Source: a bacterium (lineage in GTDB: Bacteria; Patescibacteriota; Minisyncoccia; Phycocordibacterales; UBA918). From it: a stretch of 64,000 nt of DNA. The notes under the pieces were generated by a model. The model had not been told where the DNA came from and made no database searches. It was given only the letters and a program-made list of their open reading frames with translations. Shown piece after piece: positions 1 through 64,000 of this stretch (the stretch's first letter is position 1; each line of letters starts with the position of its first letter). Location: NCBI GenBank assembly GCA_043728975.1, contig JAYTMA010000167.1:4939-68938 (forward strand), read 5' to 3'. A program made the translations under genes and the position numbers.

Positions 1-307
1 GAGGCATTAAACAGAGAAGAGGTGGAATAGTATAAGATTTACAAGTTTTTTGCATTATACTAATTTAGGCATTGCATCATACTAAAATATACTGTAAGAT
101 GTATGAGAGAGACAAAAACAAAGGGATGAAAATGAGAAAGCCAACAAAAAACGAAGTTCAGCAGTATATCGAAATTGCATTGAGAATATCCCCGCAAATG
201 ACTTTCAATGGCTTAATTCGAGTAACTGCAAAGTACTTTCATTGTAAGCAAAACGAAATTAAAGAGATCTTAAAATAATAAAGGCCGAAAGGCAAAAAAG
301 GAATATC

Positions 308-487
308 ATGAAAAACTCAATCAAGTCTCTATTGGCCCTTAGCGTTCCAGTTTTTATCCTAGTGGCCCTTTTCAACGTAACTGTACTAAGAGCATACGCT
401 AACGCTGAAAAGATGAGCATCGCCAAACTGGTACGTCAAGCGCATGAGCAAGTTATCAATCGTTCCCCGGCTGTAGTAAAAAACTAA
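308..487 (+). CDS. small membrane protein (59 aa, one TM helix)
   Basis: ATG at 308 preceded by aaaaagga RBS. Hydrophobic segment SLLALSVPVFILVALF. Below the ORF-track length cutoff. Translated by hand. Confidence 0.4.
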   Translation: MKNSIKSLLALSVPVFILVALFNVTVLRAYANAEKMSIAKLVRQAHEQVINRSPAVVKN

Positions 488-671
488 AAAAGGCTTAAGA
501 TATGCAATCTGAAAAAGAATGACACTTCTCAAATGAGAGCTTAATTATCGGATATTTAATGCGCATAAATCGAATTAAACAAGACCCTGATTTAAGCGAG
601 CGAATGAAAAACGCTCTTATAAAAGAACTTGAGAATCAAATTAACAGTATTAAAAACAGAGAGGAAACAAA

Positions 672-905
672 ATGAAAACAATTACAGTAAACGCTATTTT
701 TCTCCCGGCACTTTTAAGAAACTGTTTTGATGCTCTTGCAGAAAAGGGAGACGCTAGGCAAATTGGCCTAGTAAGAAGTCTCTTAAGCGAAATTGGAGAG
801 CGTAGCGTTTCAATCTTAGAAGAGAGCGAAGTCACTTTTGAGCAATGCGAACTTAGCGGATCATGGGCCGGATGTGTTGAGATTGCAATAACCGAAGCTG
901 CTTAA
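672..905 (+). CDS. hypothetical protein (77 aa)
   Basis: ORF with agaggaaac RBS 5 nt upstream. Same strand as neighbours. Confidence 0.5.
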   Translation: MKTITVNAIFLPALLRNCFDALAEKGDARQIGLVRSLLSEIGERSVSILEESEVTFEQCELSGSWAGCVEIAITEAA

Positions 906-968
906 GCTAAAAATGGAACGATAAACAAAGGCTAATGATTACGAATTCACTAGCGAAGGAAAGAGAGC

Positions 969-1142
969 ATGAAACAATTAGAGACCTTAAGACAATCCTG
1001 GGAAAACATTCAAAGACTTCAACAAAGTTTTTCCCACCCTAAAAAAGTTCATTTACCAAACAAACAAGAGCGGCAAAAAGATTTAGAGCAAATGCGATTG
1101 CTCCAGTTTGAAATGGCCCTTAAGCAATTGCTTAAGCTTTAA
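969..1142 (+). CDS. hypothetical small protein (57 aa)
   Basis: ATG preceded by aaggaaagagag RBS. Translated by hand. Not in the track because it is shorter than 60 aa. Confidence 0.35.
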   Translation: MKQLETLRQSWENIQRLQQSFSHPKKVHLPNKQERQKDLEQMRLLQFEMALKQLLKL

Positions 1143-1156
1143 GCAAAGGCAAAAAA

Positions 1157-1288
1157 ATGAAAAGCATAGGTATTGGTACAATTTTAGCAGTGGTGATCAG
1201 CTATAGCATAAACAAGTCGATTCTTTGGGCATTTGTTCACGGCTTTTTTGGCCTCTTCTACGTCGCTTACTGGGGGATATTTCTATGA
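1157..1288 (+). CDS. small membrane peptide (43 aa)
   Basis: Hydrophobic 43-aa ORF. Its TGA stop overlaps the ATG of the recombinase gene (ATGA at 1285-1288). Confidence 0.35.
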   Translation: MKSIGIGTILAVVISYSINKSILWAFVHGFFGLFYVAYWGIFL

Positions 1289-1839
1289 AACTTAGCGCCA
1301 GTAAATTCATTTCGCTTAAAGAAGAAAACAAGCTCTTCTCGACAATCGCAAAGAGCAAAGAGAAGAGCGCTATAGTAGACTTAATGCTTTTTCAGCTCTT
1401 AAGCTTAACCGGCCTGCGAATTTCAGAGGCCCTTAACCTGAAGTGGGCCAACATTGGCGAGGACTACTTAACGATTGTTGAGCAGAAGAATGGCACAAAA
1501 AATGGCACTGTAATCATCGGCAACAAGCTTTTGCAACTTCTGGCCCAGTTTAAAGAGCTTAATCCTTACTCTTACTCAAGTTACTTGTTTAATTCTCGAC
1601 GAGGCCAATATTCTCGAACAAATGCGCATGAGAACTTGAAAGAATGGCTTAGAATTTCTGGATTGCGCTCAGATATATCATGCCACAATTTTAGGCATAC
1701 TTATGCAACTAGATGCTTAGATTCTGGATTACCGTTAACAATTGTAAGAGATCAGCTAAGGCATTCGAGCATTTCGGTTACAAGCGTTTACTTACACTTC
1801 TCTAAAGAGAGCAAAGACAAGCTCAAAGAAAACTTTTAA
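1285..1839 (+). CDS. tyrosine recombinase, catalytic domain only (N-terminally truncated integrase-like, 184 aa)
   Basis: Box I TGLRISEALNLKW (Arg), HNFRHTYATR (HxxR), RHSSISVTSVYLH (catalytic Tyr). No N-terminal core-binding domain. The track ORF from 1225 overlaps the upstream peptide, so the start is placed at internal Met 1285, coupled by ATGA. Confidence 0.75.
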   Translation: MKLSASKFISLKEENKLFSTIAKSKEKSAIVDLMLFQLLSLTGLRISEALNLKWANIGEDYLTIVEQKNGTKNGTVIIGNKLLQLLAQFKELNPYSYSSYLFNSRRGQYSRTNAHENLKEWLRISGLRSDISCHNFRHTYATRCLDSGLPLTIVRDQLRHSSISVTSVYLHFSKESKDKLKENF

Positions 1840-1886
1840 TTCAATACTGGGCCGATTTCCCCCGGCCTTTGTTTCTCTCCTCTCAA

Positions 1887-1912
1887 GAAGGCCTCGAAAG
1901 GGGCCTTTTTTA
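1887..1912 (+). terminator. intrinsic terminator (stem aaggcctc/ggggcctt, GAAA loop, T6)
   Basis: Read directly from the sequence. A second GC hairpin GGCCG-N8-CGGCC lies at 1850-1867. Confidence 0.6.
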
Positions 1913-1949
1913 TTTCCCTGAATTATTTGCATAGGTGCAAAAATAAGTA

Positions 1950-1978
1950 TTGCACTGAGCAATGATGCACTGTATAAT
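1950..1978 (+). promoter_or_regulatory. sigma70-like promoter TTGCAC-N17-TATAAT
   Basis: TTGCAC at 1950-1955, 17-nt spacer, TATAAT at 1973-1978, upstream of the gene at 2021. Confidence 0.5.
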
Positions 1979-2020
1979 GAAAGAGAGAGAAGAGATGAAA
2001 AACAAAAACGAGGAGAAATT

Positions 2021-2647
2021 ATGAGCGCTGTTTTAAAAATGCCCCCGATGAAAGCTCATGCAATTAAAATCGAAGACTTGGAAATGGGCCGCTCTTATGC
2101 CGATGCAATTGTAGAAGAGCTTACTGATTTTGCCCTTGAACTTGGCTACTCGAAAGATCGTCTGGATGAGCTTGATTGTCGCTCTAGAGATGGATTTTCC
2201 CCTTACTCTCATAATAAGGGGGGCATTGGTGCAATTGCTTATGTAGATCAATACAATGCCGAATGCGAAGGCACTGGCTTTGATAATTGCGATGCTACTC
2301 TGAAAAAGTATGCCGATTATGATCTTGAGAGCTTTCTTGAAAAAGAAGGCGTTACTGAAATGGATTATGACAACGACGATATGAGAGAGCGTTTTGATGA
2401 ATATAGAAGAAGTGACGATGATGCTACGGTCCTCTTTGGCCTGGATATGATGCTCTTAAGTGATACTGAGCTTAACCTACGCTTTACAGTTTGCGCTAAA
2501 GATTCGCCTTATCACCGCAAGTTTGATGATTTGATCAGCATTGATATTAGCTTTAAGAGCATTGCGGGCCTTAAGCAGAAACTCGCAAGAGTACTTAAGA
2601 GACAAGACGTAAAGACTTTTTCATCTAACTTAAACGAAGCTTACTAA
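2021..2647 (+). CDS. acidic hypothetical protein (208 aa)
   Basis: Long ORF with gaggagaaatt RBS. D/E-rich. Confidence 0.6.
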   Translation: MSAVLKMPPMKAHAIKIEDLEMGRSYADAIVEELTDFALELGYSKDRLDELDCRSRDGFSPYSHNKGGIGAIAYVDQYNAECEGTGFDNCDATLKKYADYDLESFLEKEGVTEMDYDNDDMRERFDEYRRSDDDATVLFGLDMMLLSDTELNLRFTVCAKDSPYHRKFDDLISIDISFKSIAGLKQKLARVLKRQDVKTFSSNLNEAY

Positions 2648-2657
2648 GGAAAATAAT

Positions 2658-3053
2658 ATGAAAGTATTAAAATTTGAAGGTGCTGGATGGTCTAAGGCTG
2701 AAAGTAACGGAGTTGGTAACTGTAGAATCCGTACTACGTTTATAAATGATAGAGGGGTAACTATTTATCTAGAGCTAACCGGACATGCTAGTCATGCTCA
2801 TTCGGTCACTTCTATGAAACGTTTTGATTTTCCTTGGCATATTTCGCACCTTCATAAGGTAGACACTACTACAGGAAAACGTGACGAGTCTGAATTTGCT
2901 CCTACCTTTGGAGACACTTGGAAAATTACTAAAGAGTATACCCAAAAAAATATCTTAGAGCTCGTAAATAGAAACTTAGATAGCTCTTTCGATTCTATGG
3001 AAGTTATCAATGAAGGATGGAACGGTTTTGATGTTAACGGAAAGGGTAATTAA
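2658..3053 (+). CDS. hypothetical protein (131 aa)
   Basis: ORF with taaggaaaataat RBS. Confidence 0.55.
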   Translation: MKVLKFEGAGWSKAESNGVGNCRIRTTFINDRGVTIYLELTGHASHAHSVTSMKRFDFPWHISHLHKVDTTTGKRDESEFAPTFGDTWKITKEYTQKNILELVNRNLDSSFDSMEVINEGWNGFDVNGKGN

Positions 3054-3054
3054 T

Positions 3055-3471
3055 ATGAAAATTATAAAGCACGTTAACCGCTGGACTATCGAACTAGACA
3101 ACGGCAAACACTTAGGCCGCTTTAAAACTAAGCGCGAAGCTTTGGCCCAGTTAAATATTGAACTTGTCGAGTCTCTCTTAACTCCCGAGCAAAAAGAGAT
3201 TCGAGACTTGAAAGAAGAACTTGCAGAGGCCCTTAAGAGCATTTCAAAACTGGAACAAGACTTAGAAGAGAGCGAAATTGAAGTAAGAGCTTTGGAGGAT
3301 AAAGTTAGCGACCTAGAAGGCGAGCGCAATATTACAGACGAGGAAGAAGAGGTGATTTACTTAGTTGATGCTCTGAAAATTGCACAAGAGCGTTTTAACC
3401 TGGGCGTAGTTTCCGAAGCTGATACGATTCGAGAACTTCACGAAAAACTCGTTGAGCTAAAAGTGTCTTAA
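3055..3471 (+). CDS. coiled-coil hypothetical protein (138 aa)
   Basis: Start moved from the track's 3010 to ATG 3055 (TAATATG overlap with the upstream stop). Heptad-like E/K/L-rich sequence. Confidence 0.5.
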   Translation: MKIIKHVNRWTIELDNGKHLGRFKTKREALAQLNIELVESLLTPEQKEIRDLKEELAEALKSISKLEQDLEESEIEVRALEDKVSDLEGERNITDEEEEVIYLVDALKIAQERFNLGVVSEADTIRELHEKLVELKVS

Positions 3472-3503
3472 GAGCGAATTGGAACTTAAACAAAGGTAAT
3501 GAA

Positions 3504-3725
3504 ATGAATCTAAAAATCTTTTTAAATGGCGACGGCATGACTAATGTTCACCCTAGAAGAGATACCGTTAACAATGGAAAATATTACACTTGCGAAATGT
3601 CTCAAGATGATTTTGAAGCGTACTTAATCGAAAACGATCTAGAGGTAGTATCATTCGATGTAATAGCAGATAAAGAAGACGGCTATGTGTACGGCTACTT
3701 AAAAAACTCTCAAGAGGTAGCGTAA
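3504..3725 (+). CDS. hypothetical protein (73 aa)
   Basis: ORF with caaaggtaatgaa RBS. Confidence 0.5.
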   Translation: MNLKIFLNGDGMTNVHPRRDTVNNGKYYTCEMSQDDFEAYLIENDLEVVSFDVIADKEDGYVYGYLKNSQEVA

Positions 3726-4084
3726 TGAAATTCATACAAGAAACATTCACATTCCAGGGTATGCGCAAGCCTCAAAGCTTTGTGATTTACCCTTGCAAAG
3801 CTACTGACAACGAAGTGAAGCTCCAATCTGACAACCGCATAATGCGCGTAGATTTAAGCCTTGGAAAAGCTCTCTTAAGCGCAAATAAGAGCGGAGGAGC
3901 TTACTTTCATGATCTAAGCCTACATAGAGGGGCCAAGCTTATCGACATACCTGGCCCAGATTTAGAGCGTATTAAAAGCATGAGAGATCGAATGGCAGGA
4001 GTAGCTCCGAACAAAGATGGGACAATTACCATCCTGGACAAGACTGAAGAAGAAGCTACTGACGATTACAACGTGGGGGAATAG
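3725..4084 (+). CDS. hypothetical protein (119 aa)
   Basis: ATGA-coupled to the upstream gene. Confidence 0.5.
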   Translation: MKFIQETFTFQGMRKPQSFVIYPCKATDNEVKLQSDNRIMRVDLSLGKALLSANKSGGAYFHDLSLHRGAKLIDIPGPDLERIKSMRDRMAGVAPNKDGTITILDKTEEEATDDYNVGE

Positions 4085-4088
4085 GAAA

Positions 4089-4337
4089 ATGAATACATCT
4101 AAAGAAATTGATTACTCTAAAGACGACGATTTAGTTTTTAAAATGGCCGACGAAGTTCAGAGTATTTTAGATAATCACAAGTACCATATTGAGCTAATGA
4201 TTAACGAGGTACTTAAAGGGCTTAATATAGATAAAGACACAGAATTAAGAAGAGACTGGGACGGAGTATCCTCTGCCGAGTACATGGTTCAGAAAATGAT
4301 TGGCGAAGTTTTAGCCAATGGAAAACCAAAACGCTAA
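4089..4337 (+). CDS. hypothetical protein (82 aa)
   Basis: Start set at ATG 4089, preceded by gggggaatagga. The track's longer ORF overlaps the upstream gene. Confidence 0.45.
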   Translation: MNTSKEIDYSKDDDLVFKMADEVQSILDNHKYHIELMINEVLKGLNIDKDTELRRDWDGVSSAEYMVQKMIGEVLANGKPKR

Positions 4338-4460
4338 TAGGCCCTTAAGGCCAAAACCGAAATAAACACTTTGCTATGATGGCAATTTCAAAACAAGGAA
4401 GTTCTTATTTAAGAATTTCGTTGTACTATGTACAAAGAAGCAATTTAAAGGACTAAGTTA

Positions 4461-4712
4461 ATGCAAGAGTTTCCGAACCTGATTTACATAAACTCATATC
4501 AAACCGTGGCCAACGCCATTGAACAAGTTGAGAACTGCAAAACGCTGCTTAAGCTTAAAACGATAAGCTTAGGCATAAGTGAAGATAAAAAAGAAATGGG
4601 CCAAGCTGTAGTAGCTCATGCAAAGAGACTCGGATACAAGGTTTCTTTAGATATAAACAGAGCTGGAGCAAGATTTGTTAAGCTAGAGTTAACTTTAAAA
4701 AGAGGCCCTTAA
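4461..4712 (+). CDS. hypothetical protein (83 aa)
   Basis: ORF with aaaggactaagtta RBS. Confidence 0.5.
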   Translation: MQEFPNLIYINSYQTVANAIEQVENCKTLLKLKTISLGISEDKKEMGQAVVAHAKRLGYKVSLDINRAGARFVKLELTLKRGP

Positions 4713-4757
4713 GAGAATATTGAAATGCAATTCAAAGACTAATGAGGGGAGAATTAT

Positions 4758-5051
4758 ATGAGCAACACTGGAACACTTCACGGCTATACAATTTTCGAAG
4801 TTCTTAAGCTTGGCGGGCTAATTGTAGCTCACCACGAAGACTCTGGAATGATAGTTACTATCAATGAAGTGGTATTCAGCTATTGGATAAGCTTAGGTAA
4901 TGGTCGATTTGTAGGAGGCAACTCTTGCATACCATCAACAGTAGAGAAAGCAGGGGATTGTACGGATATTCGATTAGTAGTAGAAGTTGGGCAAGAATGG
5001 ATTGGCGAGTTGTTAGAAGAAGATGGTAGAGATGAGCCTACAAATGCTTAA
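4758..5051 (+). CDS. hypothetical protein (97 aa)
   Basis: ORF with tgaggggagaa RBS. Confidence 0.5.
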   Translation: MSNTGTLHGYTIFEVLKLGGLIVAHHEDSGMIVTINEVVFSYWISLGNGRFVGGNSCIPSTVEKAGDCTDIRLVVEVGQEWIGELLEEDGRDEPTNA

Positions 5052-5148
5052 GTTAGAAGCTATTGATTTGTATAAGAAATTTTACAATCTATAACGAATA
5101 ACATTTGTTTAACCTAAAGCTATTCATAAGGTGTTGAATTGTCTTTAT

Positions 5149-5177
5149 TTGTGCATCGAGTTAATGTATACTATAAT
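5149..5177 (+). promoter_or_regulatory. sigma70-like promoter TTGTGC-N17-TATAAT
   Basis: Sits in the 180-bp AT-rich intergenic region 5052-5230. Perfect -10 at 5172-5177. Confidence 0.5.
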
Positions 5178-5230
5178 AGACCTCTACGAAATATCAAGAT
5201 TACTTTAGACATAACAAAGGGAAAAAGATA

Positions 5231-5578
5231 ATGGCTAATGCAAAACGAGGAAAAAAAGGTTCAGTTGAAATTGACAGACTTATCGCTGAAGTTGATAAGC
5301 TTAATGCTGGGGGATTATCAATAAACAAGGCTTGTGCGAAGATTGGACTCCAACCCACAGTGTACTACTTCAGAAAGCGCAAAGACGAAGCTCTAGCTAA
5401 TGCTAAAGAGGTACTGCCTAGCAATTACAGTAGTAATAACGCCAAGAGCCTTAGCACTACTGAGCTGCACGATCACAAGGATTTTGACGCTCTTAAAAAA
5501 GAAGCTAGAGAGCTGGAAATGCGTTTGAACTCAATCAAACTAGCACTCGCTAACAAAATGCTATCTAAAGAACTATAG
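5231..5578 (+). CDS. hypothetical protein, possible HTH DNA-binding (115 aa)
   Basis: ORF with aaagggaaaaagataATG RBS. INKACAKIGLQPTVYYFRK is a helix-turn-helix-like stretch. Confidence 0.5.
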   Translation: MANAKRGKKGSVEIDRLIAEVDKLNAGGLSINKACAKIGLQPTVYYFRKRKDEALANAKEVLPSNYSSNNAKSLSTTELHDHKDFDALKKEARELEMRLNSIKLALANKMLSKEL

Positions 5579-5599
5579 TTTTTAACGCAAGACATAAAG

Positions 5600-5627
5600 A
5601 AGGCTCCTAGAAAGGGGCTTTTTTTAT
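5600..5627 (+). terminator. intrinsic terminator (9-bp stem with 2 GU pairs, AGAA loop, T6-7)
   Basis: aaggctcct-agaa-aggggctt followed by ttttttt. Confidence 0.5.
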
Positions 5628-5644
5628 GCCCAAAAAGGAACAAC

Positions 5645-5794
5645 ATGATCATCTTTATAGTTATGAACATAGATATTCCAGTGCGAGCTTTCACTCGTAA
5701 AGCTAATGCAGATGCTTTTTTAGCAGAGCTAAATGCTGATGATTCAATGAAAATGCACAAATATTCAATTCAAGAAGTAGATTTGCAGTTTTAG
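5645..5794 (+). CDS. hypothetical small protein (49 aa)
   Basis: Translated by hand. aaaaaggaacaac RBS. Confidence 0.3.
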   Translation: MIIFIVMNIDIPVRAFTRKANADAFLAELNADDSMKMHKYSIQEVDLQF

Positions 5795-5876
5795 GACTTG
5801 TATTAATACTACTGCAATGGTACACTAAGTCTAAGAACAGAAGGTCAATGAAGATCTTCTCCTCGAAGGCTTTAAG

Positions 5877-6071
5877 ATGAAGCTCCTCAATTTCCCTGAA
5901 GTAACCCCTTTATCTACAAACGACATTCTCCTAGGCCAAGCTCGAGCCTTTCTAATCCTTTCAAACTCCTTTGAGGCTCAAGGCAACTCTAGACTTGCTT
6001 ACTACTACCTTTGCCAAGCCAAAGATGTTTTAAACCTCGCTGGGAGCTTTGTAAATGAACAAGCCGCTTAA
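5877..6071 (+). CDS. hypothetical protein (64 aa)
   Basis: ORF with gaaggc RBS. Confidence 0.4.
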   Translation: MKLLNFPEVTPLSTNDILLGQARAFLILSNSFEAQGNSRLAYYYLCQAKDVLNLAGSFVNEQAA

Positions 6072-6345
6072 TGTCCAGGAAGCTCTTGAAAAGCTTACTC
6101 CAGTTATAAACGGACGGGGAGTAGATGTTGCGGACCCATACGGAAGTTATAAAGCTAATAGAGTGATTGATTGCAGCTTGCCCAAGGAACTAGAAGCTTT
6201 TCTCTACGGATGGCTTGATAAAAACATGGGCAATCAGCTTGTTGTTAACTACATGTGCGATAGGGAATTTACAGACGAACAAAAAAAGAAATGGGCCGAG
6301 CTGGTAGAGCTATACTATTCGCCCTTAATGGAAGCACTAGGTTAG
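6055..6345 (+). CDS. hypothetical protein (96 aa)
   Basis: ORF overlapping the upstream gene end by 17 nt. Confidence 0.45.
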   Translation: MNKPLNVQEALEKLTPVINGRGVDVADPYGSYKANRVIDCSLPKELEAFLYGWLDKNMGNQLVVNYMCDREFTDEQKKKWAELVELYYSPLMEALG

Positions 6346-6464
6346 CTATGCAAACTGAGTTGTGCAGAGTTATACACTTTAATATTGCGCTGCGCTACGG
6401 TTAGTGTTAAGATTGGAATAAGGAAGCAGCTTCAGGAAGAAGCAGCAACAAAAGGAACTTACGG

Positions 6465-6950
6465 ATGAGATTTGCACTACTTGGCGCTGAATTGCTCAAA
6501 CAGGACGTTTACAGCAACTACAGTCGCACTTGTAACTTAAGGAACGACTTAATCAAGGAAGGATTTGGGTTCGTTGGGGTGCAAAACGTAGCAGGGGCTA
6601 GAATTTCACAGATGTTCCTAGTGACTGGAATCACTGATGAAAACGAAGCCAAAGTCATTGCCATTGCCAAGAATTATGGGCAGAAGGCACTTTTGATCTC
6701 GAATATAGTGGGCAACATGGAAGTTGTGCTAACCGATGAAAATAAGTCCAAGGGACGGACTTTACTAGGAAAGCTAAAATCAGTCGATAAAGCCTCTGCA
6801 TCTTTGGCCCAGTTTTACATCATATTCGATGAGAATGGTCAACGTTACTACTACACAACGTCTTCTACTACTAACAGAAAGGAACAACGTGGAAAAGCAA
6901 ACAGCTCTAATGCAAGAATTCAAAGATCTGATCAAACTGGCACTCTCTGA
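6465..6950 (+). CDS. hypothetical protein (161 aa)
   Basis: ORF with aaaaggaactt RBS. The C-terminal 40 aa are low-complexity and overlap the next gene. Confidence 0.45.
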   Translation: MRFALLGAELLKQDVYSNYSRTCNLRNDLIKEGFGFVGVQNVAGARISQMFLVTGITDENEAKVIAIAKNYGQKALLISNIVGNMEVVLTDENKSKGRTLLGKLKSVDKASASLAQFYIIFDENGQRYYYTTSSTTNRKEQRGKANSSNARIQRSDQTGTL

Positions 6951-7062
6951 AGCCCAAGAAGCGTTTGCGAAGAACGACATGGAAACTGCACAGTTCTTCC
7001 ATGAAGAAGCTCTTGAGCTAATCTCCCTGTTCGAAGAGCAGGGGGGAATTTTCCTGCAATGA
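6889..7062 (+). CDS. hypothetical small protein (about 57 aa, GTG start)
   Basis: aaagga RBS 5 nt before GTG 6889. Alternative ATG at 6910. The track ORF starts at 6829. Confidence 0.3.
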   Translation: MEKQTALMQEFKDLIKLALSEAQEAFAKNDMETAQFFHEEALELISLFEEQGGIFLQ

Positions 7063-7122
7063 GTCCCTTAAAAAACTTACTACTAGCTGCAATCATGACG
7101 ATTGCACTGTTAACGCTTAAAC

Positions 7123-7644
7123 ATGGATGTTTTATTTATGGCTACACTTATTGATAAAATCAACACCTTCGAGAATCTTCCCCAGCAAACTGTAGAGAAC
7201 TTCAATTCTATTTTCCCCCAAACTCCTATCCTCTTCGGCAAAAACTCCGATGAAGTGGAGATTGGGAAAATCCTTGGCCCAGTTAATATGCGTGAGCTTC
7301 GAGTCGGGGAAGAAATTACCAAGCATTTGTTTAGTATTGTAACAACCACAACAGTCACAAGCGCCAATAAATCCGGCGAGTATGATGTTAACGGCACTCT
7401 AAGAAACAATGTAATGGAAGAAAAAGAAATGGAGCTGGACCCTTTTGAGTACAAGCTGTTGCAGTACTTTCGAGGAAGTCCTTCAACGTTCCACACTCAA
7501 AAAGAGATAGCCGAGAAGCTTAAGATCTCTCTGCGAAATGTCCAAAGCATTATTAAGCGCATGAAAGAGCGTGGATTAGTTTCTGCCGAACACTTAGTTA
7601 GCATTCACAAAATGGAAATCGTGGTTAACGAGGAATGGCTTTAA
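7123..7644 (+). CDS. winged-helix DNA-binding protein (173 aa)
   Basis: C-terminal EIAEKLKISLRNVQSIIKRMKERGLV is HTH-like. Confidence 0.5.
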   Translation: MDVLFMATLIDKINTFENLPQQTVENFNSIFPQTPILFGKNSDEVEIGKILGPVNMRELRVGEEITKHLFSIVTTTTVTSANKSGEYDVNGTLRNNVMEEKEMELDPFEYKLLQYFRGSPSTFHTQKEIAEKLKISLRNVQSIIKRMKERGLVSAEHLVSIHKMEIVVNEEWL

Positions 7645-7901
7645 TGAGCGAGCAAGAAATGAAACTGGGCCGAACACTAGGCTCTTCAGCGCTCTTCATT
7701 TACCAAGCGCTTAAATTTGCCCCAGAATCTACTCTGAGCGAGCTTGAGCTTGAGACTCGAATCAACATGAAAACAGTTCGTAAGCACCTAAAGAGCTTAA
7801 TGGAATGTAACGTGGTTATAAAGCGCGAAGTTCTTGGCACTTACAACGAGAGCTTTGCTTTTAGAAGTAACGATGATCATAATTCTTGGAAGCTGCATTA
7901 A
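7635..7901 (+). CDS. MarR-like winged-helix protein (88 aa)
   Basis: IYQALKFAPESTLSELELETRINMKTVRKHLKSLMECNVV has a wHTH pattern. Confidence 0.45.
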   Translation: MALMSEQEMKLGRTLGSSALFIYQALKFAPESTLSELELETRINMKTVRKHLKSLMECNVVIKREVLGTYNESFAFRSNDDHNSWKLH

Positions 7902-7917
7902 TTAATGCAAAAAGTTG

Positions 7918-7946
7918 TTGCACTGTATTAATATAGGTGCTAATAT
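7918..7946 (+). promoter_or_regulatory. conserved phage promoter element TTGCAC-N17-TAATAT
   Basis: TTGCAC at 7918-7923, TAATAT at 7941-7946, followed by GATCCAAGG. A near-identical 38-nt element recurs at 11591, 20836 and 43341. Confidence 0.55.
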
Positions 7947-7996
7947 GATCCAAGGGCAGAAAGATTCTTCCCGCAAAATTACAAGAGGTAATAAAA

Positions 7997-8221
7997 ATGG
8001 AACAAATCATCAAATACAAGAACCGCAAGTTCTACTCACGTTCACTCAATGCCACTGTTACCCTCACCGACATTCGCGATCTTATCAAAGAGGGCAAGTC
8101 TGTTCAAGTAACTGAACATGCAACTGGAACAGACATCACGGCTGAAACACTTGCGCTTGTACTTACGATCTCGGGGAATGTACCAGTTTCTACATTGCAA
8201 TCGCTAATTTTAAACGCATAA
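7997..8221 (+). CDS. hypothetical protein (74 aa)
   Basis: ORF with caagaggtaataaaa RBS, downstream of the promoter. Confidence 0.5.
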   Translation: MEQIIKYKNRKFYSRSLNATVTLTDIRDLIKEGKSVQVTEHATGTDITAETLALVLTISGNVPVSTLQSLILNA

Positions 8222-8264
8222 ACAATTTTACCCTTGAGCAAGATGCTCGAAAAGGAAGTTCAGG

Positions 8265-9461
8265 ATGAACATTAAGCAAACTTATCTCGCTCTCGACGCT
8301 TGTTTCGCAGCTAACCTCACTCCGCACTTGATTGGCCTTCACGGCATTGGTAAATCAGCAATCATTTATCAATATGCCGCTACTCGAGGTGCTGAAGTAA
8401 TTGAGGTGCGCGTTGGTCAAATGGCCGACGCTGGAGACTTGGTAGGACTTCAAGAGTTCGTTAAGTGTGAACTTACTGGCAAACCACATTCTACTCGCCA
8501 CATTCTACCTGATTGGATCATGAAACTCGTTGATGCGATCAAGCTCGGCAAGAAATTCATCCTCTTCTTTGATGAGCTTAACCGTGGACATAAGGATTTG
8601 CTCCAGGCTATTTTCGAAATCGTTTACGACATGTCTCTTAAAGGTGTGAAGTTCGCTAAAGACTTCGTAAACGTTGTAGCAGCTTCAAATCCTCCAACAG
8701 ATGATTACGCTGTTCTTGACTTCAGCGATAGCGCTTTTTCTGACCGCTTTGTTCATATCAAAATTGAGCCTTCAGTTCAAGAATGGCTTGACTACGGAAG
8801 AGCTGGGAACATTGAAAACAGTGTTACAGACTTCATCTCTGAATACGTGCCAATGCTTGAAAACTCTTCGCTCCAGTCTTTTGATCTTAAGTTTGTTAAA
8901 CCTTCACGCCGCTCTTGGGACCGAGTATCTAAGATTCTCAGAGTTAAAGCAGACAAGGAAATTGAGCTTGAGCTTATCATGGGAATAGTAGGACTTGAAC
9001 CAGCAATGGCATTTCAAAAGTTCCGCGACACTTATTTCAAGTCTCTTAAAGCTGATGAAGTTCTTAACAGCTATAAGAAAGTGAAGAAAGACATTATTAG
9101 CGCTGTCGAGAAAGGCCGCACAGATATGCTCGGGACTTTGAATGAAGAACTGGGCCAGATGTTCAAAGGCATGACCGGCTTAACCGCTGCTCAAGCTGAT
9201 AACCTCGCTGACTTAGTTCACGACTTGCCGATTGAACATGCTTATGCGCTTGCAATCATCATCAAGGAAAACCCGAACTGCACAATGTCTGTAACAGGAC
9301 TTACGAAAGCTAAGCTCGTTGAAGGCACTGACGGCAAACTCGGAATGTTCCAGCATAAGAAGTTCGTTGACAGAGTTCTCTCAGCCCAGATTAAGCGAGA
9401 AGAAATGAAGAAAGAAAATAATATTGAAGCTAAAGCATCTCCAACATCTGTTCCATTTTAA
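8265..9461 (+). CDS. AAA+ ATPase, MoxR/AAA_5-like (398 aa)
   Basis: Walker A GLHGIGKS. Walker B ILFFDELNR. Adjacent VWA-domain partner gene. Confidence 0.8.
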   Translation: MNIKQTYLALDACFAANLTPHLIGLHGIGKSAIIYQYAATRGAEVIEVRVGQMADAGDLVGLQEFVKCELTGKPHSTRHILPDWIMKLVDAIKLGKKFILFFDELNRGHKDLLQAIFEIVYDMSLKGVKFAKDFVNVVAASNPPTDDYAVLDFSDSAFSDRFVHIKIEPSVQEWLDYGRAGNIENSVTDFISEYVPMLENSSLQSFDLKFVKPSRRSWDRVSKILRVKADKEIELELIMGIVGLEPAMAFQKFRDTYFKSLKADEVLNSYKKVKKDIISAVEKGRTDMLGTLNEELGQMFKGMTGLTAAQADNLADLVHDLPIEHAYALAIIIKENPNCTMSVTGLTKAKLVEGTDGKLGMFQHKKFVDRVLSAQIKREEMKKENNIEAKASPTSVPF

Positions 9462-9569
9462 TAGCACGTTAGGCTCAGAGGCTCTTCATCCTCTCTGAGC
9501 TTAGCTTTTCAAGTCGCTGACAGGCCGATTGCTCAAGTCTGTCTCATTAAACACTCAAGGAAGCTTTTC

Positions 9570-10877
9570 ATGAACGATAACGCTATTGCTTTGCCCGAAA
9601 TCATCGAAGAAAAGAAAAATGGGCCACTTGCTCTTTGCCCGATTGCACTGAGAGAAGCTAAGGAAAGTTACGGAATTGTTCTGACAATGCTCCTTTCAAC
9701 AGGCGGCGGAAATAAATCTGCAAAGACTTTCTATGCGCATTTTCTCATGAACATGAATTTGCAATGGACGAACTGGCTCGGTGGAAGGCCAATGGAAACT
9801 GCGGGCGTATCAATCACTGATAAGCTTAACTTGTACATCAACCCTACATTCTGGAACAAGCAAACAGGAAAAGCTAAACAAGAGCTTCTTGAGCATGAAA
9901 TTGAGCACATCGTTTTCAAACACATTAGCAGATCAAAAGACTACATCGACTTGGGCAAGAACTCTGCCGGTCGATTAAAGTGCGCAAACATTTCAATGGA
10001 CGCTGGGATTAACGAGAACAAGCCGAACATCACTGCTGATGGCTTTGGCGTAACTTACGAGCGCTTAAATAAGCAGCTTGAAGAGATTAAGAGCAGATAC
10101 AGAGTTGGCCCAGATGAGCCTTGGGAGACGACTTACGAGAAGCTTATGCAAGCTGCGAAGGAAAATCCTAACAAGGGCGAAGGAGGAGAAGGCTTTGGCG
10201 ATCCGATTGATGATCACTCAACCTGGGCCGAATCAACCGAGAACAAAGAAGTTGCTGAAGGACTTGTTAGAGATGCTTCGAACAAAGCACAGAACGCTAC
10301 TGGGATCGCAAATATGCCCCAGCACATGTTGAAAGAGATTGCTGATATGAATAAAGCTTCTGTGAATTGGCAGCGAGAAATGCGCCAGTTTGCTACAAGT
10401 GCTCTTCGATATGATTTCACAAGAACTCGTAACAGGAGAAATCGCAGAGACATTTACGGCGAGGGCTTAAGACTTTCGGGAAGAAAGAAGAAGCCGCAGT
10501 TGAAGATAGCTGTATGCCTCGATAGTTCAGGATCTGTTGGGGATGATGCTTTTGCTCAATTCTTCGCCGAGGTAGCTGAGATTCATAAAATGGGAATTGA
10601 GATTGTGTGTATTGATGCTGATACAGGAGTTGCAGCAGTATACGACTTCGATCCGAAAAAACCACATAAGCGTTACGGCAACGGCGGTACAAGTTATCAG
10701 GCCGCAATTACAAAGGCAGTAGAGCTGAAGGTAGATGCCATAGCGTATATGGGCGATATGGATTCGTCAGATAGACCTAACAACCCTGGCATTCCTTTCA
10801 TGTGGGTTGTCGTTGGGAATCAAAATCCTCCTGGAGATTTTGGCAGAATAGTTCGAATCACGGAGAGAAAGAAATAA
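9570..10877 (+). CDS. VWA-domain protein with N-terminal HExxH metallopeptidase-like domain (DUF2201-type MoxR partner, 435 aa)
   Basis: HEIEH zinc motif near residue 113. C-terminal MIDAS-like KIAVCLDSSGSVGDD. Confidence 0.7.
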   Translation: MNDNAIALPEIIEEKKNGPLALCPIALREAKESYGIVLTMLLSTGGGNKSAKTFYAHFLMNMNLQWTNWLGGRPMETAGVSITDKLNLYINPTFWNKQTGKAKQELLEHEIEHIVFKHISRSKDYIDLGKNSAGRLKCANISMDAGINENKPNITADGFGVTYERLNKQLEEIKSRYRVGPDEPWETTYEKLMQAAKENPNKGEGGEGFGDPIDDHSTWAESTENKEVAEGLVRDASNKAQNATGIANMPQHMLKEIADMNKASVNWQREMRQFATSALRYDFTRTRNRRNRRDIYGEGLRLSGRKKKPQLKIAVCLDSSGSVGDDAFAQFFAEVAEIHKMGIEIVCIDADTGVAAVYDFDPKKPHKRYGNGGTSYQAAITKAVELKVDAIAYMGDMDSSDRPNNPGIPFMWVVVGNQNPPGDFGRIVRITERKK

Positions 10878-11398
10878 TGGAACAGTGGAAAAAAGTTGAT
10901 GGTTATGAAGGCTACTTAGAAGTTTCAAACTTTGGAAATGTTCGCACAGTCGCTAGAGAAGTTCCTCTGAATGGGGGAATAAGAAAATACGAAAGCGTAG
11001 TTTGTAGTTTAACTCTCAAACGAAACGGCTATTACCAAGCTTCAGTAAGACTCGGCGGAAAGGATAAGCGTAAGTGGTTTTTAGTTCACAGGCTTGTAGC
11101 TAAAGCATTCTTGGCAAATGATCTAAACCTTCCACAGGTTAATCACAAGGACGGCAACAAGGTTAATAACCATGCTGATAACTTAGAGTGGTGCGATAGT
11201 TCACATAATCAAAATCATGCAGTTAAAATGGGACTTTGCTCAAACGAAGAAGCTCATTACAAAGCAAAACTCACTGTTGAGCAAGTGAAAGAGATAAGAG
11301 CTTCTAATGATTTTCATAGAGTAATAGCAGAGAGGTATGGAGTAGGAAAAAGTACGATCACAAATATAAAACTATTCAAAACTTGGAAATATGTATGA
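10877..11398 (+). CDS. HNH homing endonuclease (NUMOD4 + HNH_3, 174 aa)
   Basis: WKKVDGYEGYLEVSNFGNVRTV and NHKDGNKVNNHADNLEW...SHNQNH. Start overlaps the VWA stop (TAATG). Confidence 0.85.
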   Translation: MEQWKKVDGYEGYLEVSNFGNVRTVAREVPLNGGIRKYESVVCSLTLKRNGYYQASVRLGGKDKRKWFLVHRLVAKAFLANDLNLPQVNHKDGNKVNNHADNLEWCDSSHNQNHAVKMGLCSNEEAHYKAKLTVEQVKEIRASNDFHRVIAERYGVGKSTITNIKLFKTWKYV

Positions 11399-11583
11399 AC
11401 TGGGACAAGCCATTACCACTGCAGCAGATAACCCCATTAGGGCTTAACGCTCATCATGGAGGCTCTTTCACATTTGAGCAGTGGAAAGGGTTGATTAAGA
11501 GAAGTAGCGTTACAGAGTCTTATGAAACGTACCTAACCTACTGCAAACTCATGTCTTCCTACCTTGGTCAAGCACTGTTGTAA
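11383..11583 (+). CDS. small protein with degenerate family tail (..SYLGQALL)
   Basis: C-terminus resembles the SPLYQALK family. Start could be ATG 11383 or 11395. Confidence 0.35.
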   Translation: MEICMNWDKPLPLQQITPLGLNAHHGGSFTFEQWKGLIKRSSVTESYETYLTYCKLMSSYLGQALL

Positions 11584-11590
11584 TAAGCTA

Positions 11591-11619
11591 TTGCACTATA
11601 TTAATACTTGTGCTAATAT
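11591..11619 (+). promoter_or_regulatory. conserved phage promoter element TTGCAC-N17-TAATAT
   Basis: TTGCACTATATTAATACTTGTGCTAATATGATTCAAG. Confidence 0.55.
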
Positions 11620-11669
11620 GATTCAAGTCCCCGCTAAGCAAGAAGCTTGGCCCAGCTCAGGAGGAGCGC

Positions 11670-12029
11670 ATGAATTCGATCTTATCCTGCATTTACTTCT
11701 ACTCAGCCCTTAACGGCATTAACCCTCAAATCACTCAAGCCGTGATTAAAGTCGAGAGCAACGGCAATGCAAGAGCTGTTGGCCAAGTTGGCGAGCTAGG
11801 ACTTATGCAAGTTCGCCCAGAGCATGTCCCAGTTTCACGGCTAATGCTCTTCGACCCTTGCACAAACATAAAATATGGAACAGCTATTCTAAAGCGAGCA
11901 ATGAACAAGTGCAAACATCAGCTCGATAACACTTGGATAAATTGCTTTAATTTAGGTGTCCGAGGCGGTTCTCGTCTGAAGCACCCAAAGAAATTTCTAT
12001 ACTACAAAAAGATTGTCGCCAATCTATAA
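11670..12029 (+). CDS. lytic transglycosylase, SLT domain (119 aa)
   Basis: E-x-G-LMQV catalytic motif (VESNGNARAVGQVGELGLMQV). ctcaggaggagcgc RBS. Confidence 0.8.
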   Translation: MNSILSCIYFYSALNGINPQITQAVIKVESNGNARAVGQVGELGLMQVRPEHVPVSRLMLFDPCTNIKYGTAILKRAMNKCKHQLDNTWINCFNLGVRGGSRLKHPKKFLYYKKIVANL

Positions 12030-12056
12030 CAGAGCATGATGCTCTAAAGGAAACAA

Positions 12057-12884
12057 ATGTTTAAGTTTATCAACCTCGTAGTACTAACGACAGTACTATC
12101 ACTCGCAGCAAGTTGTGGAGGCTCATCGAAAGGTAAGTCGTCTTCATCATCAAACAATGGTCCAGGTAATGGCCCAAACAACTTCAGAAATCCCGGACAA
12201 CTTCTCGGTCCAAACGCAATTAACCTCAGAAGCTCTGGGGATTATGTAATTCTTGCCAAAACAGCTATTACAACTGTTCCAAACTCTGCAATCACTGGCA
12301 ACTTGGGAATTAGTCCTGCCGCTCTTTCAGACTTAGAAGGCTTTGACGACGGCGGAGCTGATGCTTCTAACCAGTTCATCACTTCTCCTCAAGTTACAGG
12401 TAGAATTTACGGCGCAAATAGCGAAGTTCCTACTCCTAATAACTTAACAATAGCTGTCTTAGACATGCAAGCTGCTTATGAAGATGGAGCTGGTCGTGCA
12501 AATCCTGACGAACTGAACTTGATGGGAGGCGATATTAGCGGCTTAACTCTTGTCCCAGGTTTATACAAATGGACTAATACTGTTCTCATTAACGACACAG
12601 TTTATCTAAATGGTGGACCAAACGATGTATTCATTTTCCAAATTGCTGGCGGTCTCACAATGGCAGCAAACAAAAGCATCATTCTTCAAGGCGGAGTAAA
12701 TCCTAAAAACATCTTCTTTGTTGTAGCTGAGGCTGTAGAAATCGGAACAGGCTCTCATTTTGAAGGCATTATCCTTGGTCAAACAGCAGCAGCACTTCAA
12801 ACTGGCGCAAGTATGAACGGAAGACTTCTTATGCAAACAGCAGTAACTCTCGATCAAGCTACTGTAACTAAACCAGCTAACTAA
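12057..12884 (+). CDS. DUF3494 / ice-binding-like beta-helix lipoprotein (275 aa)
   Basis: Lipobox LSLAASCGG. Motifs VFIFQIAGGL, NIFFVVAEAVEIGTGSHFEGIILG and TNTVLINDTVYLNGG are typical of the IBP-1/DUF3494 fold. Confidence 0.6.
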   Translation: MFKFINLVVLTTVLSLAASCGGSSKGKSSSSSNNGPGNGPNNFRNPGQLLGPNAINLRSSGDYVILAKTAITTVPNSAITGNLGISPAALSDLEGFDDGGADASNQFITSPQVTGRIYGANSEVPTPNNLTIAVLDMQAAYEDGAGRANPDELNLMGGDISGLTLVPGLYKWTNTVLINDTVYLNGGPNDVFIFQIAGGLTMAANKSIILQGGVNPKNIFFVVAEAVEIGTGSHFEGIILGQTAAALQTGASMNGRLLMQTAVTLDQATVTKPAN

Positions 12885-12896
12885 ATACACTACTTA

Positions 12897-12922
12897 AGGA
12901 GCGCTATGATGCGCTCCTTTTT
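12897..12922 (+). terminator. intrinsic terminator (AGGAGCGC-tatgat-GCGCTCCT + TTTT)
   Basis: Perfect 8-bp stem followed by a T-run, immediately after the lipoprotein gene. Confidence 0.7.
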
Positions 12923-12934
12923 AGGACGCACATT

Positions 12935-13321
12935 ATGAATCTCTTAGTACAAATTATCACAGCTATTTTCTTCATCCTAACAGGCGTATTTCTTATATTC
13001 CTCGCCTTTTCTCTGTTCCAGCTTTATCGAATCGAGAAGCTTGACGACGAAGAGCTTGATGCGGGCTTTGAGGAGATCACCGAAGAAGAAAATGGACCAG
13101 AAGCTCCTGAAATCTTCAAGCACTCATACGATCTTCAGCTCTTGTATTTAGCGAGAGAAAGGGCATTGGGACAGTTTGTTGAGAATTGTAAGAAGCCTTT
13201 GCTTACTACTAAATCTCACGACTTGGAACATGCTTTCCTTTGGGTAGGTTCGAACGAGGGTTTTGAATACTGGAACGATCTATACGGCAGGTATTATGAT
13301 TTTCTAGAAGGCAAAGAATGA
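12935..13321 (+). CDS. membrane-anchored acidic protein (128 aa)
   Basis: N-terminal TM segment IITAIFFILTGVFLIFLAFSLF, then acidic. Confidence 0.5.
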   Translation: MNLLVQIITAIFFILTGVFLIFLAFSLFQLYRIEKLDDEELDAGFEEITEEENGPEAPEIFKHSYDLQLLYLARERALGQFVENCKKPLLTTKSHDLEHAFLWVGSNEGFEYWNDLYGRYYDFLEGKE

Positions 13322-13352
13322 AAAAGCTATTCAAGCATAGAGAGGAAGAATA

Positions 13353-13553
13353 ATGAAGCTTTACTATTACGAAGTTATTACCAAAGCATCTTCAGCCGGA
13401 TTCTTTAGCGGCTATATGCTCGAAACGAACTACGGATTTTTCGACTACTGGAACGAAGACAGTAGCGCTCTCATTTACAAAAGTAAAAACGAATTCCTGA
13501 AAGACATGGAAGCGAAAGAAGGGGCAGAGAACTTCAAAATGGTGCAAGTATGA
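13353..13553 (+). CDS. hypothetical protein (66 aa)
   Basis: ORF with gaggaagaataATG RBS. Confidence 0.45.
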   Translation: MKLYYYEVITKASSAGFFSGYMLETNYGFFDYWNEDSSALIYKSKNEFLKDMEAKEGAENFKMVQV

Positions 13554-13650
13554 GCGCTCCTTCAACTGTCGGAAGCTCTTGCATAAAGCTCGAGCTTGTT
13601 AACGATGATACCTACAAATGCGCGTGTCAGTTATGCGTGAAGGAAGAGAA

Positions 13651-14058
13651 ATGAATATTACAATGAAGTTCCCTAAACGAAAACTAAATCTAAAAAGAGT
13701 AGATAAAACTTCTGCCGAGTTAAAGCGACTGATTGAAACTCATGTCAAGGATACATTGAAGCATTTTAAAGATCCTGAAGGCGGCTGGAACTTGGATAAG
13801 GAGTTTTTAGTCTCAGAAATACTATATGAAGTTTTTGGATTTCATATAGGCGAAGAGATCAACCAGGCTTTCATGAACGCTGGGTTAAAAATTGTCTATA
13901 CAGATAACAAATCTTTTGTAGCTTTAGAAGAAGACTATAAGCCGATTTATATGAATAAAAAAACTGGGACAATTCATCTAGTGGAGAATACCTACGATAA
14001 TACCTATGTTTCAAAGTTTTCTGAGGCCAAAGGATATGTCCAAATCGGGAGACTCTAA
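13651..14058 (+). CDS. hypothetical protein (135 aa)
   Basis: Start set at ATG 13651 after gaaggaagagaa RBS. Confidence 0.5.
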   Translation: MNITMKFPKRKLNLKRVDKTSAELKRLIETHVKDTLKHFKDPEGGWNLDKEFLVSEILYEVFGFHIGEEINQAFMNAGLKIVYTDNKSFVALEEDYKPIYMNKKTGTIHLVENTYDNTYVSKFSEAKGYVQIGRL

Positions 14059-14681
14059 TGAACTACTGGGACAAATACTCGCGACTTCACGATAAGCCTG
14101 TAACAGAAGCTAATCCAATTCCTTGTAACAATAGCTGGATTTACACTGCCTATTACGTTCGCATTTACGGCCCAGTTGTGCCAATTATGCAAGAGGTATG
14201 CTTTGATCTTTGCAGTATGAACGGAAAGCTTATTAGAAGCCCAGGAAAAGCACTGCCGCCGATTTCGCACGACGAGATTCTTGGTATGGTAGCTTTAGGC
14301 TTACTCGAACCAGAGCACTTGAAAGGCTGGTCATTTAGTCCTTATGCAATTCCTAAATTCTCCCCCCTCAAGCTTGCTCAGCAGCTTTGGGATTTGCGCC
14401 CCAGCTTGAATAGGCATCGTAACTATTTCTGGGAGAATTCACTTGATCAAATTTATAGGTTTGCATTTAGCGTTCGATTAGTTGATCGCCACTTCCTTCT
14501 AAAAACCTGGGGGAAGTTCCAGTGGTTTAATCCTGCGCACTTGTTTTATGCATCAATTGCTAAGCTAGATTCAAAACTGGGACAAGCTTCTGGAATACGC
14601 TTTTTGAAGTATGGCGGAAAGAAGAATGAAGTGACTATGAGAACGGAATTCCCTGAAGGACATCCACTAGCTGCAAAGTGA
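14058..14681 (+). CDS. hypothetical protein (207 aa)
   Basis: ATGA-type overlap with the upstream gene. Confidence 0.5.
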   Translation: MNYWDKYSRLHDKPVTEANPIPCNNSWIYTAYYVRIYGPVVPIMQEVCFDLCSMNGKLIRSPGKALPPISHDEILGMVALGLLEPEHLKGWSFSPYAIPKFSPLKLAQQLWDLRPSLNRHRNYFWENSLDQIYRFAFSVRLVDRHFLLKTWGKFQWFNPAHLFYASIAKLDSKLGQASGIRFLKYGGKKNEVTMRTEFPEGHPLAAK

Positions 14682-14869
14682 GAGAGTATAAGGTAGATGA
14701 TAGAGTTATTGCCGCCGAAACAAAATGCTTTATCGTTTCATTGCCGGACTTCGAAGGAGATTGTTATGTTCTTTGCCCTGAAAACTCTACCGCACTAGGC
14801 GCTTTTATGGAAGATGAGTTCATATTAGATGAGATTTATCATTCCCCCCTTGGCCAAGCACTTAAGTAA
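14678..14869 (+). CDS. SPLYQALK-tail family small protein (63 aa)
   Basis: C-terminal HSPLGQALK. Coupled to the upstream gene. Confidence 0.55.
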   Translation: MREYKVDDRVIAAETKCFIVSLPDFEGDCYVLCPENSTALGAFMEDEFILDEIYHSPLGQALK

Positions 14870-14892
14870 AAAAACACGACAGGAGGTTGTGA

Positions 14893-15432
14893 ATGACTCT
14901 CGAAGAAATTTGGATGAGCGGTGATTTCACTGCCGAAACTGCGAACAAGCTTCGCCAAGATATTCTCAAACATGCAGAAGTTGGGGCAGATGTCCCAGTT
15001 GTTATCTACATTAACTCTTACGGAGGCTCTGTAGATGCTTTAAACAAGATCCTAGACACTCTCGATAGCTTGCCTAACGAAATCATTACAGTGTGCGCTG
15101 GAACTGCTATGAGCGCTGGAGCAGTGCTTTTGAGCTATGGCGATCAGCGATACATTGGCGCAAATTCAAGAGTGATGATTCATCAAGTAAGCTCAGGAAC
15201 TTTCGGCACAATTGCAGATATGGAAACGAGCGTGAAAGAAACTAAGAAGCTCAATAATCAGCTTTTGAAAGTGCTTGCGAAAAGATGCAAGAAAACTCCA
15301 ACGCAGATGAAGGCAATCTTCGATAAGAACGTGGACAAGTTCTTAAATCCTTCAGAAGCTAAGAAATTTGGGCTTGTCGATAAGATTGGAACGCCAAGAT
15401 TGAAACAGGTGATTAGCTATGAGCTTGAATAA
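14893..15432 (+). CDS. ClpP-like serine protease (179 aa)
   Basis: YINSYGGSVDA...GTAMSAG (Ser)...MIHQ (His) matches the ClpP/S14 core. Located in the early region, not beside capsid genes. Confidence 0.75.
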   Translation: MTLEEIWMSGDFTAETANKLRQDILKHAEVGADVPVVIYINSYGGSVDALNKILDTLDSLPNEIITVCAGTAMSAGAVLLSYGDQRYIGANSRVMIHQVSSGTFGTIADMETSVKETKKLNNQLLKVLAKRCKKTPTQMKAIFDKNVDKFLNPSEAKKFGLVDKIGTPRLKQVISYELE

Positions 15433-15445
15433 AACAGGAGAAAGT

Positions 15446-15676
15446 ATGCTTATTAGATTAATAGACCTCGAAGATGGAAGTTGTGTTCTAGTCAATACCT
15501 CAATCATCACAAGTGTTTATGATTGCATAAGTAGATCCAAAATATCTTTCACAGATTCAAGTTTTATCATCGTTCAAGAAACTGTGAATCAGATTTACCG
15601 GCTATCGAAAGGCTACTCTAAAGATCCTGAGCCATTGGAGAGAGTTCCCCCGAGTCAACAGAGATGTCGTAAATGA
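15446..15676 (+). CDS. hypothetical protein (76 aa)
   Basis: Start set at ATG 15446 after acaggagaaagt RBS. Confidence 0.45.
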   Translation: MLIRLIDLEDGSCVLVNTSIITSVYDCISRSKISFTDSSFIIVQETVNQIYRLSKGYSKDPEPLERVPPSQQRCRK

Positions 15677-15903
15677 GCAAGTTCAAAGTTGGCGATGTGG
15701 TTGTTGTTATATGCGATAAAAACACGCCTTCAATGAGAAAAGTGGGACAAAAATTCACAGTTGGATCAGTGCTTAACTACTTCAGAGGTCAAGACGATGT
15801 TATTTTTCCCGACAACCTCGAGCCTGACGGTCACGGCTTTCAAGAGTCTCAAGTTATTTTAGAAGCTATCTACGAGTCTCCGCTTTATAAGGCACTTCGA
15901 TAA
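15673..15903 (+). CDS. SPLYQALK-tail family small protein (76 aa)
   Basis: N-terminal MSKFKVGDVVVV. C-terminal ESPLYKALR. Confidence 0.65.
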   Translation: MSKFKVGDVVVVICDKNTPSMRKVGQKFTVGSVLNYFRGQDDVIFPDNLEPDGHGFQESQVILEAIYESPLYKALR

Positions 15904-15923
15904 ACATTTAGCAAACGAACAGG

Positions 15924-16961
15924 ATGTTCAACATGCGAATCAGCCACTCCGGCAAGAACACTCATAAAGAGTGCTCGGAAAAGTACCGCCTTCATTACAT
16001 TGAGAAGCTTAGGGGGCAGAAAATATTCTCCGCCCTTTTCTTCGGCTCAGCACTTGATGAAGCGTTTTCTAGACTACTACTTGATAAAAAGCCAATAAAA
16101 ACGCCAGAAGAATTGCTCCAGTTAGATGAAACTGCCGAGGGTATTTTCTATAAGCACATGAGCAACGTTCGGAGAGATGATGGAACGATTGTCGAAGCAT
16201 CAAAAAGCCCTTTTGCTGATTATTATGCCTCTGATTTTACCCCAGAGCTTCTTTCTGATCAAGCTGTTGCGCTCCTACAAGAATATGCGCCAGATGTTGC
16301 AGTTGGCGAATCTGTTGAAGAGGCGAAAGAAAGTGTTCTCGGTTTTATGGAGAGTTGCAAAGCTCATACTAAGGCGAAAAAGAAGCTCTCTCAGGACGAT
16401 GTTCCAGTTTTTAACTACATTACATGGCTTACGTTGGTCGAGAAAGGCTACCTCATGGTTGAAGCTTATCGTAATCAAATCATGCCCCAGATTTTCGAAG
16501 TGTATAGCATTCAAGAGAAAATTTCAGTCAAGAATGAAGCTGGTGATGAAATTACGGGGCTAATCGACTTCACAGCGAGTTTTGTTCAAGAACCTGGGAC
16601 AATGTACGTTTGCGACAACAAGACTTCATCAAAGCCTTACAAGCTCTCAGACACTGCTGAATCGGCCCAGTTAGCTACTTACTGCGAGTATAAGCAAACG
16701 AACAAAGCAGCTTATGTAGTTATCGAGAAGAAGGTTTATGCAAAAGCTCCTGTAATTCATACGCAAATTCTGAAGGACGTTATACCCGAAGCAATATTTG
16801 CTCAGACCTTCACAGAATTTGAAGAAGTAGTGTATAGTATTAATACTGGTGCATTTGAAAAGAACTTCAAGTCTTGCTTCAGTTTCGGGCGAATGTGCCA
16901 ATTTTACGCAATTTGCAAACACAACAACTATGAAGGCTTGATCAAAAAGAAAGAGGACTAA
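15924..16961 (+). CDS. PD-(D/E)xK exonuclease, Cas4/RecB-like with Cys cluster (345 aa)
   Basis: Motifs GLIDF, YVCDNKTS (D-x-K) and QLATYCEY. N-terminal Cys plus C-terminal C-x5-C-x6-C (CFSFGRMCQFYAICKH). Confidence 0.7.
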   Translation: MFNMRISHSGKNTHKECSEKYRLHYIEKLRGQKIFSALFFGSALDEAFSRLLLDKKPIKTPEELLQLDETAEGIFYKHMSNVRRDDGTIVEASKSPFADYYASDFTPELLSDQAVALLQEYAPDVAVGESVEEAKESVLGFMESCKAHTKAKKKLSQDDVPVFNYITWLTLVEKGYLMVEAYRNQIMPQIFEVYSIQEKISVKNEAGDEITGLIDFTASFVQEPGTMYVCDNKTSSKPYKLSDTAESAQLATYCEYKQTNKAAYVVIEKKVYAKAPVIHTQILKDVIPEAIFAQTFTEFEEVVYSINTGAFEKNFKSCFSFGRMCQFYAICKHNNYEGLIKKKED

Positions 16962-16965
16962 ATCC

Positions 16966-17295
16966 ATGGCACTCGAAGACAGAACCAAAAAAGAACTGGC
17001 ACAAATCATTCGCGACTTGCAAGAGAAGCTGAAAGAAATGAAGCCTGTTGAAGCTACGTTAACGGCCCAGTTAGAAGATCTCCATTCAGACGCTGTTGGC
17101 CTAATCAAGAATGAGAAAGGTCAATATCGCCTTGTGAAAATCAAGTACGACATTGGTAAAAATGCAGCAGCAATTGAAAGCTTAGATACGTTGAACGACA
17201 CGATTGATACGGCAATAGCCCTTTATAAATTAAACCAATTTACGCATGAAACGATCATGCGCAAAGCAAGAGGAAGTAAGTATGACCAAAAGTAG
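16966..17295 (+). CDS. coiled-coil hypothetical protein (109 aa)
   Basis: ORF with start AUG inside ccATGg, directly after the nuclease stop. Confidence 0.5.
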   Translation: MALEDRTKKELAQIIRDLQEKLKEMKPVEATLTAQLEDLHSDAVGLIKNEKGQYRLVKIKYDIGKNAAAIESLDTLNDTIDTAIALYKLNQFTHETIMRKARGSKYDQK

Positions 17296-17521
17296 TGCAA
17301 TTAAGAACTTGAACGCTAAACATGACCGTTACGATTTAGGAGTGGAGCAAGTTTCTGCCCCAACTGGAACGTTCGTTGCAAAAGCGGTTTTGCAAATCCT
17401 CGAAGCTACTGAGAAAGGTCCAGTTGTTGTTCGTAGAAGCTCAGCTTATGGCTTCGGAGATTCTTTGAAGAGTGCTCAAGACGATGCGATTGTATCAACG
17501 ATCTCAAACCTGGGGTTATAA
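17282..17521 (+). CDS. hypothetical protein (79 aa)
   Basis: Start set at ATG 17282 after aagaggaagtaagt RBS. Confidence 0.45.
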   Translation: MTKSSAIKNLNAKHDRYDLGVEQVSAPTGTFVAKAVLQILEATEKGPVVVRRSSAYGFGDSLKSAQDDAIVSTISNLGL

Positions 17522-17522
17522 A

Positions 17523-18107
17523 ATGTCCCAGTTAATTTACAAAAAAATGTCCGAAGTGATGAAGGAAATAGGTCACATCGGCAAAGATCAAAAAAACCAA
17601 GCACAAGGCTTTAAGTTTCGTGGAGTGGATCAGTTCGTAAATGCTCTTTATCCAGCTCTCACAAAGCATGGGGTTTTCATGGCCCCACGTTGTACAAGCA
17701 AGAACGTGGAAATCAAAGAAGTGGAACGTTCAAGCGGCAAGAAAGGGATTGATAAGCACGTTGAGCTAAACATGGAGTACGATTTCTTCGCCGAAGATGG
17801 CTCTAAAGTTACGATTGGCCCAATTCCCTCTGAAGGATTAGACAGCGGAGATAAAGCTACCAACAAAGCTCTTTCAGCAGCTTTAAAGTATGCGCTTATT
17901 CAAACTTTCTCAATTCCTACTGAAGATATGGCTGAAGCTGACTTAGAAACTCCTTCAATCAGATCTCAGGGAAGTACCTCAGTTGTTACTAAAGACACTC
18001 CGACAAATGGCGGACCACTCCTCTCTAAGCAAGTAGAAGCAGCTCCAAAACCTTCTGGAGATAAGTCTTTCCGCAAATCTAAACCAGCACCAAGCGAGGA
18101 TCTTTAA
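17523..18107 (+). CDS. Erf-family single-strand annealing protein (194 aa)
   Basis: GFKFRGVDQFVNALYPALTKHGV and KALSAALKYALIQTF resemble the Erf core. Adjacent to the Cas4-like exonuclease. Confidence 0.6.
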   Translation: MSQLIYKKMSEVMKEIGHIGKDQKNQAQGFKFRGVDQFVNALYPALTKHGVFMAPRCTSKNVEIKEVERSSGKKGIDKHVELNMEYDFFAEDGSKVTIGPIPSEGLDSGDKATNKALSAALKYALIQTFSIPTEDMAEADLETPSIRSQGSTSVVTKDTPTNGGPLLSKQVEAAPKPSGDKSFRKSKPAPSEDL

Positions 18108-18434
18108 ATGGACGCACCTAAAATTGTCCCACAAGCAGAAGTGAAGCACAGGCTTCAAGAAGACATCGACGTAGCTTTAAATTCAATCGAAGAGCAGTTA
18201 CCTTTGATTGGCCACTCAGAAGCTAAGCGCTTGTTTGTAGCAGCTACAAAGTACCCTCTTGAAACAGCAGACTTCAGCAAAGAGTCTGAAGCTATGATCA
18301 AAGCTTTCTCAGCTTCTAAGAACGTGAAAGATGCTCTTGTAGCTCTTGGAGTTGAGGTTGTGATTGAGCAAATGCTCAGACAACAGCAGAACGAGAATAA
18401 CAATGGAACAGAAACAGAAGAAACAAAGGAATAA
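18108..18434 (+). CDS. acidic hypothetical protein (108 aa)
   Basis: ORF with TAAATG overlap with the Erf gene. Confidence 0.5.
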   Translation: MDAPKIVPQAEVKHRLQEDIDVALNSIEEQLPLIGHSEAKRLFVAATKYPLETADFSKESEAMIKAFSASKNVKDALVALGVEVVIEQMLRQQQNENNNGTETEETKE

Positions 18435-18437
18435 ACA

Positions 18438-18731
18438 ATGGCTAAAAAATTCAACGCTATCGGTTCAATGAAAACTAAGAAAGAGAAAGATGCTAACGGC
18501 AATCCACAGTACTACATCGAGATTGACAAGAACTTTATTGATCGTCTCAAGCTTGATGGCAAGCCAATCGGCAAGTACATCAACGTTGAACGTCCCACTT
18601 CTAAATACGACCGCATGTTAAAGAGCGGGAAGATCGACGAAGCTGAGTACGATGAGAAGACGGCCCAGTTTGCTGCTGACGGAAAGCTTGCTTTCGTTAA
18701 GTTTGATTTGCAAATTGTGCAAGAAGATTAA
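18438..18731 (+). CDS. hypothetical protein (97 aa)
   Basis: ORF with aaggaataaacaATG RBS. Confidence 0.5.
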   Translation: MAKKFNAIGSMKTKKEKDANGNPQYYIEIDKNFIDRLKLDGKPIGKYINVERPTSKYDRMLKSGKIDEAEYDEKTAQFAADGKLAFVKFDLQIVQED

Positions 18732-18962
18732 GTGGTATTTAAAGTATCCGACTACAGACATGGAAAAGAAGACCTAATTCGTCACATCAGGCGCTTTAAT
18801 AACGACGTTACAAAGCTTAGTTATTATTGCGCCAGTTTTTCATTTCCTGTTGCAGCGGCAATTGTATTTTGCATCGAAGAATTTCCCGAACATCGAGAAG
18901 CACTGGAGATGAATCTTGAAAGCATCAAAACATTTTACGGCTATAAATCAATCGAAGAGTGA
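18732..18962 (+). CDS. hypothetical protein (76 aa, GTG start)
   Basis: Track ORF. Non-ATG start directly after the upstream stop. Confidence 0.35.
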   Translation: MVFKVSDYRHGKEDLIRHIRRFNNDVTKLSYYCASFSFPVAAAIVFCIEEFPEHREALEMNLESIKTFYGYKSIEE

Positions 18963-18988
18963 TGGTTTCATTCCAAACTTGCTGAAGT

Positions 18989-19207
18989 ATGAAGAATGGG
19001 AAAGGCTCTCAAATGAGTGATGTTCCAGTTTTGCTTCAGCGAGGAGATATTGAGTACATGCTTATATCTCAAATCGCTAAACACCACAACATTAAAGTGC
19101 TCGACTTCTGCAGTATCTGGATTGAGGGCGGCAAGAAGATGACTTATGAGAACTACTTGAACTGGTACTTGCAAACTTACACACCACTGGGGAAAGCGCT
19201 TAAATGA
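18989..19207 (+). CDS. SPLYQALK-tail family variant (72 aa, ..YTPLGKALK)
   Basis: C-terminal tail variant. ATGA overlap with the next family member. Confidence 0.5.
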   Translation: MKNGKGSQMSDVPVLLQRGDIEYMLISQIAKHHNIKVLDFCSIWIEGGKKMTYENYLNWYLQTYTPLGKALK

Positions 19208-19422
19208 AAACATTCAAAGTAGGCGATAGGGTAGTTGTAACTGGCCACATAAGACAAGATGACCATAGCTTCTATTTAAAAAATGGGACAGTTGATAACA
19301 TTACTGATTTACGCTTATACCCCGTTGAAGTTAATTTTGGCAATAGAACTTTTATATTCATGGAACATGAGCTGGAACTAGAAAGCATCTACTATTCGCC
19401 CCTTTACCAAGCACTTATATAA
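19204..19422 (+). CDS. SPLYQALK-tail family small protein (72 aa)
   Basis: MKTFKVGDRVVV ... YSPLYQALI. Confidence 0.65.
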   Translation: MKTFKVGDRVVVTGHIRQDDHSFYLKNGTVDNITDLRLYPVEVNFGNRTFIFMEHELELESIYYSPLYQALI

Positions 19423-19425
19423 AAA

Positions 19426-20442
19426 ATGGGACAAAAAATGAAATTTGATAAAACTCGCAAAGAGCAAACGGGTATTGCCTCGATTGCCGACTTAAAACGA
19501 AGCGGAAAAGTAACTGGAGCAATGAACCCAGCGCTTTTCGTAAATGGCCCAGATGAGTTTGATTGTTTAATCAACAAATGGAGCAGACAAGAACTCGGCG
19601 GCTTGATTGGAGACTCTGGCGTAGGTAAATCCGAGGTCGTGCTCCAGTTTTTTAAATCCATACTCATGAACAATCCCAAAAGCTCAGCAGTTTACGTTTC
19701 TCTTGAAATGACTGACGAGAAGATTGCACAGAGATGGTACAAAATCACTGAAGGACATCCAGAACTTGCCGAGCGCTTGTTCATCCTCTCTCGTTACGAC
19801 TCAAACGGAAAGTCTCGAGAAGTGAGTGTTCAGTGGATTAAGCGCGAACTTATGCGATATCGAGAAGTTGTTGGAGACATTGTTACATTTGCAATTGACC
19901 ACGTTCACTGTCTTGGCGAAAACGACGCTTCTACATTGAACTCGCTCTTCATTGTCTTGAAAGAGATGTGCGTGGAGCTTAATGCTTATGGAATAGCTAT
20001 GGCCCAGGTTAACAAGAGCAGCGGACAAAAGGGCGAAGTGCCTTTAGATGCTGATTCAGTTCTCGGTTGTAGCCAAATGAAATATATTTGCTCTGACATC
20101 ATTCAAATACACCGGCCCATTTTTAGATTAGAGGAAGATGCGAAAATGTCCGTTCTTTCCTGGGGCTATGTGAAAACTCGTGAAGCTCATAAAGACGACA
20201 AGGTGAAGAAGGGGCAAAACAAGCTTCTCTTCTACGATAACGAAACAAGAACGTTCAGAAAAATGAACAGCGCTGAATTGAGCGTGTTCAAGATGTATTA
20301 TAATTCTCTCCTAGAAATGAAATCGGCAGAAGAGAAGCAGAAAGCTTTTACTTACGACATTACGAAAGAGATTCAAACCAAAGACGGGAAGTTTGTAACA
20401 ATCACTGAAAAGTTCTGCGGGAGTGTAGGTGATGACCTTTAA
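19426..20442 (+). CDS. RecA-fold replicative helicase-like ATPase (DnaB C-terminal domain-like, 338 aa)
   Basis: Walker A GLIGDSGVGKSEV. Walker B-like FAIDHVHCL. Confidence 0.65.
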   Translation: MGQKMKFDKTRKEQTGIASIADLKRSGKVTGAMNPALFVNGPDEFDCLINKWSRQELGGLIGDSGVGKSEVVLQFFKSILMNNPKSSAVYVSLEMTDEKIAQRWYKITEGHPELAERLFILSRYDSNGKSREVSVQWIKRELMRYREVVGDIVTFAIDHVHCLGENDASTLNSLFIVLKEMCVELNAYGIAMAQVNKSSGQKGEVPLDADSVLGCSQMKYICSDIIQIHRPIFRLEEDAKMSVLSWGYVKTREAHKDDKVKKGQNKLLFYDNETRTFRKMNSAELSVFKMYYNSLLEMKSAEEKQKAFTYDITKEIQTKDGKFVTITEKFCGSVGDDL

Positions 20443-20617
20443 AATTGGAGATAGGGTTGTCAATCTACGCTATTGGAGTAATCCAATTTTTGTAGTCACA
20501 GGCTTCGATGGAGTTCAGTACTCTGTTACAAATGGAGTTGAGACTAGTTGGAGTCTTCCTAAAGAGCTTGTTCATGAGGTTATTTACAATTCCCCCCTTT
20601 ACAAGGCTCTCAAATGA
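20429..20617 (+). CDS. SPLYQALK-tail family small protein (62 aa)
   Basis: MMTFKIGDRVV ... NSPLYKALK. Confidence 0.65.
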   Translation: MMTFKIGDRVVNLRYWSNPIFVVTGFDGVQYSVTNGVETSWSLPKELVHEVIYNSPLYKALK

Positions 20618-20832
20618 GCCGCTTTAAAGTTGGCGATAAGGTCGTTCCAATCTGGAACAGCCATTACAACGACAAGCCTCAAACAGTCGTAGAAGTTTTT
20701 CCCAAGGGCGTGTGCTTAGAATCTGCATACGCTCAAACAGGATTGTATCCGCCAAGCTTAGCGGTGTTCTACGACGAGGAAATTGAATACTGGGACATTT
20801 GGAAATCCCCGCTATGGGAGGCGCTTAAATAG
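20614..20832 (+). CDS. SPLYQALK-tail family small protein (72 aa)
   Basis: MSRFKVGDKVV ... KSPLWEALK. ATGA overlap. Confidence 0.65.
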   Translation: MSRFKVGDKVVPIWNSHYNDKPQTVVEVFPKGVCLESAYAQTGLYPPSLAVFYDEEIEYWDIWKSPLWEALK

Positions 20833-20835
20833 CTA

Positions 20836-20864
20836 TTGCATTATATTAATACATGTGCTAGTAT
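20836..20864 (+). promoter_or_regulatory. conserved phage promoter element TTGCAT-N17-TAGTAT
   Basis: TTGCATTATATTAATACATGTGCTAGTATGGTCTAAG, upstream of the HNH gene (TTG start 20902 with aagcagggag RBS). Confidence 0.5.
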
Positions 20865-20901
20865 GGTCTAAGCCACAGGATGCGGCGACAAAAGCAGGGA
20901 G

Positions 20902-21609
20902 TTGCTTGTGATCTTAGTAGAAGAGATTGAAGTACTTATAAATCCAAGAAGGAAAAAGCATTTTGAAAGCCTTGGGTATGAAATTCCTAAGTACATAAAT
21001 AGAAACGGATTACCTACTGTGCTTACTGGAACTGCAATCACGGTTCAAGTTAAAGATCTATCACCTTATAGCGATGTAAAAGTACCTGTATGTTGTGAAG
21101 TTTGTAACCAAGCTCGTAAAATCCCTTATAAGCATTTAGCAAAACCTAATTCAAATAAATCTGGGTGGTTAGTAGATGGTACAACATTATGCAAAAAATG
21201 TAGCGCTATAAAATCTGGCATACATAGAAAAGGTATCAAGGTTCCTAAATTATCAGGAAAGCTCAATCCATTTTATAAACACGGCTCGACAGGGTACTCA
21301 AATTACTTAAGCCGAGCAAGTAAGCGTGGAATACCCTTTGATTTGACCGTCGAGCAGTTTAAGGAATTGACTAGTATGAAATGCCATTATTGCAATGGGA
21401 CTCATCCATCAATATCCGACAAGGAAATGCTATGTGGGATTGATAAGAAAGATCCTGTCAAAGGATATGTATACAGTAACTGTCTACCTTGCTGCATTTT
21501 ATGTAATCAAGCGAAGAATAGCATGAGTTACAAAGAATTCAAGTCATGGCTCATTCGAATTAGCGAAAACTTTCTTAAACCAACTTCCAAGGTCTTAAAT
21601 GAGACTTAG
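20902..21609 (+). CDS. HNH endonuclease with Cys-rich zinc fingers (235 aa)
   Basis: CHYCNGTHP...CLPCCILCNQAKN HNH core. Multiple CxxC pairs. Confidence 0.75.
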   Translation: MLVILVEEIEVLINPRRKKHFESLGYEIPKYINRNGLPTVLTGTAITVQVKDLSPYSDVKVPVCCEVCNQARKIPYKHLAKPNSNKSGWLVDGTTLCKKCSAIKSGIHRKGIKVPKLSGKLNPFYKHGSTGYSNYLSRASKRGIPFDLTVEQFKELTSMKCHYCNGTHPSISDKEMLCGIDKKDPVKGYVYSNCLPCCILCNQAKNSMSYKEFKSWLIRISENFLKPTSKVLNET

Positions 21610-22447
21610 TATTTGGCCAAAGGCCAATCCCCGCCCAAAGAACAAGGACGAGAAGATCATCGTCGGCTATCAAGTAAGCGGCGATAAAAACCTCCCTACA
21701 ACTGTCGAGTTCAACGACGACGAAGAGCTGCTCCATTTCGTTACAAACAACGCTTGGAGCCCTTTCACATTCTCCGGTAAGCGAGATGCTGCGAACTTCA
21801 TAAGCTGTGACTTGCTCGTTTATGACATCGACGATGGCCTAACCATTGACGAGGCAAAAGTGCTTGTTAAAAAACATAACTTAGCTTGTCTCTGTTTACC
21901 TTCCCCCTCTCACTCTGAAGAGCTTCACAAGTTCCGCATTATCTTGCCCTTGGCTTATCCGATCACTGTCCCAGATGTTTATATTGCCACTTGGCTTAGC
22001 GGGGCAGAAATATTCGGAGTAGTGGATGAGCAATGTAAAGACTTAGCTCGCTTCTACAATTCGAGTACAGACGAAGATGGCTTTTGGACTGAAGGAAAGC
22101 TGTTTGAGCCGAGGCGACCAGAAGAAAAGAAAATGGAACAAAACCAGGGGCCTAAGCAAGTTATGCTTCCGCTATCTGGGGACATTGCAGAAACTGTTCT
22201 AGCAATTTACGGCGAAAAGCGCTCGGTTGTTCCAGAAGCTGTTGATTTCTTTATTCGAAATGCACACTCAGGTTTGCAAGGCGAATGGACCAACGCTTTG
22301 AACAGGTTTTGCTTCAGTTTAGCATTGTCAGGAGTTGAAGATGATGCTATATTAATAGTATGCAAACAGCTTGCTCCTCAAGAGCTTGATAAGCGAGATT
22401 TGTATCAGATTAAACGAGCTATCCAGGATGGAAAAAATGCAGTTTAA
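21599..22447 (+). CDS. hypothetical replication-associated protein (282 aa)
   Basis: Long ORF between the HNH and polymerase genes. LLVYDIDDGLTIDEAK is reminiscent of primase-associated domains. No firm motif. Confidence 0.45.
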   Translation: MRLSIWPKANPRPKNKDEKIIVGYQVSGDKNLPTTVEFNDDEELLHFVTNNAWSPFTFSGKRDAANFISCDLLVYDIDDGLTIDEAKVLVKKHNLACLCLPSPSHSEELHKFRIILPLAYPITVPDVYIATWLSGAEIFGVVDEQCKDLARFYNSSTDEDGFWTEGKLFEPRRPEEKKMEQNQGPKQVMLPLSGDIAETVLAIYGEKRSVVPEAVDFFIRNAHSGLQGEWTNALNRFCFSLALSGVEDDAILIVCKQLAPQELDKRDLYQIKRAIQDGKNAV

Positions 22448-22649
22448 CGTTGGTGATATTGTAGTTACAACTTCCAAAGACCCTTTTGCCGGGGTTCCTA
22501 TTGGAACTCAAGCTGTTATAACTGGAATTCGTGAAAAGACTTGGAATAATCTCCACGTTTATGAACTAGACATAAAGCAAGTCTGCACATCAGACAGTAT
22601 TGCCCCTCATGGACTTACTCTTTCCCCCCTCTGGCAAGCTCTCAAATAA
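22437..22649 (+). CDS. SPLYQALK-tail family small protein (70 aa)
   Basis: MQFNVGDIVV ... LSPLWQALK. Start chosen at ATG 22437 rather than the track's TTG 22371. Confidence 0.6.
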   Translation: MQFNVGDIVVTTSKDPFAGVPIGTQAVITGIREKTWNNLHVYELDIKQVCTSDSIAPHGLTLSPLWQALK

Positions 22650-22676
22650 TAATTCCCTCACGAACAGGATGTTCCA

Positions 22677-22934
22677 GTGAATAAAGAAGCTCTTCACCAA
22701 CAGCACTTAAACCTCGTCATTTACGAGCTTGAGACAATCAAGAACTCGATTAAAGGCTTAAGCGACGCTGATTTGTACGACTACTGCATAATGGACATCG
22801 ACGCTTACAAACGCCACGACTTAGACGCTTTGTACGAGAATCTCGCTGCTGGGGGGAAATTGTCCCAGTCTGAGAGAGTATCTCTTGAGGCTTTTTACAT
22901 TCTCACGAGCATGGACTTGGTTGTTAATGAATAA
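22677..22934 (+). CDS. hypothetical protein (85 aa, GTG start)
   Basis: Track ORF. Its stop overlaps the polymerase start. Confidence 0.4.
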   Translation: MNKEALHQQHLNLVIYELETIKNSIKGLSDADLYDYCIMDIDAYKRHDLDALYENLAAGGKLSQSERVSLEAFYILTSMDLVVNE

Positions 22935-25221
22935 GAACTACATAATCGTGACAGATAACGAAAAATTAGAACTCCTCCGAAATCACATTTCAGAGTTTGA
23001 GTACTTCGCTTTCGATACTGAAACAACCGGCCTCAACGTTCGCAAGAACAAAGTAATCGGCCTCTCAGTGAGTGGGCAGATCGGAACTGCTTTCTATTTG
23101 CCGCTTTTAACCTGGGACAAATTAGCGCAACAGCTTGTTCCAGTTTGGGGTAGAGATAAGTTCGAGCATATCCTGAAAGCACTTTGTAAAAAAGACCTCA
23201 TAACCTGGAACGGCTCATTCGATGCTCGCATTGTGAAGAACGATTTCGGCATAGATATTGTCCCAGCTATTCTTGCTGATGGAATGCTCATGAAGCACAC
23301 CGTACAAGAAGATGGGACATTCGGACTTAAAGAGACAGCTATTGAGCTTGCTCATGAGATTGGTCTTGGAGATATAGAAGTTGCTGCTAATGAGGAGCAA
23401 ATAACCCTTAAAGCGAACGTAATTGCTAATGGTGGGACATGGCTTAAGTCCAATAAAGAGATGTTTAAAGCAGACCTCGAGGTAATGGGCCCGTATGCTT
23501 GCGCAGATGCTGACTTAACTCTTCGATTGGCCCAGTACTATAACGAAAAGCTCGCTGAAGAAGGCTTGGAAGAGTTCTTCTACGACACTGAAGTAATGCC
23601 CTTGTATAAGGAAGTTACAATTCCCATGGAAGATCATGGGGTGAAGCTTGATTTGCCCCTTATTGAGCAAGCTAAGATCGACATAGCTATTGATATGGCT
23701 GCTCTTGAAAAAGACATCCTCGCTGATTTAAACGCTATTCCGGAAGTTTTAGATTGGCAGAAGCAAAAGGCCGAGGAACTTTACCCCCCAAGCAACAAGG
23801 GCGCGTTTGCCCAAGAAGTTTGCGCATTGTTTGATTTACCATTGCCAAAGACGACGGCAGGAAAATACTCCCTAACTGCTAAAGGAATATCTTCTTTGCC
23901 AGAAAGTGCTGCAAAACATTTTTTACAGGGCGAAGCTACTTTAAATCCTGGAATGAACTTCAATATATCTTGGAAACTGTTCATCAAAAACGACGAGCAC
24001 TTGATAAACATTAACTCAAAACCACAAATGGGACATATTGCGTTTGAGTGCTTGGGCATAAAGCCTCTTGGAACAACACCTGGAGGAAAGCCCCAGTTTG
24101 ATGATGACATGATTCAAGCTCTTGCGGACAAGCACAAACTAAACTGGGCTGAGAAGCTCTCGAACTACAATAAGCTACTTAAACTCAGCTCCACTTACAT
24201 TGACCGCTTTCTCGACGCTCATGAAGATGGCTATTATTACTTCACGTATAAGCAGCATGGGACTGTTTCAGGAAGATACTCTGGCGATGCTCAGCAAATG
24301 CCAAGACCTAAAGAAGAAGAGGAGCTTGCTCCAGTTGTTTTAAAGTACGTGAACATTATTCGAAGCTTCTTCATTGCTGAAGAGGGTCGAGTGTTTATTG
24401 ATTGCGATTACGAGTCTCTTGAGCCACATGTATTTAGTCATGTTTCAAACGATGAAAGGCTTAGAGATATTTTCCGCAAAGGTCACGACTTTTATTCAAC
24501 TATCGCTATAGCGACTGAAAAGCTAGAGGGCGTAAGCGCTGACAAGAAAGCTCCTAACTACTTAGGCAAAGTGAACAAACAAGTTAGACAGAAGAGTAAG
24601 GCTTATTCATTGGGAATTCCTTACGGCCTCGGTGATTACGCTTTAGGGATGTCGTTGAATGTTTCAAAGAAAGAGGCTGCAACTCTCATCGAAGGTTATT
24701 TAAGTGGATTCCCTGATTTGGCTTGCTGGATGGAGGAGTCTGAGGAGTTCGTCAAACATCATGGCTTCATCAGAGTACAAACAGGACGAGTAAGACATTT
24801 GCCGAGGGTAAAAGAGATTTACAAAAAACATGGTGATCGTATTCTCGACTGGAGATACAAGAAGGACTTAACTTCCAAGCTATCGAGAACGATGTCATAC
24901 GATGAAGCTAAGGCTGAAGTTCAAACGCTCTATAGAGATTATAAGAATGGACTTAACAACGGAAAAAACGTCCAGATCCAGGGATTATCTGCAAGTATCA
25001 TCAACGTTGCAATGATTGAAATCAATAAACAATTCAAGGCTCAAAGAATCGACGGCTACGTTTGTGCAACTATCCATGATCAGGCTATTATGAATGTTCC
25101 AGAAAAAGACGTAGAGCTTGCAACGAAAATCATTGAGAAAGCGATGACTACAACAACTAAATTAAGTGTTGATTTGAAAGCCCCTCCAGCAGTGTCCCAC
25201 AATTGGAAAGATGGCCACTAG
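22927..25221 (+). CDS. DNA polymerase, family A (Pol I-like) with 3'-5' exonuclease domain (764 aa)
   Basis: Exo I FDTETTGL. Pol motif A DYESLEPH, motif B RQKSKAYSLGIPYG, motif C HDQAIM. Start set at ATG 22927. Confidence 0.9.
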   Translation: MNKNYIIVTDNEKLELLRNHISEFEYFAFDTETTGLNVRKNKVIGLSVSGQIGTAFYLPLLTWDKLAQQLVPVWGRDKFEHILKALCKKDLITWNGSFDARIVKNDFGIDIVPAILADGMLMKHTVQEDGTFGLKETAIELAHEIGLGDIEVAANEEQITLKANVIANGGTWLKSNKEMFKADLEVMGPYACADADLTLRLAQYYNEKLAEEGLEEFFYDTEVMPLYKEVTIPMEDHGVKLDLPLIEQAKIDIAIDMAALEKDILADLNAIPEVLDWQKQKAEELYPPSNKGAFAQEVCALFDLPLPKTTAGKYSLTAKGISSLPESAAKHFLQGEATLNPGMNFNISWKLFIKNDEHLININSKPQMGHIAFECLGIKPLGTTPGGKPQFDDDMIQALADKHKLNWAEKLSNYNKLLKLSSTYIDRFLDAHEDGYYYFTYKQHGTVSGRYSGDAQQMPRPKEEEELAPVVLKYVNIIRSFFIAEEGRVFIDCDYESLEPHVFSHVSNDERLRDIFRKGHDFYSTIAIATEKLEGVSADKKAPNYLGKVNKQVRQKSKAYSLGIPYGLGDYALGMSLNVSKKEAATLIEGYLSGFPDLACWMEESEEFVKHHGFIRVQTGRVRHLPRVKEIYKKHGDRILDWRYKKDLTSKLSRTMSYDEAKAEVQTLYRDYKNGLNNGKNVQIQGLSASIINVAMIEINKQFKAQRIDGYVCATIHDQAIMNVPEKDVELATKIIEKAMTTTTKLSVDLKAPPAVSHNWKDGH

Positions 25222-25287
25222 ACCTTAAGCACTATTTGCTCAAGTCTATACCAGTATTAGTATAAGTGCTAATATGGTATAGGAGCA

Positions 25288-25860
25288 ATGATGAAAACCT
25301 GTACTAGATGTAACGAAACTAAGCCTCTTATAAAATTTAGACACTATGTAACTAAATCTGGTCAAGATAGGTATGTTAGGAATTGCTTAAATTGCGCAAG
25401 CCTTGATTTGAAAATGGAGCAAAAAAGAAAGCGTCAGGAAAACCCTACCTGTATTCATTGTAGTTGTGTTCTTGTTCTGGGAACTAACTGGAACGCTTCA
25501 ATGCAAAGAGAGTGTTGCTACACTTGTAAGAATTGTCATAAAAGTCACGCAAGCCAAACTCCAGAAGCTAATAAAAACCATAAGCTCATGAGAGCATTCA
25601 ACATATCACTTGATGATTACCAGAAAATGTTTACAGCTCAAAATGGAGTTTGTGAAATCTGCAAAGAACCTGAAAAGTTCTCAAGTAAGGGCAATGAAAA
25701 AGCTATGTCTCTTGCTGTGGATCATGATCACGACACTGGAAAGATCAGATCCTTGTTGTGCCTCAAATGTAACAGAGGCTTGGGCCTCTTCGAGGAAGAT
25801 GCAAATAAGTTATCCGCTGCTATAAACTATATCAAAAAGCATAAGGCTCGCCATGACTAA
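25288..25860 (+). CDS. HNH endonuclease, endonuclease VII-like, with N-terminal zinc fingers (190 aa)
   Basis: LAVDHDHDTGKIRSLLCLKCNRGLG (Endonuclease_7 signature). Multiple CxxC pairs. Confidence 0.75.
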   Translation: MMKTCTRCNETKPLIKFRHYVTKSGQDRYVRNCLNCASLDLKMEQKRKRQENPTCIHCSCVLVLGTNWNASMQRECCYTCKNCHKSHASQTPEANKNHKLMRAFNISLDDYQKMFTAQNGVCEICKEPEKFSSKGNEKAMSLAVDHDHDTGKIRSLLCLKCNRGLGLFEEDANKLSAAINYIKKHKARHD

Positions 25861-26080
25861 AATCAAAAACACCCTCCTCGCCCTAACCGGCATCTCCGCT
25901 CTCATTTACTTCTACCGCCTCTTCACTCTACCAAGCTCTGAAATGTTCAAGCACGAGTTCCCCGAGAAAGCTGAAAAAGCTGCTGCTGTAAAAGAAGTGG
26001 CTCATCTTAAAGAAGAGATTAAAGAAGTAGCGGCAAAAGAATACAGCGATGAAGAGATCGAGAAAAAGTTCAACCACTAA
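25853..26080 (+). CDS. small membrane-anchored protein (75 aa)
   Basis: N-terminal TM segment LLALTGISALIYFYRLF. Confidence 0.45.
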   Translation: MTKIKNTLLALTGISALIYFYRLFTLPSSEMFKHEFPEKAEKAAAVKEVAHLKEEIKEVAAKEYSDEEIEKKFNH

Positions 26081-26295
26081 TGAGCAAGTTTAAAGTAGGC
26101 GATAGAGTAGTTGATAGCGGCTTTAGAGCTACTGGCGTAGTAGTCATATCCCCGTTATACGAAACAGATCACATTGTTGCCGTTAGATTCGATAATCACG
26201 ATTACGATGATGAAGATGGCTGGCACTCAATGTTCATTGCTAACTTAGAGCCGGACCTTACTTATGGATCACCACTTAGAGAGGCTCTTAAATGA
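26080..26295 (+). CDS. SPLYQALK-tail family small protein (71 aa)
   Basis: MSKFKVGDRVV ... GSPLREALK. Confidence 0.65.
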   Translation: MSKFKVGDRVVDSGFRATGVVVISPLYETDHIVAVRFDNHDYDDEDGWHSMFIANLEPDLTYGSPLREALK

Positions 26296-26522
26296 GCTTT
26301 TACGAGAACATGAAAGTGTTCGTGATCAACAGAAAGTACGACCACTCTCTGAAGTTGTGGAATGAAGAAAAAACTGGGCCATTTCCTGTGCTCATGGTTT
26401 CTGGCTATGGCACTCGAGATGATTACGGTCATGTGTTTCTCTTACAAGACGGCGTGAAAATGCTTTCGGTAGACGAGAGTAGGATTGAAATAGTTACGCC
26501 GCTAACTGAAGCGCTTAAATGA
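26292..26522 (+). CDS. family-tail small protein (76 aa, ..TPLTEALK)
   Basis: ATGA-coupled. Tail variant. Confidence 0.5.
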   Translation: MSFYENMKVFVINRKYDHSLKLWNEEKTGPFPVLMVSGYGTRDDYGHVFLLQDGVKMLSVDESRIEIVTPLTEALK

Positions 26523-26600
26523 TCACTGACGTTGTTTCATTTCTTGCGGGCCTGTTCATTGGCGTTGGAGTAACGCTGCTTTTTCTAATATGGGAGCTTT

Positions 26601-26804
26601 ATGAGTAAGCTTAAGCGTGGAGATGTTGTAGTGCTTGTTCATATTGTCCCACATTGGACATACGAAATCAGTGTAGTAGACTTCACGCGATACTTTGCAG
26701 ATTGTGACCGCTATTACCTCAAGCAGCTTGAGATGTGGGTGGATGCTTCTGAAGTAGAACTGGAGCAAGTCTTTCATTCCCCTCTTTATCAAGCTCTCAA
26801 GTAA
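26601..26804 (+). CDS. SPLYQALK-tail family small protein (67 aa)
   Basis: MSKLKRGDVVV ... HSPLYQALK. Confidence 0.65.
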   Translation: MSKLKRGDVVVLVHIVPHWTYEISVVDFTRYFADCDRYYLKQLEMWVDASEVELEQVFHSPLYQALK

Positions 26805-26893
26805 ACAAATTCCCGCCAACGTTAAATTTGCTTAAGCATTTTCTAAAATCTGCTCCAGTGTTAATATAGGCTCTCACGACAACCACAAGGAGT

Positions 26894-28819
26894 GTGTTAA
26901 TGTCCAATGACTCTGCTGCTAAAATTCCTGCTACACCATGGGGCCCACTCGGCTACGTTACTTTCAAAAGAACATACTCACGGCGAATAAAAGAAGACGA
27001 TGCTAATTCGGCTACTGAAGAATTCCTACAATCTATCGAGCGTGTACTTAAGGCTTGCGATAAACAGCTTAAGTGCGGATTCACTCCAGAAGAAGAAATT
27101 GAAGTTCGTGACATGATGCTTGGGCTTGAAGGTATTGTTGCAGGGAGATTTCTTTGGCAACTCGGAACTAAGACTGTTGATAGACTTGGATTACCTTCGC
27201 TTCAGAATTGTGCTGTAACGCTTGTAAACGAGCCTGTACGCCCTTTTACATGGGCTATGGACATGTTGATGCTTGGCTGTGGCGTAGGGTTTAACATCCA
27301 AAGAGAGCACGTTTATGAGTTACCTAAACCTAAGCGAGTTAAGGTTACAAGACTTGACACAAAAGACGCTGATTATATTGTTCCAGATTCAAGATCCGGT
27401 TGGGTTGAACTTCTTCAGAAAACTCTTGAGGCAATTTTCATTACTGGTAAAGGCTTCACTTACTCAACGATTTGCATTCGCAATAAAGGCACTCTCATTA
27501 AAGGCTTTGGTGGAGTAGCTGCTGGGCCAGAGGAACTATGCTGGGGCATTAACGAAATTCATAAAGTGCTTACTGCTAGATCGGGGAAGAAAGTTCGTCC
27601 CATTGATTGTTTAGATGTCATGAACATCATTGGCTTCATAGTAGTTTCTGGCAACGTTCGTAGAAGTGCGCAACTTGCAATTGGAGACTCTGATGATCTT
27701 CAGTTTCTAAATGCTAAGCGCTGGGATTTGGGGAACATTCCAAACTGGCGAGCAATGTCCAATAACTCAGTTGTATGCAATGACTTCTCTTTGCTACCAG
27801 AACAATTCTGGCAAGGCTACATGGGGAATGGAGAAGCTTACGGCTTAATCAATCTCAAACTGGCCCAGTCTATTGGTAGGGCTGGCGAAACTCAGTATCC
27901 TGACAAAGGTGTAATCGGTTTCAATCCTTGCGCCGAACAATCTCTTGAAGATAAGGAGACTTGCTGTTTGGCAGAATATTATTTGCCTAACATCAAAACT
28001 GAAGCGCGTCTTCATCAAGTACTCAAGTACATTTACAGAATTGCTAAGCATAGTTTGGCTCTTGACTGTCACCATCCTGAAACAGAAGCTATCGTTCATA
28101 AGAACATGAGAATGGGGATTGGAGTTACAGGCTATCTTCAAGCCTCTGATGAGCAGAGAAGTTGGTTAAGCGCTGCTTATAAAATGCTTAGAGAGTTTGA
28201 CGTTGAGTACTCAGATAAGCATGGTTTCCCGCCTTCAATCAAACTAACAACAGTGAAGCCATCTGGGACATTGAGTTTGTTGGCTGGTGTCACACCTGGA
28301 GCACATCCTGGATTTGCTCAATACCACATTCGCAGAATTCGAATTGCTTCGAATAATCCTTTAGTAGAAACCTGTCGCAAGAATGGCTACGACATTGAGT
28401 ATCAGCGTAACTTTGATGGAACAGATGATCGCAATACAGTAGTTGTATCTTTCCCTTGCAGCTTTCCTGAAGGCACTAAGCTCGCTAAAGACATGACCGC
28501 AATTGACCAACTTGAAACAGTCGTTAGATTGCAGAAAGAATGGTCCGACAATGCAGTGTCTGTAACTATTTACTATCGGCCAGAAGAGCTAGTGCTGATT
28601 AAAGAATGGCTTTTTAAAAACTACAACGAGAATTTGAAGACTGTATCATTCTTGCTCCACTCTGAACATGGCTTTCAACAAGCCCCGTTAGAAGAGATTA
28701 CTAAAGAGCAGTTTGAAGCGTACTCGGCTAGAGTTACTCCGATTTCTAATCTTGCGATTATTGATGGAGTTGAGGATTCTGCTGCTGAGTGTGCGAGTGG
28801 TGTATGTCCCATCAAATAA
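26894..28819 (+). CDS. ribonucleotide reductase, class II (B12-dependent, monomeric NrdJ-like, 641 aa)
   Basis: Active-site GFNPCAEQSL (NPC[GA]E), upstream Cys in LQNCAV, and a C-terminal redox pair ECASGVC. The assignment rests on motifs only. Confidence 0.6.
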   Translation: MLMSNDSAAKIPATPWGPLGYVTFKRTYSRRIKEDDANSATEEFLQSIERVLKACDKQLKCGFTPEEEIEVRDMMLGLEGIVAGRFLWQLGTKTVDRLGLPSLQNCAVTLVNEPVRPFTWAMDMLMLGCGVGFNIQREHVYELPKPKRVKVTRLDTKDADYIVPDSRSGWVELLQKTLEAIFITGKGFTYSTICIRNKGTLIKGFGGVAAGPEELCWGINEIHKVLTARSGKKVRPIDCLDVMNIIGFIVVSGNVRRSAQLAIGDSDDLQFLNAKRWDLGNIPNWRAMSNNSVVCNDFSLLPEQFWQGYMGNGEAYGLINLKLAQSIGRAGETQYPDKGVIGFNPCAEQSLEDKETCCLAEYYLPNIKTEARLHQVLKYIYRIAKHSLALDCHHPETEAIVHKNMRMGIGVTGYLQASDEQRSWLSAAYKMLREFDVEYSDKHGFPPSIKLTTVKPSGTLSLLAGVTPGAHPGFAQYHIRRIRIASNNPLVETCRKNGYDIEYQRNFDGTDDRNTVVVSFPCSFPEGTKLAKDMTAIDQLETVVRLQKEWSDNAVSVTIYYRPEELVLIKEWLFKNYNENLKTVSFLLHSEHGFQQAPLEEITKEQFEAYSARVTPISNLAIIDGVEDSAAECASGVCPIK

Positions 28820-28863
28820 TTAAATGCTCTAAAGGCGTAGACATAATCATCGACGAGGAGGAC

Positions 28864-29292
28864 ATGGAGAAAGTGTCCTCCTTTAGCTGGAACACTCATT
28901 CAGGGTATGCTCGAACTTTTAGTCGTAGGCTTGTTGATGGTGGAAAACTAAAGAGTCAATCAATGCACAGGTTGGTTTTAGACGTTACTGATCCTGATGT
29001 AATTGTGGATCACATCAACGGCAATAGGCTTGATAATAGAAAGTCCAATTTAAGATTTGCAACAGTTGCTCAGAATGCACAGAACAGAAAGAAGGTTTCT
29101 GGCGGCTCAAGTATTTATCTTGGAGTTACTTATCATAAGCGTGATGAGCGCTGGCAAGCTTCTGTAAGACACGATGGTAAACGCTATCATGCAGGAATTC
29201 ACAAGACTGAAGAAGAAGCCGCTAGAGCCTATGATGTAAAAGCAAAAGAACTTCACGGCGAATTCGCACGACTAAATTTCCCAAAGGATTAA
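28864..29292 (+). CDS. HNH endonuclease fused to AP2 DNA-binding domain (142 aa)
   Basis: VDHINGNRLDNRKSNLR (HNH_3), then YLGVTYHKRDERWQASVRHDGKRYHAGIHKTEEEAARAYD (AP2). Start at ATG 28864 with gaggagga RBS. Confidence 0.8.
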   Translation: MEKVSSFSWNTHSGYARTFSRRLVDGGKLKSQSMHRLVLDVTDPDVIVDHINGNRLDNRKSNLRFATVAQNAQNRKKVSGGSSIYLGVTYHKRDERWQASVRHDGKRYHAGIHKTEEEAARAYDVKAKELHGEFARLNFPKD

Positions 29293-29294
29293 CA

Positions 29295-29528
29295 TTGAAC
29301 TCCTTCATCCTGCTCATCGCAGCTCTCTGCTCACAAACTGGGCCAGGCCACGGCGATGATGCTGTGTCCACTGGCTACGTTCGCAAAGTGTCCCAGCTTA
29401 TACGAGAAGATGCTTTCACAGCTCAGAGCGCTTGTACAAAGCGACTATTCAAGGCTTGCACTACTAAGCACTTGGTTACAGGTGCTCCAGTTATTAAAGG
29501 CGCTGAGTGCCTCGTGGAAAATCTGTAA
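29295..29528 (+). CDS. hypothetical protein (77 aa)
   Basis: Track ORF. Weak start context. Confidence 0.3.
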   Translation: MNSFILLIAALCSQTGPGHGDDAVSTGYVRKVSQLIREDAFTAQSACTKRLFKACTTKHLVTGAPVIKGAECLVENL

Positions 29529-29644
29529 CTTACAGTAGCTTGTGCAAATCTTGCATATACTGCTTGTGTTAATATAGTGCAAATGTTATACTAAATTCAG
29601 AAACGGGAACAGGAAGTTCCTTGTACAAGCCACGGAGGGCTTTT

Positions 29645-29815
29645 ATGTCTGATCTTGGAGCATTCTTCGTTACGATCATTATCTTAGCGATTGTAGCAGT
29701 ATTGGCACAGACCTTTATCGCTCCATTTTCTCCTGCTCTGAGCTTAATCGTGTGCTTCTTTACAGGCTTGTTCGTTGGCCCAGTTATCTTCAGCGCTCTT
29801 TTGAAGAAGCGCTAA
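29645..29815 (+). CDS. small two-helix membrane peptide (56 aa)
   Basis: FFVTIIILAIVAVLAQTFIAPF and LSLIVCFFTGLFVGPVIFSALL. cacggaggg RBS. Stop overlaps the start of the CPBP gene (TAATG). Confidence 0.5.
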   Translation: MSDLGAFFVTIIILAIVAVLAQTFIAPFSPALSLIVCFFTGLFVGPVIFSALLKKR

Positions 29816-30318
29816 TGGAACTGCTACACGCTCTTTGGATTGTTGGCGCAATCATTCTGGCAATGACTTTTGTTTTTGATAGAAGTTCGCTCCAGTTTGA
29901 TATGAAGGCTTTCAAATGGTTTTTTAAAGTTATTGTTATAGGTTCGGGCATTTCTTTAGCTCTGAATTTACTGTTGCAGAGGTTTCCCCCACTTCTCCCA
30001 GTAGATGCAACTTCGCTCTTGTTCGTATGGTGGGAGGATCTCGTATTCTCCTACCTTCTAATTTACTGCTCAGAAAAGATTCTGCCACGATGGGCGTTCT
30101 ATATAGTAGCTGTCATTTCATCTGCTGTTTTTGGACTGGGCCATTTGTATCAAGGTTGGCTTGTTGTAGCTCTGCTGAGTTTCTACCCTTACTTCGTTAG
30201 TTATAAATGGGGCAAGAGAGTAGGGTTTGGGACAATCATGGCTTCTCACGTTTGCTATGACTTCATTGTATTTGGAAATCAAAAGCTCATTCATTACTTT
30301 GGTAACTTAATAAACTAA
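29815..30318 (+). CDS. CPBP/Abi-family intramembrane metalloprotease-like protein (167 aa)
   Basis: Multi-pass TM protein. WWEDLVF (degenerate EExxxR), FGLGH (FxxxH) and HVCYD (HxxxD) motifs. Confidence 0.5.
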   Translation: MELLHALWIVGAIILAMTFVFDRSSLQFDMKAFKWFFKVIVIGSGISLALNLLLQRFPPLLPVDATSLLFVWWEDLVFSYLLIYCSEKILPRWAFYIVAVISSAVFGLGHLYQGWLVVALLSFYPYFVSYKWGKRVGFGTIMASHVCYDFIVFGNQKLIHYFGNLIN

Positions 30319-30334
30319 TCGACGATAAGCAGCT

Positions 30335-30362
30335 TTATCATCATTCAGGTAACGGAGTAAGT
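30335..30362 (+). repeat. copy 1 of repeated 5' leader element TTATCATCATTCAGGTAACGGAGTAAGT
   Basis: Direct repeat immediately before an ATG. Three copies in tandem gene leaders. Confidence 0.6.
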
Positions 30363-30455
30363 ATGACAGACAAAGAACTTGAGAAACTTTTAGATGATGC
30401 CATTCAAAACATTGAAGCAGAGTGGATTGAGTATAGCAACGGTAGCAAGTCATAA
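30363..30455 (+). CDS. tiny ORF (30 aa)
   Basis: Follows leader copy 1. Translated by hand. Confidence 0.25.
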   Translation: MTDKELEKLLDDAIQNIEAEWIEYSNGSKS

Positions 30456-30521
30456 AAAGACTGTCAGGATATGCAGCGATTCATACTAAGAGAGCTTTTA
30501 GAAAAAGCACAATAAAGAAAA

Positions 30522-30545
30522 TTATCATCGAATAACGGAGAGAAT
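30522..30545 (+). repeat. copy 2 of leader element TTATCATCGAATAACGGAGAGAAT
   Basis: Directly before ATG 30546. Confidence 0.6.
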
Positions 30546-30734
30546 ATGGAAAAAACAATTGCGGTTGAAATTTATTGTGACGAAGTTGATTCATGGAATT
30601 GTGAGGAGAGAATTTATTGTAACAATTTAGCAGAGGCAAAAGCTTTTATTGAGGGATTTGATAAAGCCAAAGAATACCTCTCGCGCCCTGCTCACAATGT
30701 TTCATACAACGCAGAGTTGGTTAGATCACGATAA
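30546..30734 (+). CDS. hypothetical protein (62 aa, Cys-containing)
   Basis: Track ORF preceded by the repeated leader. Confidence 0.5.
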   Translation: MEKTIAVEIYCDEVDSWNCEERIYCNNLAEAKAFIEGFDKAKEYLSRPAHNVSYNAELVRSR

Positions 30735-30741
30735 GAAAACA

Positions 30742-30766
30742 TTATCATTCAGATAACGGAGTAGAT
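30742..30766 (+). repeat. copy 3 of leader element TTATCATTCAGATAACGGAGTAGAT
   Basis: Directly before ATG 30767. Confidence 0.6.
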
Positions 30767-31030
30767 ATGAATGTCTTAGGATTATTCACAGCATTTACTT
30801 TAGCAGTTTTAATCGCTGCAATATTCACAAACACTGGAACATCATCCTCAGAAGCTTTCGCTAAAGGCGATAGCGTAACTGCGTTTGGAAACAAGGGCAT
30901 TGTTAAGAGCATCTCAAGCAACGGCATGTTCCTCGAAGTAGCATTCGATGGAGCTTCTACAACAGTTGTATTTAACAGCGACGGCAAAATACATAACTGG
31001 AACAAGCGGCCCAGTTTAGAGAAGTGCTAG
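30767..31030 (+). CDS. small secreted/membrane protein (87 aa)
   Basis: N-terminal signal-like LGLFTAFTLAVLIAAIFTNTG. Confidence 0.5.
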   Translation: MNVLGLFTAFTLAVLIAAIFTNTGTSSSEAFAKGDSVTAFGNKGIVKSISSNGMFLEVAFDGASTTVVFNSDGKIHNWNKRPSLEKC

Positions 31031-31143
31031 TGAGGTTACGAACAATCTGGTGCAGGGCCAGCGTTTGGATTGTGTTTGAGTTTATGAACTACAGGAAGGT
31101 CGTGATTATAAACAACCTTCATGTCTACAGCATAAGGAAATAA

Positions 31144-31368
31144 ATGAACAACTTTAAACCTGGCGACATACTCGTTCGCATCAACTACGACTGGAACGAT
31201 CACAAAGTTGGAGGCATTTTCGAGCTTGAGTCTCTGGTCGAAGCTCCAAGCTCAACTCGCAAGTTACCCCCAACGCTCATATTCAAAAACGATACAACAG
31301 GCTACGACTCTAGACACTACGAGCTTCATCCAATCTCCGGCTCTCCGCTTTTCGAAGCACTGAAGTAA
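31144..31368 (+). CDS. SPLYQALK-tail family small protein (74 aa)
   Basis: MNNFKPGDILV ... GSPLFEALK. Confidence 0.6.
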   Translation: MNNFKPGDILVRINYDWNDHKVGGIFELESLVEAPSSTRKLPPTLIFKNDTTGYDSRHYELHPISGSPLFEALK

Positions 31369-31425
31369 TTAACAAGTTCTCAATTCAGCCAGGACGGCTG
31401 CAATTCAAATACAGGAAGTATATTC

Positions 31426-31950
31426 ATGTCACGTTCCGGAAATCTCAAAATCACAAACGACCACCTTATCTACGAAATGCTCAAAGATCCTGACATCGAC
31501 GTTAGAGAAGATGGGACAGTTTGGACCCTGACCACTAGAACAGGAAGGAGGAGCGCAAGTAATCAATGGAGATTAGCTGGGACTATTAACAGCCAGGGAT
31601 ACGTGATCATCAAGTACAAACGTAAAAATATAACTTCTCATAGATTAACATTCGCTAAATATGGAAATACTCCATTGGCCCCAGATTTAGTTATTAACCA
31701 CATTGATTCGAATAAATCAAACAACTCAATATCTAACCTAGAACTAGTAACCCAATCTCATAACAACTATCACGCATTCCAGACTGGCAAAAAACCAAAT
31801 TACGGAGCCGCTAAAATCACAAAAGCTATAGCAGATCAAATAAGAATGCTTCGACTTGAAGGGGCTAAATATGAATACCTGTGTAAAGAGTTCAACGTAT
31901 CAAAGGCACAGTTTCGGACATCGTTCATAACCGCACTTGGAAATGATTAG
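31426..31950 (+). CDS. HNH endonuclease (HNH_3, 174 aa)
   Basis: VINHIDSNKSNNSISNLELVTQSHN. Confidence 0.8.
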   Translation: MSRSGNLKITNDHLIYEMLKDPDIDVREDGTVWTLTTRTGRRSASNQWRLAGTINSQGYVIIKYKRKNITSHRLTFAKYGNTPLAPDLVINHIDSNKSNNSISNLELVTQSHNNYHAFQTGKKPNYGAAKITKAIADQIRMLRLEGAKYEYLCKEFNVSKAQFRTSFITALGND

Positions 31951-32138
31951 AGTATGTTGTAATTTTTACCACGTTCCGATTCCGCGAGCGGGCACCACTT
32001 TTAAACGTAAGTGGTTGTAATTAAAGAGGAAAGTGACTAGAAACATGGCAATTATTTCCACGGTTTCCACGGTGTTACTTTCCTCTCTAGTTCACAATTC
32101 ACTAACACTCAATCCAAATTTCTGTTAATAATCTCTAC
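31951..32138 (+). promoter_or_regulatory. candidate attP / integrase arm-site region
   Basis: Inverted repeat AGAGGAAAGT...ACTTTCCTCT flanking the direct repeats CCACGGTTTCCACGGT. tRNA 3'-end-like TTCCGATTCCGCGAGCGGGCACCA. Lies immediately upstream of the integrase. Confidence 0.3.
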
Positions 32139-33266
32139 ATGAGCTTTAAATTCAACATCAAAAAGCATGGCGAAGTTTATTATGTACGAATGCGATCTTA
32201 TGCTGAGGCTGATAAATTAGCTCTTGGTAAGCCAGATGCGGAATATGTCGAAAGAATGCTGCCTAAAAAAGAATGGGCCATTCATGGGTTTGACGAGGAC
32301 ATGTCTATTGACCAGGCTAGAAAACATGCCAAAAGTTTAAACTCTCAGACAAAGCTTAAAGACGGCAAAGAAAATCGAGCCAAGATTACTCATGCGAAAG
32401 CCTTAGAGCATAATGACTTGGTTAAGTGTGCTTACTTACCGGAACATATAGTTACAGAGTTTGAGAAGAAACTCGAGAACGACTCTTATTCTGAAGATTT
32501 CAGGACATCAAAAGTTTACTACCACTGGCGAACAGCGATGAGAAAAATTGCAGAGCTGGGAATTGCCCCCGATCAATGGGCAGAGAATAATCGACTAGTG
32601 CTTAAAAAACTTGAAGGTTTAGCGCCTTCAACAATTACAAGAGTTATTCATAATATGAATGCTTATGGAGTGTTCTATTCTAAGCGCATGGGCAAGTTCT
32701 TTGAAAAGGTAGCTAAGCCTAAAGGTAATGAGATTGGTAGAATCAGTGACAAGTACTTAGATAGAACTGGCGGCAACACTAAAGAGGCCACTGACATAAC
32801 GCTTAAGCTTATGACAAAGCTAGCCAACTCTGATGAGCTTACTCAAGAAGAAAAAGACTGGTGCGTAGTATGCTTGGGATTTGGACTTAGGCCTAGCGAA
32901 GTGAAGATGATTAACAACCGCGATGTAAAAACTCTCATCATTGGCAAAAACTCAGTTAAGATTTTCCAAGCTAAGTTAGTGTCACTTCCTCGACCTAAAA
33001 GATTTAAAGAAGTGGCAATCACACACCCGTTTCAAAAAGCTGCTTACACAATAATTAAGTCAGATGTTAATTTGTCTGCTCCATCTGTGTATAAGCTCAA
33101 AAAGATATTGGGCGAAGGATACAAGCAGTACTCTTTCAGAAAGGGCTATGTTGAGATTATGATAAACTTAGGTGAGCCAATTGAGCGAATTTCATTAGAC
33201 TTGGGCCACAGCTCGATTGAGAGAACTTGGAAGAGTTATAGGAAAAGAATCACGCAAGGGAGTTAA
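32139..33266 (+). CDS. int: tyrosine integrase (375 aa)
   Basis: CLGFGLRPSEV (box I Arg) and C-terminal LGHSSIERTWKSYRKR (HxxR...Y). Confidence 0.85.
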   Translation: MSFKFNIKKHGEVYYVRMRSYAEADKLALGKPDAEYVERMLPKKEWAIHGFDEDMSIDQARKHAKSLNSQTKLKDGKENRAKITHAKALEHNDLVKCAYLPEHIVTEFEKKLENDSYSEDFRTSKVYYHWRTAMRKIAELGIAPDQWAENNRLVLKKLEGLAPSTITRVIHNMNAYGVFYSKRMGKFFEKVAKPKGNEIGRISDKYLDRTGGNTKEATDITLKLMTKLANSDELTQEEKDWCVVCLGFGLRPSEVKMINNRDVKTLIIGKNSVKIFQAKLVSLPRPKRFKEVAITHPFQKAAYTIIKSDVNLSAPSVYKLKKILGEGYKQYSFRKGYVEIMINLGEPIERISLDLGHSSIERTWKSYRKRITQGS

Positions 33267-33268
33267 TA

Positions 33269-33430
33269 GTGGATATTGTAAATATTTCTGTAGAACTGGG
33301 CCAATTAAAAGCTCGCATCGAGCTTATGAAAGCAGCTCTTGAACAATTGCTCCAGCATGAAGATCCCAAAGTGCGTAAGATTGCAAAAGCAGCTTTGTTT
33401 CAAGCGGGATTTAGCGAAGACGTTACTTAA
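33269..33430 (+). CDS. small helical protein (53 aa, GTG start), possible recombination directionality factor
   Basis: Translated by hand: VDIVNISVELGQLKARIELMKAALEQLLQHEDPKVRKIAKAALFQAGFSEDVT. Lies directly after the integrase. Confidence 0.2.
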   Translation: MDIVNISVELGQLKARIELMKAALEQLLQHEDPKVRKIAKAALFQAGFSEDVT

Positions 33431-33504
33431 GAGCCTTGTAGAGGGGGGAGTTGTAAACTGTCCAGCAGCCATTGGCTTTGTGAACGTGAATGTATTGGCC
33501 CAGT

Positions 33505-34455
33505 TCATTTCAGCTTCCCGAAAATAAATATACGCTCACGATTCTGGGCAAGTCCGAAGTGCTTTGAGTTTACAAGTTCGAAGTCTACTTCATATCCAAG
33601 CTGGGACAGGCCTTTAAGAATCTCAACTATGGTTTTACCTCCATCATGATTCAACAGGCCCTTTACGTTCTCAGCGAGGAAGTACTTCGGCTTATGCTTC
33701 TGGAGAATATCGAAGCAGTGGTAAATCATTTGACCCCGGCCCTTCTCGTCTTCGAACCCCTGTCTAAGTCCAGCAATACTAAAAGACTGGCACGGGAATC
33801 CGAAAGTCAGGAGATCGAAATCTGGGACGTCAGTACGTTCAATGAACTTAGTTACGTCATTAAAGTTGGGAGTGTTCGGATGGTTGAAGCGAATTACATC
33901 TGAAGCGTACTTATCAAATTCGCATGTCCCAGTTAACTTGAAACGCTCTGGAAGATTTAGCTCAGTTCCGAGTATTCCCGAGAACAAAGACTGAACTCTA
34001 ACCTGTTCATCGCCAGGAATTAGTGACGTAAGTATTGTCGCGGCTACAGGAGAGCTGACTCCGTTACCACATTGTTTGTATCTTTGGGTGTTAGACATGT
34101 TGTAGATTGTCCCATCTTCTTTTCTTCCATACGCTGTATGATTGTCTGGGTAGCCTTGAAGTCTTTCACATTCTACTGGAGTGAGCTTACGAATTCTAAT
34201 CGTACCAGCTTCATCTAGAACCATGCGCTGACCATTACCTGGGGCGGGATTACCTACATTAGTGGTGAGAGTACAGGCAATTTCATCAGTCTTAACATTG
34301 TCATTATAAGCATCGTACACCGCTACGAAATTTTGAGAACTCATGTTTGCTCCTCCATCACCTGTACTTATTGTATTTGCTTCTCCATCCACTTTTCCCC
34401 TAACATCAATATGATTCTCACGAGTGCTTTTAGAATATGCTACTGTAGTTTTCAA
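33505..34455 (-). CDS. DNA (cytosine-5) methyltransferase, circularly permuted catalytic core (316 aa: TRD/motifs IX-X, then I, IV, VI, VIII)
   Basis: ECERLQGYPD, GNGVSSPVA (motif X), LFSGILG (I), FPCQSFS (IV), ENVKGL (VI), QNRERIFIFG (VIII). The protein ends 3 aa after motif VIII. TTG start. The frame stays open upstream to 34506. Confidence 0.8.
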   Translation of the reverse strand: MKTTVAYSKSTRENHIDVRGKVDGEANTISTGDGGANMSSQNFVAVYDAYNDNVKTDEIACTLTTNVGNPAPGNGQRMVLDEAGTIRIRKLTPVECERLQGYPDNHTAYGRKEDGTIYNMSNTQRYKQCGNGVSSPVAATILTSLIPGDEQVRVQSLFSGILGTELNLPERFKLTGTCEFDKYASDVIRFNHPNTPNFNDVTKFIERTDVPDFDLLTFGFPCQSFSIAGLRQGFEDEKGRGQMIYHCFDILQKHKPKYFLAENVKGLLNHDGGKTIVEILKGLSQLGYEVDFELVNSKHFGLAQNRERIFIFGKLK

Positions 34456-34457
34456 TT

Positions 34458-34466
34458 CCCCCCCCC
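34458..34466 (-). repeat. homopolymer tract (G9 on the coding strand)
   Basis: Nine C on the plus strand, at the junction between methyltransferase reading frames. Confidence 0.8.
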
Positions 34467-34668
34467 TTCTAATACGAGCTGACGTCGAGACTTCAGAGTA
34501 GTGTTAGTGCCTTTGGCGTAATTACTATCTAAACAATAGCTAACGTCTTTTCCTAATTTCATTAATCATCCTCATTAATATGGGCGTTCTTATCTGCTTC
34601 AGTTGTTAAAGCAGGAGAAATCCCATTGCTGTCGTAGACTCTGCCTTTTTGCTTGTAGAGACTTTGTC

Positions 34669-34678
34669 GCCCCCCCCC
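34669..34678 (-). repeat. homopolymer tract (about G10 on the coding strand)
   Basis: About 10 C on the plus strand, 30 nt downstream of the stop of the 81-aa methyltransferase fragment. Confidence 0.75.
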
Positions 34679-34704
34679 ATACGCTGGTTCGCCGTAGAGG
34701 AGTT

Positions 34705-34950
34705 TTATATCTTTCCCAGCTTCATGCTCACTAGGCGTTCTTGAAAATTCGCTTCTTTAACAATCCTCTCAACAACCTCATTTCTAAGGTAATACTTCTC
34801 ATCAACCTCTTCTTCGAGGATGTCCTTTAGCTTAGGAGTAGGAAGTTCGTTCGTAAGGGGGATGTTGAATTGGCCTAGTTGTATTTCTGGTAGTTCTTTC
34901 TTGATCAGGGCTTTAAGTCGAGTAATAGCTTTTGATTGTGTTATGCTCAT
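34705..34950 (-). CDS. methyltransferase N-terminal fragment (81 aa, the post-motif-VIII segment of a canonical C5-MTase)
   Basis: FNIPLTNELPTPKLKDILEEEVDEKYYL matches the F-x-F-P ... L-x-DIL ... VDEKYYLS segment that normally follows motif VIII. Ends at TAA before the G10 tract. Confidence 0.5.
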   Translation of the reverse strand: MSITQSKAITRLKALIKKELPEIQLGQFNIPLTNELPTPKLKDILEEEVDEKYYLRNEVVERIVKEANFQERLVSMKLGKI

Positions 34951-35008
34951 TGCACAACATTAACACTTGTACCAATTTCCCAAAAGACCTGTGCAAACCT
35001 TGCGTAGG

Positions 35009-35479
35009 CTAGTAACTTCCCACAATGCGTAATTGCTTCCAGCAGATTGTAGTGTGACCGTGAACTGTATAACCAGCTTCTCCGTATTCTCTCCAGCAAG
35101 TACTTCGATAGTCGTACTGAATGCTTATGTAATCTTTGATCTCTTTCATGAGCTGTGCTCTAGTTGTCCCAATCTTATACTTAACCTCTTTAACCTGGGA
35201 CAGACCAGAGGGAATTGAAACAGTAACTGCACAATAGTCTTCTGTCCGCCACTCTACTTCTAAAACTGGAACAGCGTTTTCGTACTCCCGGCTTATGAGA
35301 GCTTCAGCTTTGCGGAAGGCTTGATGGCAGGATTGCCCAAGCTGTCGGTAGAGAATGCGAGAGCCATTGTACACTCGAACGGATTGTTCGCCAGACAAGA
35401 GCCCTTGCACCCAAGATGGGCCAGGAGAAGCACAGGATGAAATGAACAGTAATAATGGTAGTATGGTTAATCTTTTCAT
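35009..35479 (-). CDS. lipoprotein (156 aa)
   Basis: Signal plus lipobox LLLFISSCAS. Confidence 0.55.
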   Translation of the reverse strand: MKRLTILPLLLFISSCASPGPSWVQGLLSGEQSVRVYNGSRILYRQLGQSCHQAFRKAEALISREYENAVPVLEVEWRTEDYCAVTVSIPSGLSQVKEVKYKIGTTRAQLMKEIKDYISIQYDYRSTCWREYGEAGYTVHGHTTICWKQLRIVGSY

Positions 35480-35550
35480 AAGAGCTATTACGGCAGTGCG
35501 TTATTTAAAGTTTAATGGTAGAATGCCGAAGAGAGTAAAAAAGGAGCTTT

Positions 35551-36189
35551 ATGAAATTCTTGTTACTTTTGGTTCTTGTAAGCTGTGCTTCTGTTCCTAG
35601 ACAGGATAAGAGCTTGGTTAAAGTAGGAATTACCTCAATAAAGGTTGTTGATAGTACCTCTAGAAATGTCTTTGTAAGCACTGGCATGAACGAGGTAGAG
35701 AACGATAACCAGCTCTTCAAAATCTACGCCAGCGTCGTTTATGAAGCTCTCAAGGGGCGAGGATATGTCCCAGTTAGTTCTAAGGATAAAGCTAATTTAA
35801 TCGTATATTTAAGCTATGAGGTTTCAGATCCTGAAAACTACACACATACTCAGAGTGTTCCAGTTTACGGCGGTAATTCCACCTCAACAGTTACAAACCA
35901 ATTTGGGCAACAGATCGGAACGATAAGAACTCAAAACTATGGGCCAACAGGTTATAGGGAAGTTAAAAGCTCTTATTCAATATACTCAAAGAAAATCACT
36001 CTCCACGCCTATGAAGGTGAGCAAATGGTGTGGGCAACTAGCTTAGCTCATCATAGCAGCTCAAGCACTGACTTGTTCAAGCTCTTCCCTTACATGGTGC
36101 AAGCTGGAGCGCCTTATTTTGATAAGCACTTAGACGATGCTCCAATTGTAGAGGTTGTTAAAATGAGAGCCCCAGCTTCAGTTCCATAG
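35551..36189 (+). CDS. lipoprotein (212 aa)
   Basis: Signal plus lipobox LVLVSCAS. gaagagagtaaaaaaggag RBS. Divergent from the upstream lipoprotein. Confidence 0.6.
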   Translation: MKFLLLLVLVSCASVPRQDKSLVKVGITSIKVVDSTSRNVFVSTGMNEVENDNQLFKIYASVVYEALKGRGYVPVSSKDKANLIVYLSYEVSDPENYTHTQSVPVYGGNSTSTVTNQFGQQIGTIRTQNYGPTGYREVKSSYSIYSKKITLHAYEGEQMVWATSLAHHSSSSTDLFKLFPYMVQAGAPYFDKHLDDAPIVEVVKMRAPASVP

Positions 36190-36435
36190 CTTAAGCAATC
36201 TTTGCTCAAGCCTATCTGACCAGTTGCACTTGTGTTAATATAGCTCCAAGAGGGGCTATAAACACTTGCATAAGCTTTCAACACATCTATATTTAGGCTT
36301 TTTCACAGGGTTCGTTTTAACGAGCATCTTCTTCACTTACCTCCTCGTCGAGCACTACACATCTAATCAATTCCTCAAACAAAACAACATATACTTAGAC
36401 GGCGCTTATTACAAGCTCTGTAAAAGGTCATGCAA

Positions 36436-36609
36436 ATGAAATGCCCCACTTTGGTTTACTATATTCCTAATATCGACAGAATCATGTCAGTTAAAGTTGG
36501 CTTGAAATTTACCACGATTACTGGAATTGCTAAAGCAGTTCGAATTCCTACTAATGAATTAGTTGGTTCGCTGGAATTCTTTCAAGCTGTTTTTATAGGA
36601 GTTGTATAA
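36436..36609 (+). CDS. hypothetical small protein (57 aa)
   Basis: Translated by hand. Abuts the next gene. Confidence 0.3.
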   Translation: MKCPTLVYYIPNIDRIMSVKVGLKFTTITGIAKAVRIPTNELVGSLEFFQAVFIGVV

Positions 36610-36792
36610 GTGAAACGATCTGAAGCTATTGCTTTAATCAATAAAGTGATTGAAGAAAAGTACTCGAACTACGGCGGAGAAATCCTGTTCCAATTAGAGA
36701 AAGCTGGAATGTTTCCGCCCCATTTTGATGATCCTTTAGTTCGCGATGCTTACGGTAGATATGAAACAAACTTTGCATGGGAGCAAGAATGA
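36610..36792 (+). CDS. hypothetical protein (60 aa, GTG start)
   Basis: Track ORF. Confidence 0.4.
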   Translation: MKRSEAIALINKVIEEKYSNYGGEILFQLEKAGMFPPHFDDPLVRDAYGRYETNFAWEQE

Positions 36793-37034
36793 AATACGAA
36801 ACTGCGCAATTACTCGGAGCTTTGCTGAAAGAACAGCGCTTTGAAGTGGAAATGAAAGACAAGAACTTGGAGTTTAGCCACGATTTCACTGACGAAGAAA
36901 TTGGTGCAATTGTAGAAGCTGAATACAGTTCAACAATTACTCAGCCGGTTGATGAGCTTTTCAAAGTGATTATTAAAGATATGTTAAAGATGGGCGTTGA
37001 TTACGCCAAGAAAGAAGCAGAAGGGCAGAAATGA
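36777..37034 (+). CDS. hypothetical protein (85 aa)
   Basis: Track ORF overlapping its neighbours. Confidence 0.45.
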   Translation: MGARMKYETAQLLGALLKEQRFEVEMKDKNLEFSHDFTDEEIGAIVEAEYSSTITQPVDELFKVIIKDMLKMGVDYAKKEAEGQK

Positions 37035-37399
37035 AAACCCTCTTCGCCCTTCTTCTCATCTATCCCATTTATGCTCAAGCCTGTCCGAAGAACGTACAGA
37101 CGATCAAAACTGGAGCAACTTCCATTTGCGATGGCTGGCTTGTTTCAGAGCCTAAAATGCAAGAGCTTGCAAAACAAGCTGACGAGCTAGAGCTTTCAAA
37201 GAAGCTTATCCTGGCGCAAGAGCATTTACGAACTCTCGATGTTAAAGAGATCGAGTTCTTTAAGAAGCGCTCTGAAGCGGGGGAGAAAGCATTGGCCCAG
37301 TCTAATGCTCAGAAGGTGCTGATTGGAATCGGTGCATTCGCTCTCGGTGTTGTTGTAACAGGTATTGCGGCCAAAGCTGCGATTGAGGCTACTCGATGA
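37031..37399 (+). CDS. secreted/membrane-anchored coiled-coil protein (122 aa)
   Basis: Signal peptide MKTLFALLLIYPIYAQA. C-terminal TM IGIGAFALGVVVTGIAA. Confidence 0.5.
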   Translation: MKTLFALLLIYPIYAQACPKNVQTIKTGATSICDGWLVSEPKMQELAKQADELELSKKLILAQEHLRTLDVKEIEFFKKRSEAGEKALAQSNAQKVLIGIGAFALGVVVTGIAAKAAIEATR

Positions 37400-37578
37400 G
37401 ATTCAGTCTCGGAGATGAGCTTATTGTAACTGAGACTGACTTGAGCTTTTGCGAAAAGGGTCAAGTGTTTATAGTAGAGCGCATGGATAAGTATCATTAC
37501 GAAGACAGAGATGGAACTATCATCGCATCAGACTATGAAGTTGAGCTTCTTTCAGGAAAGCAGTTTATTCTTAGTTGA
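37396..37578 (+). CDS. small protein with family-like N-terminus but no SPLYQALK tail (60 aa)
   Basis: MRFSLGDELIV. ATGA-coupled. Confidence 0.4.
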   Translation: MRFSLGDELIVTETDLSFCEKGQVFIVERMDKYHYEDRDGTIIASDYEVELLSGKQFILS

Positions 37579-37654
37579 AATTTGAAACATGACCTCACTT
37601 GATATTTAATGCTGGTTCCGACCAAGGAATCAAAACTAAAAACAAGGAGGCCAC

Positions 37655-37876
37655 ATGGCGAAGTTAGTAAACAAGGGGAAAAGAGTCAACAAGAAGGTAA
37701 ATAGGAAAGGAGAGGATGGCCAAACGGTGAAATTTGTTCGACACTCCGCTGGCAGTAAGTTCATCTACGTCGAGAATCAAATTAAACACATCGACAAAAG
37801 AGAGCTTGAAATAGTACAAGAACTTACAGATGTGCTTACGGAAGAAAAAATAAAAGAGCTAAAAAATGCGTCTTAA
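37655..37876 (+). CDS. basic hypothetical protein (73 aa)
   Basis: Strong RBS aacaaggaggccacATG. Confidence 0.55.
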   Translation: MAKLVNKGKRVNKKVNRKGEDGQTVKFVRHSAGSKFIYVENQIKHIDKRELEIVQELTDVLTEEKIKELKNAS

Positions 37877-38090
37877 AAATGAAGAAGCCTGTATTTCAAT
37901 CAACCCAAGCCTTTCTGGCCACATGTTAAAGGTGAAACAAGTTTTCGAAATTAGTAAACTCTATCCTCATCTTGACTTGCTCGACATTAGAGATGCCGTT
38001 TTCAACTTTCCTACTGATGCCCAATCAAACATTGAATCAATCTTTAGAAAGACAGGAAAATTTAAATCAAATAGCTCGTCACTTCAATAA
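37866..38090 (+). CDS. hypothetical protein (74 aa)
   Basis: Track ORF. 11-nt overlap with the upstream gene. Confidence 0.4.
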   Translation: MRLKNEEACISINPSLSGHMLKVKQVFEISKLYPHLDLLDIRDAVFNFPTDAQSNIESIFRKTGKFKSNSSSLQ

Positions 38091-38102
38091 TACGATAGCC
38101 AA

Positions 38103-39155
38103 TCAAATTTCATCATTAAAAAACTTTCTTACCAAAATATGATCCATTAGCAACTGATTACAATCCTTGTCGTGCATCTCTGTTGTCATGCTCAACAGCT
38201 CTGCATGTTGCACTATTGTCTCGGCCAATCGCATTTTTTTAAATTTATCAACCTCGGCATCAGTAAGCCCCTTACACGTAGAAATAATTTTAAGAGTCAG
38301 AAAGTCCTCCTGTAGACCTTTTAGACCTCCAAAAATTATATCGTTATTATCAGGATCAAATCCGTAGCCTAAAATGATGAGCCTCTCTGCATTCTGCAAA
38401 ATTGATCTCAGGACTTTATACTCATCCTTATGCTTCCTATCGATAAAATTAATTCCCTCAGAAGCTAAAATTAAATCATCAAATCCAGGAACTGTATCAT
38501 CTCGAAGAGCATTTAAAACGGCATTTACCCGTTCTAGATTTCCGTACACATGAAAGATAGGAAGATCATTTCTGACAATATGTTTTGCCCTGCTCGCTAA
38601 GTCTCGGTCAATTTCTTGATGTGAATAGTAATTAGTAAAACAATCTTCGAGATGAAGGTCGTAATTAAAGGTTATAAAGCAATCCGGTTCTTCTAAGTAT
38701 CCTGAATAATCAAGCCCAATTCGTTTATTTAAATAGTTTAAGATCCATGGCTTACAATCCACGGAAGGTTCAAAAATTCCGTCGACAGTATTCCCTGCCG
38801 TTCTGGCGCAATTAATTAAAACATAACTGACCAAGAATTTTGCGATATTTAGATAGCGTGGATTTTTTGCGACAAAAGAGTCGATTGACTGGGCACCTGA
38901 TTTCTTTAGCTTCTCAACGAACGATTTTAATTCAATTGAAAACTCACCTAGATGATGTTGCAAATCATCGTCTTTGCATTCATCAATATTTTTCCGGAGC
39001 TGATTGAAGATGTTATCAGTACCATTTTCTAAATTGATCAGATTAATTTTAAGCTGACTACCCGTCGGATAGCCATACGCAAGACTTGAGCCAGCTCCGA
39101 GGAGATAAACATCTTTAAACTTATGATTCTTCCATTTTTCAAGTTTCTCAATCAT
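38103..39155 (-). CDS. SIR2_2-family (Thoeris ThsA / DSR-like) putative NAD+-hydrolase protein (350 aa)
   Basis: N-terminal VYLLGAGSSLAYGYPTGSQL (GAGxS...G.P). CFITFNYDLHLED (TTNYD motif). LPIFHVYGNL (catalytic His). LIILGYGFDPDNNDI (GYSf-D). Lone minus-strand gene with aggaac RBS. Confidence 0.7.
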   Translation of the reverse strand: MIEKLEKWKNHKFKDVYLLGAGSSLAYGYPTGSQLKINLINLENGTDNIFNQLRKNIDECKDDDLQHHLGEFSIELKSFVEKLKKSGAQSIDSFVAKNPRYLNIAKFLVSYVLINCARTAGNTVDGIFEPSVDCKPWILNYLNKRIGLDYSGYLEEPDCFITFNYDLHLEDCFTNYYSHQEIDRDLASRAKHIVRNDLPIFHVYGNLERVNAVLNALRDDTVPGFDDLILASEGINFIDRKHKDEYKVLRSILQNAERLIILGYGFDPDNNDIIFGGLKGLQEDFLTLKIISTCKGLTDAEVDKFKKMRLAETIVQHAELLSMTTEMHDKDCNQLLMDHILVRKFFNDEI

Positions 39156-39249
39156 TATATAGTTCCTAAGTACGTATTACTTTCAATTCCATCTCTCTAC
39201 TGTTGTTAGTGGTAAAGAGAACTTTCTGGCCCCTTTATCAGGCGCTTCT

Positions 39250-39477
39250 ATGAAAGTTGGAGATCGCGTGATTGCATTGAGAGCTTTGTGGAGTGGAGAC
39301 ATCGGCCCTAAGGGCATTGTTCCATTTTCTAGAGGTATAATTGTTGAGCGTCTAAAGTTAGGTGTTTTTAAAGATGTTCAATTCGACGATGGAAAAAAAG
39401 CTAATGGCTGTACACCTGGAGCGCACATTGAACTAGAAGCTGTTTACGATTCCCCACTTTACCAAGCCTTACTCTAG
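39250..39477 (+). CDS. SPLYQALK-tail family small protein (75 aa)
   Basis: MKVGDRVIAL ... DSPLYQALL. Confidence 0.6.
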   Translation: MKVGDRVIALRALWSGDIGPKGIVPFSRGIIVERLKLGVFKDVQFDDGKKANGCTPGAHIELEAVYDSPLYQALL

Positions 39478-39588
39478 CAGCCCCCGCAGAATTTGCACAA
39501 GCATATACTAAAGTTCGTTTGCACTATACAATGACATTGATGTGACGCTGGTTAAGCAAGAAGCTTAGCTCCACAAACAAGGAAGTTC

Positions 39589-40389
39589 ATGAAACCAAAA
39601 ATCAATTCTAAGCCTCGAGGTAAAATCCTCATTCTAGATATTGAAACAGCACCTATGGAAGTCTACGCTTGGGGCTTGTTTGATCAAAACATCCCTTTGA
39701 ACATGATCATAAAAGACTGGAGCGTTCTCTCGTGGTCTGCAAAGTGGCTTGGTGAGAAGAAGATTATGTACGCCGACACTCGCATGGAGAAAGACGTTCG
39801 TAACGACAAGCGTATCGTTAAAGAGATGTGGGAGCTTGTGAATCAAGCGGATATAATAGTCACTCAAAATGGCCGCCGATTTGATATGAAGAAGCTCAAC
39901 TCTAGATTCCTATTCTATAAATTACCCCCGCCTTCTAGCTATCGCCAATTCGATACTCTCACAGTTGCTAAGAAGCATTTTGCGCATACGTCTAATAAAT
40001 TGGAATACATGACGAAGACTTTCTGTTCAGTGTTTGAAAAGTCTACGCATTCTGAGTTCCCTGGCTTTGAAATGTGGAAAGCTTGTTTGGCTAGAAATCA
40101 AAAAGCATTTAAAGCAATGGAAGCTTACAACAAGCTTGATGTGCTCTCACTTGAAGAGCTTTATTTAGAAGTCCGTGGCTGGGACAATACAATCAATCAC
40201 AACGTATTCAGTGAATCTTCTCACGGCGAAGAGTGTAATGCTTGCGGAAGCTCAAACCTCCAGAAGAACGGCTTTCGTTTTTCAAATACAGGTAAATTTC
40301 AAAGGTTCACTTGCAATAATTGTGGAGCTGAACATCGCGGTAATGTGAATCTCCTTACAAAAGAAAAGCGTAAAAGCTTAAAGGCGTAA
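39589..40389 (+). CDS. DEDD-type 3'-5' exonuclease (PolB-exo / RNase_H_2-like) with C-terminal zinc ribbon (266 aa)
   Basis: Exo I ILILDIETAP. Exo II-like VTQNGRRFDMKKL. C-terminal CNACGSS...CNNCGAEH. Confidence 0.5.
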   Translation: MKPKINSKPRGKILILDIETAPMEVYAWGLFDQNIPLNMIIKDWSVLSWSAKWLGEKKIMYADTRMEKDVRNDKRIVKEMWELVNQADIIVTQNGRRFDMKKLNSRFLFYKLPPPSSYRQFDTLTVAKKHFAHTSNKLEYMTKTFCSVFEKSTHSEFPGFEMWKACLARNQKAFKAMEAYNKLDVLSLEELYLEVRGWDNTINHNVFSESSHGEECNACGSSNLQKNGFRFSNTGKFQRFTCNNCGAEHRGNVNLLTKEKRKSLKA

Positions 40390-40392
40390 AAC

Positions 40393-40719
40393 GTGAAACG
40401 TAAACCATTCACCGCAAATGTAAAAGGCATTACTTGGGATTTTCATCTCCAGTCTGCTGCTGCTTACAGACGCTCTCACGGTAAAGACTCTGGAGCAATC
40501 TCCTACCTTGGCGATAAAGCTGTTTATTTCGACATGTCCCAGTTGTCTCCTGGAGTTGTTCGTCATGAAATGCTTCACGTATTTGTAGCAAGCTCTGGAA
40601 CAAACTCTGCAAGCTTGAACGTAGATCAAATGGAAGAGCTTTGCGCAGAGATATATGAAACACATGGGCCAGAAATGGACCTTCTCGTTGATAAAATACT
40701 TGAACACTTTCTGAGGTAA
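40393..40719 (+). CDS. small HExxH metallopeptidase-like protein (108 aa, GTG start)
   Basis: VVRHEMLHVFV contains HExxH. SprT/ImmA-like size. Confidence 0.4.
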   Translation: MKRKPFTANVKGITWDFHLQSAAAYRRSHGKDSGAISYLGDKAVYFDMSQLSPGVVRHEMLHVFVASSGTNSASLNVDQMEELCAEIYETHGPEMDLLVDKILEHFLR

Positions 40720-40721
40720 CT

Positions 40722-41159
40722 ATGGAAGACAAATGCTCTTGCGGCAATTCACAAATGTTCGGTAGCTGGATGTGCAAAACTTGCCACGCTTCTTACATGA
40801 AAACAGGCGTTGACCCTTCTGAGCTTCCTAAGTTTGAATCAGTTTTCAATAAGTCCACAACTGAGCATCTGAATGAGTTGCTCGGACTAGAAGTTGAAGA
40901 GCTTGAAACAACTGCTAAACCAAAACGTTATAACAACGGAAGTATCGAGGTTTGGGATGCTATCCATCAACTACAGTTCGATTACTTTCAAGGAGCAGTT
41001 ACTAAGTACATAGCACGTTACCATGACAAAAATGGGCCAGAAGATCTCGTGAAAGCAATCAACTACTGCATCAAGATGATCTCAATCGAAACAGGCATTG
41101 ACTATTACGAATTACATAAACTTACCCCCGAACAACTGGGACAAAGGATAAAAAAATGA
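40722..41159 (+). CDS. phage protein with N-terminal zinc ribbon (DUF3310-like C-terminal part, 145 aa)
   Basis: CSCGNSQMFGSWMCKTCH. C-terminal GSIEVWDAIHQLQFDYFQGAVTKYIARYHDKNG. Confidence 0.4.
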   Translation: MEDKCSCGNSQMFGSWMCKTCHASYMKTGVDPSELPKFESVFNKSTTEHLNELLGLEVEELETTAKPKRYNNGSIEVWDAIHQLQFDYFQGAVTKYIARYHDKNGPEDLVKAINYCIKMISIETGIDYYELHKLTPEQLGQRIKK

Positions 41160-41268
41160 TCGCAATGATTTTAATCGCTATCTTCACCGCAGCAGCTTTT
41201 ACAGATGCTCCAGTTTGTACAAGAGACTCTGCTCAGACAATTCAGAAAGAAGGCATCGGTGGCCGCTA

Positions 41269-41709
41269 ATGAAACCCGTTAAACTGAACTTCAAGAAGCT
41301 TTCCCCCGAAGCTGTCACTCCTAAATACTCTAAGAGCGGCGATTGTGGAGCAGACTTAACAGCAACTTCAATGCTCGAAACAGGAATGTACATTGAGTAT
41401 GGAACTTCATTAGCTGTTGAAATTCCCCCTGGCTACGTTGGCCTGATTTATCCTCGCTCCAGTTGTTCAAATTATGCCCTAATTCTTAGTAATTGCGTAG
41501 GTGTAGTTGACCCTGGATACACAGGAGAAATACGTTTTCGCTTTAAGAAATCCAATCCATACCCATTTGCAGATCATCGCGTATATGCAATTGGCGACCG
41601 CATAGGACAGCTTATCGTACAGCAAGTTCCGAGAATGCTCTTTAATGAAGTTGAAGAACTGGAGCAATCGGAAAGAGGCTCGCTTGGTTTCGGTAGTTCT
41701 GGCGTATGA
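41269..41709 (+). CDS. dut: dUTP diphosphatase (trimeric dUTPase, 146 aa)
   Basis: Motifs KSGDCGADL (1), GVVDPGYTGE (3), RGSLGFGSSG (5). Start set at ATG 41269. Confidence 0.8.
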   Translation: MKPVKLNFKKLSPEAVTPKYSKSGDCGADLTATSMLETGMYIEYGTSLAVEIPPGYVGLIYPRSSCSNYALILSNCVGVVDPGYTGEIRFRFKKSNPYPFADHRVYAIGDRIGQLIVQQVPRMLFNEVEELEQSERGSLGFGSSGV

Positions 41710-41773
41710 CTTGTCCCTTCTGTGGAGACAAGCCTTGTTATCACCCTCACTGCCCTTACACAAAGGTAAAATA

Positions 41774-41839
41774 ATGGAACACGCTCTTGTCCTTCTCCTT
41801 GCCTTTGCCCTTCTCGTCTTCTTCAAACTCAGGAACTAA
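41774..41839 (+). CDS. hydrophobic 21-aa peptide (MEHALVLLLAFALLVFFKLRN)
   Basis: caaaggtaaaataATG RBS. Single TM-like helix. Directly upstream of the membrane-anchored nuclease. Confidence 0.3.
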   Translation: MEHALVLLLAFALLVFFKLRN

Positions 41840-41842
41840 ATC

Positions 41843-42337
41843 ATGCTCCAGTTTTTTGTCATCCTTATTCTTGCCGCCCTATACTTCGCTTATCAAGCCA
41901 TGCAAAAGTACTGCACTAAGCACGATGAAGTGCCTCTTAAACTGGAGCAAGCTAACCAGGAAATCGGGCAACTCAAAGGAACACTTAAGCAAGAGCTTAC
42001 ATATTTAGAGAACGCTCGGAGAGATCTTTCAGAGCTTAAAGAGCAGTTCGAGAAGCTTCGTTTCAATAAGATCTCGGGGGATGTAAAACTGGGCCAGAAG
42101 TTCGAAGTCATCGCCCCTTTCCTCGATTCTTTCCCTTATCCTGACGACGAAATCAAAGCAATGTATCAGCCAATAGACTTGATCATCTTTAGAGAAGACG
42201 AAGTAGTCTTTCTTGAAATAAAGACAGGAGTGTCCCAGTTGTCGGACAAGCAGAGAAGAATTAAAAAGAACATTAAGGAAGGTCGAGTTCGCTTTGAAGA
42301 AATTAGAATGACTGAGAAAGGTGTGACGATCAAATGA
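41843..42337 (+). CDS. membrane-anchored PD-(D/E)xK nuclease-like protein (NERD/VRR-NUC-like, 164 aa)
   Basis: N-terminal TM FFVILILAALYFAY, then coiled coil. C-terminal PIDLIIFREDEVVFLEIKTG (D...E-x-K). Confidence 0.4.
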   Translation: MLQFFVILILAALYFAYQAMQKYCTKHDEVPLKLEQANQEIGQLKGTLKQELTYLENARRDLSELKEQFEKLRFNKISGDVKLGQKFEVIAPFLDSFPYPDDEIKAMYQPIDLIIFREDEVVFLEIKTGVSQLSDKQRRIKKNIKEGRVRFEEIRMTEKGVTIK

Positions 42338-42606
42338 GCACTAAAACACTTAACTCAATACTTCAGAAAGCTGCTGCATATTCCGTCACGAAGGACATTA
42401 CGTTTGATGTAATTATGGAAGAGTTGTATGGCAGCTATCAAATCAGAGCTTATCGCAGAAGCGACGATACGATTATGCGCACTAGAATTTCGCACTATCA
42501 ACTAATGGATAAAGAGAAGCTCATTGAAAAAGTCTGCAAGTTCGTTGCTGATGTTGATGAGAAGTTCGAATTATTCGATTCCCCCCTCATGAAGGCGCTA
42601 AGATGA
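42334..42606 (+). CDS. family-tail small protein (90 aa, ..DSPLMKALR)
   Basis: ATGA-coupled tandem array of three. Confidence 0.55.
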   Translation: MSTKTLNSILQKAAAYSVTKDITFDVIMEELYGSYQIRAYRRSDDTIMRTRISHYQLMDKEKLIEKVCKFVADVDEKFELFDSPLMKALR

Positions 42607-42815
42607 ATGTTCCAGTTTCCAAAGAAGAGCTTGCGACTCTTACTTACATAGGCTCTTTCAATGATGTTCACGGCACGAACCTAACCTGGACCAAGTACTT
42701 CGAAGAGATTGGCATGACTTGCGAACAAGCTAGAGATGATAGAGTTCTCGAATACGAATCGTACCTACGTTGGGTTGCACTCAGAAATTCCCCCCTCATG
42801 AAGGCCCTTAAATGA
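42603..42815 (+). CDS. family-tail small protein (70 aa, ..NSPLMKALK)
   Basis: ATGA-coupled. Confidence 0.55.
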   Translation: MNVPVSKEELATLTYIGSFNDVHGTNLTWTKYFEEIGMTCEQARDDRVLEYESYLRWVALRNSPLMKALK

Positions 42816-43018
42816 AACGCTATGATAAGGTTGTCGTTATAAAATCACGAGACGAATGGGATTACCCTGTTGGAACAGAGCTTATTATTAAAAGCTTCTA
42901 TACTTCAGCCAACGGTTACAAATGCTTTATGAGTTTAGGCGAAACCATGGGCTGTGTTTTGGATTACGTTATACCAAAAGAACTATACGATTCCCCTCTA
43001 TACCAGGCACTTAAATAA
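42812..43018 (+). CDS. SPLYQALK-tail family small protein (68 aa)
   Basis: MKRYDKVVVI ... DSPLYQALK. Confidence 0.6.
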   Translation: MKRYDKVVVIKSRDEWDYPVGTELIIKSFYTSANGYKCFMSLGETMGCVLDYVIPKELYDSPLYQALK

Positions 43019-43032
43019 CTACCGGAGGCTCA

Positions 43033-43305
43033 TTGTCCAAGAAGTTTGTAGCTAATGATAAAGATCAACACCGCCTCAAAGCTCAACGGGAGACAATTTT
43101 AAAACTGGAACGTGAAATCAAGCTACTCAAACAGCAAATTCGCACTCTCGAGAAAGCACTTAATCGCCCCCCTAAAGAAGACATGCCCGAGAAGCTCGTA
43201 GAAGAAAAGCCTAAGAAGCAAACTCCAGCAGAGCTTAAAGAAGCTACTCGAAAGAAGTTTGCTGAATGGCGGGCAAAGAACATTTCACCCCCTGAAGACT
43301 CGTAG
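43033..43305 (+). CDS. coiled-coil basic protein (90 aa)
   Basis: Track ORF. K/E-rich. Confidence 0.5.
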   Translation: MSKKFVANDKDQHRLKAQRETILKLEREIKLLKQQIRTLEKALNRPPKEDMPEKLVEEKPKKQTPAELKEATRKKFAEWRAKNISPPEDS

Positions 43306-43340
43306 CCTAAGCGTTTTTTGCTTAAGCATTGGCTTAGTTC

Positions 43341-43369
43341 TTGCATAGTGTTAATATAGTGCTAATGAT
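43341..43369 (+). promoter_or_regulatory. conserved phage promoter element TTGCAT-N16-TAATGA
   Basis: TTGCATAGTGTTAATATAGTGCTAATGATGACTGG, near-identical to the element at 7918. Confidence 0.45.
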
Positions 43370-43757
43370 GACTGGTAAAATCCGCAACATGATTAAAGGC
43401 TACGCAAGACGACTCTCTCAGAGTTGGCCTCCTAAAGTTGCGGCTAAAGATGCTGCTAAAGTTGCTCCAGCTCTTCACAAATGCGCTAAGTGCGGCTCTC
43501 TAAACTACGAAGGCGATTCTCAAAAGAACTTCGACAAGTACGTTCAGCAATTCCCAAATGACACTGTTAACTTCACAGGTATTGAAATGGATCATATTTC
43601 TCCCGTGATTGAACTATCAGGCTGGACAAACTGGGACAACTACTTCGACAGCTTATTCTGCCCACAAGAAAACTTCAGAGCACTTTGCAATAAATGCCAT
43701 GCTCATAAATCTTCGACCGAGAACACAATTAGATTCTCAAACAAAAGGAAAAAATGA
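43365..43757 (+). CDS. HNH endonuclease (130 aa)
   Basis: CAKCGS...IEMDHISPV...NFRALCNKCHAHKS. The start overlaps the promoter -10, so the true start may be the downstream Met at 43389. Confidence 0.65.
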   Translation: MMTGKIRNMIKGYARRLSQSWPPKVAAKDAAKVAPALHKCAKCGSLNYEGDSQKNFDKYVQQFPNDTVNFTGIEMDHISPVIELSGWTNWDNYFDSLFCPQENFRALCNKCHAHKSSTENTIRFSNKRKK

Positions 43758-44578
43758 AAACCACTATCTTCTTATTCATCATGGGAATACTCTTGTGCTC
43801 GCCACTTGCAGTTTCAACCAACAATGAAACAATCACACTCACTCCAGATAATCACATTCTATTCAGCGGCGTTGTAACAGATGCTTCTGTAACTGTTAAC
43901 CAACTAAAACTGGGCCAGCTCTCAGCAAGACTTCCACGTAATGCTACAATATACCTCGTTCTTGATACTCCGGGCGGATCTGTTCCAGCCGGTAACTTAT
44001 TCATTGACTTCGCAAAGTCATTGCCCCAGAAGATCAAGCCTATTTCAATCTTTGCAGCTTCTATGGGCTATCACATGTTCCAGTCTTTTGACGAAAGAAT
44101 CATGCAAAGCTCTTCAACGATCATGTCTCACAGAGTTTCATTGAGCGGCTTGAGCGGACAAGTTCCTGGTGAGCTAGTTACGCGCTTGAATTCAATCATC
44201 TCAATTTCAAATCAAATGGACGATGTAGCTTCTAAGAGAGTTGGACTCTCACGTAAGGATTATCAAGATCTTATTCATGACGAGCTTTGGTTAAGTGGTT
44301 CAGACGCTGTTGCAACTGGACACGCTGATAAACTTGCTAAGATTAGCTGCTCTGAAGAACTTATTAATGGAACTCGCATTGAGCAAGTCGATACTTTGTT
44401 TGGCCCACTTGATGTTAAGTTCTCTGCTTGCCCTTTAATTAGCGGATACATTTCATTCGAGATTTCAAAAGTAGCTAATACGTCAGGAGTTGTTTATCAA
44501 ACTCCGAAAGACAATGGCGAAGTTGCCAAGGCGATTAAGTTTGCTAAACGCAAAGTTGTAATGGGAGTGGTTTGGTAA
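43754..44578 (+). CDS. secreted ClpP/S49-fold serine peptidase-like protein (274 aa)
   Basis: Signal peptide IFLFIMGILLCSPLAVS. YLVLDTPGGSVPAGN and AASMGYHMF (Ser nucleophile context). Confidence 0.5.
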   Translation: MKTTIFLFIMGILLCSPLAVSTNNETITLTPDNHILFSGVVTDASVTVNQLKLGQLSARLPRNATIYLVLDTPGGSVPAGNLFIDFAKSLPQKIKPISIFAASMGYHMFQSFDERIMQSSSTIMSHRVSLSGLSGQVPGELVTRLNSIISISNQMDDVASKRVGLSRKDYQDLIHDELWLSGSDAVATGHADKLAKISCSEELINGTRIEQVDTLFGPLDVKFSACPLISGYISFEISKVANTSGVVYQTPKDNGEVAKAIKFAKRKVVMGVVW

Positions 44579-44964
44579 TGGAAACAAAACCTTCAATTGA
44601 GGAGCTACTCGCAAGGGTAGCTGATTCTTCCAAAAAGCGACGACGAATTGAGAACAATACAAACACTCTCAGATTCATCGAGGAAACAAAACTCGAACCT
44701 GGGACAGTAGCTTATCCGACATACGTTATCTTCTGGCACTATCGCAACAACTGGCCAGGAGATCGTCACCACAAGGCGAATAAGACAGTGTTCTTCCGCA
44801 CATTCAATAGGAAGTTCCCCCAGTATCGAGTAGGCAAGCAACGCTACTACTTACTGAAAGAGGGAGTGATTGAATTGAACGATGAGATTAAGAAAGAGGC
44901 AAAGAGTTATGACAAACAACATTGGGCCAAAAAAGCGCCGAAAAAAGTACAATCCTTTGAATAA
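44578..44964 (+). CDS. hypothetical protein (128 aa)
   Basis: TAATG overlap with the upstream gene. Confidence 0.45.
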   Translation: METKPSIEELLARVADSSKKRRRIENNTNTLRFIEETKLEPGTVAYPTYVIFWHYRNNWPGDRHHKANKTVFFRTFNRKFPQYRVGKQRYYLLKEGVIELNDEIKKEAKSYDKQHWAKKAPKKVQSFE

Positions 44965-45517
44965 GTACGGCGCTCCTGCAACTCGCAAAGACTTTATTGA
45001 AACAGACTATGTTAATGGCGTAGAGAATGATCGGGGCGAGCAAGTGATTCGCCCCCTCAATCAATACGAAGTTGAATGGTTGGCCCAGTTTTACTCTGAA
45101 ACAGAGCACGAGAGCTTCGTTAAGACTGAAGAAATGGAATTGGTTGAGGATTTATATAACGTGATTTGCCGCGAACTAAGACAGGCAAAAAAAACTGGAG
45201 CAACTACGGAAACTATTCTCGAGCTTAAAGAGAAATCAGAAGCTCAATACAAAAAACTAGTACAGCTTAGAACTGAAACGAATACTTTCTACCCTGAAGA
45301 TTCAGATAGAAGAGAAATCTATAAGAAGGGGAATCATAGAAGAGACGACATCTTTAACGTTGCCAAAGCTTCGGGCAAGTTAGTTTCTTACGATGTTACA
45401 GAGTTTGATAAGTTTACAACTAAGGCCGAGAAGTCTGTGAATGCTGAACATTTAGTGCTTGATTATCTTACGAAGAAGCCAGTGAAGAGAAAAATGGTAC
45501 GGAAAAAGAAGGGCTAG
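44909..45517 (+). CDS. basic hypothetical protein (202 aa)
   Basis: K/R-rich N-terminus. Last plus-strand gene. Its stop overlaps the convergent minus-strand gene. Confidence 0.45.
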   Translation: MTNNIGPKKRRKKYNPLNKYGAPATRKDFIETDYVNGVENDRGEQVIRPLNQYEVEWLAQFYSETEHESFVKTEEMELVEDLYNVICRELRQAKKTGATTETILELKEKSEAQYKKLVQLRTETNTFYPEDSDRREIYKKGNHRRDDIFNVAKASGKLVSYDVTEFDKFTTKAEKSVNAEHLVLDYLTKKPVKRKMVRKKKG

Positions 45518-45789
45518 AACAGAAACTCTAGAACTTTAACAATTCCTGCCACTACTGTAACAATTCCTGCCACAGCGCCGAACATTCCTAGAATTCCTTT
45601 GAACTTTGTGTGGAACTCTGTAAGAGGCTTAACATCTGCTCTGAGCATTTCAATATTTTCCTCATTAAGATCGGACCTATATATATGGTGCTTTAACTGA
45701 ACAGCTTGTTCACCGAGAGTTTTATCCACACTTTGAAGCTTATCGTCCATCGCTTCAAGCTTTACGTATATCCTGTCTAATTCTTTCAT
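45514..45789 (-). CDS. tail-anchored coiled-coil membrane protein, holin/spanin-like (91 aa)
   Basis: C-terminal TM ILGMFGAVAGIVTVVAGIVKVL. Confidence 0.45.
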   Translation of the reverse strand: MKELDRIYVKLEAMDDKLQSVDKTLGEQAVQLKHHIYRSDLNEENIEMLRADVKPLTEFHTKFKGILGMFGAVAGIVTVVAGIVKVLEFLF

Positions 45790-48395
45790 TACATTCCCTT
45801 CTTACCTTTCTGCATAGCTTGGCGAAATGCCGGTTGTTGGTATAATCCGAAGAGCACTGCTGATCGAGTTCTGTCATCTGCTTGAGCTGCTTTTTCAAGT
45901 GGAGCTACAAACGATGCAGTTTTTTCATCACCGCTAAATAACTGGGCCAATTCTTGTATTTGTTCAGGACGCTGTTCAACGAAGCTCTTGAACTCTTCAT
46001 GAGGCTTTTCCGCTTTAGGAGCGCGAGCATTCATGTTCTGTTCCATTCTAGCACGAGCATCATTAGAACGCTCTGTACCGAACTTATCAAGGCTTTCAAC
46101 TGCTGGGGCAGTGTAACCCTTGGCTCCTGCTGCAACAGCGGCTAGAGCTGGTTTAACGCTGTTTATATCACCCGGAGCGTCCCAGTATTCTTGAGAGAGC
46201 TTAATCTCATCAGTAACATCGTCATAGGCTTTATTAGCTTCTACAGCGCCTTGTACAGCGTCTGTGAGTGGAAGAGGGTTCAGAGTCTCAGCTCCTCCAG
46301 CGAGGATGGCTTGAGAAGGGCTAAGCTCGCCAGAGTCGGCAGCGTTTGCAGCAGCCATACCGCCAGCTAATCCGCCAACGAGAGGAAGTCCATATTTGCC
46401 AAGCGCTTTAATCCCATTTCCAAGCTTTGAGCTTTTATAAAGAGCTAGAGCTTCTTGCATCTTAGTTCCGCCCATTTTCCCGATAATACCAGGAGCGCGT
46501 GACATTTCACCTTTAGCGATTGAGTTAACGTCAAAAGCATTCAGGGCTTTGCCTTCTTTTAAGCGCCCCACTTCGCCTTTAAGAGCTGATACATCTGCTT
46601 TCTTGAGCAAGTCGTCTACAGTTGAACCTTGGGGCAAATGACCTTGTTTCATTGCATTTTGTAGAGCTTCTTCTAAATAGGCTCTGCTTGCAACGTTCTT
46701 GTCAGGGTTGAGAAGAGTGGCGTTGATTTTGCTTCTGCCAGAATCATCGAGAGTAACTCTAGCAAGCTCTTTATTGTGGCGAATGCCAAGCTTATCGAAT
46801 AGCTCTTCGGATTTGAAAGACTCCGCAGCTTTGTCCATTCCAGTAGCATATTCTGGAGAAACATCGCGAAGCTTTGAACGAAGCTCTTTAGCTATTTCAG
46901 CATTGAACTTACCAACAGTGTTTGCTTTACCGTCTGGGACGTTATCTCTGATTTCCTGGAGTTTTTGGTCCAGTCTTATAGGAGATACTTCAGCAGAGTG
47001 CTCAACATCGCTTATAGCGTCTTGTAAGGAGTTAGCATAGTCTTGCCCGAGAACTCGGTTGTTGAGTTCTGGAGCAACGTCTCTGATTTTCTTTGGAGTG
47101 TTCTTAATCGAATCAAACTCTTCAGCAGCGGCAGTTTTAACAGTTTCAACGCGCTTCTTCATCTTCTCTTCAAGCTTCTGCTTTTGGGCAAGTAAACTTT
47201 CCATTTTCTCTTTCTGCTTCAGATTCTTCATCTGGGCCGATTTTTCATCAGAGAGTATTTTGTTAAAGATGAGCTGATCTTTGCGAACATCAAGCTTAGC
47301 TTTAGCGTTTGAGCTGTTCACGTTCTCGAGGGCAAGAGATTTCTCTTTGCTATTAGCTAAGCTTTCTTGAAACTTGAGCTTCTTCTCTTCAATCTTCTGA
47401 ATTTCTGTTTGAATTTTCTCTTGAGCTTCAGCAGCTTTCTCGTCCAAACGTTCCAGTTTTTTGTTATCGCGCTTAATGTCGTGATCATTTATAATAGCTT
47501 GTCTTTCATAATCAGGCTGTTGACCGCGAACTTCTGATAGTTCATTGAGCTTGTTGTTCTTATCAGCTCTATTATCAATGTTGAATGTAAGATCTTCTTT
47601 AGTGTTAAGTACTGGCTGGTTAGTTTTGCCCGAAGCTTGAGCAAGTTTAGCTTCAAGTTCCTGAAGCTTTTGCGCTTGTTGTTTAGCTGCAAAGTCGGCA
47701 ACAATTGGCTTCTTTAAATCTGGAGCAGCGGGGGTATTTAATTGGCCCAGTTTGTTTTTATACTGAGCGTCTTTAATGCTTTGGTTAATTGCTAAACGCT
47801 CGTCCTGGAACGGCTGGTTCATTTGTTCGTCAATGCTCATCATCTGCTTAGCATCTTCTGCTTGAGCAGGGGCAATCTCGTCGAGCTTAGAGCCGAAGAT
47901 TTGAGCTTGTTTAGAAGGGTCGATTGGGGAGCTTAGTTTAGGGTCAAGTGCAGGCTTAGAAATGGTTTGATAGTATCCTTCGATTGGCATGTTTGGAAGC
48001 TTCTCGAGGGATTTTCTCGCAGAAGCAGCAGCGTCCATTCCACCTTGACGGTTCTTTTCCCCGAGAGTTCTGAATTGCTCCAGTATGTTCTCAAGAGGGG
48101 AAACAGTTTTATAAACATCGCGGTTTTGGTCTATCATCTTGATTTGAGTAGCGTCCAAATCTCCGAGGTTATTGTGAACTAAGTTACCAACTTTCTCGAG
48201 GCCCTTGTTCAAAAGCACACCAGTACCAGCACCAGCAGTGCCTCCAATTACTCCACGAGTAGCATCTCCAATAGCATCTTCCTCAACTGGAGCATGATCA
48301 GGATGCGGGACATCCTCAAACAGCGAGTCGTCAGCTTCTGGAGCTGCTTGGTATGGGACATCTTCGAATAGAGAGTCGTCGAGTTCTTTAGACAT
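45789..48395 (-). CDS. large coiled-coil virion protein, tape-measure-like (868 aa)
   Basis: Long K/E/Q-rich heptad regions. G/A-rich C-terminal part. Confidence 0.5.
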   Translation of the reverse strand: MSKELDDSLFEDVPYQAAPEADDSLFEDVPHPDHAPVEEDAIGDATRGVIGGTAGAGTGVLLNKGLEKVGNLVHNNLGDLDATQIKMIDQNRDVYKTVSPLENILEQFRTLGEKNRQGGMDAAASARKSLEKLPNMPIEGYYQTISKPALDPKLSSPIDPSKQAQIFGSKLDEIAPAQAEDAKQMMSIDEQMNQPFQDERLAINQSIKDAQYKNKLGQLNTPAAPDLKKPIVADFAAKQQAQKLQELEAKLAQASGKTNQPVLNTKEDLTFNIDNRADKNNKLNELSEVRGQQPDYERQAIINDHDIKRDNKKLERLDEKAAEAQEKIQTEIQKIEEKKLKFQESLANSKEKSLALENVNSSNAKAKLDVRKDQLIFNKILSDEKSAQMKNLKQKEKMESLLAQKQKLEEKMKKRVETVKTAAAEEFDSIKNTPKKIRDVAPELNNRVLGQDYANSLQDAISDVEHSAEVSPIRLDQKLQEIRDNVPDGKANTVGKFNAEIAKELRSKLRDVSPEYATGMDKAAESFKSEELFDKLGIRHNKELARVTLDDSGRSKINATLLNPDKNVASRAYLEEALQNAMKQGHLPQGSTVDDLLKKADVSALKGEVGRLKEGKALNAFDVNSIAKGEMSRAPGIIGKMGGTKMQEALALYKSSKLGNGIKALGKYGLPLVGGLAGGMAAANAADSGELSPSQAILAGGAETLNPLPLTDAVQGAVEANKAYDDVTDEIKLSQEYWDAPGDINSVKPALAAVAAGAKGYTAPAVESLDKFGTERSNDARARMEQNMNARAPKAEKPHEEFKSFVEQRPEQIQELAQLFSGDEKTASFVAPLEKAAQADDRTRSAVLFGLYQQPAFRQAMQKGKKGM

Positions 48396-49630
48396 TATTG
48401 CGCCAATTGGTATTTACCGACTGAAGGATTCCATTTATATGTTTTGCCGTTTCTTTCAACCACTTCTTGTCCATTCGGGGCAGAAGAAGTTTCTCCCTTG
48501 AGCTGTTCGATAGTTGCTCTGTTTTCATAGTTCTTAACATTTCTACCAGAACGCTTAATTGAGTCTAGAACTCGAACTCGAGAGTTTCTAAGCTCGTCTT
48601 GGAAGTTTGCAAGTTTAGCGGCAAACATTTCATCAGAATCTGTTTCTTTAGGAAGCTGAGCTTTAATTCGTTCCATCTCTGCATCAGCAATTGTAGCACC
48701 TGAAATTGCTTGTCCATACTTGGAAGTGAGCATTTCTAACTGGGCCGTCATAGCAGTTCTATTTCCAGAAGATTGCCCCAAGTATCTCTTAACCTTTTCA
48801 ACTCGTCCTGAGATTGGCCCAGTTGAAAAATCTTTCATTCCATCAAGTTTGCTTAAGCTATCGAGCGTAGATTCAATGCCCTCAATTTGCGACTGTTGTT
48901 TAGTTGTAATCTCGTCTTGCTCTTCGGCTTTGTTTATCAAAGTTGCACCACGAGCAACAGCGCCTTTGTTTGTTCTATCAACGGAATCGTTAGTGCGTTT
49001 TTCGCCCATTTTTGCGTATAAGTTAACTTTGTCAATTTCGAGTAAGTCTCTTTGAGAAAGCTGACCGTCTTGAAGGTCTTTGTATTGCTTAAGGAGGTTT
49101 GAGTAATTGTCTTTGAAGTTCCTGTCAACGCCGCCTACCATGTCCTTAACATCAATTTTATGAAACTGGGCCGGAGTAACAGAAGCTTTTGTGTTCATAG
49201 CTTGAGCACCTGCTACCACTGTGCCAATGTTATTTCCAAGAGCAGCCATCATTTCAGCTTTCATTTGGCGAGAACGGGCATCTTCTTGAGCTGCTTTATA
49301 ATCATCTCTTAGCGCTTGTAGACTAGACTTGAATTCACCTTCTCGTACTTCATTAGACTCGTCGTTAGTATATTTCGAAGGATCGAGTTGAGGAGCTGTC
49401 CAGTTGGTGTCTCTCTGTTCCATGGTAGGAGTAATCGCAGACTGTACATCATAGCCCTCATAAATTGGAGGAGCTTCAGGAACTGGAGCAGGGGTAGTAG
49501 CAGTGGCAGGAGGAGGCGTAAGTATAACTGGAGCAGCTTCTTTAACTTGCTCTTCTTCGAGGGGGGAGAATTTTTTGAATATGTCCATGAAGCTCATATT
49601 ATGTCCTTCTTGGTCCAGTATATAGATCAT
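48395..49630 (-). CDS. virion structural protein (411 aa)
   Basis: Proline-rich N-terminus followed by coiled coil. Coupled to flanking genes. Confidence 0.5.
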   Translation of the reverse strand: MIYILDQEGHNMSFMDIFKKFSPLEEEQVKEAAPVILTPPPATATTPAPVPEAPPIYEGYDVQSAITPTMEQRDTNWTAPQLDPSKYTNDESNEVREGEFKSSLQALRDDYKAAQEDARSRQMKAEMMAALGNNIGTVVAGAQAMNTKASVTPAQFHKIDVKDMVGGVDRNFKDNYSNLLKQYKDLQDGQLSQRDLLEIDKVNLYAKMGEKRTNDSVDRTNKGAVARGATLINKAEEQDEITTKQQSQIEGIESTLDSLSKLDGMKDFSTGPISGRVEKVKRYLGQSSGNRTAMTAQLEMLTSKYGQAISGATIADAEMERIKAQLPKETDSDEMFAAKLANFQDELRNSRVRVLDSIKRSGRNVKNYENRATIEQLKGETSSAPNGQEVVERNGKTYKWNPSVGKYQLAQ

Positions 49631-50582
49631 TAGATGCGTTTGTATTAGCGTACTTCTTATTCACTTGATCCTCGGCTGTCATTTTAGCCGCACCTTGAGC
49701 AGCATTGCTCATTCCCGCAGTTGCCATTCCCATACCAGCATTCAAAATAGCTCCATTCATTGCAGCTTGTCCTTGAGCAGCAGCTTGTCCTTGTTGAGCA
49801 TGGTTATTAGCTAAATTAGTTGTAGCTCCCGACACTCCGCCAGCTTTTGCAAACTCGTTCTGGAACTTCTGTTGAACTAAACCTTTGTTGTACATTTCTT
49901 CTTGATTTCTATTTGCTGTTCCAGCGTTTGCAATTGTCTGTCTACTCGCTAAGTTCTGAGCATTAACGTCTTGTCTGTTTTGAGCGTTGAATCTGTTAAT
50001 AGCATCTCCAGCATTTGCAACTTGAGCTTTCTGAGCAAAGTCATTTTGTCCCATTGTTGTTGCAAGGTTTGCTTTTTGTGAAAGCGCTTCTCTACGAGCG
50101 GCAGAAGCTTGAGCTGCAATTTGCATAGCTTGCTCTTGTCCGCGATTAGCTTGATTCTGACCAGCGTTTAACGAAGCTATGAGCGCATTACCACTGTTGA
50201 GTGTACCACGAGCTGCTGCATCTTGTAAGACTGAAGCATTCTGTGCTTGGGCTGCTCCAGAGTTTTGTCTCATCAGAGAGTTCATTGCTGCTTTATCTTC
50301 AGCTCCAAGGCCTTGCTCAGAAAGTCCTGTGATTTCTTCCAGAGCTTTCACTTGCGCTTGCTTCATGCGCGGATCAACGCTCACTCCAGCAAGTTGAGAT
50401 TCTTGTAACTGCTCAGCTTGTAACAGGCCTTGAAGTTCTGGATCTTGAAGAGCTATTCTTTGAGCTTCAACAGTAGGGACTCCAACAGCTTCGAGCCTTG
50501 CAACAGCATCTTTCATTAGCTGGTTAGATTTCTTCATGTCCGCTTTACCAGCGTTTCCGCCGAGGAGATCTGAAAGAGCCAT
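49599..50582 (-). CDS. Q/N/A-rich low-complexity virion protein (327 aa)
   Basis: Strong compositional bias (about 45% Q+A+N). Continuous with the structural operon. Confidence 0.5.
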   Translation of the reverse strand: MALSDLLGGNAGKADMKKSNQLMKDAVARLEAVGVPTVEAQRIALQDPELQGLLQAEQLQESQLAGVSVDPRMKQAQVKALEEITGLSEQGLGAEDKAAMNSLMRQNSGAAQAQNASVLQDAAARGTLNSGNALIASLNAGQNQANRGQEQAMQIAAQASAARREALSQKANLATTMGQNDFAQKAQVANAGDAINRFNAQNRQDVNAQNLASRQTIANAGTANRNQEEMYNKGLVQQKFQNEFAKAGGVSGATTNLANNHAQQGQAAAQGQAAMNGAILNAGMGMATAGMSNAAQGAAKMTAEDQVNKKYANTNASNDLYTGPRRT

Positions 50583-52519
50583 TATGTTTTTCCTTGATTA
50601 GACTTGTCTAAATTTTCGAGTAGATTTTGAAGTGCTGACATTCTCGATGTCGTTTGGGCATTGTCTTGGACTTGAAAGCGATTGTTGAAACCTGACTGGT
50701 CGAGTGCTCCAGTAATTTTATCTTCGAGGTCTTTGTAAGCTTGTTTCTTAGCTACATCTTTTGACTGGGCGGAGTTAGCGCCTCCGCCAAACCACTTACT
50801 TGTGTCAGCAAAATCAGTGTTGATACCAAGAGCTCTCATACCTGGGAGAACTCCTCCAGAAGAGTAATCAAGCAATGCTTGAGATCCTGTTTGAGCAGCA
50901 TTACGATTATCAGAATACGGAGCCATGTAGCCGTTATCTAGGCCAGTGAACTTATCTTCGTCTCCAGTTCTCTGAGTGGCAGATGCTAAGTTTTTCAAAA
51001 TGTCTTGATTGCCAATGCTGTTTGCAGCAGCCGATTTATCGAAGTTATAGCCAGCGTTTTTAAGAACATCAGCTACGTTTGCATTTGCATCAGCGTAGTA
51101 TCTCTTGCCGCTTGTCTTATTCTTCTTAGATCCTGATCCGGTTAGATCAGCGCTTTTTGCGTAATCCTGGAAGCCTTGCTCGGCTTGATTTAACCCAGCT
51201 CTAGTGCCAGCTAAGTCCAAAGCATCAAGAGATGTTTGTGTTCCAGCTTTAGAAGCGTCGTTGTATTTGAGGTTTGTATCAAGCATTTTAGAGTCATCTA
51301 ATCCAGCCAACTGGGCCAAAGCAGACTGACGAGCTTGTTCGTCACGAGTGATGAGTTTTTGCTTATCAGCAACTCCAGACTTAATTACGTCTGCTCCAGT
51401 GTTATATAGGCCTTCACCATTTTGAATGCCTAGAATTCCTGCTTCAGCAGAGTTTAAGCCAACTCCGCCTTTAGATTGTTCGCGGAGAACATTTCTAAAG
51501 TATTCTGGGAGCTTGTCCCAGTCTTTTACTTGAGTTGCTAATCTGTCGTCGGTAGCCTTTTCTTCTTGTTGTTTATTTTGGCTAAATACATCTCGAGCTT
51601 GATTACGAATTCCTTGGATTTCTTGTCCACGGTTTTGCGCCATTGCGCCTGATGCAAGTTGAGCTTTATCCAAATTGCCTTGTAAGTTGCCTTGAGCTTT
51701 AGCAGTATCCTGAAGATTCTGAACTCCAGACTGGGATGAATTGAGAACGGCAGAATCTAGCTTATTTAAGCCGCGAGTATAATCTCCACGCTTAACATAC
51801 ATATCCTGGAGCATTTGCTCTCTGCCTGAAGCTGTTTTAGTTTGATTGAGAGTTGTTTGAGCTGCATTAGCTTTTGCAGCAGCGTCTTGATAGAGGCCTG
51901 ATTGGCGAAGTGATTCTGGACCTTGATATTTAGCGTTGATGACTTCTTTGAAGCGATCAGCACCGGCTACGTTCTTAGTGTAGTCAGGAGCTGGAGCTGC
52001 TGTAGGAGCTATGGGAGCAGGAGAAGCAGCATTAGCAGTAGAAACTGGAGCAGCAGCTTGTGGGGCAGGAGCTGAAAGAGTTCTTGCGCTGTTGAGAGTG
52101 TTTGAAACATCCTGAAGAGCTTGGTAGCGATTTGCCAAAGAGCCAGCGTCTACTTTCTTTCCAAACTGGTCTGTAGCCTGATTAATGCCTGTTTGAGCAG
52201 CTTGTCCTTGAGCAGCTACGTTTCTATTAGCAGCATCTGCCAAACGATTTGTAGCGGTTCCTTGATTGGCTTTCTGATAGCTTTGAAAGCCTCCAGACAT
52301 ACCAGAAGCATTAGCTTTAGGAGCAGCGTTTTGAGCTATAGGAGCGCCAGTGTACGGACCTTGGGCAGCATTCGCACCATTAGCAGAAGCTGTTGTAAGG
52401 GCTACAGGCGCAGCCGAGACTGGAGCTGTTCCTAGAGCTGCTTGATCCTCTTCCTTCTTTTGGTTCATACCAAGAGAGGAGTTTTGAGGAGCGCCTGAAT
52501 TTGAGTTGTAATAAGCCAT
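50582..52519 (-). CDS. Q/N/A/G-rich low-complexity virion protein (645 aa)
   Basis: Strong compositional bias. ATGA-coupled. Confidence 0.5.
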   Translation of the reverse strand: MAYYNSNSGAPQNSSLGMNQKKEEDQAALGTAPVSAAPVALTTASANGANAAQGPYTGAPIAQNAAPKANASGMSGGFQSYQKANQGTATNRLADAANRNVAAQGQAAQTGINQATDQFGKKVDAGSLANRYQALQDVSNTLNSARTLSAPAPQAAAPVSTANAASPAPIAPTAAPAPDYTKNVAGADRFKEVINAKYQGPESLRQSGLYQDAAAKANAAQTTLNQTKTASGREQMLQDMYVKRGDYTRGLNKLDSAVLNSSQSGVQNLQDTAKAQGNLQGNLDKAQLASGAMAQNRGQEIQGIRNQARDVFSQNKQQEEKATDDRLATQVKDWDKLPEYFRNVLREQSKGGVGLNSAEAGILGIQNGEGLYNTGADVIKSGVADKQKLITRDEQARQSALAQLAGLDDSKMLDTNLKYNDASKAGTQTSLDALDLAGTRAGLNQAEQGFQDYAKSADLTGSGSKKNKTSGKRYYADANANVADVLKNAGYNFDKSAAANSIGNQDILKNLASATQRTGDEDKFTGLDNGYMAPYSDNRNAAQTGSQALLDYSSGGVLPGMRALGINTDFADTSKWFGGGANSAQSKDVAKKQAYKDLEDKITGALDQSGFNNRFQVQDNAQTTSRMSALQNLLENLDKSNQGKT

Positions 52520-52553
52520 GATTTTTAGGAACCTCTAAAGAGTAATGGTGTTT

Positions 52554-52958
52554 TTAGGCTATAAATTCGATACTAATTCGCACTTTTTTATTCACGGGAA
52601 GGCCAAATATACGGTTTATTTTAACCACTCCGTTACCTACGTAACTACAATCTAGGTAAGGGGCTGAAACTACGTTATCCCCACCTGAGAGTGACTGAAC
52701 GTTGATGATGGTTTTGCCTGAGTAACTGGATAGGCCGGTGTTGATTTGCCCCACTCCTTTAGGAATTCCGGCAGCATCTACGGTTAAATCAAGGACGATC
52801 AGAGAGCGGGCCAGGTTATCGTAATTGATCTTTTTGCGGCTTAGTTCGATGATTTCGTCAGCGAATGAGTTGAAGACAGTGGCAATTTTACCAACTGTTT
52901 CCCGATCTTCTTCTGGAAAGTCTTCTACAATAATTCTGCGAGCGTTAGAGAGTTGCAT
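52554..52958 (-). CDS. virion structural protein (134 aa)
   Basis: Track ORF within the structural operon. Confidence 0.5.
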   Translation of the reverse strand: MQLSNARRIIVEDFPEEDRETVGKIATVFNSFADEIIELSRKKINYDNLARSLIVLDLTVDAAGIPKGVGQINTGLSSYSGKTIINVQSLSGGDNVVSAPYLDCSYVGNGVVKINRIFGLPVNKKVRISIEFIA

Positions 52959-52997
52959 GGTTTTTTTATCCTTACGAATAGCTTTTTAAAAATAAGC

Positions 52998-55900
52998 TTA
53001 TCTGTACCCACGTTTAGATACTTCTCTAGGCTCTAATGAAATTCCCAAAAGCTTGTACTGTTCTCGGGCATTAATATGCTTGAAGCGAACGATTAAGAAT
53101 CTGCAACGAGACTTGTCTCTGGGAATTAAAGTAATAACTGGAACAGAGTTTCCTCCGCCTCCAAAGACTGAATCAAGCCATGGAAAGCTTGCCCAAAAAC
53201 CTGGGCCAGATAATGTGAAAGCTATTTCTTCGAAGTTTGCACTTCTGTCAGAAGAGTAGGCCACAGTTCCGCCGTAGATTGTCCCATGATCGAAAATGAG
53301 AGTGCCCTTATCAACTTGCTTAGTTGTTTCAGGAGCGCCGAAATGTTGTGGGGCCCATTCTACTTCTGTGGGAATGCCTTTGTAGATCTCAATGTCGCCT
53401 TGGTTTAACCATGGAACAAAGTTAACTGTTACAAGGTTTGAAGTGCTAGATACTTCTTTCACAAGTACTTCGTAAGTTAAAAGGCTTGTAACCTTCTTAT
53501 AAGTTTTGAGATTTGTCCCAGATGTTAATCCGTTAAGCTCGTCAATGAGTAGGTTGTAATCTGTTTTAAGACTTTCGATGTCGTTAGAACCAGAAGGAGT
53601 TGTGAAAGTTCCTAAGTTCGCATCGGCATTTAGCTTAGCTACTAGGTTCAAAATAGCATTTGCGAAGATTGTCCCAACTCCCACTTCAAGTGAAGCGCGG
53701 TAATTTGAATCTGCTGGGCCAGAGTCCTTATCGAGTTTAGATAAGAGCCTGTTGAATTTAGGAACTGTTACGTATTGAGTTTGTACAATTACATCCCCAA
53801 CTTCAACATCTAGGACAGAGCTTATTCTGAAGCTATTACCTTCAAAAGAGCCATCTTCAATTGTGCGAGTGAAGTTTCTATCAGCGTAGTCTTGTCTCTC
53901 TCCGTCTTTTCTTTCTTGTTCAACGTAAAGACGGTTTGTCCCACTTCCTAAATACAGTCTATCATCGCCTTGGTTTACAATTCCACAAGTGTTGGTTTTT
54001 AGCCATCTTGTCCAGGTGTTTGTAATAGTGTTGTATCGAAAGCATTGAGTGGCAGAGGTTGTGTCTGATTTTAATGTTGGAAGCCAAAGAAGGTAAGATC
54101 TATCAGACTCGTAAGCAACTCCGAAAGCGAGGGTAGAGAAAGCATATGAGAACGTACTAACTTTCTTAATCTGGTCTTCGATGTTACGAGATACAATAGA
54201 TACGCCAGTCTCAGAGATTGAAACAACTCCTTGAGTGGTTAAACAGTATATGAGGTTGTTTAAAACAACCGCTGAGTCAGGAGCTGTGAGAGTTGCGGAG
54301 TTATCAAGAAGCCTTACAGAGAAATCTGGAGCAGTTGCCCCAGTTACAATATATACCCCGTCTTGCTTGAGAACGAATAAGTTATCGCGAAGTGGGAGTA
54401 TTCTCAGAATTTGCTTATCTTTTGAGCCAACATCAATGTAGTTAACTGAGGGAACAGCTTCTGGTTGAGAAACCTTTGAGAAATAGATTCTATTAGGAGC
54501 CTCGTTGTTATCTGAAGCATTTGTAATTGGAAAAACACCAGTTCCGTTCCAATATGGAACTTCTGGCGTGAACTCAGCAACAAGAGATAAATCAGAAATA
54601 GCAACGTAGAAATCAACGTCTTGTAAGCTCTTTGCTTCGAGTACAATTTTTCCCGGCAAGTCATCAGTACCTGAAATATATTGAGCAAAAACCGGGGAAG
54701 AAGAGTCTTTGTTGATAACTCTTACAAGTGATCGAACTGTTAAATCAATACTTGTTGCAAGTGAAGAGCTTACTGAAAGTAGTGCTTTTCTAGTAGCAGC
54801 GTCTTCTCCAGAACCTTCTGCAAAAACTGATACTGCCCAAGCTCCTCCTGGCGAAACTCCAAAAGAAGGGTTTGTTACATTTCCAGAATCTGTGCAAGTT
54901 ATGCGAACTTTGTTTGTAGATTGGTTTACAGCTATGAAGTCTGTATTTAGTGCAAGAGCTTCTGTAATCGCAAGTCTTGTACCGTCAATAGTATTAGGGT
55001 ATAGATGGAGCGGGACTTTTATCCCATATTTACCGGCCATAACAGGGTCTGCATTTGTCCCAGTTTTATCAAACCATAAATAATAAGCTCTTTCATTATT
55101 GGCCGAGTTTAAGTAAATGGTGGAGCTTGCTACAGTATTAGTTGTTGTATCGACTGTAATATCGGTGATCTCTACATCTCCTACAAAAGTATAGGTATGG
55201 CTTGTTGAGCCTTGTTTGACGTAGAACTTTGTTGAGCCTGAAACGAAGTTATCAACCGAAAGCACTGAAAGGCTTAGTCGATGTACTTCTTTAGTATTTG
55301 AGTAGAATGTGGAGTTTCTGAAAAGGGCAATGTCTGTGCAAATTGGCGGAGTTTCATTTGCCTGAGAAATACCTTGGCCCGAGAATTGGTTAGTGCTTAA
55401 GTATGCTCCAGATTGTCTGAAAGTTTCTGGAGTATTGTCTTCTACTGTAATCTCTTTAGCGAGTATATCAGCAGCAGTGATAGGAGCTTCATAAACAAAT
55501 TGCTGCTCGTCTCCTGGATCAATGTCTGATAGAGTTTGCCCAATATCTTCTACTGTAATTGTCCCAGTTCTATAAATTTGGTAGAAGTAGTCTGTTGTAA
55601 GCGATGCTGGTAATGTGAATATAAGCTTAGCGAGAGAAGGTGTTCCAGTTGTTTTTGAGCCGTCGATAACTTTGGTTATGCGAACTTTAGTTGAGGCCAG
55701 AGAACCTTGAGAAGCATCTACGCATTCCCCAGTTACTGTGATTGTAACTTCGACTTCTGTAGTAGAGAGCTTAGTTGTAACTTCAGTAGGCAGTGCATTT
55801 TGAAGAGCATTTGCAAATAGTATTGCCGCCGTATCGTTGCTGGTAGCTGTTTTAATGTTAACTTCAATAGCAGTTCTATCGAGAGTGTTGGCATTAATTG

Positions 55901-56615
55901 GAACGGTTCCTGTGCCAGATTTGTTAAACCAAGCAAAGTAGCCTTCAGTAGGAGTGTCGAAAAGGAAGTAATCTCCGTCAACGATTGTGCTGTAGGTGAG
56001 AAAGTTAACCGTGAATATTTCAGACTGGACCGAGTCAGAAGCGGAGTTAGTGAGAACAGTGCGAGGAGAAGGGTAGCCGAGGATAAGATTTGAGTTAGCG
56101 TCTTTAGTGCCGTAAACAATTCTATAAGCTACCTTAGACTGGGCCGGAAGAAATCCAGCAGCGTCTGGTAAAAGCTTACCTTGTAAATCGAAAGCTTTAA
56201 TACCGCCAGCGTTTGTAATAAGAGCGGTAGCTAGAGAAGCTGCATCTTTAACCGAGATCTTCTTCACGCCGTCAGTAGTTGTGAAGTAGAAATTACCGTT
56301 AGCTTCAACAGCTTTAATTCTTAACCCAGCTTTTAACTCGTAATAACTTCCAGCAAAAGGTGTAAACACGCCAGCGCCATTGGAATCAAAAGCCATAGTC
56401 GAAGCATAATGTTCCAGTATTCTGTTTTTGTACGTGAATAGTTGTTTTGCCGCTGAAGTTGAAGCTGCTGTAGAGTACTCTTTAAAGCCTCTGCGAGATT
56501 GAATTAAGTTATCAAAGTCTATTATACAGTTGTCAGCAACAGTTAATGCACCGTCAGGGCGATTAATCTCTGATGAGCTTGTGACTAGACCTTTACTTAC
56601 GTTAAGAGTGGCCAT
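52998..56615 (-). CDS. large tail fibre / baseplate-like structural protein (1205 aa)
   Basis: T/S/V/N-rich, beta-rich composition. Largest ORF in the window. Confidence 0.55.
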   Translation of the reverse strand: MATLNVSKGLVTSSSEINRPDGALTVADNCIIDFDNLIQSRRGFKEYSTAASTSAAKQLFTYKNRILEHYASTMAFDSNGAGVFTPFAGSYYELKAGLRIKAVEANGNFYFTTTDGVKKISVKDAASLATALITNAGGIKAFDLQGKLLPDAAGFLPAQSKVAYRIVYGTKDANSNLILGYPSPRTVLTNSASDSVQSEIFTVNFLTYSTIVDGDYFLFDTPTEGYFAWFNKSGTGTVPINANTLDRTAIEVNIKTATSNDTAAILFANALQNALPTEVTTKLSTTEVEVTITVTGECVDASQGSLASTKVRITKVIDGSKTTGTPSLAKLIFTLPASLTTDYFYQIYRTGTITVEDIGQTLSDIDPGDEQQFVYEAPITAADILAKEITVEDNTPETFRQSGAYLSTNQFSGQGISQANETPPICTDIALFRNSTFYSNTKEVHRLSLSVLSVDNFVSGSTKFYVKQGSTSHTYTFVGDVEITDITVDTTTNTVASSTIYLNSANNERAYYLWFDKTGTNADPVMAGKYGIKVPLHLYPNTIDGTRLAITEALALNTDFIAVNQSTNKVRITCTDSGNVTNPSFGVSPGGAWAVSVFAEGSGEDAATRKALLSVSSSLATSIDLTVRSLVRVINKDSSSPVFAQYISGTDDLPGKIVLEAKSLQDVDFYVAISDLSLVAEFTPEVPYWNGTGVFPITNASDNNEAPNRIYFSKVSQPEAVPSVNYIDVGSKDKQILRILPLRDNLFVLKQDGVYIVTGATAPDFSVRLLDNSATLTAPDSAVVLNNLIYCLTTQGVVSISETGVSIVSRNIEDQIKKVSTFSYAFSTLAFGVAYESDRSYLLWLPTLKSDTTSATQCFRYNTITNTWTRWLKTNTCGIVNQGDDRLYLGSGTNRLYVEQERKDGERQDYADRNFTRTIEDGSFEGNSFRISSVLDVEVGDVIVQTQYVTVPKFNRLLSKLDKDSGPADSNYRASLEVGVGTIFANAILNLVAKLNADANLGTFTTPSGSNDIESLKTDYNLLIDELNGLTSGTNLKTYKKVTSLLTYEVLVKEVSSTSNLVTVNFVPWLNQGDIEIYKGIPTEVEWAPQHFGAPETTKQVDKGTLIFDHGTIYGGTVAYSSDRSANFEEIAFTLSGPGFWASFPWLDSVFGGGGNSVPVITLIPRDKSRCRFLIVRFKHINAREQYKLLGISLEPREVSKRGYR

Positions 56616-56621
56616 GTATTA

Positions 56622-57587
56622 TTACCAAATCTTTTTGCCAGAGTTTAATGTTCCGAATCTGTTCTTTATCTTCTTTGGAGAGCCTTCAATGCGGTTTGAA
56701 ATGATACTAATTGCACTTTTTTCCATTTGTGCCAGTTTTCTTTCTGCGCTTTGTTTGTTCTGCTCATCGCCCATTGCCTCAAGGCAAGCAATTGCAACTT
56801 TTTGGGCAATAATTGGATGAAGTTCTGTGGGAATGTTTGGGACAATTGATTCTTCAGCTTTGGTTATGTAATCGCCAACTTTAAGATTTTTAGCTAAAGC
56901 TTTCGGGAATGAAATGGTTTTAAGAGTGGTGTTGGTTATGTTTGGTGTAAGGTTAAAATGACTTAGCTTATTAGGAGATTCTGATAGAATTGAATCATAC
57001 ATAATCGCCGAGCTAAAATGGGCCGGCATTGTTGAAACAGTTGCTACAACTACTTCGATTGTTTCACCAAGAGAATTTAGCTCTGTATTAGTTGAAATTT
57101 GAGTAACAACGCCAGCTCTTGCGTTTTGGACCAGTTTGTTTGGACGCATGTAAAACCACATACGAAGTGAGTATTCTGGCTTGATAATGTCTTCATGGAG
57201 AACAATGCAATCGTTTTCCATGTAGAAGTTCGTTCGTTTTTGATAAGAAGAGTAGTTATTAAGCTCAATTCTCTCTTCAAGTGATATTTGAGATAGTTCA
57301 TAAATAGATTGCCCATCTTTATCTACAATATGAGCATCTCTAAGTTTATTGCCGTGAGCGCGGCTAGGAATTGAATATAAGAGAGTATCTTCAACTAATG
57401 GGACATCCTGGAAATACACAAGGTAATCTCCACGAGCATTAATGAGCTTTTCCATTATGCCAAGGTTAATCTCCTCAGTAGCCATTTCTAGAAAGTCATC
57501 ATTCGAGAACGTCTCTTGGGAGCGAGGTATAAATCCTCTTCTCTTGATCGAAGCTATAAGTTTGTCCGAAGTTAGTATGCTGCTCAT
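56622..57587 (-). CDS. virion structural protein (321 aa)
   Basis: Track ORF. Confidence 0.5.
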   Translation of the reverse strand: MSSILTSDKLIASIKRRGFIPRSQETFSNDDFLEMATEEINLGIMEKLINARGDYLVYFQDVPLVEDTLLYSIPSRAHGNKLRDAHIVDKDGQSIYELSQISLEERIELNNYSSYQKRTNFYMENDCIVLHEDIIKPEYSLRMWFYMRPNKLVQNARAGVVTQISTNTELNSLGETIEVVVATVSTMPAHFSSAIMYDSILSESPNKLSHFNLTPNITNTTLKTISFPKALAKNLKVGDYITKAEESIVPNIPTELHPIIAQKVAIACLEAMGDEQNKQSAERKLAQMEKSAISIISNRIEGSPKKIKNRFGTLNSGKKIW

Positions 57588-57602
57588 TTAGGATTGCCCT
57601 TT

Positions 57603-57917
57603 TTATTCTTCGTCAGACTCTTCTTCACAAGCTTCACAGCCCTCGTCTTCACAAGCGGGGCAAGAATACTCTTCATCTTCTTCTTCGCCCTCTTCTTCCT
57701 CTTCAGCGTCTAAGCCGAACTTTTCGCCTAGCTTGAGCTTTAGAAGTTCTTGAGCTTTAGAAAGCTTCTTTGGAGCTTCTTCTTCTTTAGAGGGGAGTTT
57801 CGAGAGCTTCTTTTTCTTTAATGCTTCCCCTATAGTCGGTTCGTGCATTTCAGAGCTTTTACCTTTCGATAATTTCTTGAGCATCTCTAGTCTTGCTTCT
57901 TTCATTTTTGAGTTCAT
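57603..57917 (-). CDS. highly acidic CxxC-motif protein (104 aa)
   Basis: C-terminal EEEEEGEEEDEEYSCPACEDEGCEACEEESDEE. Confidence 0.5.
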   Translation of the reverse strand: MNSKMKEARLEMLKKLSKGKSSEMHEPTIGEALKKKKLSKLPSKEEEAPKKLSKAQELLKLKLGEKFGLDAEEEEEGEEEDEEYSCPACEDEGCEACEEESDEE

Positions 57918-58007
57918 GTGATTGTTTCTCCTGATACTAATGGTGATTTGAGGGGGTAAAACAGGTGCTGAAAGGGTAAAATACTTGTATTAATCTAAGT
58001 GCTTGAT

Positions 58008-58409
58008 TTAAGGCTTGAACACTCTATTGCCTGAAGCTGGCTTAGCATATTGCAAATGGGCCCAGCCCTTCGTATAAGCAGGGTCTTCCATGTATAGACC
58101 ATGTTGCTCGAGTAAATCCAAATGGGCCAAACACCATTCAGCGAACTTCCCGTCAGTGTCCTTGAAATCAACAGCTAAGCACATGAGGTGATTGGACTTC
58201 TTAGCGCCTCTGGCTGCGGCGTTATCCGCAGGACTTCTATACCCGCTAGTGATGATCAAGCCTTTACCATAAGCCTCTCTAATAGGGTTTATGGCCTTCA
58301 GGAGCTTGATTAAGTTAGCCTCCATCTCTTCTGTAAGGGGGTAGTAAACTTCCCTGCCTTTTAAGTACTCAGCTCGGGAGAAATATCGGTGAATGTCGTT
58401 ATTATTCAT
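58008..58409 (-). CDS. peptidase M15 (VanY / L-Ala-D-Glu peptidase-type) endolysin (133 aa)
   Basis: SGYRSPADNAAARGAKKSNHLMCLAVDF, plus a downstream His in WAHLQY (H-D-H zinc triad). Confidence 0.75.
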   Translation of the reverse strand: MNNNDIHRYFSRAEYLKGREVYYPLTEEMEANLIKLLKAINPIREAYGKGLIITSGYRSPADNAAARGAKKSNHLMCLAVDFKDTDGKFAEWCLAHLDLLEQHGLYMEDPAYTKGWAHLQYAKPASGNRVFKP

Positions 58410-58900
58410 AAGCTTTGGCCCAGTATTATATCAATGTCTTTGGGAGTGAGATTGTTTAAGTCTTTGTCTATTTTGTAGCCATTTCTAACAAGAATTTTCC
58501 CAATCAGCTCAGAGCAGTTAACACCTGTATTAAAAGGGTTAGTTTTAAGCTTGAGTACGTCTGCTATAAGAACTCCCGCGTTCTGCCAAAAGCCGTAAGA
58601 GTCGGAAGCGTTATCCACACAAAACTGGAGCATTTCTATGTAGCTCGCTTCGCTTATTTGAATTGTATAGGCCTTGATTTCCCGAGCATGACTTTGCCAT
58701 CGTTTTTCGCCAATGAACCTCACACCGCTTCCAACAGATTCGTATTTGATATTTCGATCAATTGTAGCTGAGCGGAAGCCGAGATAAGTGTGGCTATAAG
58801 GAGTTTTCATATAGGCTCTTAATAGCCAGCTACCTATTGCAAACTTCTTTTTGGATTTTGAAAAGCCTATGGTGATTGTTTTCATTGAATGTAAGGTCAT
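58406..58900 (-). CDS. hypothetical protein, possible cell-wall hydrolase accessory domain (164 aa)
   Basis: ATGA-coupled to the endolysin. Confidence 0.45.
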   Translation of the reverse strand: MTLHSMKTITIGFSKSKKKFAIGSWLLRAYMKTPYSHTYLGFRSATIDRNIKYESVGSGVRFIGEKRWQSHAREIKAYTIQISEASYIEMLQFCVDNASDSYGFWQNAGVLIADVLKLKTNPFNTGVNCSELIGKILVRNGYKIDKDLNNLTPKDIDIILGQSL

Positions 58901-58904
58901 AAAT

Positions 58905-59651
58905 TTATGCCTTGTAATACTCTAAGAGGAATAGGATTTTATGTTGTGTGCCTGGGCTGTGTCGTATAATAAGCTGTATTTGATTGGCATTATAAGGACA
59001 CCCATCGATAGTTTTTCGCATGTACTTTGCTGTTCTGCCGTCGGTCTTTAATTCTTCGTCCGCTCCAATAAATTTTAGATTTATACCTCCTACAAATTCC
59101 CTAGTGTATAATTCTCCGAGTTCAAGAACTCCTCCAATTACCCATAAATTAATATCCGAAAGAGGGGTTTCTATTTGTCTAACCGACCCAGCTACTAACT
59201 CATAGTCATATGATGGTTTGAATGTCATTACAGTCTTAACAATGTAAATTTCGTTTGCTTCGTTTGTAATTTCAGTATTGTTAGCATCGTAAAATTTAAC
59301 AGTGGCATTGTTACGATCAATGTTTTGATGGTTTTTATTTATTAATGAATTTAGTTTTGAGGTTTGAATCTCAAAAGGATGGGCAAGATAAGACCATCCA
59401 GATCTAGCTGTTGCGTTTCTGTAAATTTGTCTACCTTGATCGTCAATGTCAGCAGGAATTGTGACGGCCTTATTTGCAGAGGATTTATAGTTTGCTTCGA
59501 AATCAATTTGGTCAGCTTCGCCATCTTTAGCAATTGTAGTCTCGAAAAAGTCGTAACTTAACCTGTAATAGTAATCATACTCAGAACACCTGATCATTGT
59601 TTTTGAAGATGCTTTCAGTTTAAAGTCTGTCCATTTCAAATGTATGTTCAT
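58905..59651 (-). CDS. virion structural protein (248 aa)
   Basis: Track ORF. Confidence 0.5.
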   Translation of the reverse strand: MNIHLKWTDFKLKASSKTMIRCSEYDYYYRLSYDFFETTIAKDGEADQIDFEANYKSSANKAVTIPADIDDQGRQIYRNATARSGWSYLAHPFEIQTSKLNSLINKNHQNIDRNNATVKFYDANNTEITNEANEIYIVKTVMTFKPSYDYELVAGSVRQIETPLSDINLWVIGGVLELGELYTREFVGGINLKFIGADEELKTDGRTAKYMRKTIDGCPYNANQIQLIIRHSPGTQHKILFLLEYYKA

Positions 59652-59657
59652 AAAGTC

Positions 59658-60269
59658 CTATGATATAATTGTAGAGAATGTAGCTATACCAGAGGTAGTT
59701 GCTTTTATGTACACAGCAAACCTTTGAGCAACTAGCACTCCTGACAGATTTATAGAGCTTGAACCTGCTAGAGTATTGACATAAATATCTGGACTAGTAG
59801 GAATAGAAAAAGAAACAGGAGGTGCAGCATAGGTAACATCAAAAGTAAGTGTAGTAGTTTCTCCAATGAATACTTCCGACCCTGGTTTGGTTGAGGCATA
59901 AACTCTGTATGCAACAGCATCAATTATTGCTACCCAAGAAACAGCTATTTTACTTGTAGAACTTGAACCAGTTTTTTTTGATTGGACGGAAGTTGGAGCA
60001 GACTCCACGCCATTTACATCTACAGTGGTAACACGTACATATATTACTGTATCTCTAGGAATAGTCCCTCCACTAGACACAGCAGAAAGGGAGATACTAG
60101 CTAATCTCGTAAGACTATTTATCTCTTTATCAAGGTATATTTCCCATTCAATAACTTCGCTTGATGACAATATTAAGCTTGCTAATGTGCCGGAAAATGC
60201 TATGACTGAATTTAATACTTCGTTATATCCTGAAATAATAGGTACTTTAACACTTAAACTGTTAGCCAT
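59658..60269 (-). CDS. FN3/Ig-like domain structural protein (203 aa)
   Basis: KIAVSWVAIIDAVAYRVYAST is an FN3-like strand pattern. Confidence 0.45.
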   Translation of the reverse strand: MANSLSVKVPIISGYNEVLNSVIAFSGTLASLILSSSEVIEWEIYLDKEINSLTRLASISLSAVSSGGTIPRDTVIYVRVTTVDVNGVESAPTSVQSKKTGSSSTSKIAVSWVAIIDAVAYRVYASTKPGSEVFIGETTTLTFDVTYAAPPVSFSIPTSPDIYVNTLAGSSSINLSGVLVAQRFAVYIKATTSGIATFSTIIS

Positions 60270-60276
60270 AATTCTT

Positions 60277-61446
60277 TTACTCCAAACTTGTGATTAATGT
60301 AATATCCACTCTTGCCCCAGTAGTTACTGCTGTGTTAGCACTTGTTCCTATAACTATCTCTTCCCCTGCCGAAAAAATGAAAGGATCACGAAAAAATTCG
60401 GTTTCAAATTTATTCACAACAGATGAGGAACAAGTGAATAAGTGAATGTTTCCAACTATATTAAATGCCCCTGTGACAGGAGTGTTACTGACGCTTGTAA
60501 TGTCTTGCAAACCGACATCAATGTTGGTTATTTCTACATTGTCTGGTTTTGTAATTCGATTATCTGCTATTGTGTTTCCACTACCTGAAAGAGCCAGTTC
60601 TACCTGCCCCCCTAAAGCTACGGCTGGAGTTACGGTTACATACTTTGTTTCTCCATAAATGTTTTTATAAATAACATCTAAAGGAGTGGCAGCAGTAATT
60701 GCGCTTAGAGTGTCTACCATAATTGCAGAGGGTGCTAGATTGGCAGCATAAGCATCTCCATTAACACTACCGCTAGTGGTGTTTCCTGCAGGAGCAGTTA
60801 TAGGGTTTAAGTTAGCATCTGCTTTAATATCAACGAAGCTTGTTAGTTCTGTTTCACCTGCAAGGGTTTGTGTATTAGAAGCTCCGTTAGCTGTGGTCCT
60901 GAAGATGCGATAGTATAAAGCCCCTGTAACAGCGGTCCAACTGAGAGATACGGAGTTCAAAGTTCCTGTTAGCGTCACGGAAGCTTCTGTTCCGGTAACT
61001 GCGCCAATTGCGTTGTAGGCTGCTATTTTATATCTATAAATGGAAAGCGGAGTTAATCCTGACGTTGCAATAGTTTTAGCAGTTAAAGTAGGAGCTACAG
61101 GAATTGCCAAAGCCGTAGCAGAAAATTTCCAAAGCACAGTCCTTTTATAAAGATGTAGGTAAGTAGACGATGCTGATGTTTTGCATATTACACCTCGTAC
61201 TTTAAGTGTTTTACCTACTGGGACAATATAATTTAAAAGAGGCTTAATCGCAGGATAGGCAGGTGCTGTGGAAATAGCTCCAAAATCAATGTTGAAAAGC
61301 TGTGATGTACCGATAGTTTGAACAGTGGAAACTGTATTAAAACTGCCGTCAGCATTAACTTTTGCCCTGCTTTGTGAAATAGGATCAACTATAACTACAG
61401 TCGTGTTGTCGTTTTCGTCAGTCCTGTTTGAATCATTTAGAGGCAT
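60277..61446 (-). CDS. structural protein with two FN3-like domains (389 aa)
   Basis: LSIYRYKIAAYNAIGAVTG and SVSLSWTAVTGALYYRIFRT. Confidence 0.5.
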   Translation of the reverse strand: MPLNDSNRTDENDNTTVVIVDPISQSRAKVNADGSFNTVSTVQTIGTSQLFNIDFGAISTAPAYPAIKPLLNYIVPVGKTLKVRGVICKTSASSTYLHLYKRTVLWKFSATALAIPVAPTLTAKTIATSGLTPLSIYRYKIAAYNAIGAVTGTEASVTLTGTLNSVSLSWTAVTGALYYRIFRTTANGASNTQTLAGETELTSFVDIKADANLNPITAPAGNTTSGSVNGDAYAANLAPSAIMVDTLSAITAATPLDVIYKNIYGETKYVTVTPAVALGGQVELALSGSGNTIADNRITKPDNVEITNIDVGLQDITSVSNTPVTGAFNIVGNIHLFTCSSSVVNKFETEFFRDPFIFSAGEEIVIGTSANTAVTTGARVDITLITSLE

Positions 61447-61642
61447 TTTTCTTCGCCTTTGGTGTAACAGGGGCTGGCGTTTCTTCCAGCTCCCGCTTAA
61501 TCTTTTCTTCTAAGCTTTTAAGTAAAATGAAAGCGGTATGAATTTCGATGATTGCATTACCATCAAGTCCGTCCCACTTTGCTTTGGAAAGCGCGGCGAA
61601 TATCTTTTCGACTGTTGTTAAATCTCTATTATCAAAGCTCAT
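61433..61642 (-). CDS. small coiled-coil protein (69 aa)
   Basis: Track ORF overlapping its neighbours. Confidence 0.4.
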   Translation of the reverse strand: MSFDNRDLTTVEKIFAALSKAKWDGLDGNAIIEIHTAFILLKSLEEKIKRELEETPAPVTPKAKKNASK

Positions 61643-61659
61643 ATATTCCCATTCTGTTG

Positions 61660-62484
61660 TTAAGCTATTTCAACAATTCGTACATCTTGTGTACCAGATT
61701 CTGAAATTGCAAATATTGGTAAGTCTTTTCCGAAAGGCATTTCTAAAAAAGCACCTACCGAAACTCTTAATCCGTTAGCTACAGTTACCGAACCTGAAAA
61801 CCCAATGAAGATGGATTTTGTACCTAAGTTCTGGATCATTATGTTAACTCGACCTGCGAGAGGAGTTGCTACAAGTTGCGAGGCAGTGGCGGTTACAGAG
61901 GCTGCAGTTACCTTAGAGCCAACGTTAGGCGCAGTATTTACATAAACTCTTCTGTACATGTCTGAGATAACATTTGCTTTGTTACCAGAAGCAGAAACTG
62001 CTGAAAGAGCACCATCAAGAGCCCGAGAGCCCATTTTTAAAGGGTTCTCTGAGTCAACAGCATTGTCGGCAATGTCTGATTCAAGTCTAATGTCTGCTAC
62101 AACTTCCAATCTTCCTGCATTGAATGTAAACTGATCTGTCTTAGTTTTAATTCCTGCTAGAGTTGCTTGAGTTGCGTAATCTTTTCCATCCAATGATGTC
62201 AAAAGCGTAATTTGAGAAGCTTGATTGGCCGCAGTTGCAACTTTTCCATCAATTGAAGTTAGCTTAGTGATCTGAGTATCAAGCTTTGTGTTTGTTGAAA
62301 CAATATCGGCATCAATAGTCGCTAAAGCTGCAATAGTTGCGGCATCTTTTACATCTAACTCTTGCTTAGCACCGTTCGTAGTTGAAGTGATCTTAACGCC
62401 GCTTGAGCCTAAGATGTGTGCCCCAACTTGATCGCTACCCGCAATGTCAGTTTCTGAAAAAACTAATTTGTCTTTACTTAACAT
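61660..62484 (-). CDS. structural protein with internal repeats and beta-rich C-terminus (274 aa)
   Basis: Repeats KLTSIDGKVATAANQASQI and LLTSLDGKDYATQATLAGI. Confidence 0.5.
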   Translation of the reverse strand: MLSKDKLVFSETDIAGSDQVGAHILGSSGVKITSTTNGAKQELDVKDAATIAALATIDADIVSTNTKLDTQITKLTSIDGKVATAANQASQITLLTSLDGKDYATQATLAGIKTKTDQFTFNAGRLEVVADIRLESDIADNAVDSENPLKMGSRALDGALSAVSASGNKANVISDMYRRVYVNTAPNVGSKVTAASVTATASQLVATPLAGRVNIMIQNLGTKSIFIGFSGSVTVANGLRVSVGAFLEMPFGKDLPIFAISESGTQDVRIVEIA

Positions 62485-62498
62485 TTACCATCCCCCTG

Positions 62499-63464
62499 TT
62501 ATGACCAAGACATTAACTCTATTGTTAAGTCTGGTGTGCTTGAACTAACGTATATGATTCTTGATGTTCCATTTCTTTCTAACGAGTCTTCCGAGTATGT
62601 AACTCCCATTCCTACGGTTAAGTAGTTCGTGGAAGTTTCGCCAGCATTCCAAGACAACTGGAGCTTGCCTTTTGAATCTCTTACTCGAAGTGTGAACTTG
62701 AGCGTGTTTATTGGAAGAGTTATCGAGTATTCCTGATTAGCTATTGCCATTGGAATGTTCTGAATGCTTGCTACGTTTGCAGCAGCTTCTGATACAGTTA
62801 TTTCAGCGTTACTTCTTTCGAACTTGCCAGAGAAAATGTTGAAGTACATTCCCTTGAGAACTTGCCCTTGGTATAAAGGACTTCCGTTGTCGTACTCGAT
62901 TGCAATTGAATTAGTTTCAACTTGAGTACCTGGAGTGTTGGCGATTACAAATCCAGTGTTTGTCGTAGAAGCGTCAACTAAGCCAAATCCAACAGTGTTA
63001 ATTTGAACAACGGCTGAAGCTCTTTGTGAGAAGAACTTACTGGCCCAGTTTTGTTTTATGAGCTGGTGGATTACTAGAGCAACTACCGAAGCCGCATCGT
63101 TCTCTTGAATGTCGGCAGCAAGTCCAATAGCGTTTGGTAAAGCTGGGTCTGTGCCAATTCCGTCAACTCTGAACCAAATGTAATGCTTCTTATTATCTGG
63201 AGCAGAACTGAAGGCAATATACTTGCCCGCGAGAGAAAAGTTAACGTCTGGCTTAACTCCAATTTCTGTTTTCTGAGGAGATACTCCGCGAAAGTAAGTT
63301 ACGCTAAGAGGGTTATTTAACCCGTCGTAAGTCGCTCTAAAATGCGTGAAGTACTTATCCGCAACTGAATTAGTATCAGTTGTTCTGATGCTCTGACCGT
63401 GGAAGTCGTGAACTTCTTTTACGATTAGACCTGGATCGTACTGGCTGTTTTTGTTGTTAGACAT
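62499..63464 (-). CDS. virion structural protein (321 aa)
   Basis: Track ORF. Confidence 0.5.
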   Translation of the reverse strand: MSNNKNSQYDPGLIVKEVHDFHGQSIRTTDTNSVADKYFTHFRATYDGLNNPLSVTYFRGVSPQKTEIGVKPDVNFSLAGKYIAFSSAPDNKKHYIWFRVDGIGTDPALPNAIGLAADIQENDAASVVALVIHQLIKQNWASKFFSQRASAVVQINTVGFGLVDASTTNTGFVIANTPGTQVETNSIAIEYDNGSPLYQGQVLKGMYFNIFSGKFERSNAEITVSEAAANVASIQNIPMAIANQEYSITLPINTLKFTLRVRDSKGKLQLSWNAGETSTNYLTVGMGVTYSEDSLERNGTSRIIYVSSSTPDLTIELMSWS

Positions 63465-63476
63465 GAGGTCTTTTTA

Positions 63477-63959
63477 TTATTTGCCAAAACCTTGAAGGGC
63501 TTTTAATCGGGCAAGGTGAGCTGGTGAATTATCGTAATTAACTCTAGCGTTGTGCTCATTCAGCATGAAGCGCTCTTCGTCTCTGTTTCCGGCAGTTTCT
63601 GGTTTGATAGCTTCATAAGCCTGTCCCAAAACTGGAATATCACCTGCAAGTTCTTCCGCAGCCATTGCGCTATCACCTTGAAGAGCTGCATAACTAGCTC
63701 CTGCGAAAGGAACTACGCCCATGACTTTCTTACTTATATTTCTTAAGGCTTGAGACTTTGCTAGTTTTTCAGCAATGTTCTTTTGAAATTCATTTCCGGA
63801 GAGCTGCGGTACAACTTCTTTTGTTTTTATGTGCTCAGAAACATTTCTCATTGGGATTTCAAAGCCTTCAGAGAGCTTCTTGTCCTTAACATTGCTCTGG
63901 CTAGAGTTGGTCAGCTTGCTTAGCTCGAATTGTCGAGGGGATTCTTTTTTAGGTTTCAT
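63477..63959 (-). CDS. virion-associated protein (160 aa)
   Basis: Track ORF. Confidence 0.45.
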   Translation of the reverse strand: MKPKKESPRQFELSKLTNSSQSNVKDKKLSEGFEIPMRNVSEHIKTKEVVPQLSGNEFQKNIAEKLAKSQALRNISKKVMGVVPFAGASYAALQGDSAMAAEELAGDIPVLGQAYEAIKPETAGNRDEERFMLNEHNARVNYDNSPAHLARLKALQGFGK

Positions 63960-64000
63960 CTTTTTGTTTCTCTTTCGACATCTCGTCGATAGTTAGGGAT

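What the first reader, a model, noticed from the sequence alone, without database searches (positions are those of the whole stretch)
38103..39155. Phage-encoded standalone SIR2_2 (Thoeris ThsA/DSR-like) NADase-type gene on the opposite strand
This is the only minus-strand gene inside 45 kb of plus-strand genes, a classic moron arrangement with its own RBS and promoter region. The 350-aa product carries the SIR2_2 signature: GAGxS-x-G-P near the N-terminus, an FNYD (TTNYD-like) motif, a catalytic His in IFHVYG, and a C-terminal GYGFD motif. SIR2_2 domains are the NAD+-depleting effectors of Thoeris, DSR1/2, SIR2-HerA and pAgo-SIR2 defence systems. A short standalone phage copy with no TIR, HerA or sensor partner in the window is unusual. 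It could exclude superinfecting phages or act as a decoy or antagonist of host SIR2-based defence. The two small basic proteins at 37655-38090 just downstream on the other strand are candidate regulators or partners.
Basis: partly seen in the sequence, partly recalled or inferred. Interest (0 to 1): 0.75.

Follow-up and report, generated by a model that had tools for sequence, protein, structure and literature searches.

The report
Phage-borne standalone SIR2-like NAD enzyme gene
A roughly 89-kb uncultured phage carries an intact single-domain SIR2-type NAD-consuming enzyme gene, apparently picked up from bacterial mobile defence islands; it belongs to a very large, uncharacterised family of standalone SIR2 proteins rather than to Thoeris, DSR or SIR2-HerA, which makes it moderately interesting but not extraordinary.

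Summary

- It is not the only minus-strand gene: a C5 DNA methyltransferase (33505-34455) and a lipoprotein gene (35009-35479) share its strand.
- It is not ThsA/DSR-like in membership: no SLOG, Macro, TIR, HerA, pAgo or sensor domain, and only marginal matches to those models.
- The "catalytic His" (H202) is invariant but lies two residues upstream of the canonical His slot, which holds Tyr204. This H-x-[Y/H]-G variant resembles the H-I-N-G of the active NADase EfAvs5.

The family has more than 5,600 50%-identity clusters, nearly all 300-410 aa, with no conserved partner. The closest bacterial relatives (39-46% identity) lie in integrase/Mrr/Fic or ICE/RM islands. Distant members recur in other phages, often as lone opposite-strand inserts.

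Most likely it is a self-contained NAD-degrading module acquired horizontally and used in phage-phage or phage-host conflict. Its biochemistry and trigger remain untested.

The parts
38103..39155 (-). Gene for a 350-aa single-domain SIR2_2/'SIRim'-type protein. It has Rossmann core strands at aa 15-19, 159-162, 200-202, 258-262, 289-293 and 325-328, a large helical insert at about aa 32-155, and no Zn-ribbon.
39084..39098 (-). Codons for G20-A21-G22-S23-S24, the NAD-binding glycine-rich loop after strand beta1.
   Evidence: G20 and G22 invariant, A21 55/56 and S24 54/56 in A2. Aligns to GAGVS of KomC.
38658..38669 (-). Codons for F163-N164-Y165-D166 (TTNYD-type motif). N164 is the probable catalytic/NAD-ribose-contacting Asn.
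   Evidence: N164, Y165 and D166 invariant in 56/56. Aligns to TTNYD of KomC and EfAvs5. The aligned EfAvs5 residue N141 abolishes defence when mutated (PMC11897194).
38541..38552 (-). Codons for H202-V203-Y204-G205, a non-canonical H-x-[Y/H]-G version of the sirtuin x-H-G catalytic motif.
   Evidence: H202 56/56, G205 56/56; position 204 is Y in 48 and H in 8. KomC catalytic H146 and EfAvs5 N180 align to Y204, and EfAvs5 H178 aligns to H202.
38346..38369 (-). Codons for G263-Y-G265-F-D267-P-D269-N270, the GYGFD loop after strand beta4. It is equivalent to the GYSLSD loop whose Asp is NADase-specific in KomC.
   Evidence: G263, G265 and N270 invariant; D267 in 28/56 of the broad family and 7/7 of the close subclade. 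KomC D194 aligns to P268, one residue off D267 (PMC13454610).
39164..39167 (-). AGGA Shine-Dalgarno motif, 8 nt upstream of the ATG at 39155.
   Evidence: Sequence. The motif class is enriched upstream of this phage's ORFs (45% against 9% background).
39156..39249 (.). 94-bp divergent intergenic spacer between the SIR2 start and the plus-strand 75-aa gene (39250-39477). This is where a promoter for the SIR2 gene would presumably lie, but none was recognised.
   Evidence: ORF map. The promoter scan is not above chance.

Best explanation
Shown:
- The ORF is an intact, expressed-looking gene for a single-domain SIR2_2 ('immune-type sirtuin') enzyme.
- It has the NAD-binding GAGxS loop, the invariant Asn-Tyr-Asp of the TTNYD-type motif and an invariant His. 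It lacks the Zn-ribbon needed for protein deacylation.
- It belongs to a very large, uncharacterised family of standalone 300-410-aa SIR2 proteins with no conserved partner gene.
- Its close subclade sits in bacterial mobile defence islands and is low-GC wherever it occurs.

Inferred:
- The phage acquired the gene horizontally from such an island, as an independently transcribed opposite-strand insert in its early/replication region.
- The protein consumes NAD+, most likely as an NAD+ glycohydrolase. Like other SIR2_2 enzymes (ThsA, KomC, Avs5, FAM118B, SIR2-HerA), it is probably held inactive until it self-assembles.
- Its family-specific helical insert (with invariant D92 and W137) and its C-terminal subdomain may serve as the built-in sensor or assembly surface.
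- In the phage it most plausibly acts as a self-contained conflict module: it collapses NAD+ in a cell that a competing phage or mobile element also infects, or otherwise manipulates host NAD+ during infection.

My estimates: SIR2_2-type enzyme about 0.95; NAD+-consuming activity about 0.7; NADase rather than transferase about 0.55; a role in exclusion or competition about 0.35.
For: Identity:
- Pfam SIR2_2 above its cut-off.
- 55 of 56 family members hit a generic PADLOC SIR2 model.
- The profile hits EfAvs5 (E=2e-6) and KomC (E=3e-4) in the PDB.

Active-site conservation: invariant G20/G22, N164-Y165-D166, H202, G205, G263/G265 and N270 over 56 sequences at 20-47% identity.

No Zn module. 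Per PMC12700824 this is typical of SIR2_2 NADases and not of deacylases.

Standalone nature:
- 5,689 single-domain representatives at E<=1e-30.
- The commonest neighbour cluster occurs in only 6 of 87 loci, and those neighbours are housekeeping genes.

Defence-island origin of the subclade:
- P0004 and P0005: integrase, Mrr restriction enzyme, SIR2, Fic TA pair.
- P0006: in a T4SS/ICE region beside an MmeI-type RM.

Mobility:
- The gene's GC is 4-10 points below its surroundings in every locus, including the phage.
- Distant members occur in bona fide phage contigs, three times as lone opposite-strand genes.

Assembly-gated activation is the rule for solved SIR2_2 NADases (PMC13454610, PMC11897194, PMC12700824).
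Against: - No biochemical or genetic data exist for any member of this family.
- The canonical catalytic-His slot holds Tyr204. NADase activity therefore depends on H202 or on an Avs5-like variant chemistry, which is untested.
- The NADase-associated Asp (KomC D194) is offset by one residue and is only 50% conserved family-wide.
- Many family members in Planctomycetota sit in conserved housekeeping synteny (RsfS-SIR2-ArgRS, KdsB-SIR2-PyrG). That argues that the family as a whole is not purely a defence family.
- No integrase or repressor was seen in the roughly 68 kb of the phage that I could annotate. If the phage is strictly lytic, classical lysogen-protecting exclusion does not apply.
- No SIR2-less relative of this phage was found, so the 'accessory gene' status rests on strand and GC alone.
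- A constitutively active NADase would harm the phage itself, and no inhibitor or antitoxin is identifiable.
Confidence: 0.45

Rival explanations
1. The protein is an ADP-ribosyltransferase rather than a hydrolase. It would use NAD+ to modify a host or competitor protein or nucleic acid as part of host takeover, in the manner of T4 Alt/ModA/ModB, SirTM, or the DNA-ADP-ribosylating role Iyer et al. proposed for HerA-linked sirtuins.
For: - Sirtuin chemistry permits transfer to many acceptors (PMC9503650).
- The canonical catalytic His is replaced by Tyr, so the chemistry may differ from ThsA-like hydrolysis.
- The gene sits among early, replication and nucleotide-metabolism genes.
- No regulator is needed if the enzyme has a specific target rather than draining NAD+.
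Against: - No Macro, ARG or NADAR eraser gene lies nearby, unlike known sirtuin transferase pairs (PMC9503650).
- The closest bacterial homologues are in defence islands.
Confidence: 0.2
2. It is a counter-defence gene. The phage enzyme would interfere with host NAD-based immunity, for example by destroying NAD-derived signals, by removing the NAD+ substrate of TIR-type signal synthases early in infection, or by poisoning host SIR2 filaments as a decoy subunit.
For: - The gene is carried by a phage with no recognisable lysogeny genes in the annotated part.
- SIR2_2 enzymes act through homo- or hetero-filaments (PMC12700824, PMC13454610), which makes a dominant-negative 'decoy' conceivable.
Against: - All catalytic-type residues are strictly conserved with the bacterial homologues, which a pure decoy would not need.
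- No NAD-salvage (NARP-type) genes accompany it, so NAD+ removal would also starve the phage.
- I found no precedent in the literature searched.
Confidence: 0.1
3. It is a non-immune regulatory or metabolic enzyme, an auxiliary gene that reflects a housekeeping function of the wider family, for example a link to translation or nucleotide metabolism.
For: In Planctomycetota, family members are embedded in conserved housekeeping synteny across several orders: RsfS-SIR2-ArgRS and KdsB-SIR2-PyrG. In another lineage the gene directly follows lepA.
Against: - Those members are only 22-26% identical to the phage protein.
- The phage's own subclade lies in integrase/RM/TA or ICE contexts.
- The fold is closer to the immune SIR2s than to classical sirtuins.
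Confidence: 0.1
4. It works as a multi-gene system with the adjacent small basic proteins (37655-38090), acting as regulators, antitoxins or sensors.
For: The two ORFs are basic (pI 9.7 and 8.9). They end 12 bp from the SIR2 stop, in convergent orientation.
Against: - They are on the opposite strand, within the plus-strand gene run.
- They have no Pfam or PHROG hit.
- No neighbour of any of 87 non-redundant family loci is homologous to them.
- Partners differ even within the close subclade: Mrr in L114/L115, 275-aa plus 113-aa proteins in L003, none in L007 or L009.
Confidence: 0.05

Closest known systems
SIR2 subunit of SIR2-HerA (Nezha / Gao_19) systems
   Different: There is no HerA ATPase anywhere near the gene, either in the phage or in any family locus examined. 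Sequence identity is only 14-15%. SIR2-HerA activity depends on the HerA complex.
KomC (SIR2 NADase of the Kongming KomABC system)
   Different: KomC needs KomB, a dITP sensor, and KomA. No ITPase-like or deaminase genes are adjacent here. KomC's catalytic H146 aligns to Tyr204 and its D194 to Pro268.
EfAvs5 (SIR2-STAND, AVAST type 5)
   Same: It is the best sequence-profile hit in the PDB (E=2e-6). It shares the unusual H-x-x-G spacing (L-H-I-N-G against I-H-V-Y-G), with a non-His residue in the canonical His slot, yet it is an active NADase. N141 (essential) aligns with N164.
   Different: Avs5 is an 850-aa protein with a STAND NTPase and a C-terminal sensor. The phage protein is the SIR2 domain alone.
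ThsA (Thoeris effector) and DSR1/DSR2
   Different: There is no SLOG or Macro signal-binding domain and no ThsB/TIR gene. The roughly 700-aa DSR sensor region is absent. Matches to the ThsA HMM are marginal (E=0.0036).
AbiH (lactococcal single-gene abortive infection protein, about 346 aa, sirtuin-like)
   Same: It is the closest analogue in architecture: one gene, about 350 aa, a SIR2-like fold, carried on integrative conjugative elements, with an anti-phage phenotype (PMC13064643).
   Different: It is not a detectable sequence relative. The phage protein gives no Pfam AbiH hit, and only 2 of 56 family members match weakly (E>=2e-4). AbiH's mechanism is itself unknown.
Human FAM118B/FAM118A
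   Different: It is vertebrate-specific, needs a paralogue pair for activity and has a canonical His. No sequence-level relationship was detected here.
Previously catalogued phage sirtuins (Iyer et al. 2022)
   Same: They are phage-encoded sirtuin-superfamily genes, rare and mostly found in caudoviruses (PMC9503650).
   Different: Those fall into an RNA-repair-linked clade (with RNA ligase, 2H, Nudix or HAD), SirTM-Macro pairs, or SIR2-HerA pairs. None of these partners occurs here, and BFVD holds no structural match.

Membership tests
Pfam SIR2_2 (PF13289) / 'SIRim' immune-type sirtuin superfamily | Scores above the curated Pfam gathering threshold | tested here: met
   32.5 bits against a cut-off of 24.5, E=1.1e-7, aa 159-271. 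32 of 56 family members also pass E<=0.01.
Pfam SIR2_2 (PF13289) / 'SIRim' immune-type sirtuin superfamily | Rossmann-type SIR2 fold with a helical small subdomain and no Zn-binding ribbon | tested here: met
Pfam SIR2_2 (PF13289) / 'SIRim' immune-type sirtuin superfamily | GAGxS NAD-binding loop and the catalytic Asn of the TTNYD motif | tested here: met
   G20-A-G22-S-S24 and F163-N164-Y165-D166 are invariant or nearly so in 56 sequences. They align to the same motifs in KomC and EfAvs5.
Pfam SIR2_2 (PF13289) / 'SIRim' immune-type sirtuin superfamily | Catalytic His immediately preceding the conserved Gly (x-H-G) | tested here: inconclusive
   The slot before G205 is Tyr204 (Y in 48/56, H in 8/56). 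An invariant His (H202) lies two residues upstream, as in EfAvs5's H178-I-N180-G, and that enzyme is an active NADase. The tools give no model coordinates, so I could not test by superposition whether H202 reaches the nicotinamide ribose.
Pfam SIR2_2 (PF13289) / 'SIRim' immune-type sirtuin superfamily | NADase-associated Asp in the G-Y-S-x-x-D loop (KomC D194) | tested here: inconclusive
   The aligned position is Pro268. Asp is present at 267 and 269. D267 is conserved 7/7 in the subclade but only 28/56 family-wide.
Pfam SIR2_2 (PF13289) / 'SIRim' immune-type sirtuin superfamily | NAD+ hydrolysis activity | not testable with these tools
   This requires an enzyme assay.
Thoeris (ThsA + ThsB) | ThsA has a C-terminal SLOG (type I) or Macro (type II) signal-binding domain fused to the SIR2 domain | tested here: not met
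   The SIR2 fold spans the whole 350 aa. The only Pfam hit is SIR2_2. The ThsA HMM match is marginal (E=0.0036) and confined to the SIR2 part.
Thoeris (ThsA + ThsB) | An adjacent TIR-domain ThsB gene | tested here: not met
   Neighbours within +/-5 kb carry no TIR domain. No TIR appears in the precomputed Pfam annotation of about 68 kb of the phage.
DSR1 / DSR2 | A protein of about 1,000 aa with an N-terminal SIR2 domain and a large C-terminal sensor that binds phage proteins | tested here: not met
   The protein is 350 aa with no extra domain. PADLOC gives no DSR hit.
SIR2-HerA (Nezha) | A co-operonic HerA-type ATPase/helicase | tested here: not met
   The adjacent genes encode 73-75-aa proteins and a 266-aa exonuclease. 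No HerA-like neighbour cluster occurs in 87 family loci.
SPARSA (short pAgo-SIR2) | SIR2-APAZ fusion plus a short pAgo gene | tested here: not met
   There is no APAZ region or pAgo gene. PADLOC Aga_SIR2 models hit 20 of 56 family members only weakly (best E=1.3e-5) and do not hit the window protein.
Kongming (KomABC) | KomC paired with KomB (an inactive ITPase-like dITP sensor) and KomA | tested here: not met
   No such genes are adjacent. KomC similarity is limited to the shared SIR2 motifs (E=3e-4).
AbiH (single-gene Abi) | Match to the Pfam AbiH model (PF14253) or the PADLOC AbiH model | tested here: not met
   The window protein gives no hit at E<=10. Only 2 of 56 family members hit, at E>=2.3e-4. 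A direct profile-profile comparison was not possible because no AbiH sequences were available.
AbiH (single-gene Abi) | A single gene suffices for abortive infection | not testable with these tools
   This needs plaque and efficiency-of-centre-of-infection assays.
Phage 'moron' (independently acquired accessory gene) | The gene is present or absent between conserved flanks in related phages | tested here: inconclusive
   No close relatives of this phage were found. The five IMG/VR contigs sharing the exonuclease (43-52% identity) show no synteny and no SIR2 gene, and there is no INPHARED DNA match.
Phage 'moron' (independently acquired accessory gene) | Atypical composition and orientation, with its own expression signals | tested here: met
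   It is the lowest-GC kilobase of the window, lies on the opposite strand to its immediate neighbours and has an SD motif. A promoter and terminator were not demonstrated.

The most novel reading that the evidence does not exclude
A probably virulent 89-kb phage has captured a bacterial abortive-infection-type SIR2 enzyme and uses it offensively, as a self-sufficient single-domain sensor-effector. On this reading the helical insert is the trigger-binding or filament-forming module, and the active site is a non-canonical H-x-Y-G site that performs NAD+ chemistry different from ThsA-type hydrolysis. The enzyme would either eliminate cells co-infected by rival phages or disable host NAD-dependent immunity. 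That would define a new, very widespread class of one-gene SIR2 conflict modules (more than 5,600 sequence clusters) shared by bacteria, conjugative elements and phages.
Probability: 0.15. Interest if true: 0.75.

Novelty: new variant of a known kind. Interest (0 to 1): 0.45.

Why it matters
SIR2 NADases are among the most common effectors of bacterial immunity. Every characterised one except AbiH, whose mechanism is unknown, depends on a fused or co-encoded sensor. This gene points to a very large, unstudied family of SIR2 proteins that have no partner and carry a variant active-site motif. The family moves between chromosomes, conjugative elements and phages. If a member proves to be a self-contained, trigger-gated NADase, it would show how a minimal SIR2 domain senses infection. 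It would also give an example of a phage carrying a 'suicide' effector for its own purposes. If the family turns out to be a housekeeping regulator, as the conserved Planctomycetota synteny hints, that would caution against reading every SIR2_2 domain as an immune gene.

Tried and rejected
1. Near-identical or related phages. INPHARED DNA and protein searches, and a PLSDB protein search, found nothing.
2. PHROGs and NCBIfam scans of the protein gave no hits.
3. I first took the family to be rare, with only 37 word-indexed hits. I rejected this after the exhaustive HMM search returned 11,932 hits.
4. Conserved-partner search by clustering the +/-3 neighbours in 87 non-redundant loci. The only recurrent neighbours were housekeeping genes (H+-PPase, RsfS, ArgRS, KdsB, PyrG, LepA), and none hit PADLOC.
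5. Subclade-specific scans of JGI metagenome contigs and IMG/VR found nothing.
6. A presence/absence test of the moron claim, using the flanking exonuclease gene. The related contigs were too divergent to be informative.
7. Sigma-70 promoter and terminator scan: not above the shuffle expectation.
8. BFVD fold search for viral analogues: nothing significant.
9. A link to the Kongming system through the nearby DUF3310/'nucleotide kinase' gene (40722-41159). I considered this and rejected it as coincidence, because there is no KomA or KomB.
10. tRNA scan: none found.
11. A look-up of the RNR protein failed, probably because the start codon was called differently.
12. I could not obtain model coordinates, so the H202-versus-Y204 question could not be settled by superposition.
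Full report
OBSERVATION. The window holds an ATG-initiated ORF at 38103..39155 on the minus strand that encodes 350 aa. An AGGA Shine-Dalgarno motif sits 8 nt upstream of the start. It is of a type found before 45 of 100 ORFs of this phage, against 9% of random positions. The gene is the lowest-GC kilobase of the whole 64-kb window: 36.3% against a mean of 41.5%, and only 1.3% of equal-sized windows are as low.

Two parts of the observation do not hold. First, it is not the only minus-strand gene in the plus-strand block. ORF 33505..34455 (-) is a C-5 cytosine DNA methyltransferase (Pfam E=1.5e-61; PHROG DNA methyltransferase E=1.9e-70). Independent gene calls on an identical ENA contig place four genes on the SIR2 strand between 33.5 and 35.5 kb, including a 156-aa lipoprotein-like gene at 35009..35479. 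Second, no promoter can be claimed. Sigma-70-like matches are at the shuffle expectation (6 found, 6.1 expected), and none lies in the 94-bp upstream spacer.

WHAT THE REPLICON IS. The window is phage DNA. It encodes:
- a family-A DNA polymerase, a ribonucleotide reductase, a DnaB-like helicase and an internal virion protein;
- a polymerase-exonuclease subunit;
- dUTPase, a Holliday-junction resolvase, Clp-type proteases, ERF and PD-(D/E)XK recombination genes, and an M15 peptidase (precomputed Pfam).

Pieces of a 90,721-bp ENA contig map to the window at 100% identity. The contig's two ends overlap by 1,450 bp in window coordinates (37565-39014). That implies a complete, circularly permuted genome of about 89.3 kb. 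No integrase, repressor, Macro, HerA, TIR, RNA-ligase or NAD-salvage gene appears in the roughly 68 kb for which I have annotation. About 22 kb could not be examined. The phage has no relatives in INPHARED. IMG/VR contigs that share its exonuclease (43-52% identity) show no synteny with it.

WHAT THE PROTEIN IS. Pfam SIR2_2 (PF13289) is matched above its curated cut-off (32.5 against 24.5 bits). PADLOC gives only marginal generic-SIR2 and ThsA hits, and PHROGs and NCBIfam give none. An AlphaFold2 model built on 28 homologues is confident (pLDDT 86.7, pTM 0.88). The SIR2 Rossmann core spans the entire chain, with a large helical insert at about aa 32-155.

A NON-CANONICAL ACTIVE SITE. Across 56 relatives at 20-47% identity the following are invariant: G20, G22, D92, W137, N164, Y165, D166, H202, G205, G263, G265 and N270. 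Profile alignments to the two solved proteins detectable by sequence, EfAvs5 (E=2e-6) and KomC (E=3e-4), line up the GAGxS loop, the TTNYD motif and the conserved Gly. N164 aligns with EfAvs5 N141, whose mutation abolishes defence (PMC11897194).

The residue just before the conserved Gly is the canonical catalytic-His slot. It holds H146 in KomC, and H146A abolishes both activity and defence (PMC13454610). In the phage protein that slot is Tyr204. Family-wide it is Tyr in 48 of 56 members and His in 8. The family's invariant His (H202) lies two residues upstream. EfAvs5 has the same layout (H178-I-N180-G). Its authors note Asn in place of the usual His at residue 180, yet the enzyme is an active NADase.

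The NADase-associated Asp of KomC (D194) aligns to Pro268. Asp is present at 267 and 269, and D267 is conserved 7/7 in the close subclade but only 28/56 family-wide. Strong conservation indicates an enzyme. I infer, but have not shown, that it consumes NAD+ and acts as a hydrolase.

THE FAMILY AND ITS CONTEXTS. The word-indexed search found only 37 relatives. That was a sensitivity artefact. An exhaustive profile search of 1.84 billion representatives found 11,932 hits at E<=1e-3 and 5,689 at E<=1e-30. All of the 150 best listed are proteins of 299-439 aa matched over essentially their whole length. Of 56 sampled members, 55 hit a generic PADLOC 'SIR2' model, 32 hit Pfam SIR2_2, 3 hit ThsA weakly and 2 hit AbiH weakly. 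So this is a distinct, unnamed branch of the SIR2_2 superfamily.

I fetched 80 genomic and 12 viral loci and clustered the three genes on each side over 87 non-redundant loci. The commonest neighbour cluster occurs in just 6 loci. Those recurrent neighbours are housekeeping genes: H+-pyrophosphatase, RsfS and ArgRS in one set, KdsB and CTP synthase in another, and LepA in a third lineage. None hits PADLOC. The family is therefore genuinely standalone, and in Planctomycetota it even looks vertically inherited within core synteny.

The phage protein's own subclade (36-59% identity; 7 clusters) tells a different story:
- P0004 and P0005 lie in an integrase-bearing island, 11-15 bp downstream of an Mrr-family restriction enzyme and next to a Fic toxin-antitoxin pair.
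- P0006 is the last gene of a three-gene operon inside a T4SS/conjugative region, beside an MmeI-type RM system.
- P0003 and P0007 are chromosomal and apparently solitary.

In every one of these loci the SIR2 gene is 4-10 GC points below its surroundings, just as in the phage. This fits a mobile gene lineage. No partner is shared even within the subclade, and nothing resembling the phage's two small basic ORFs (pI 9.7 and 8.9) occurs beside any homologue.

OTHER PHAGES. The close subclade is absent from IMG/VR and from the JGI metagenome contigs scanned. BFVD contains no significant structural match. Distant family members (23-30% identity) do occur on 12 IMG/VR contigs. For four of these I confirmed phage context: large terminase, portal, Mu-like transposition protein, primase and helicase. 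In three of them (L016, L022, L026) the gene is again a lone opposite-strand gene within a co-oriented run. Capture of this family by phages is thus recurrent, though it is not described in the literature I could search. The Iyer et al. survey lists only RNA-repair-linked sirtuins, SirTM-Macro pairs and SIR2-HerA pairs in viruses (PMC9503650).

HOW IT MOST LIKELY WORKS. Shown: an intact SIR2_2 enzyme gene, standalone, compositionally foreign, whose nearest relatives are in mobile defence islands. Inferred: it consumes NAD+, most likely by hydrolysis, and is gated by self-assembly. Self-assembly is the common theme of solved SIR2_2 NADases:
- ThsA, KomBC and Avs5 form filaments;
- SIR2-HerA forms dodecamers;

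The family-specific helical insert, with invariant D92 and W137, is the obvious candidate for a sensing or assembly surface. The most plausible benefit to the phage is conflict with co-infecting phages or mobile elements, or manipulation of host NAD+.

Rivals:
- an ADP-ribosyltransferase role (a variant active site, but low similarity to SirTM and no eraser gene);
- a counter-defence or decoy role (conceivable, but the fully conserved catalytic residues and the lack of NAD-salvage genes argue against it);
- a non-immune role mirroring the Planctomycetota members;
- a partnership with the small basic ORFs (no support).

COMPARISON AND MEMBERSHIP. The protein is a member of the SIR2_2 superfamily: the Pfam threshold, the fold, and the GAGxS and Asn motifs are all met, while the canonical His and the NADase Asp are inconclusive. 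It is not a member of Thoeris, DSR, SIR2-HerA, SPARSA, Kongming or Avs5, because each defining partner or fused domain was looked for and is absent. AbiH is the closest known analogue in architecture, being a single ICE-borne sirtuin-like Abi gene of about 346 aa (PMC13064643). Sequence membership is not met, and AbiH's mechanism is unknown. FAM118B is the best-characterised standalone SIR2_2 protein and offers the filament-gating model.

VERDICT. The core domain call is right and the gene is real. The 'unique minus-strand moron', 'ThsA/DSR-like', 'catalytic His' and 'partner' elements are wrong, overstated or unsupported. I rate this a new variant of a known kind: a partner-less, variant-motif SIR2_2 enzyme carried by a novel phage. 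It is of moderate interest (0.45). Its main value is as an entry point to a very large uncharacterised standalone SIR2 family.

Noticed in passing
window 33305-36189: There is a small opposite-strand accessory cluster upstream of the SIR2 gene: a C-5 cytosine DNA methyltransferase (33505-34455, -), two or three small minus-strand ORFs, and a lipoprotein-like gene (35009-35479, -; signal/lipobox LLLFISSC). A divergent plus-strand DUF4136-like lipoprotein follows (35551-36189). These could be anti-restriction and superinfection-exclusion genes, so this part of the genome may be a general accessory or host-interaction region.
   Followed up: partly
window 11670-12884: The phage encodes a protein with a Pfam Ice_binding (PF11999/DUF3494) domain (12057-12884), directly after an SLT lytic transglycosylase (11670-12029). 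It could be a genuine ice-binding protein or a beta-helical cell-envelope-acting protein.
   Followed up: no
window 40722-41159: A DUF3310 protein matches PHROG 'nucleotide kinase' families (T7 gp1.7-like) and lies 1.5 kb from the SIR2 gene. Phage nucleotide kinases are the trigger of the Kongming system, whose KomC effector is among the closest solved relatives of the SIR2 protein. This is probably coincidence, since no KomA or KomB is present.
   Followed up: partly
window 37565-39014 (ends of ENA contig ERZ28573557 scaffold_61): The two ends of the 90,721-bp ENA contig overlap by 1,450 bp when mapped on the window. This implies a complete, circularly permuted or terminally redundant genome of about 89.3 kb. 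The assembler's break point falls inside the SIR2 gene region.
   Followed up: yes
loci L047, L066, L076, L088, L091 (RsfS-SIR2-ArgRS) and L046, L048, L054, L078, L080, L090 (KdsB-SIR2-PyrG): In Planctomycetota (Pirellulales, Sedimentisphaerales, Phycisphaerae, Brocadiia), members of the same standalone SIR2 family sit in conserved synteny between housekeeping genes. In another lineage the gene directly follows lepA (L014/L015). This suggests part of the family is vertically inherited and may have a non-defence role.
   Followed up: partly
loci L114 2024-4014 and L115 122-2116: In the closest context-bearing bacterial homologues, an Mrr-family (type IV) restriction endonuclease gene is followed 11-15 bp later by the SIR2 gene. 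A Fic/antitoxin pair and an integrase lie nearby. This may be a two-gene Mrr-SIR2 defence module.
   Followed up: no
locus L003 8839-11059: The 39%-identical homologue P0006 is the third gene of a tight operon (275 aa, 113 aa, 352 aa, with overlapping stop and start codons). The operon lies inside a T4SS/conjugative region next to an MmeI-type RM and a radical-SAM gene. The two upstream proteins have no Pfam or PADLOC hit.
   Followed up: partly
loci L096 4129-6864 and L083 3470-8590: L096 carries two divergent paralogous family genes head-to-head, which recalls the FAM118A/FAM118B paralogue partnership. L083 carries two identical copies 4.2 kb apart, either a duplication or an assembly repeat.
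   Followed up: no
window 8265-10877 and 14893-15432 / 43754-44578: A MoxR-like AAA+ ATPase (8265-9461) is paired with a DUF2201/VWA-like protein (9570-10877). The phage also carries two separate Clp-protease-like genes. Neither pairing is common as phage cargo, and neither was examined further.
   Followed up: no
window 45789-64000: Almost none of the structural-module proteins (ORFs of up to 1,205 aa) have Pfam or PHROG matches. The exceptions are an internal-virion-protein hit and an M15 peptidase. The phage lineage is therefore very poorly represented in reference databases.
   Followed up: partly
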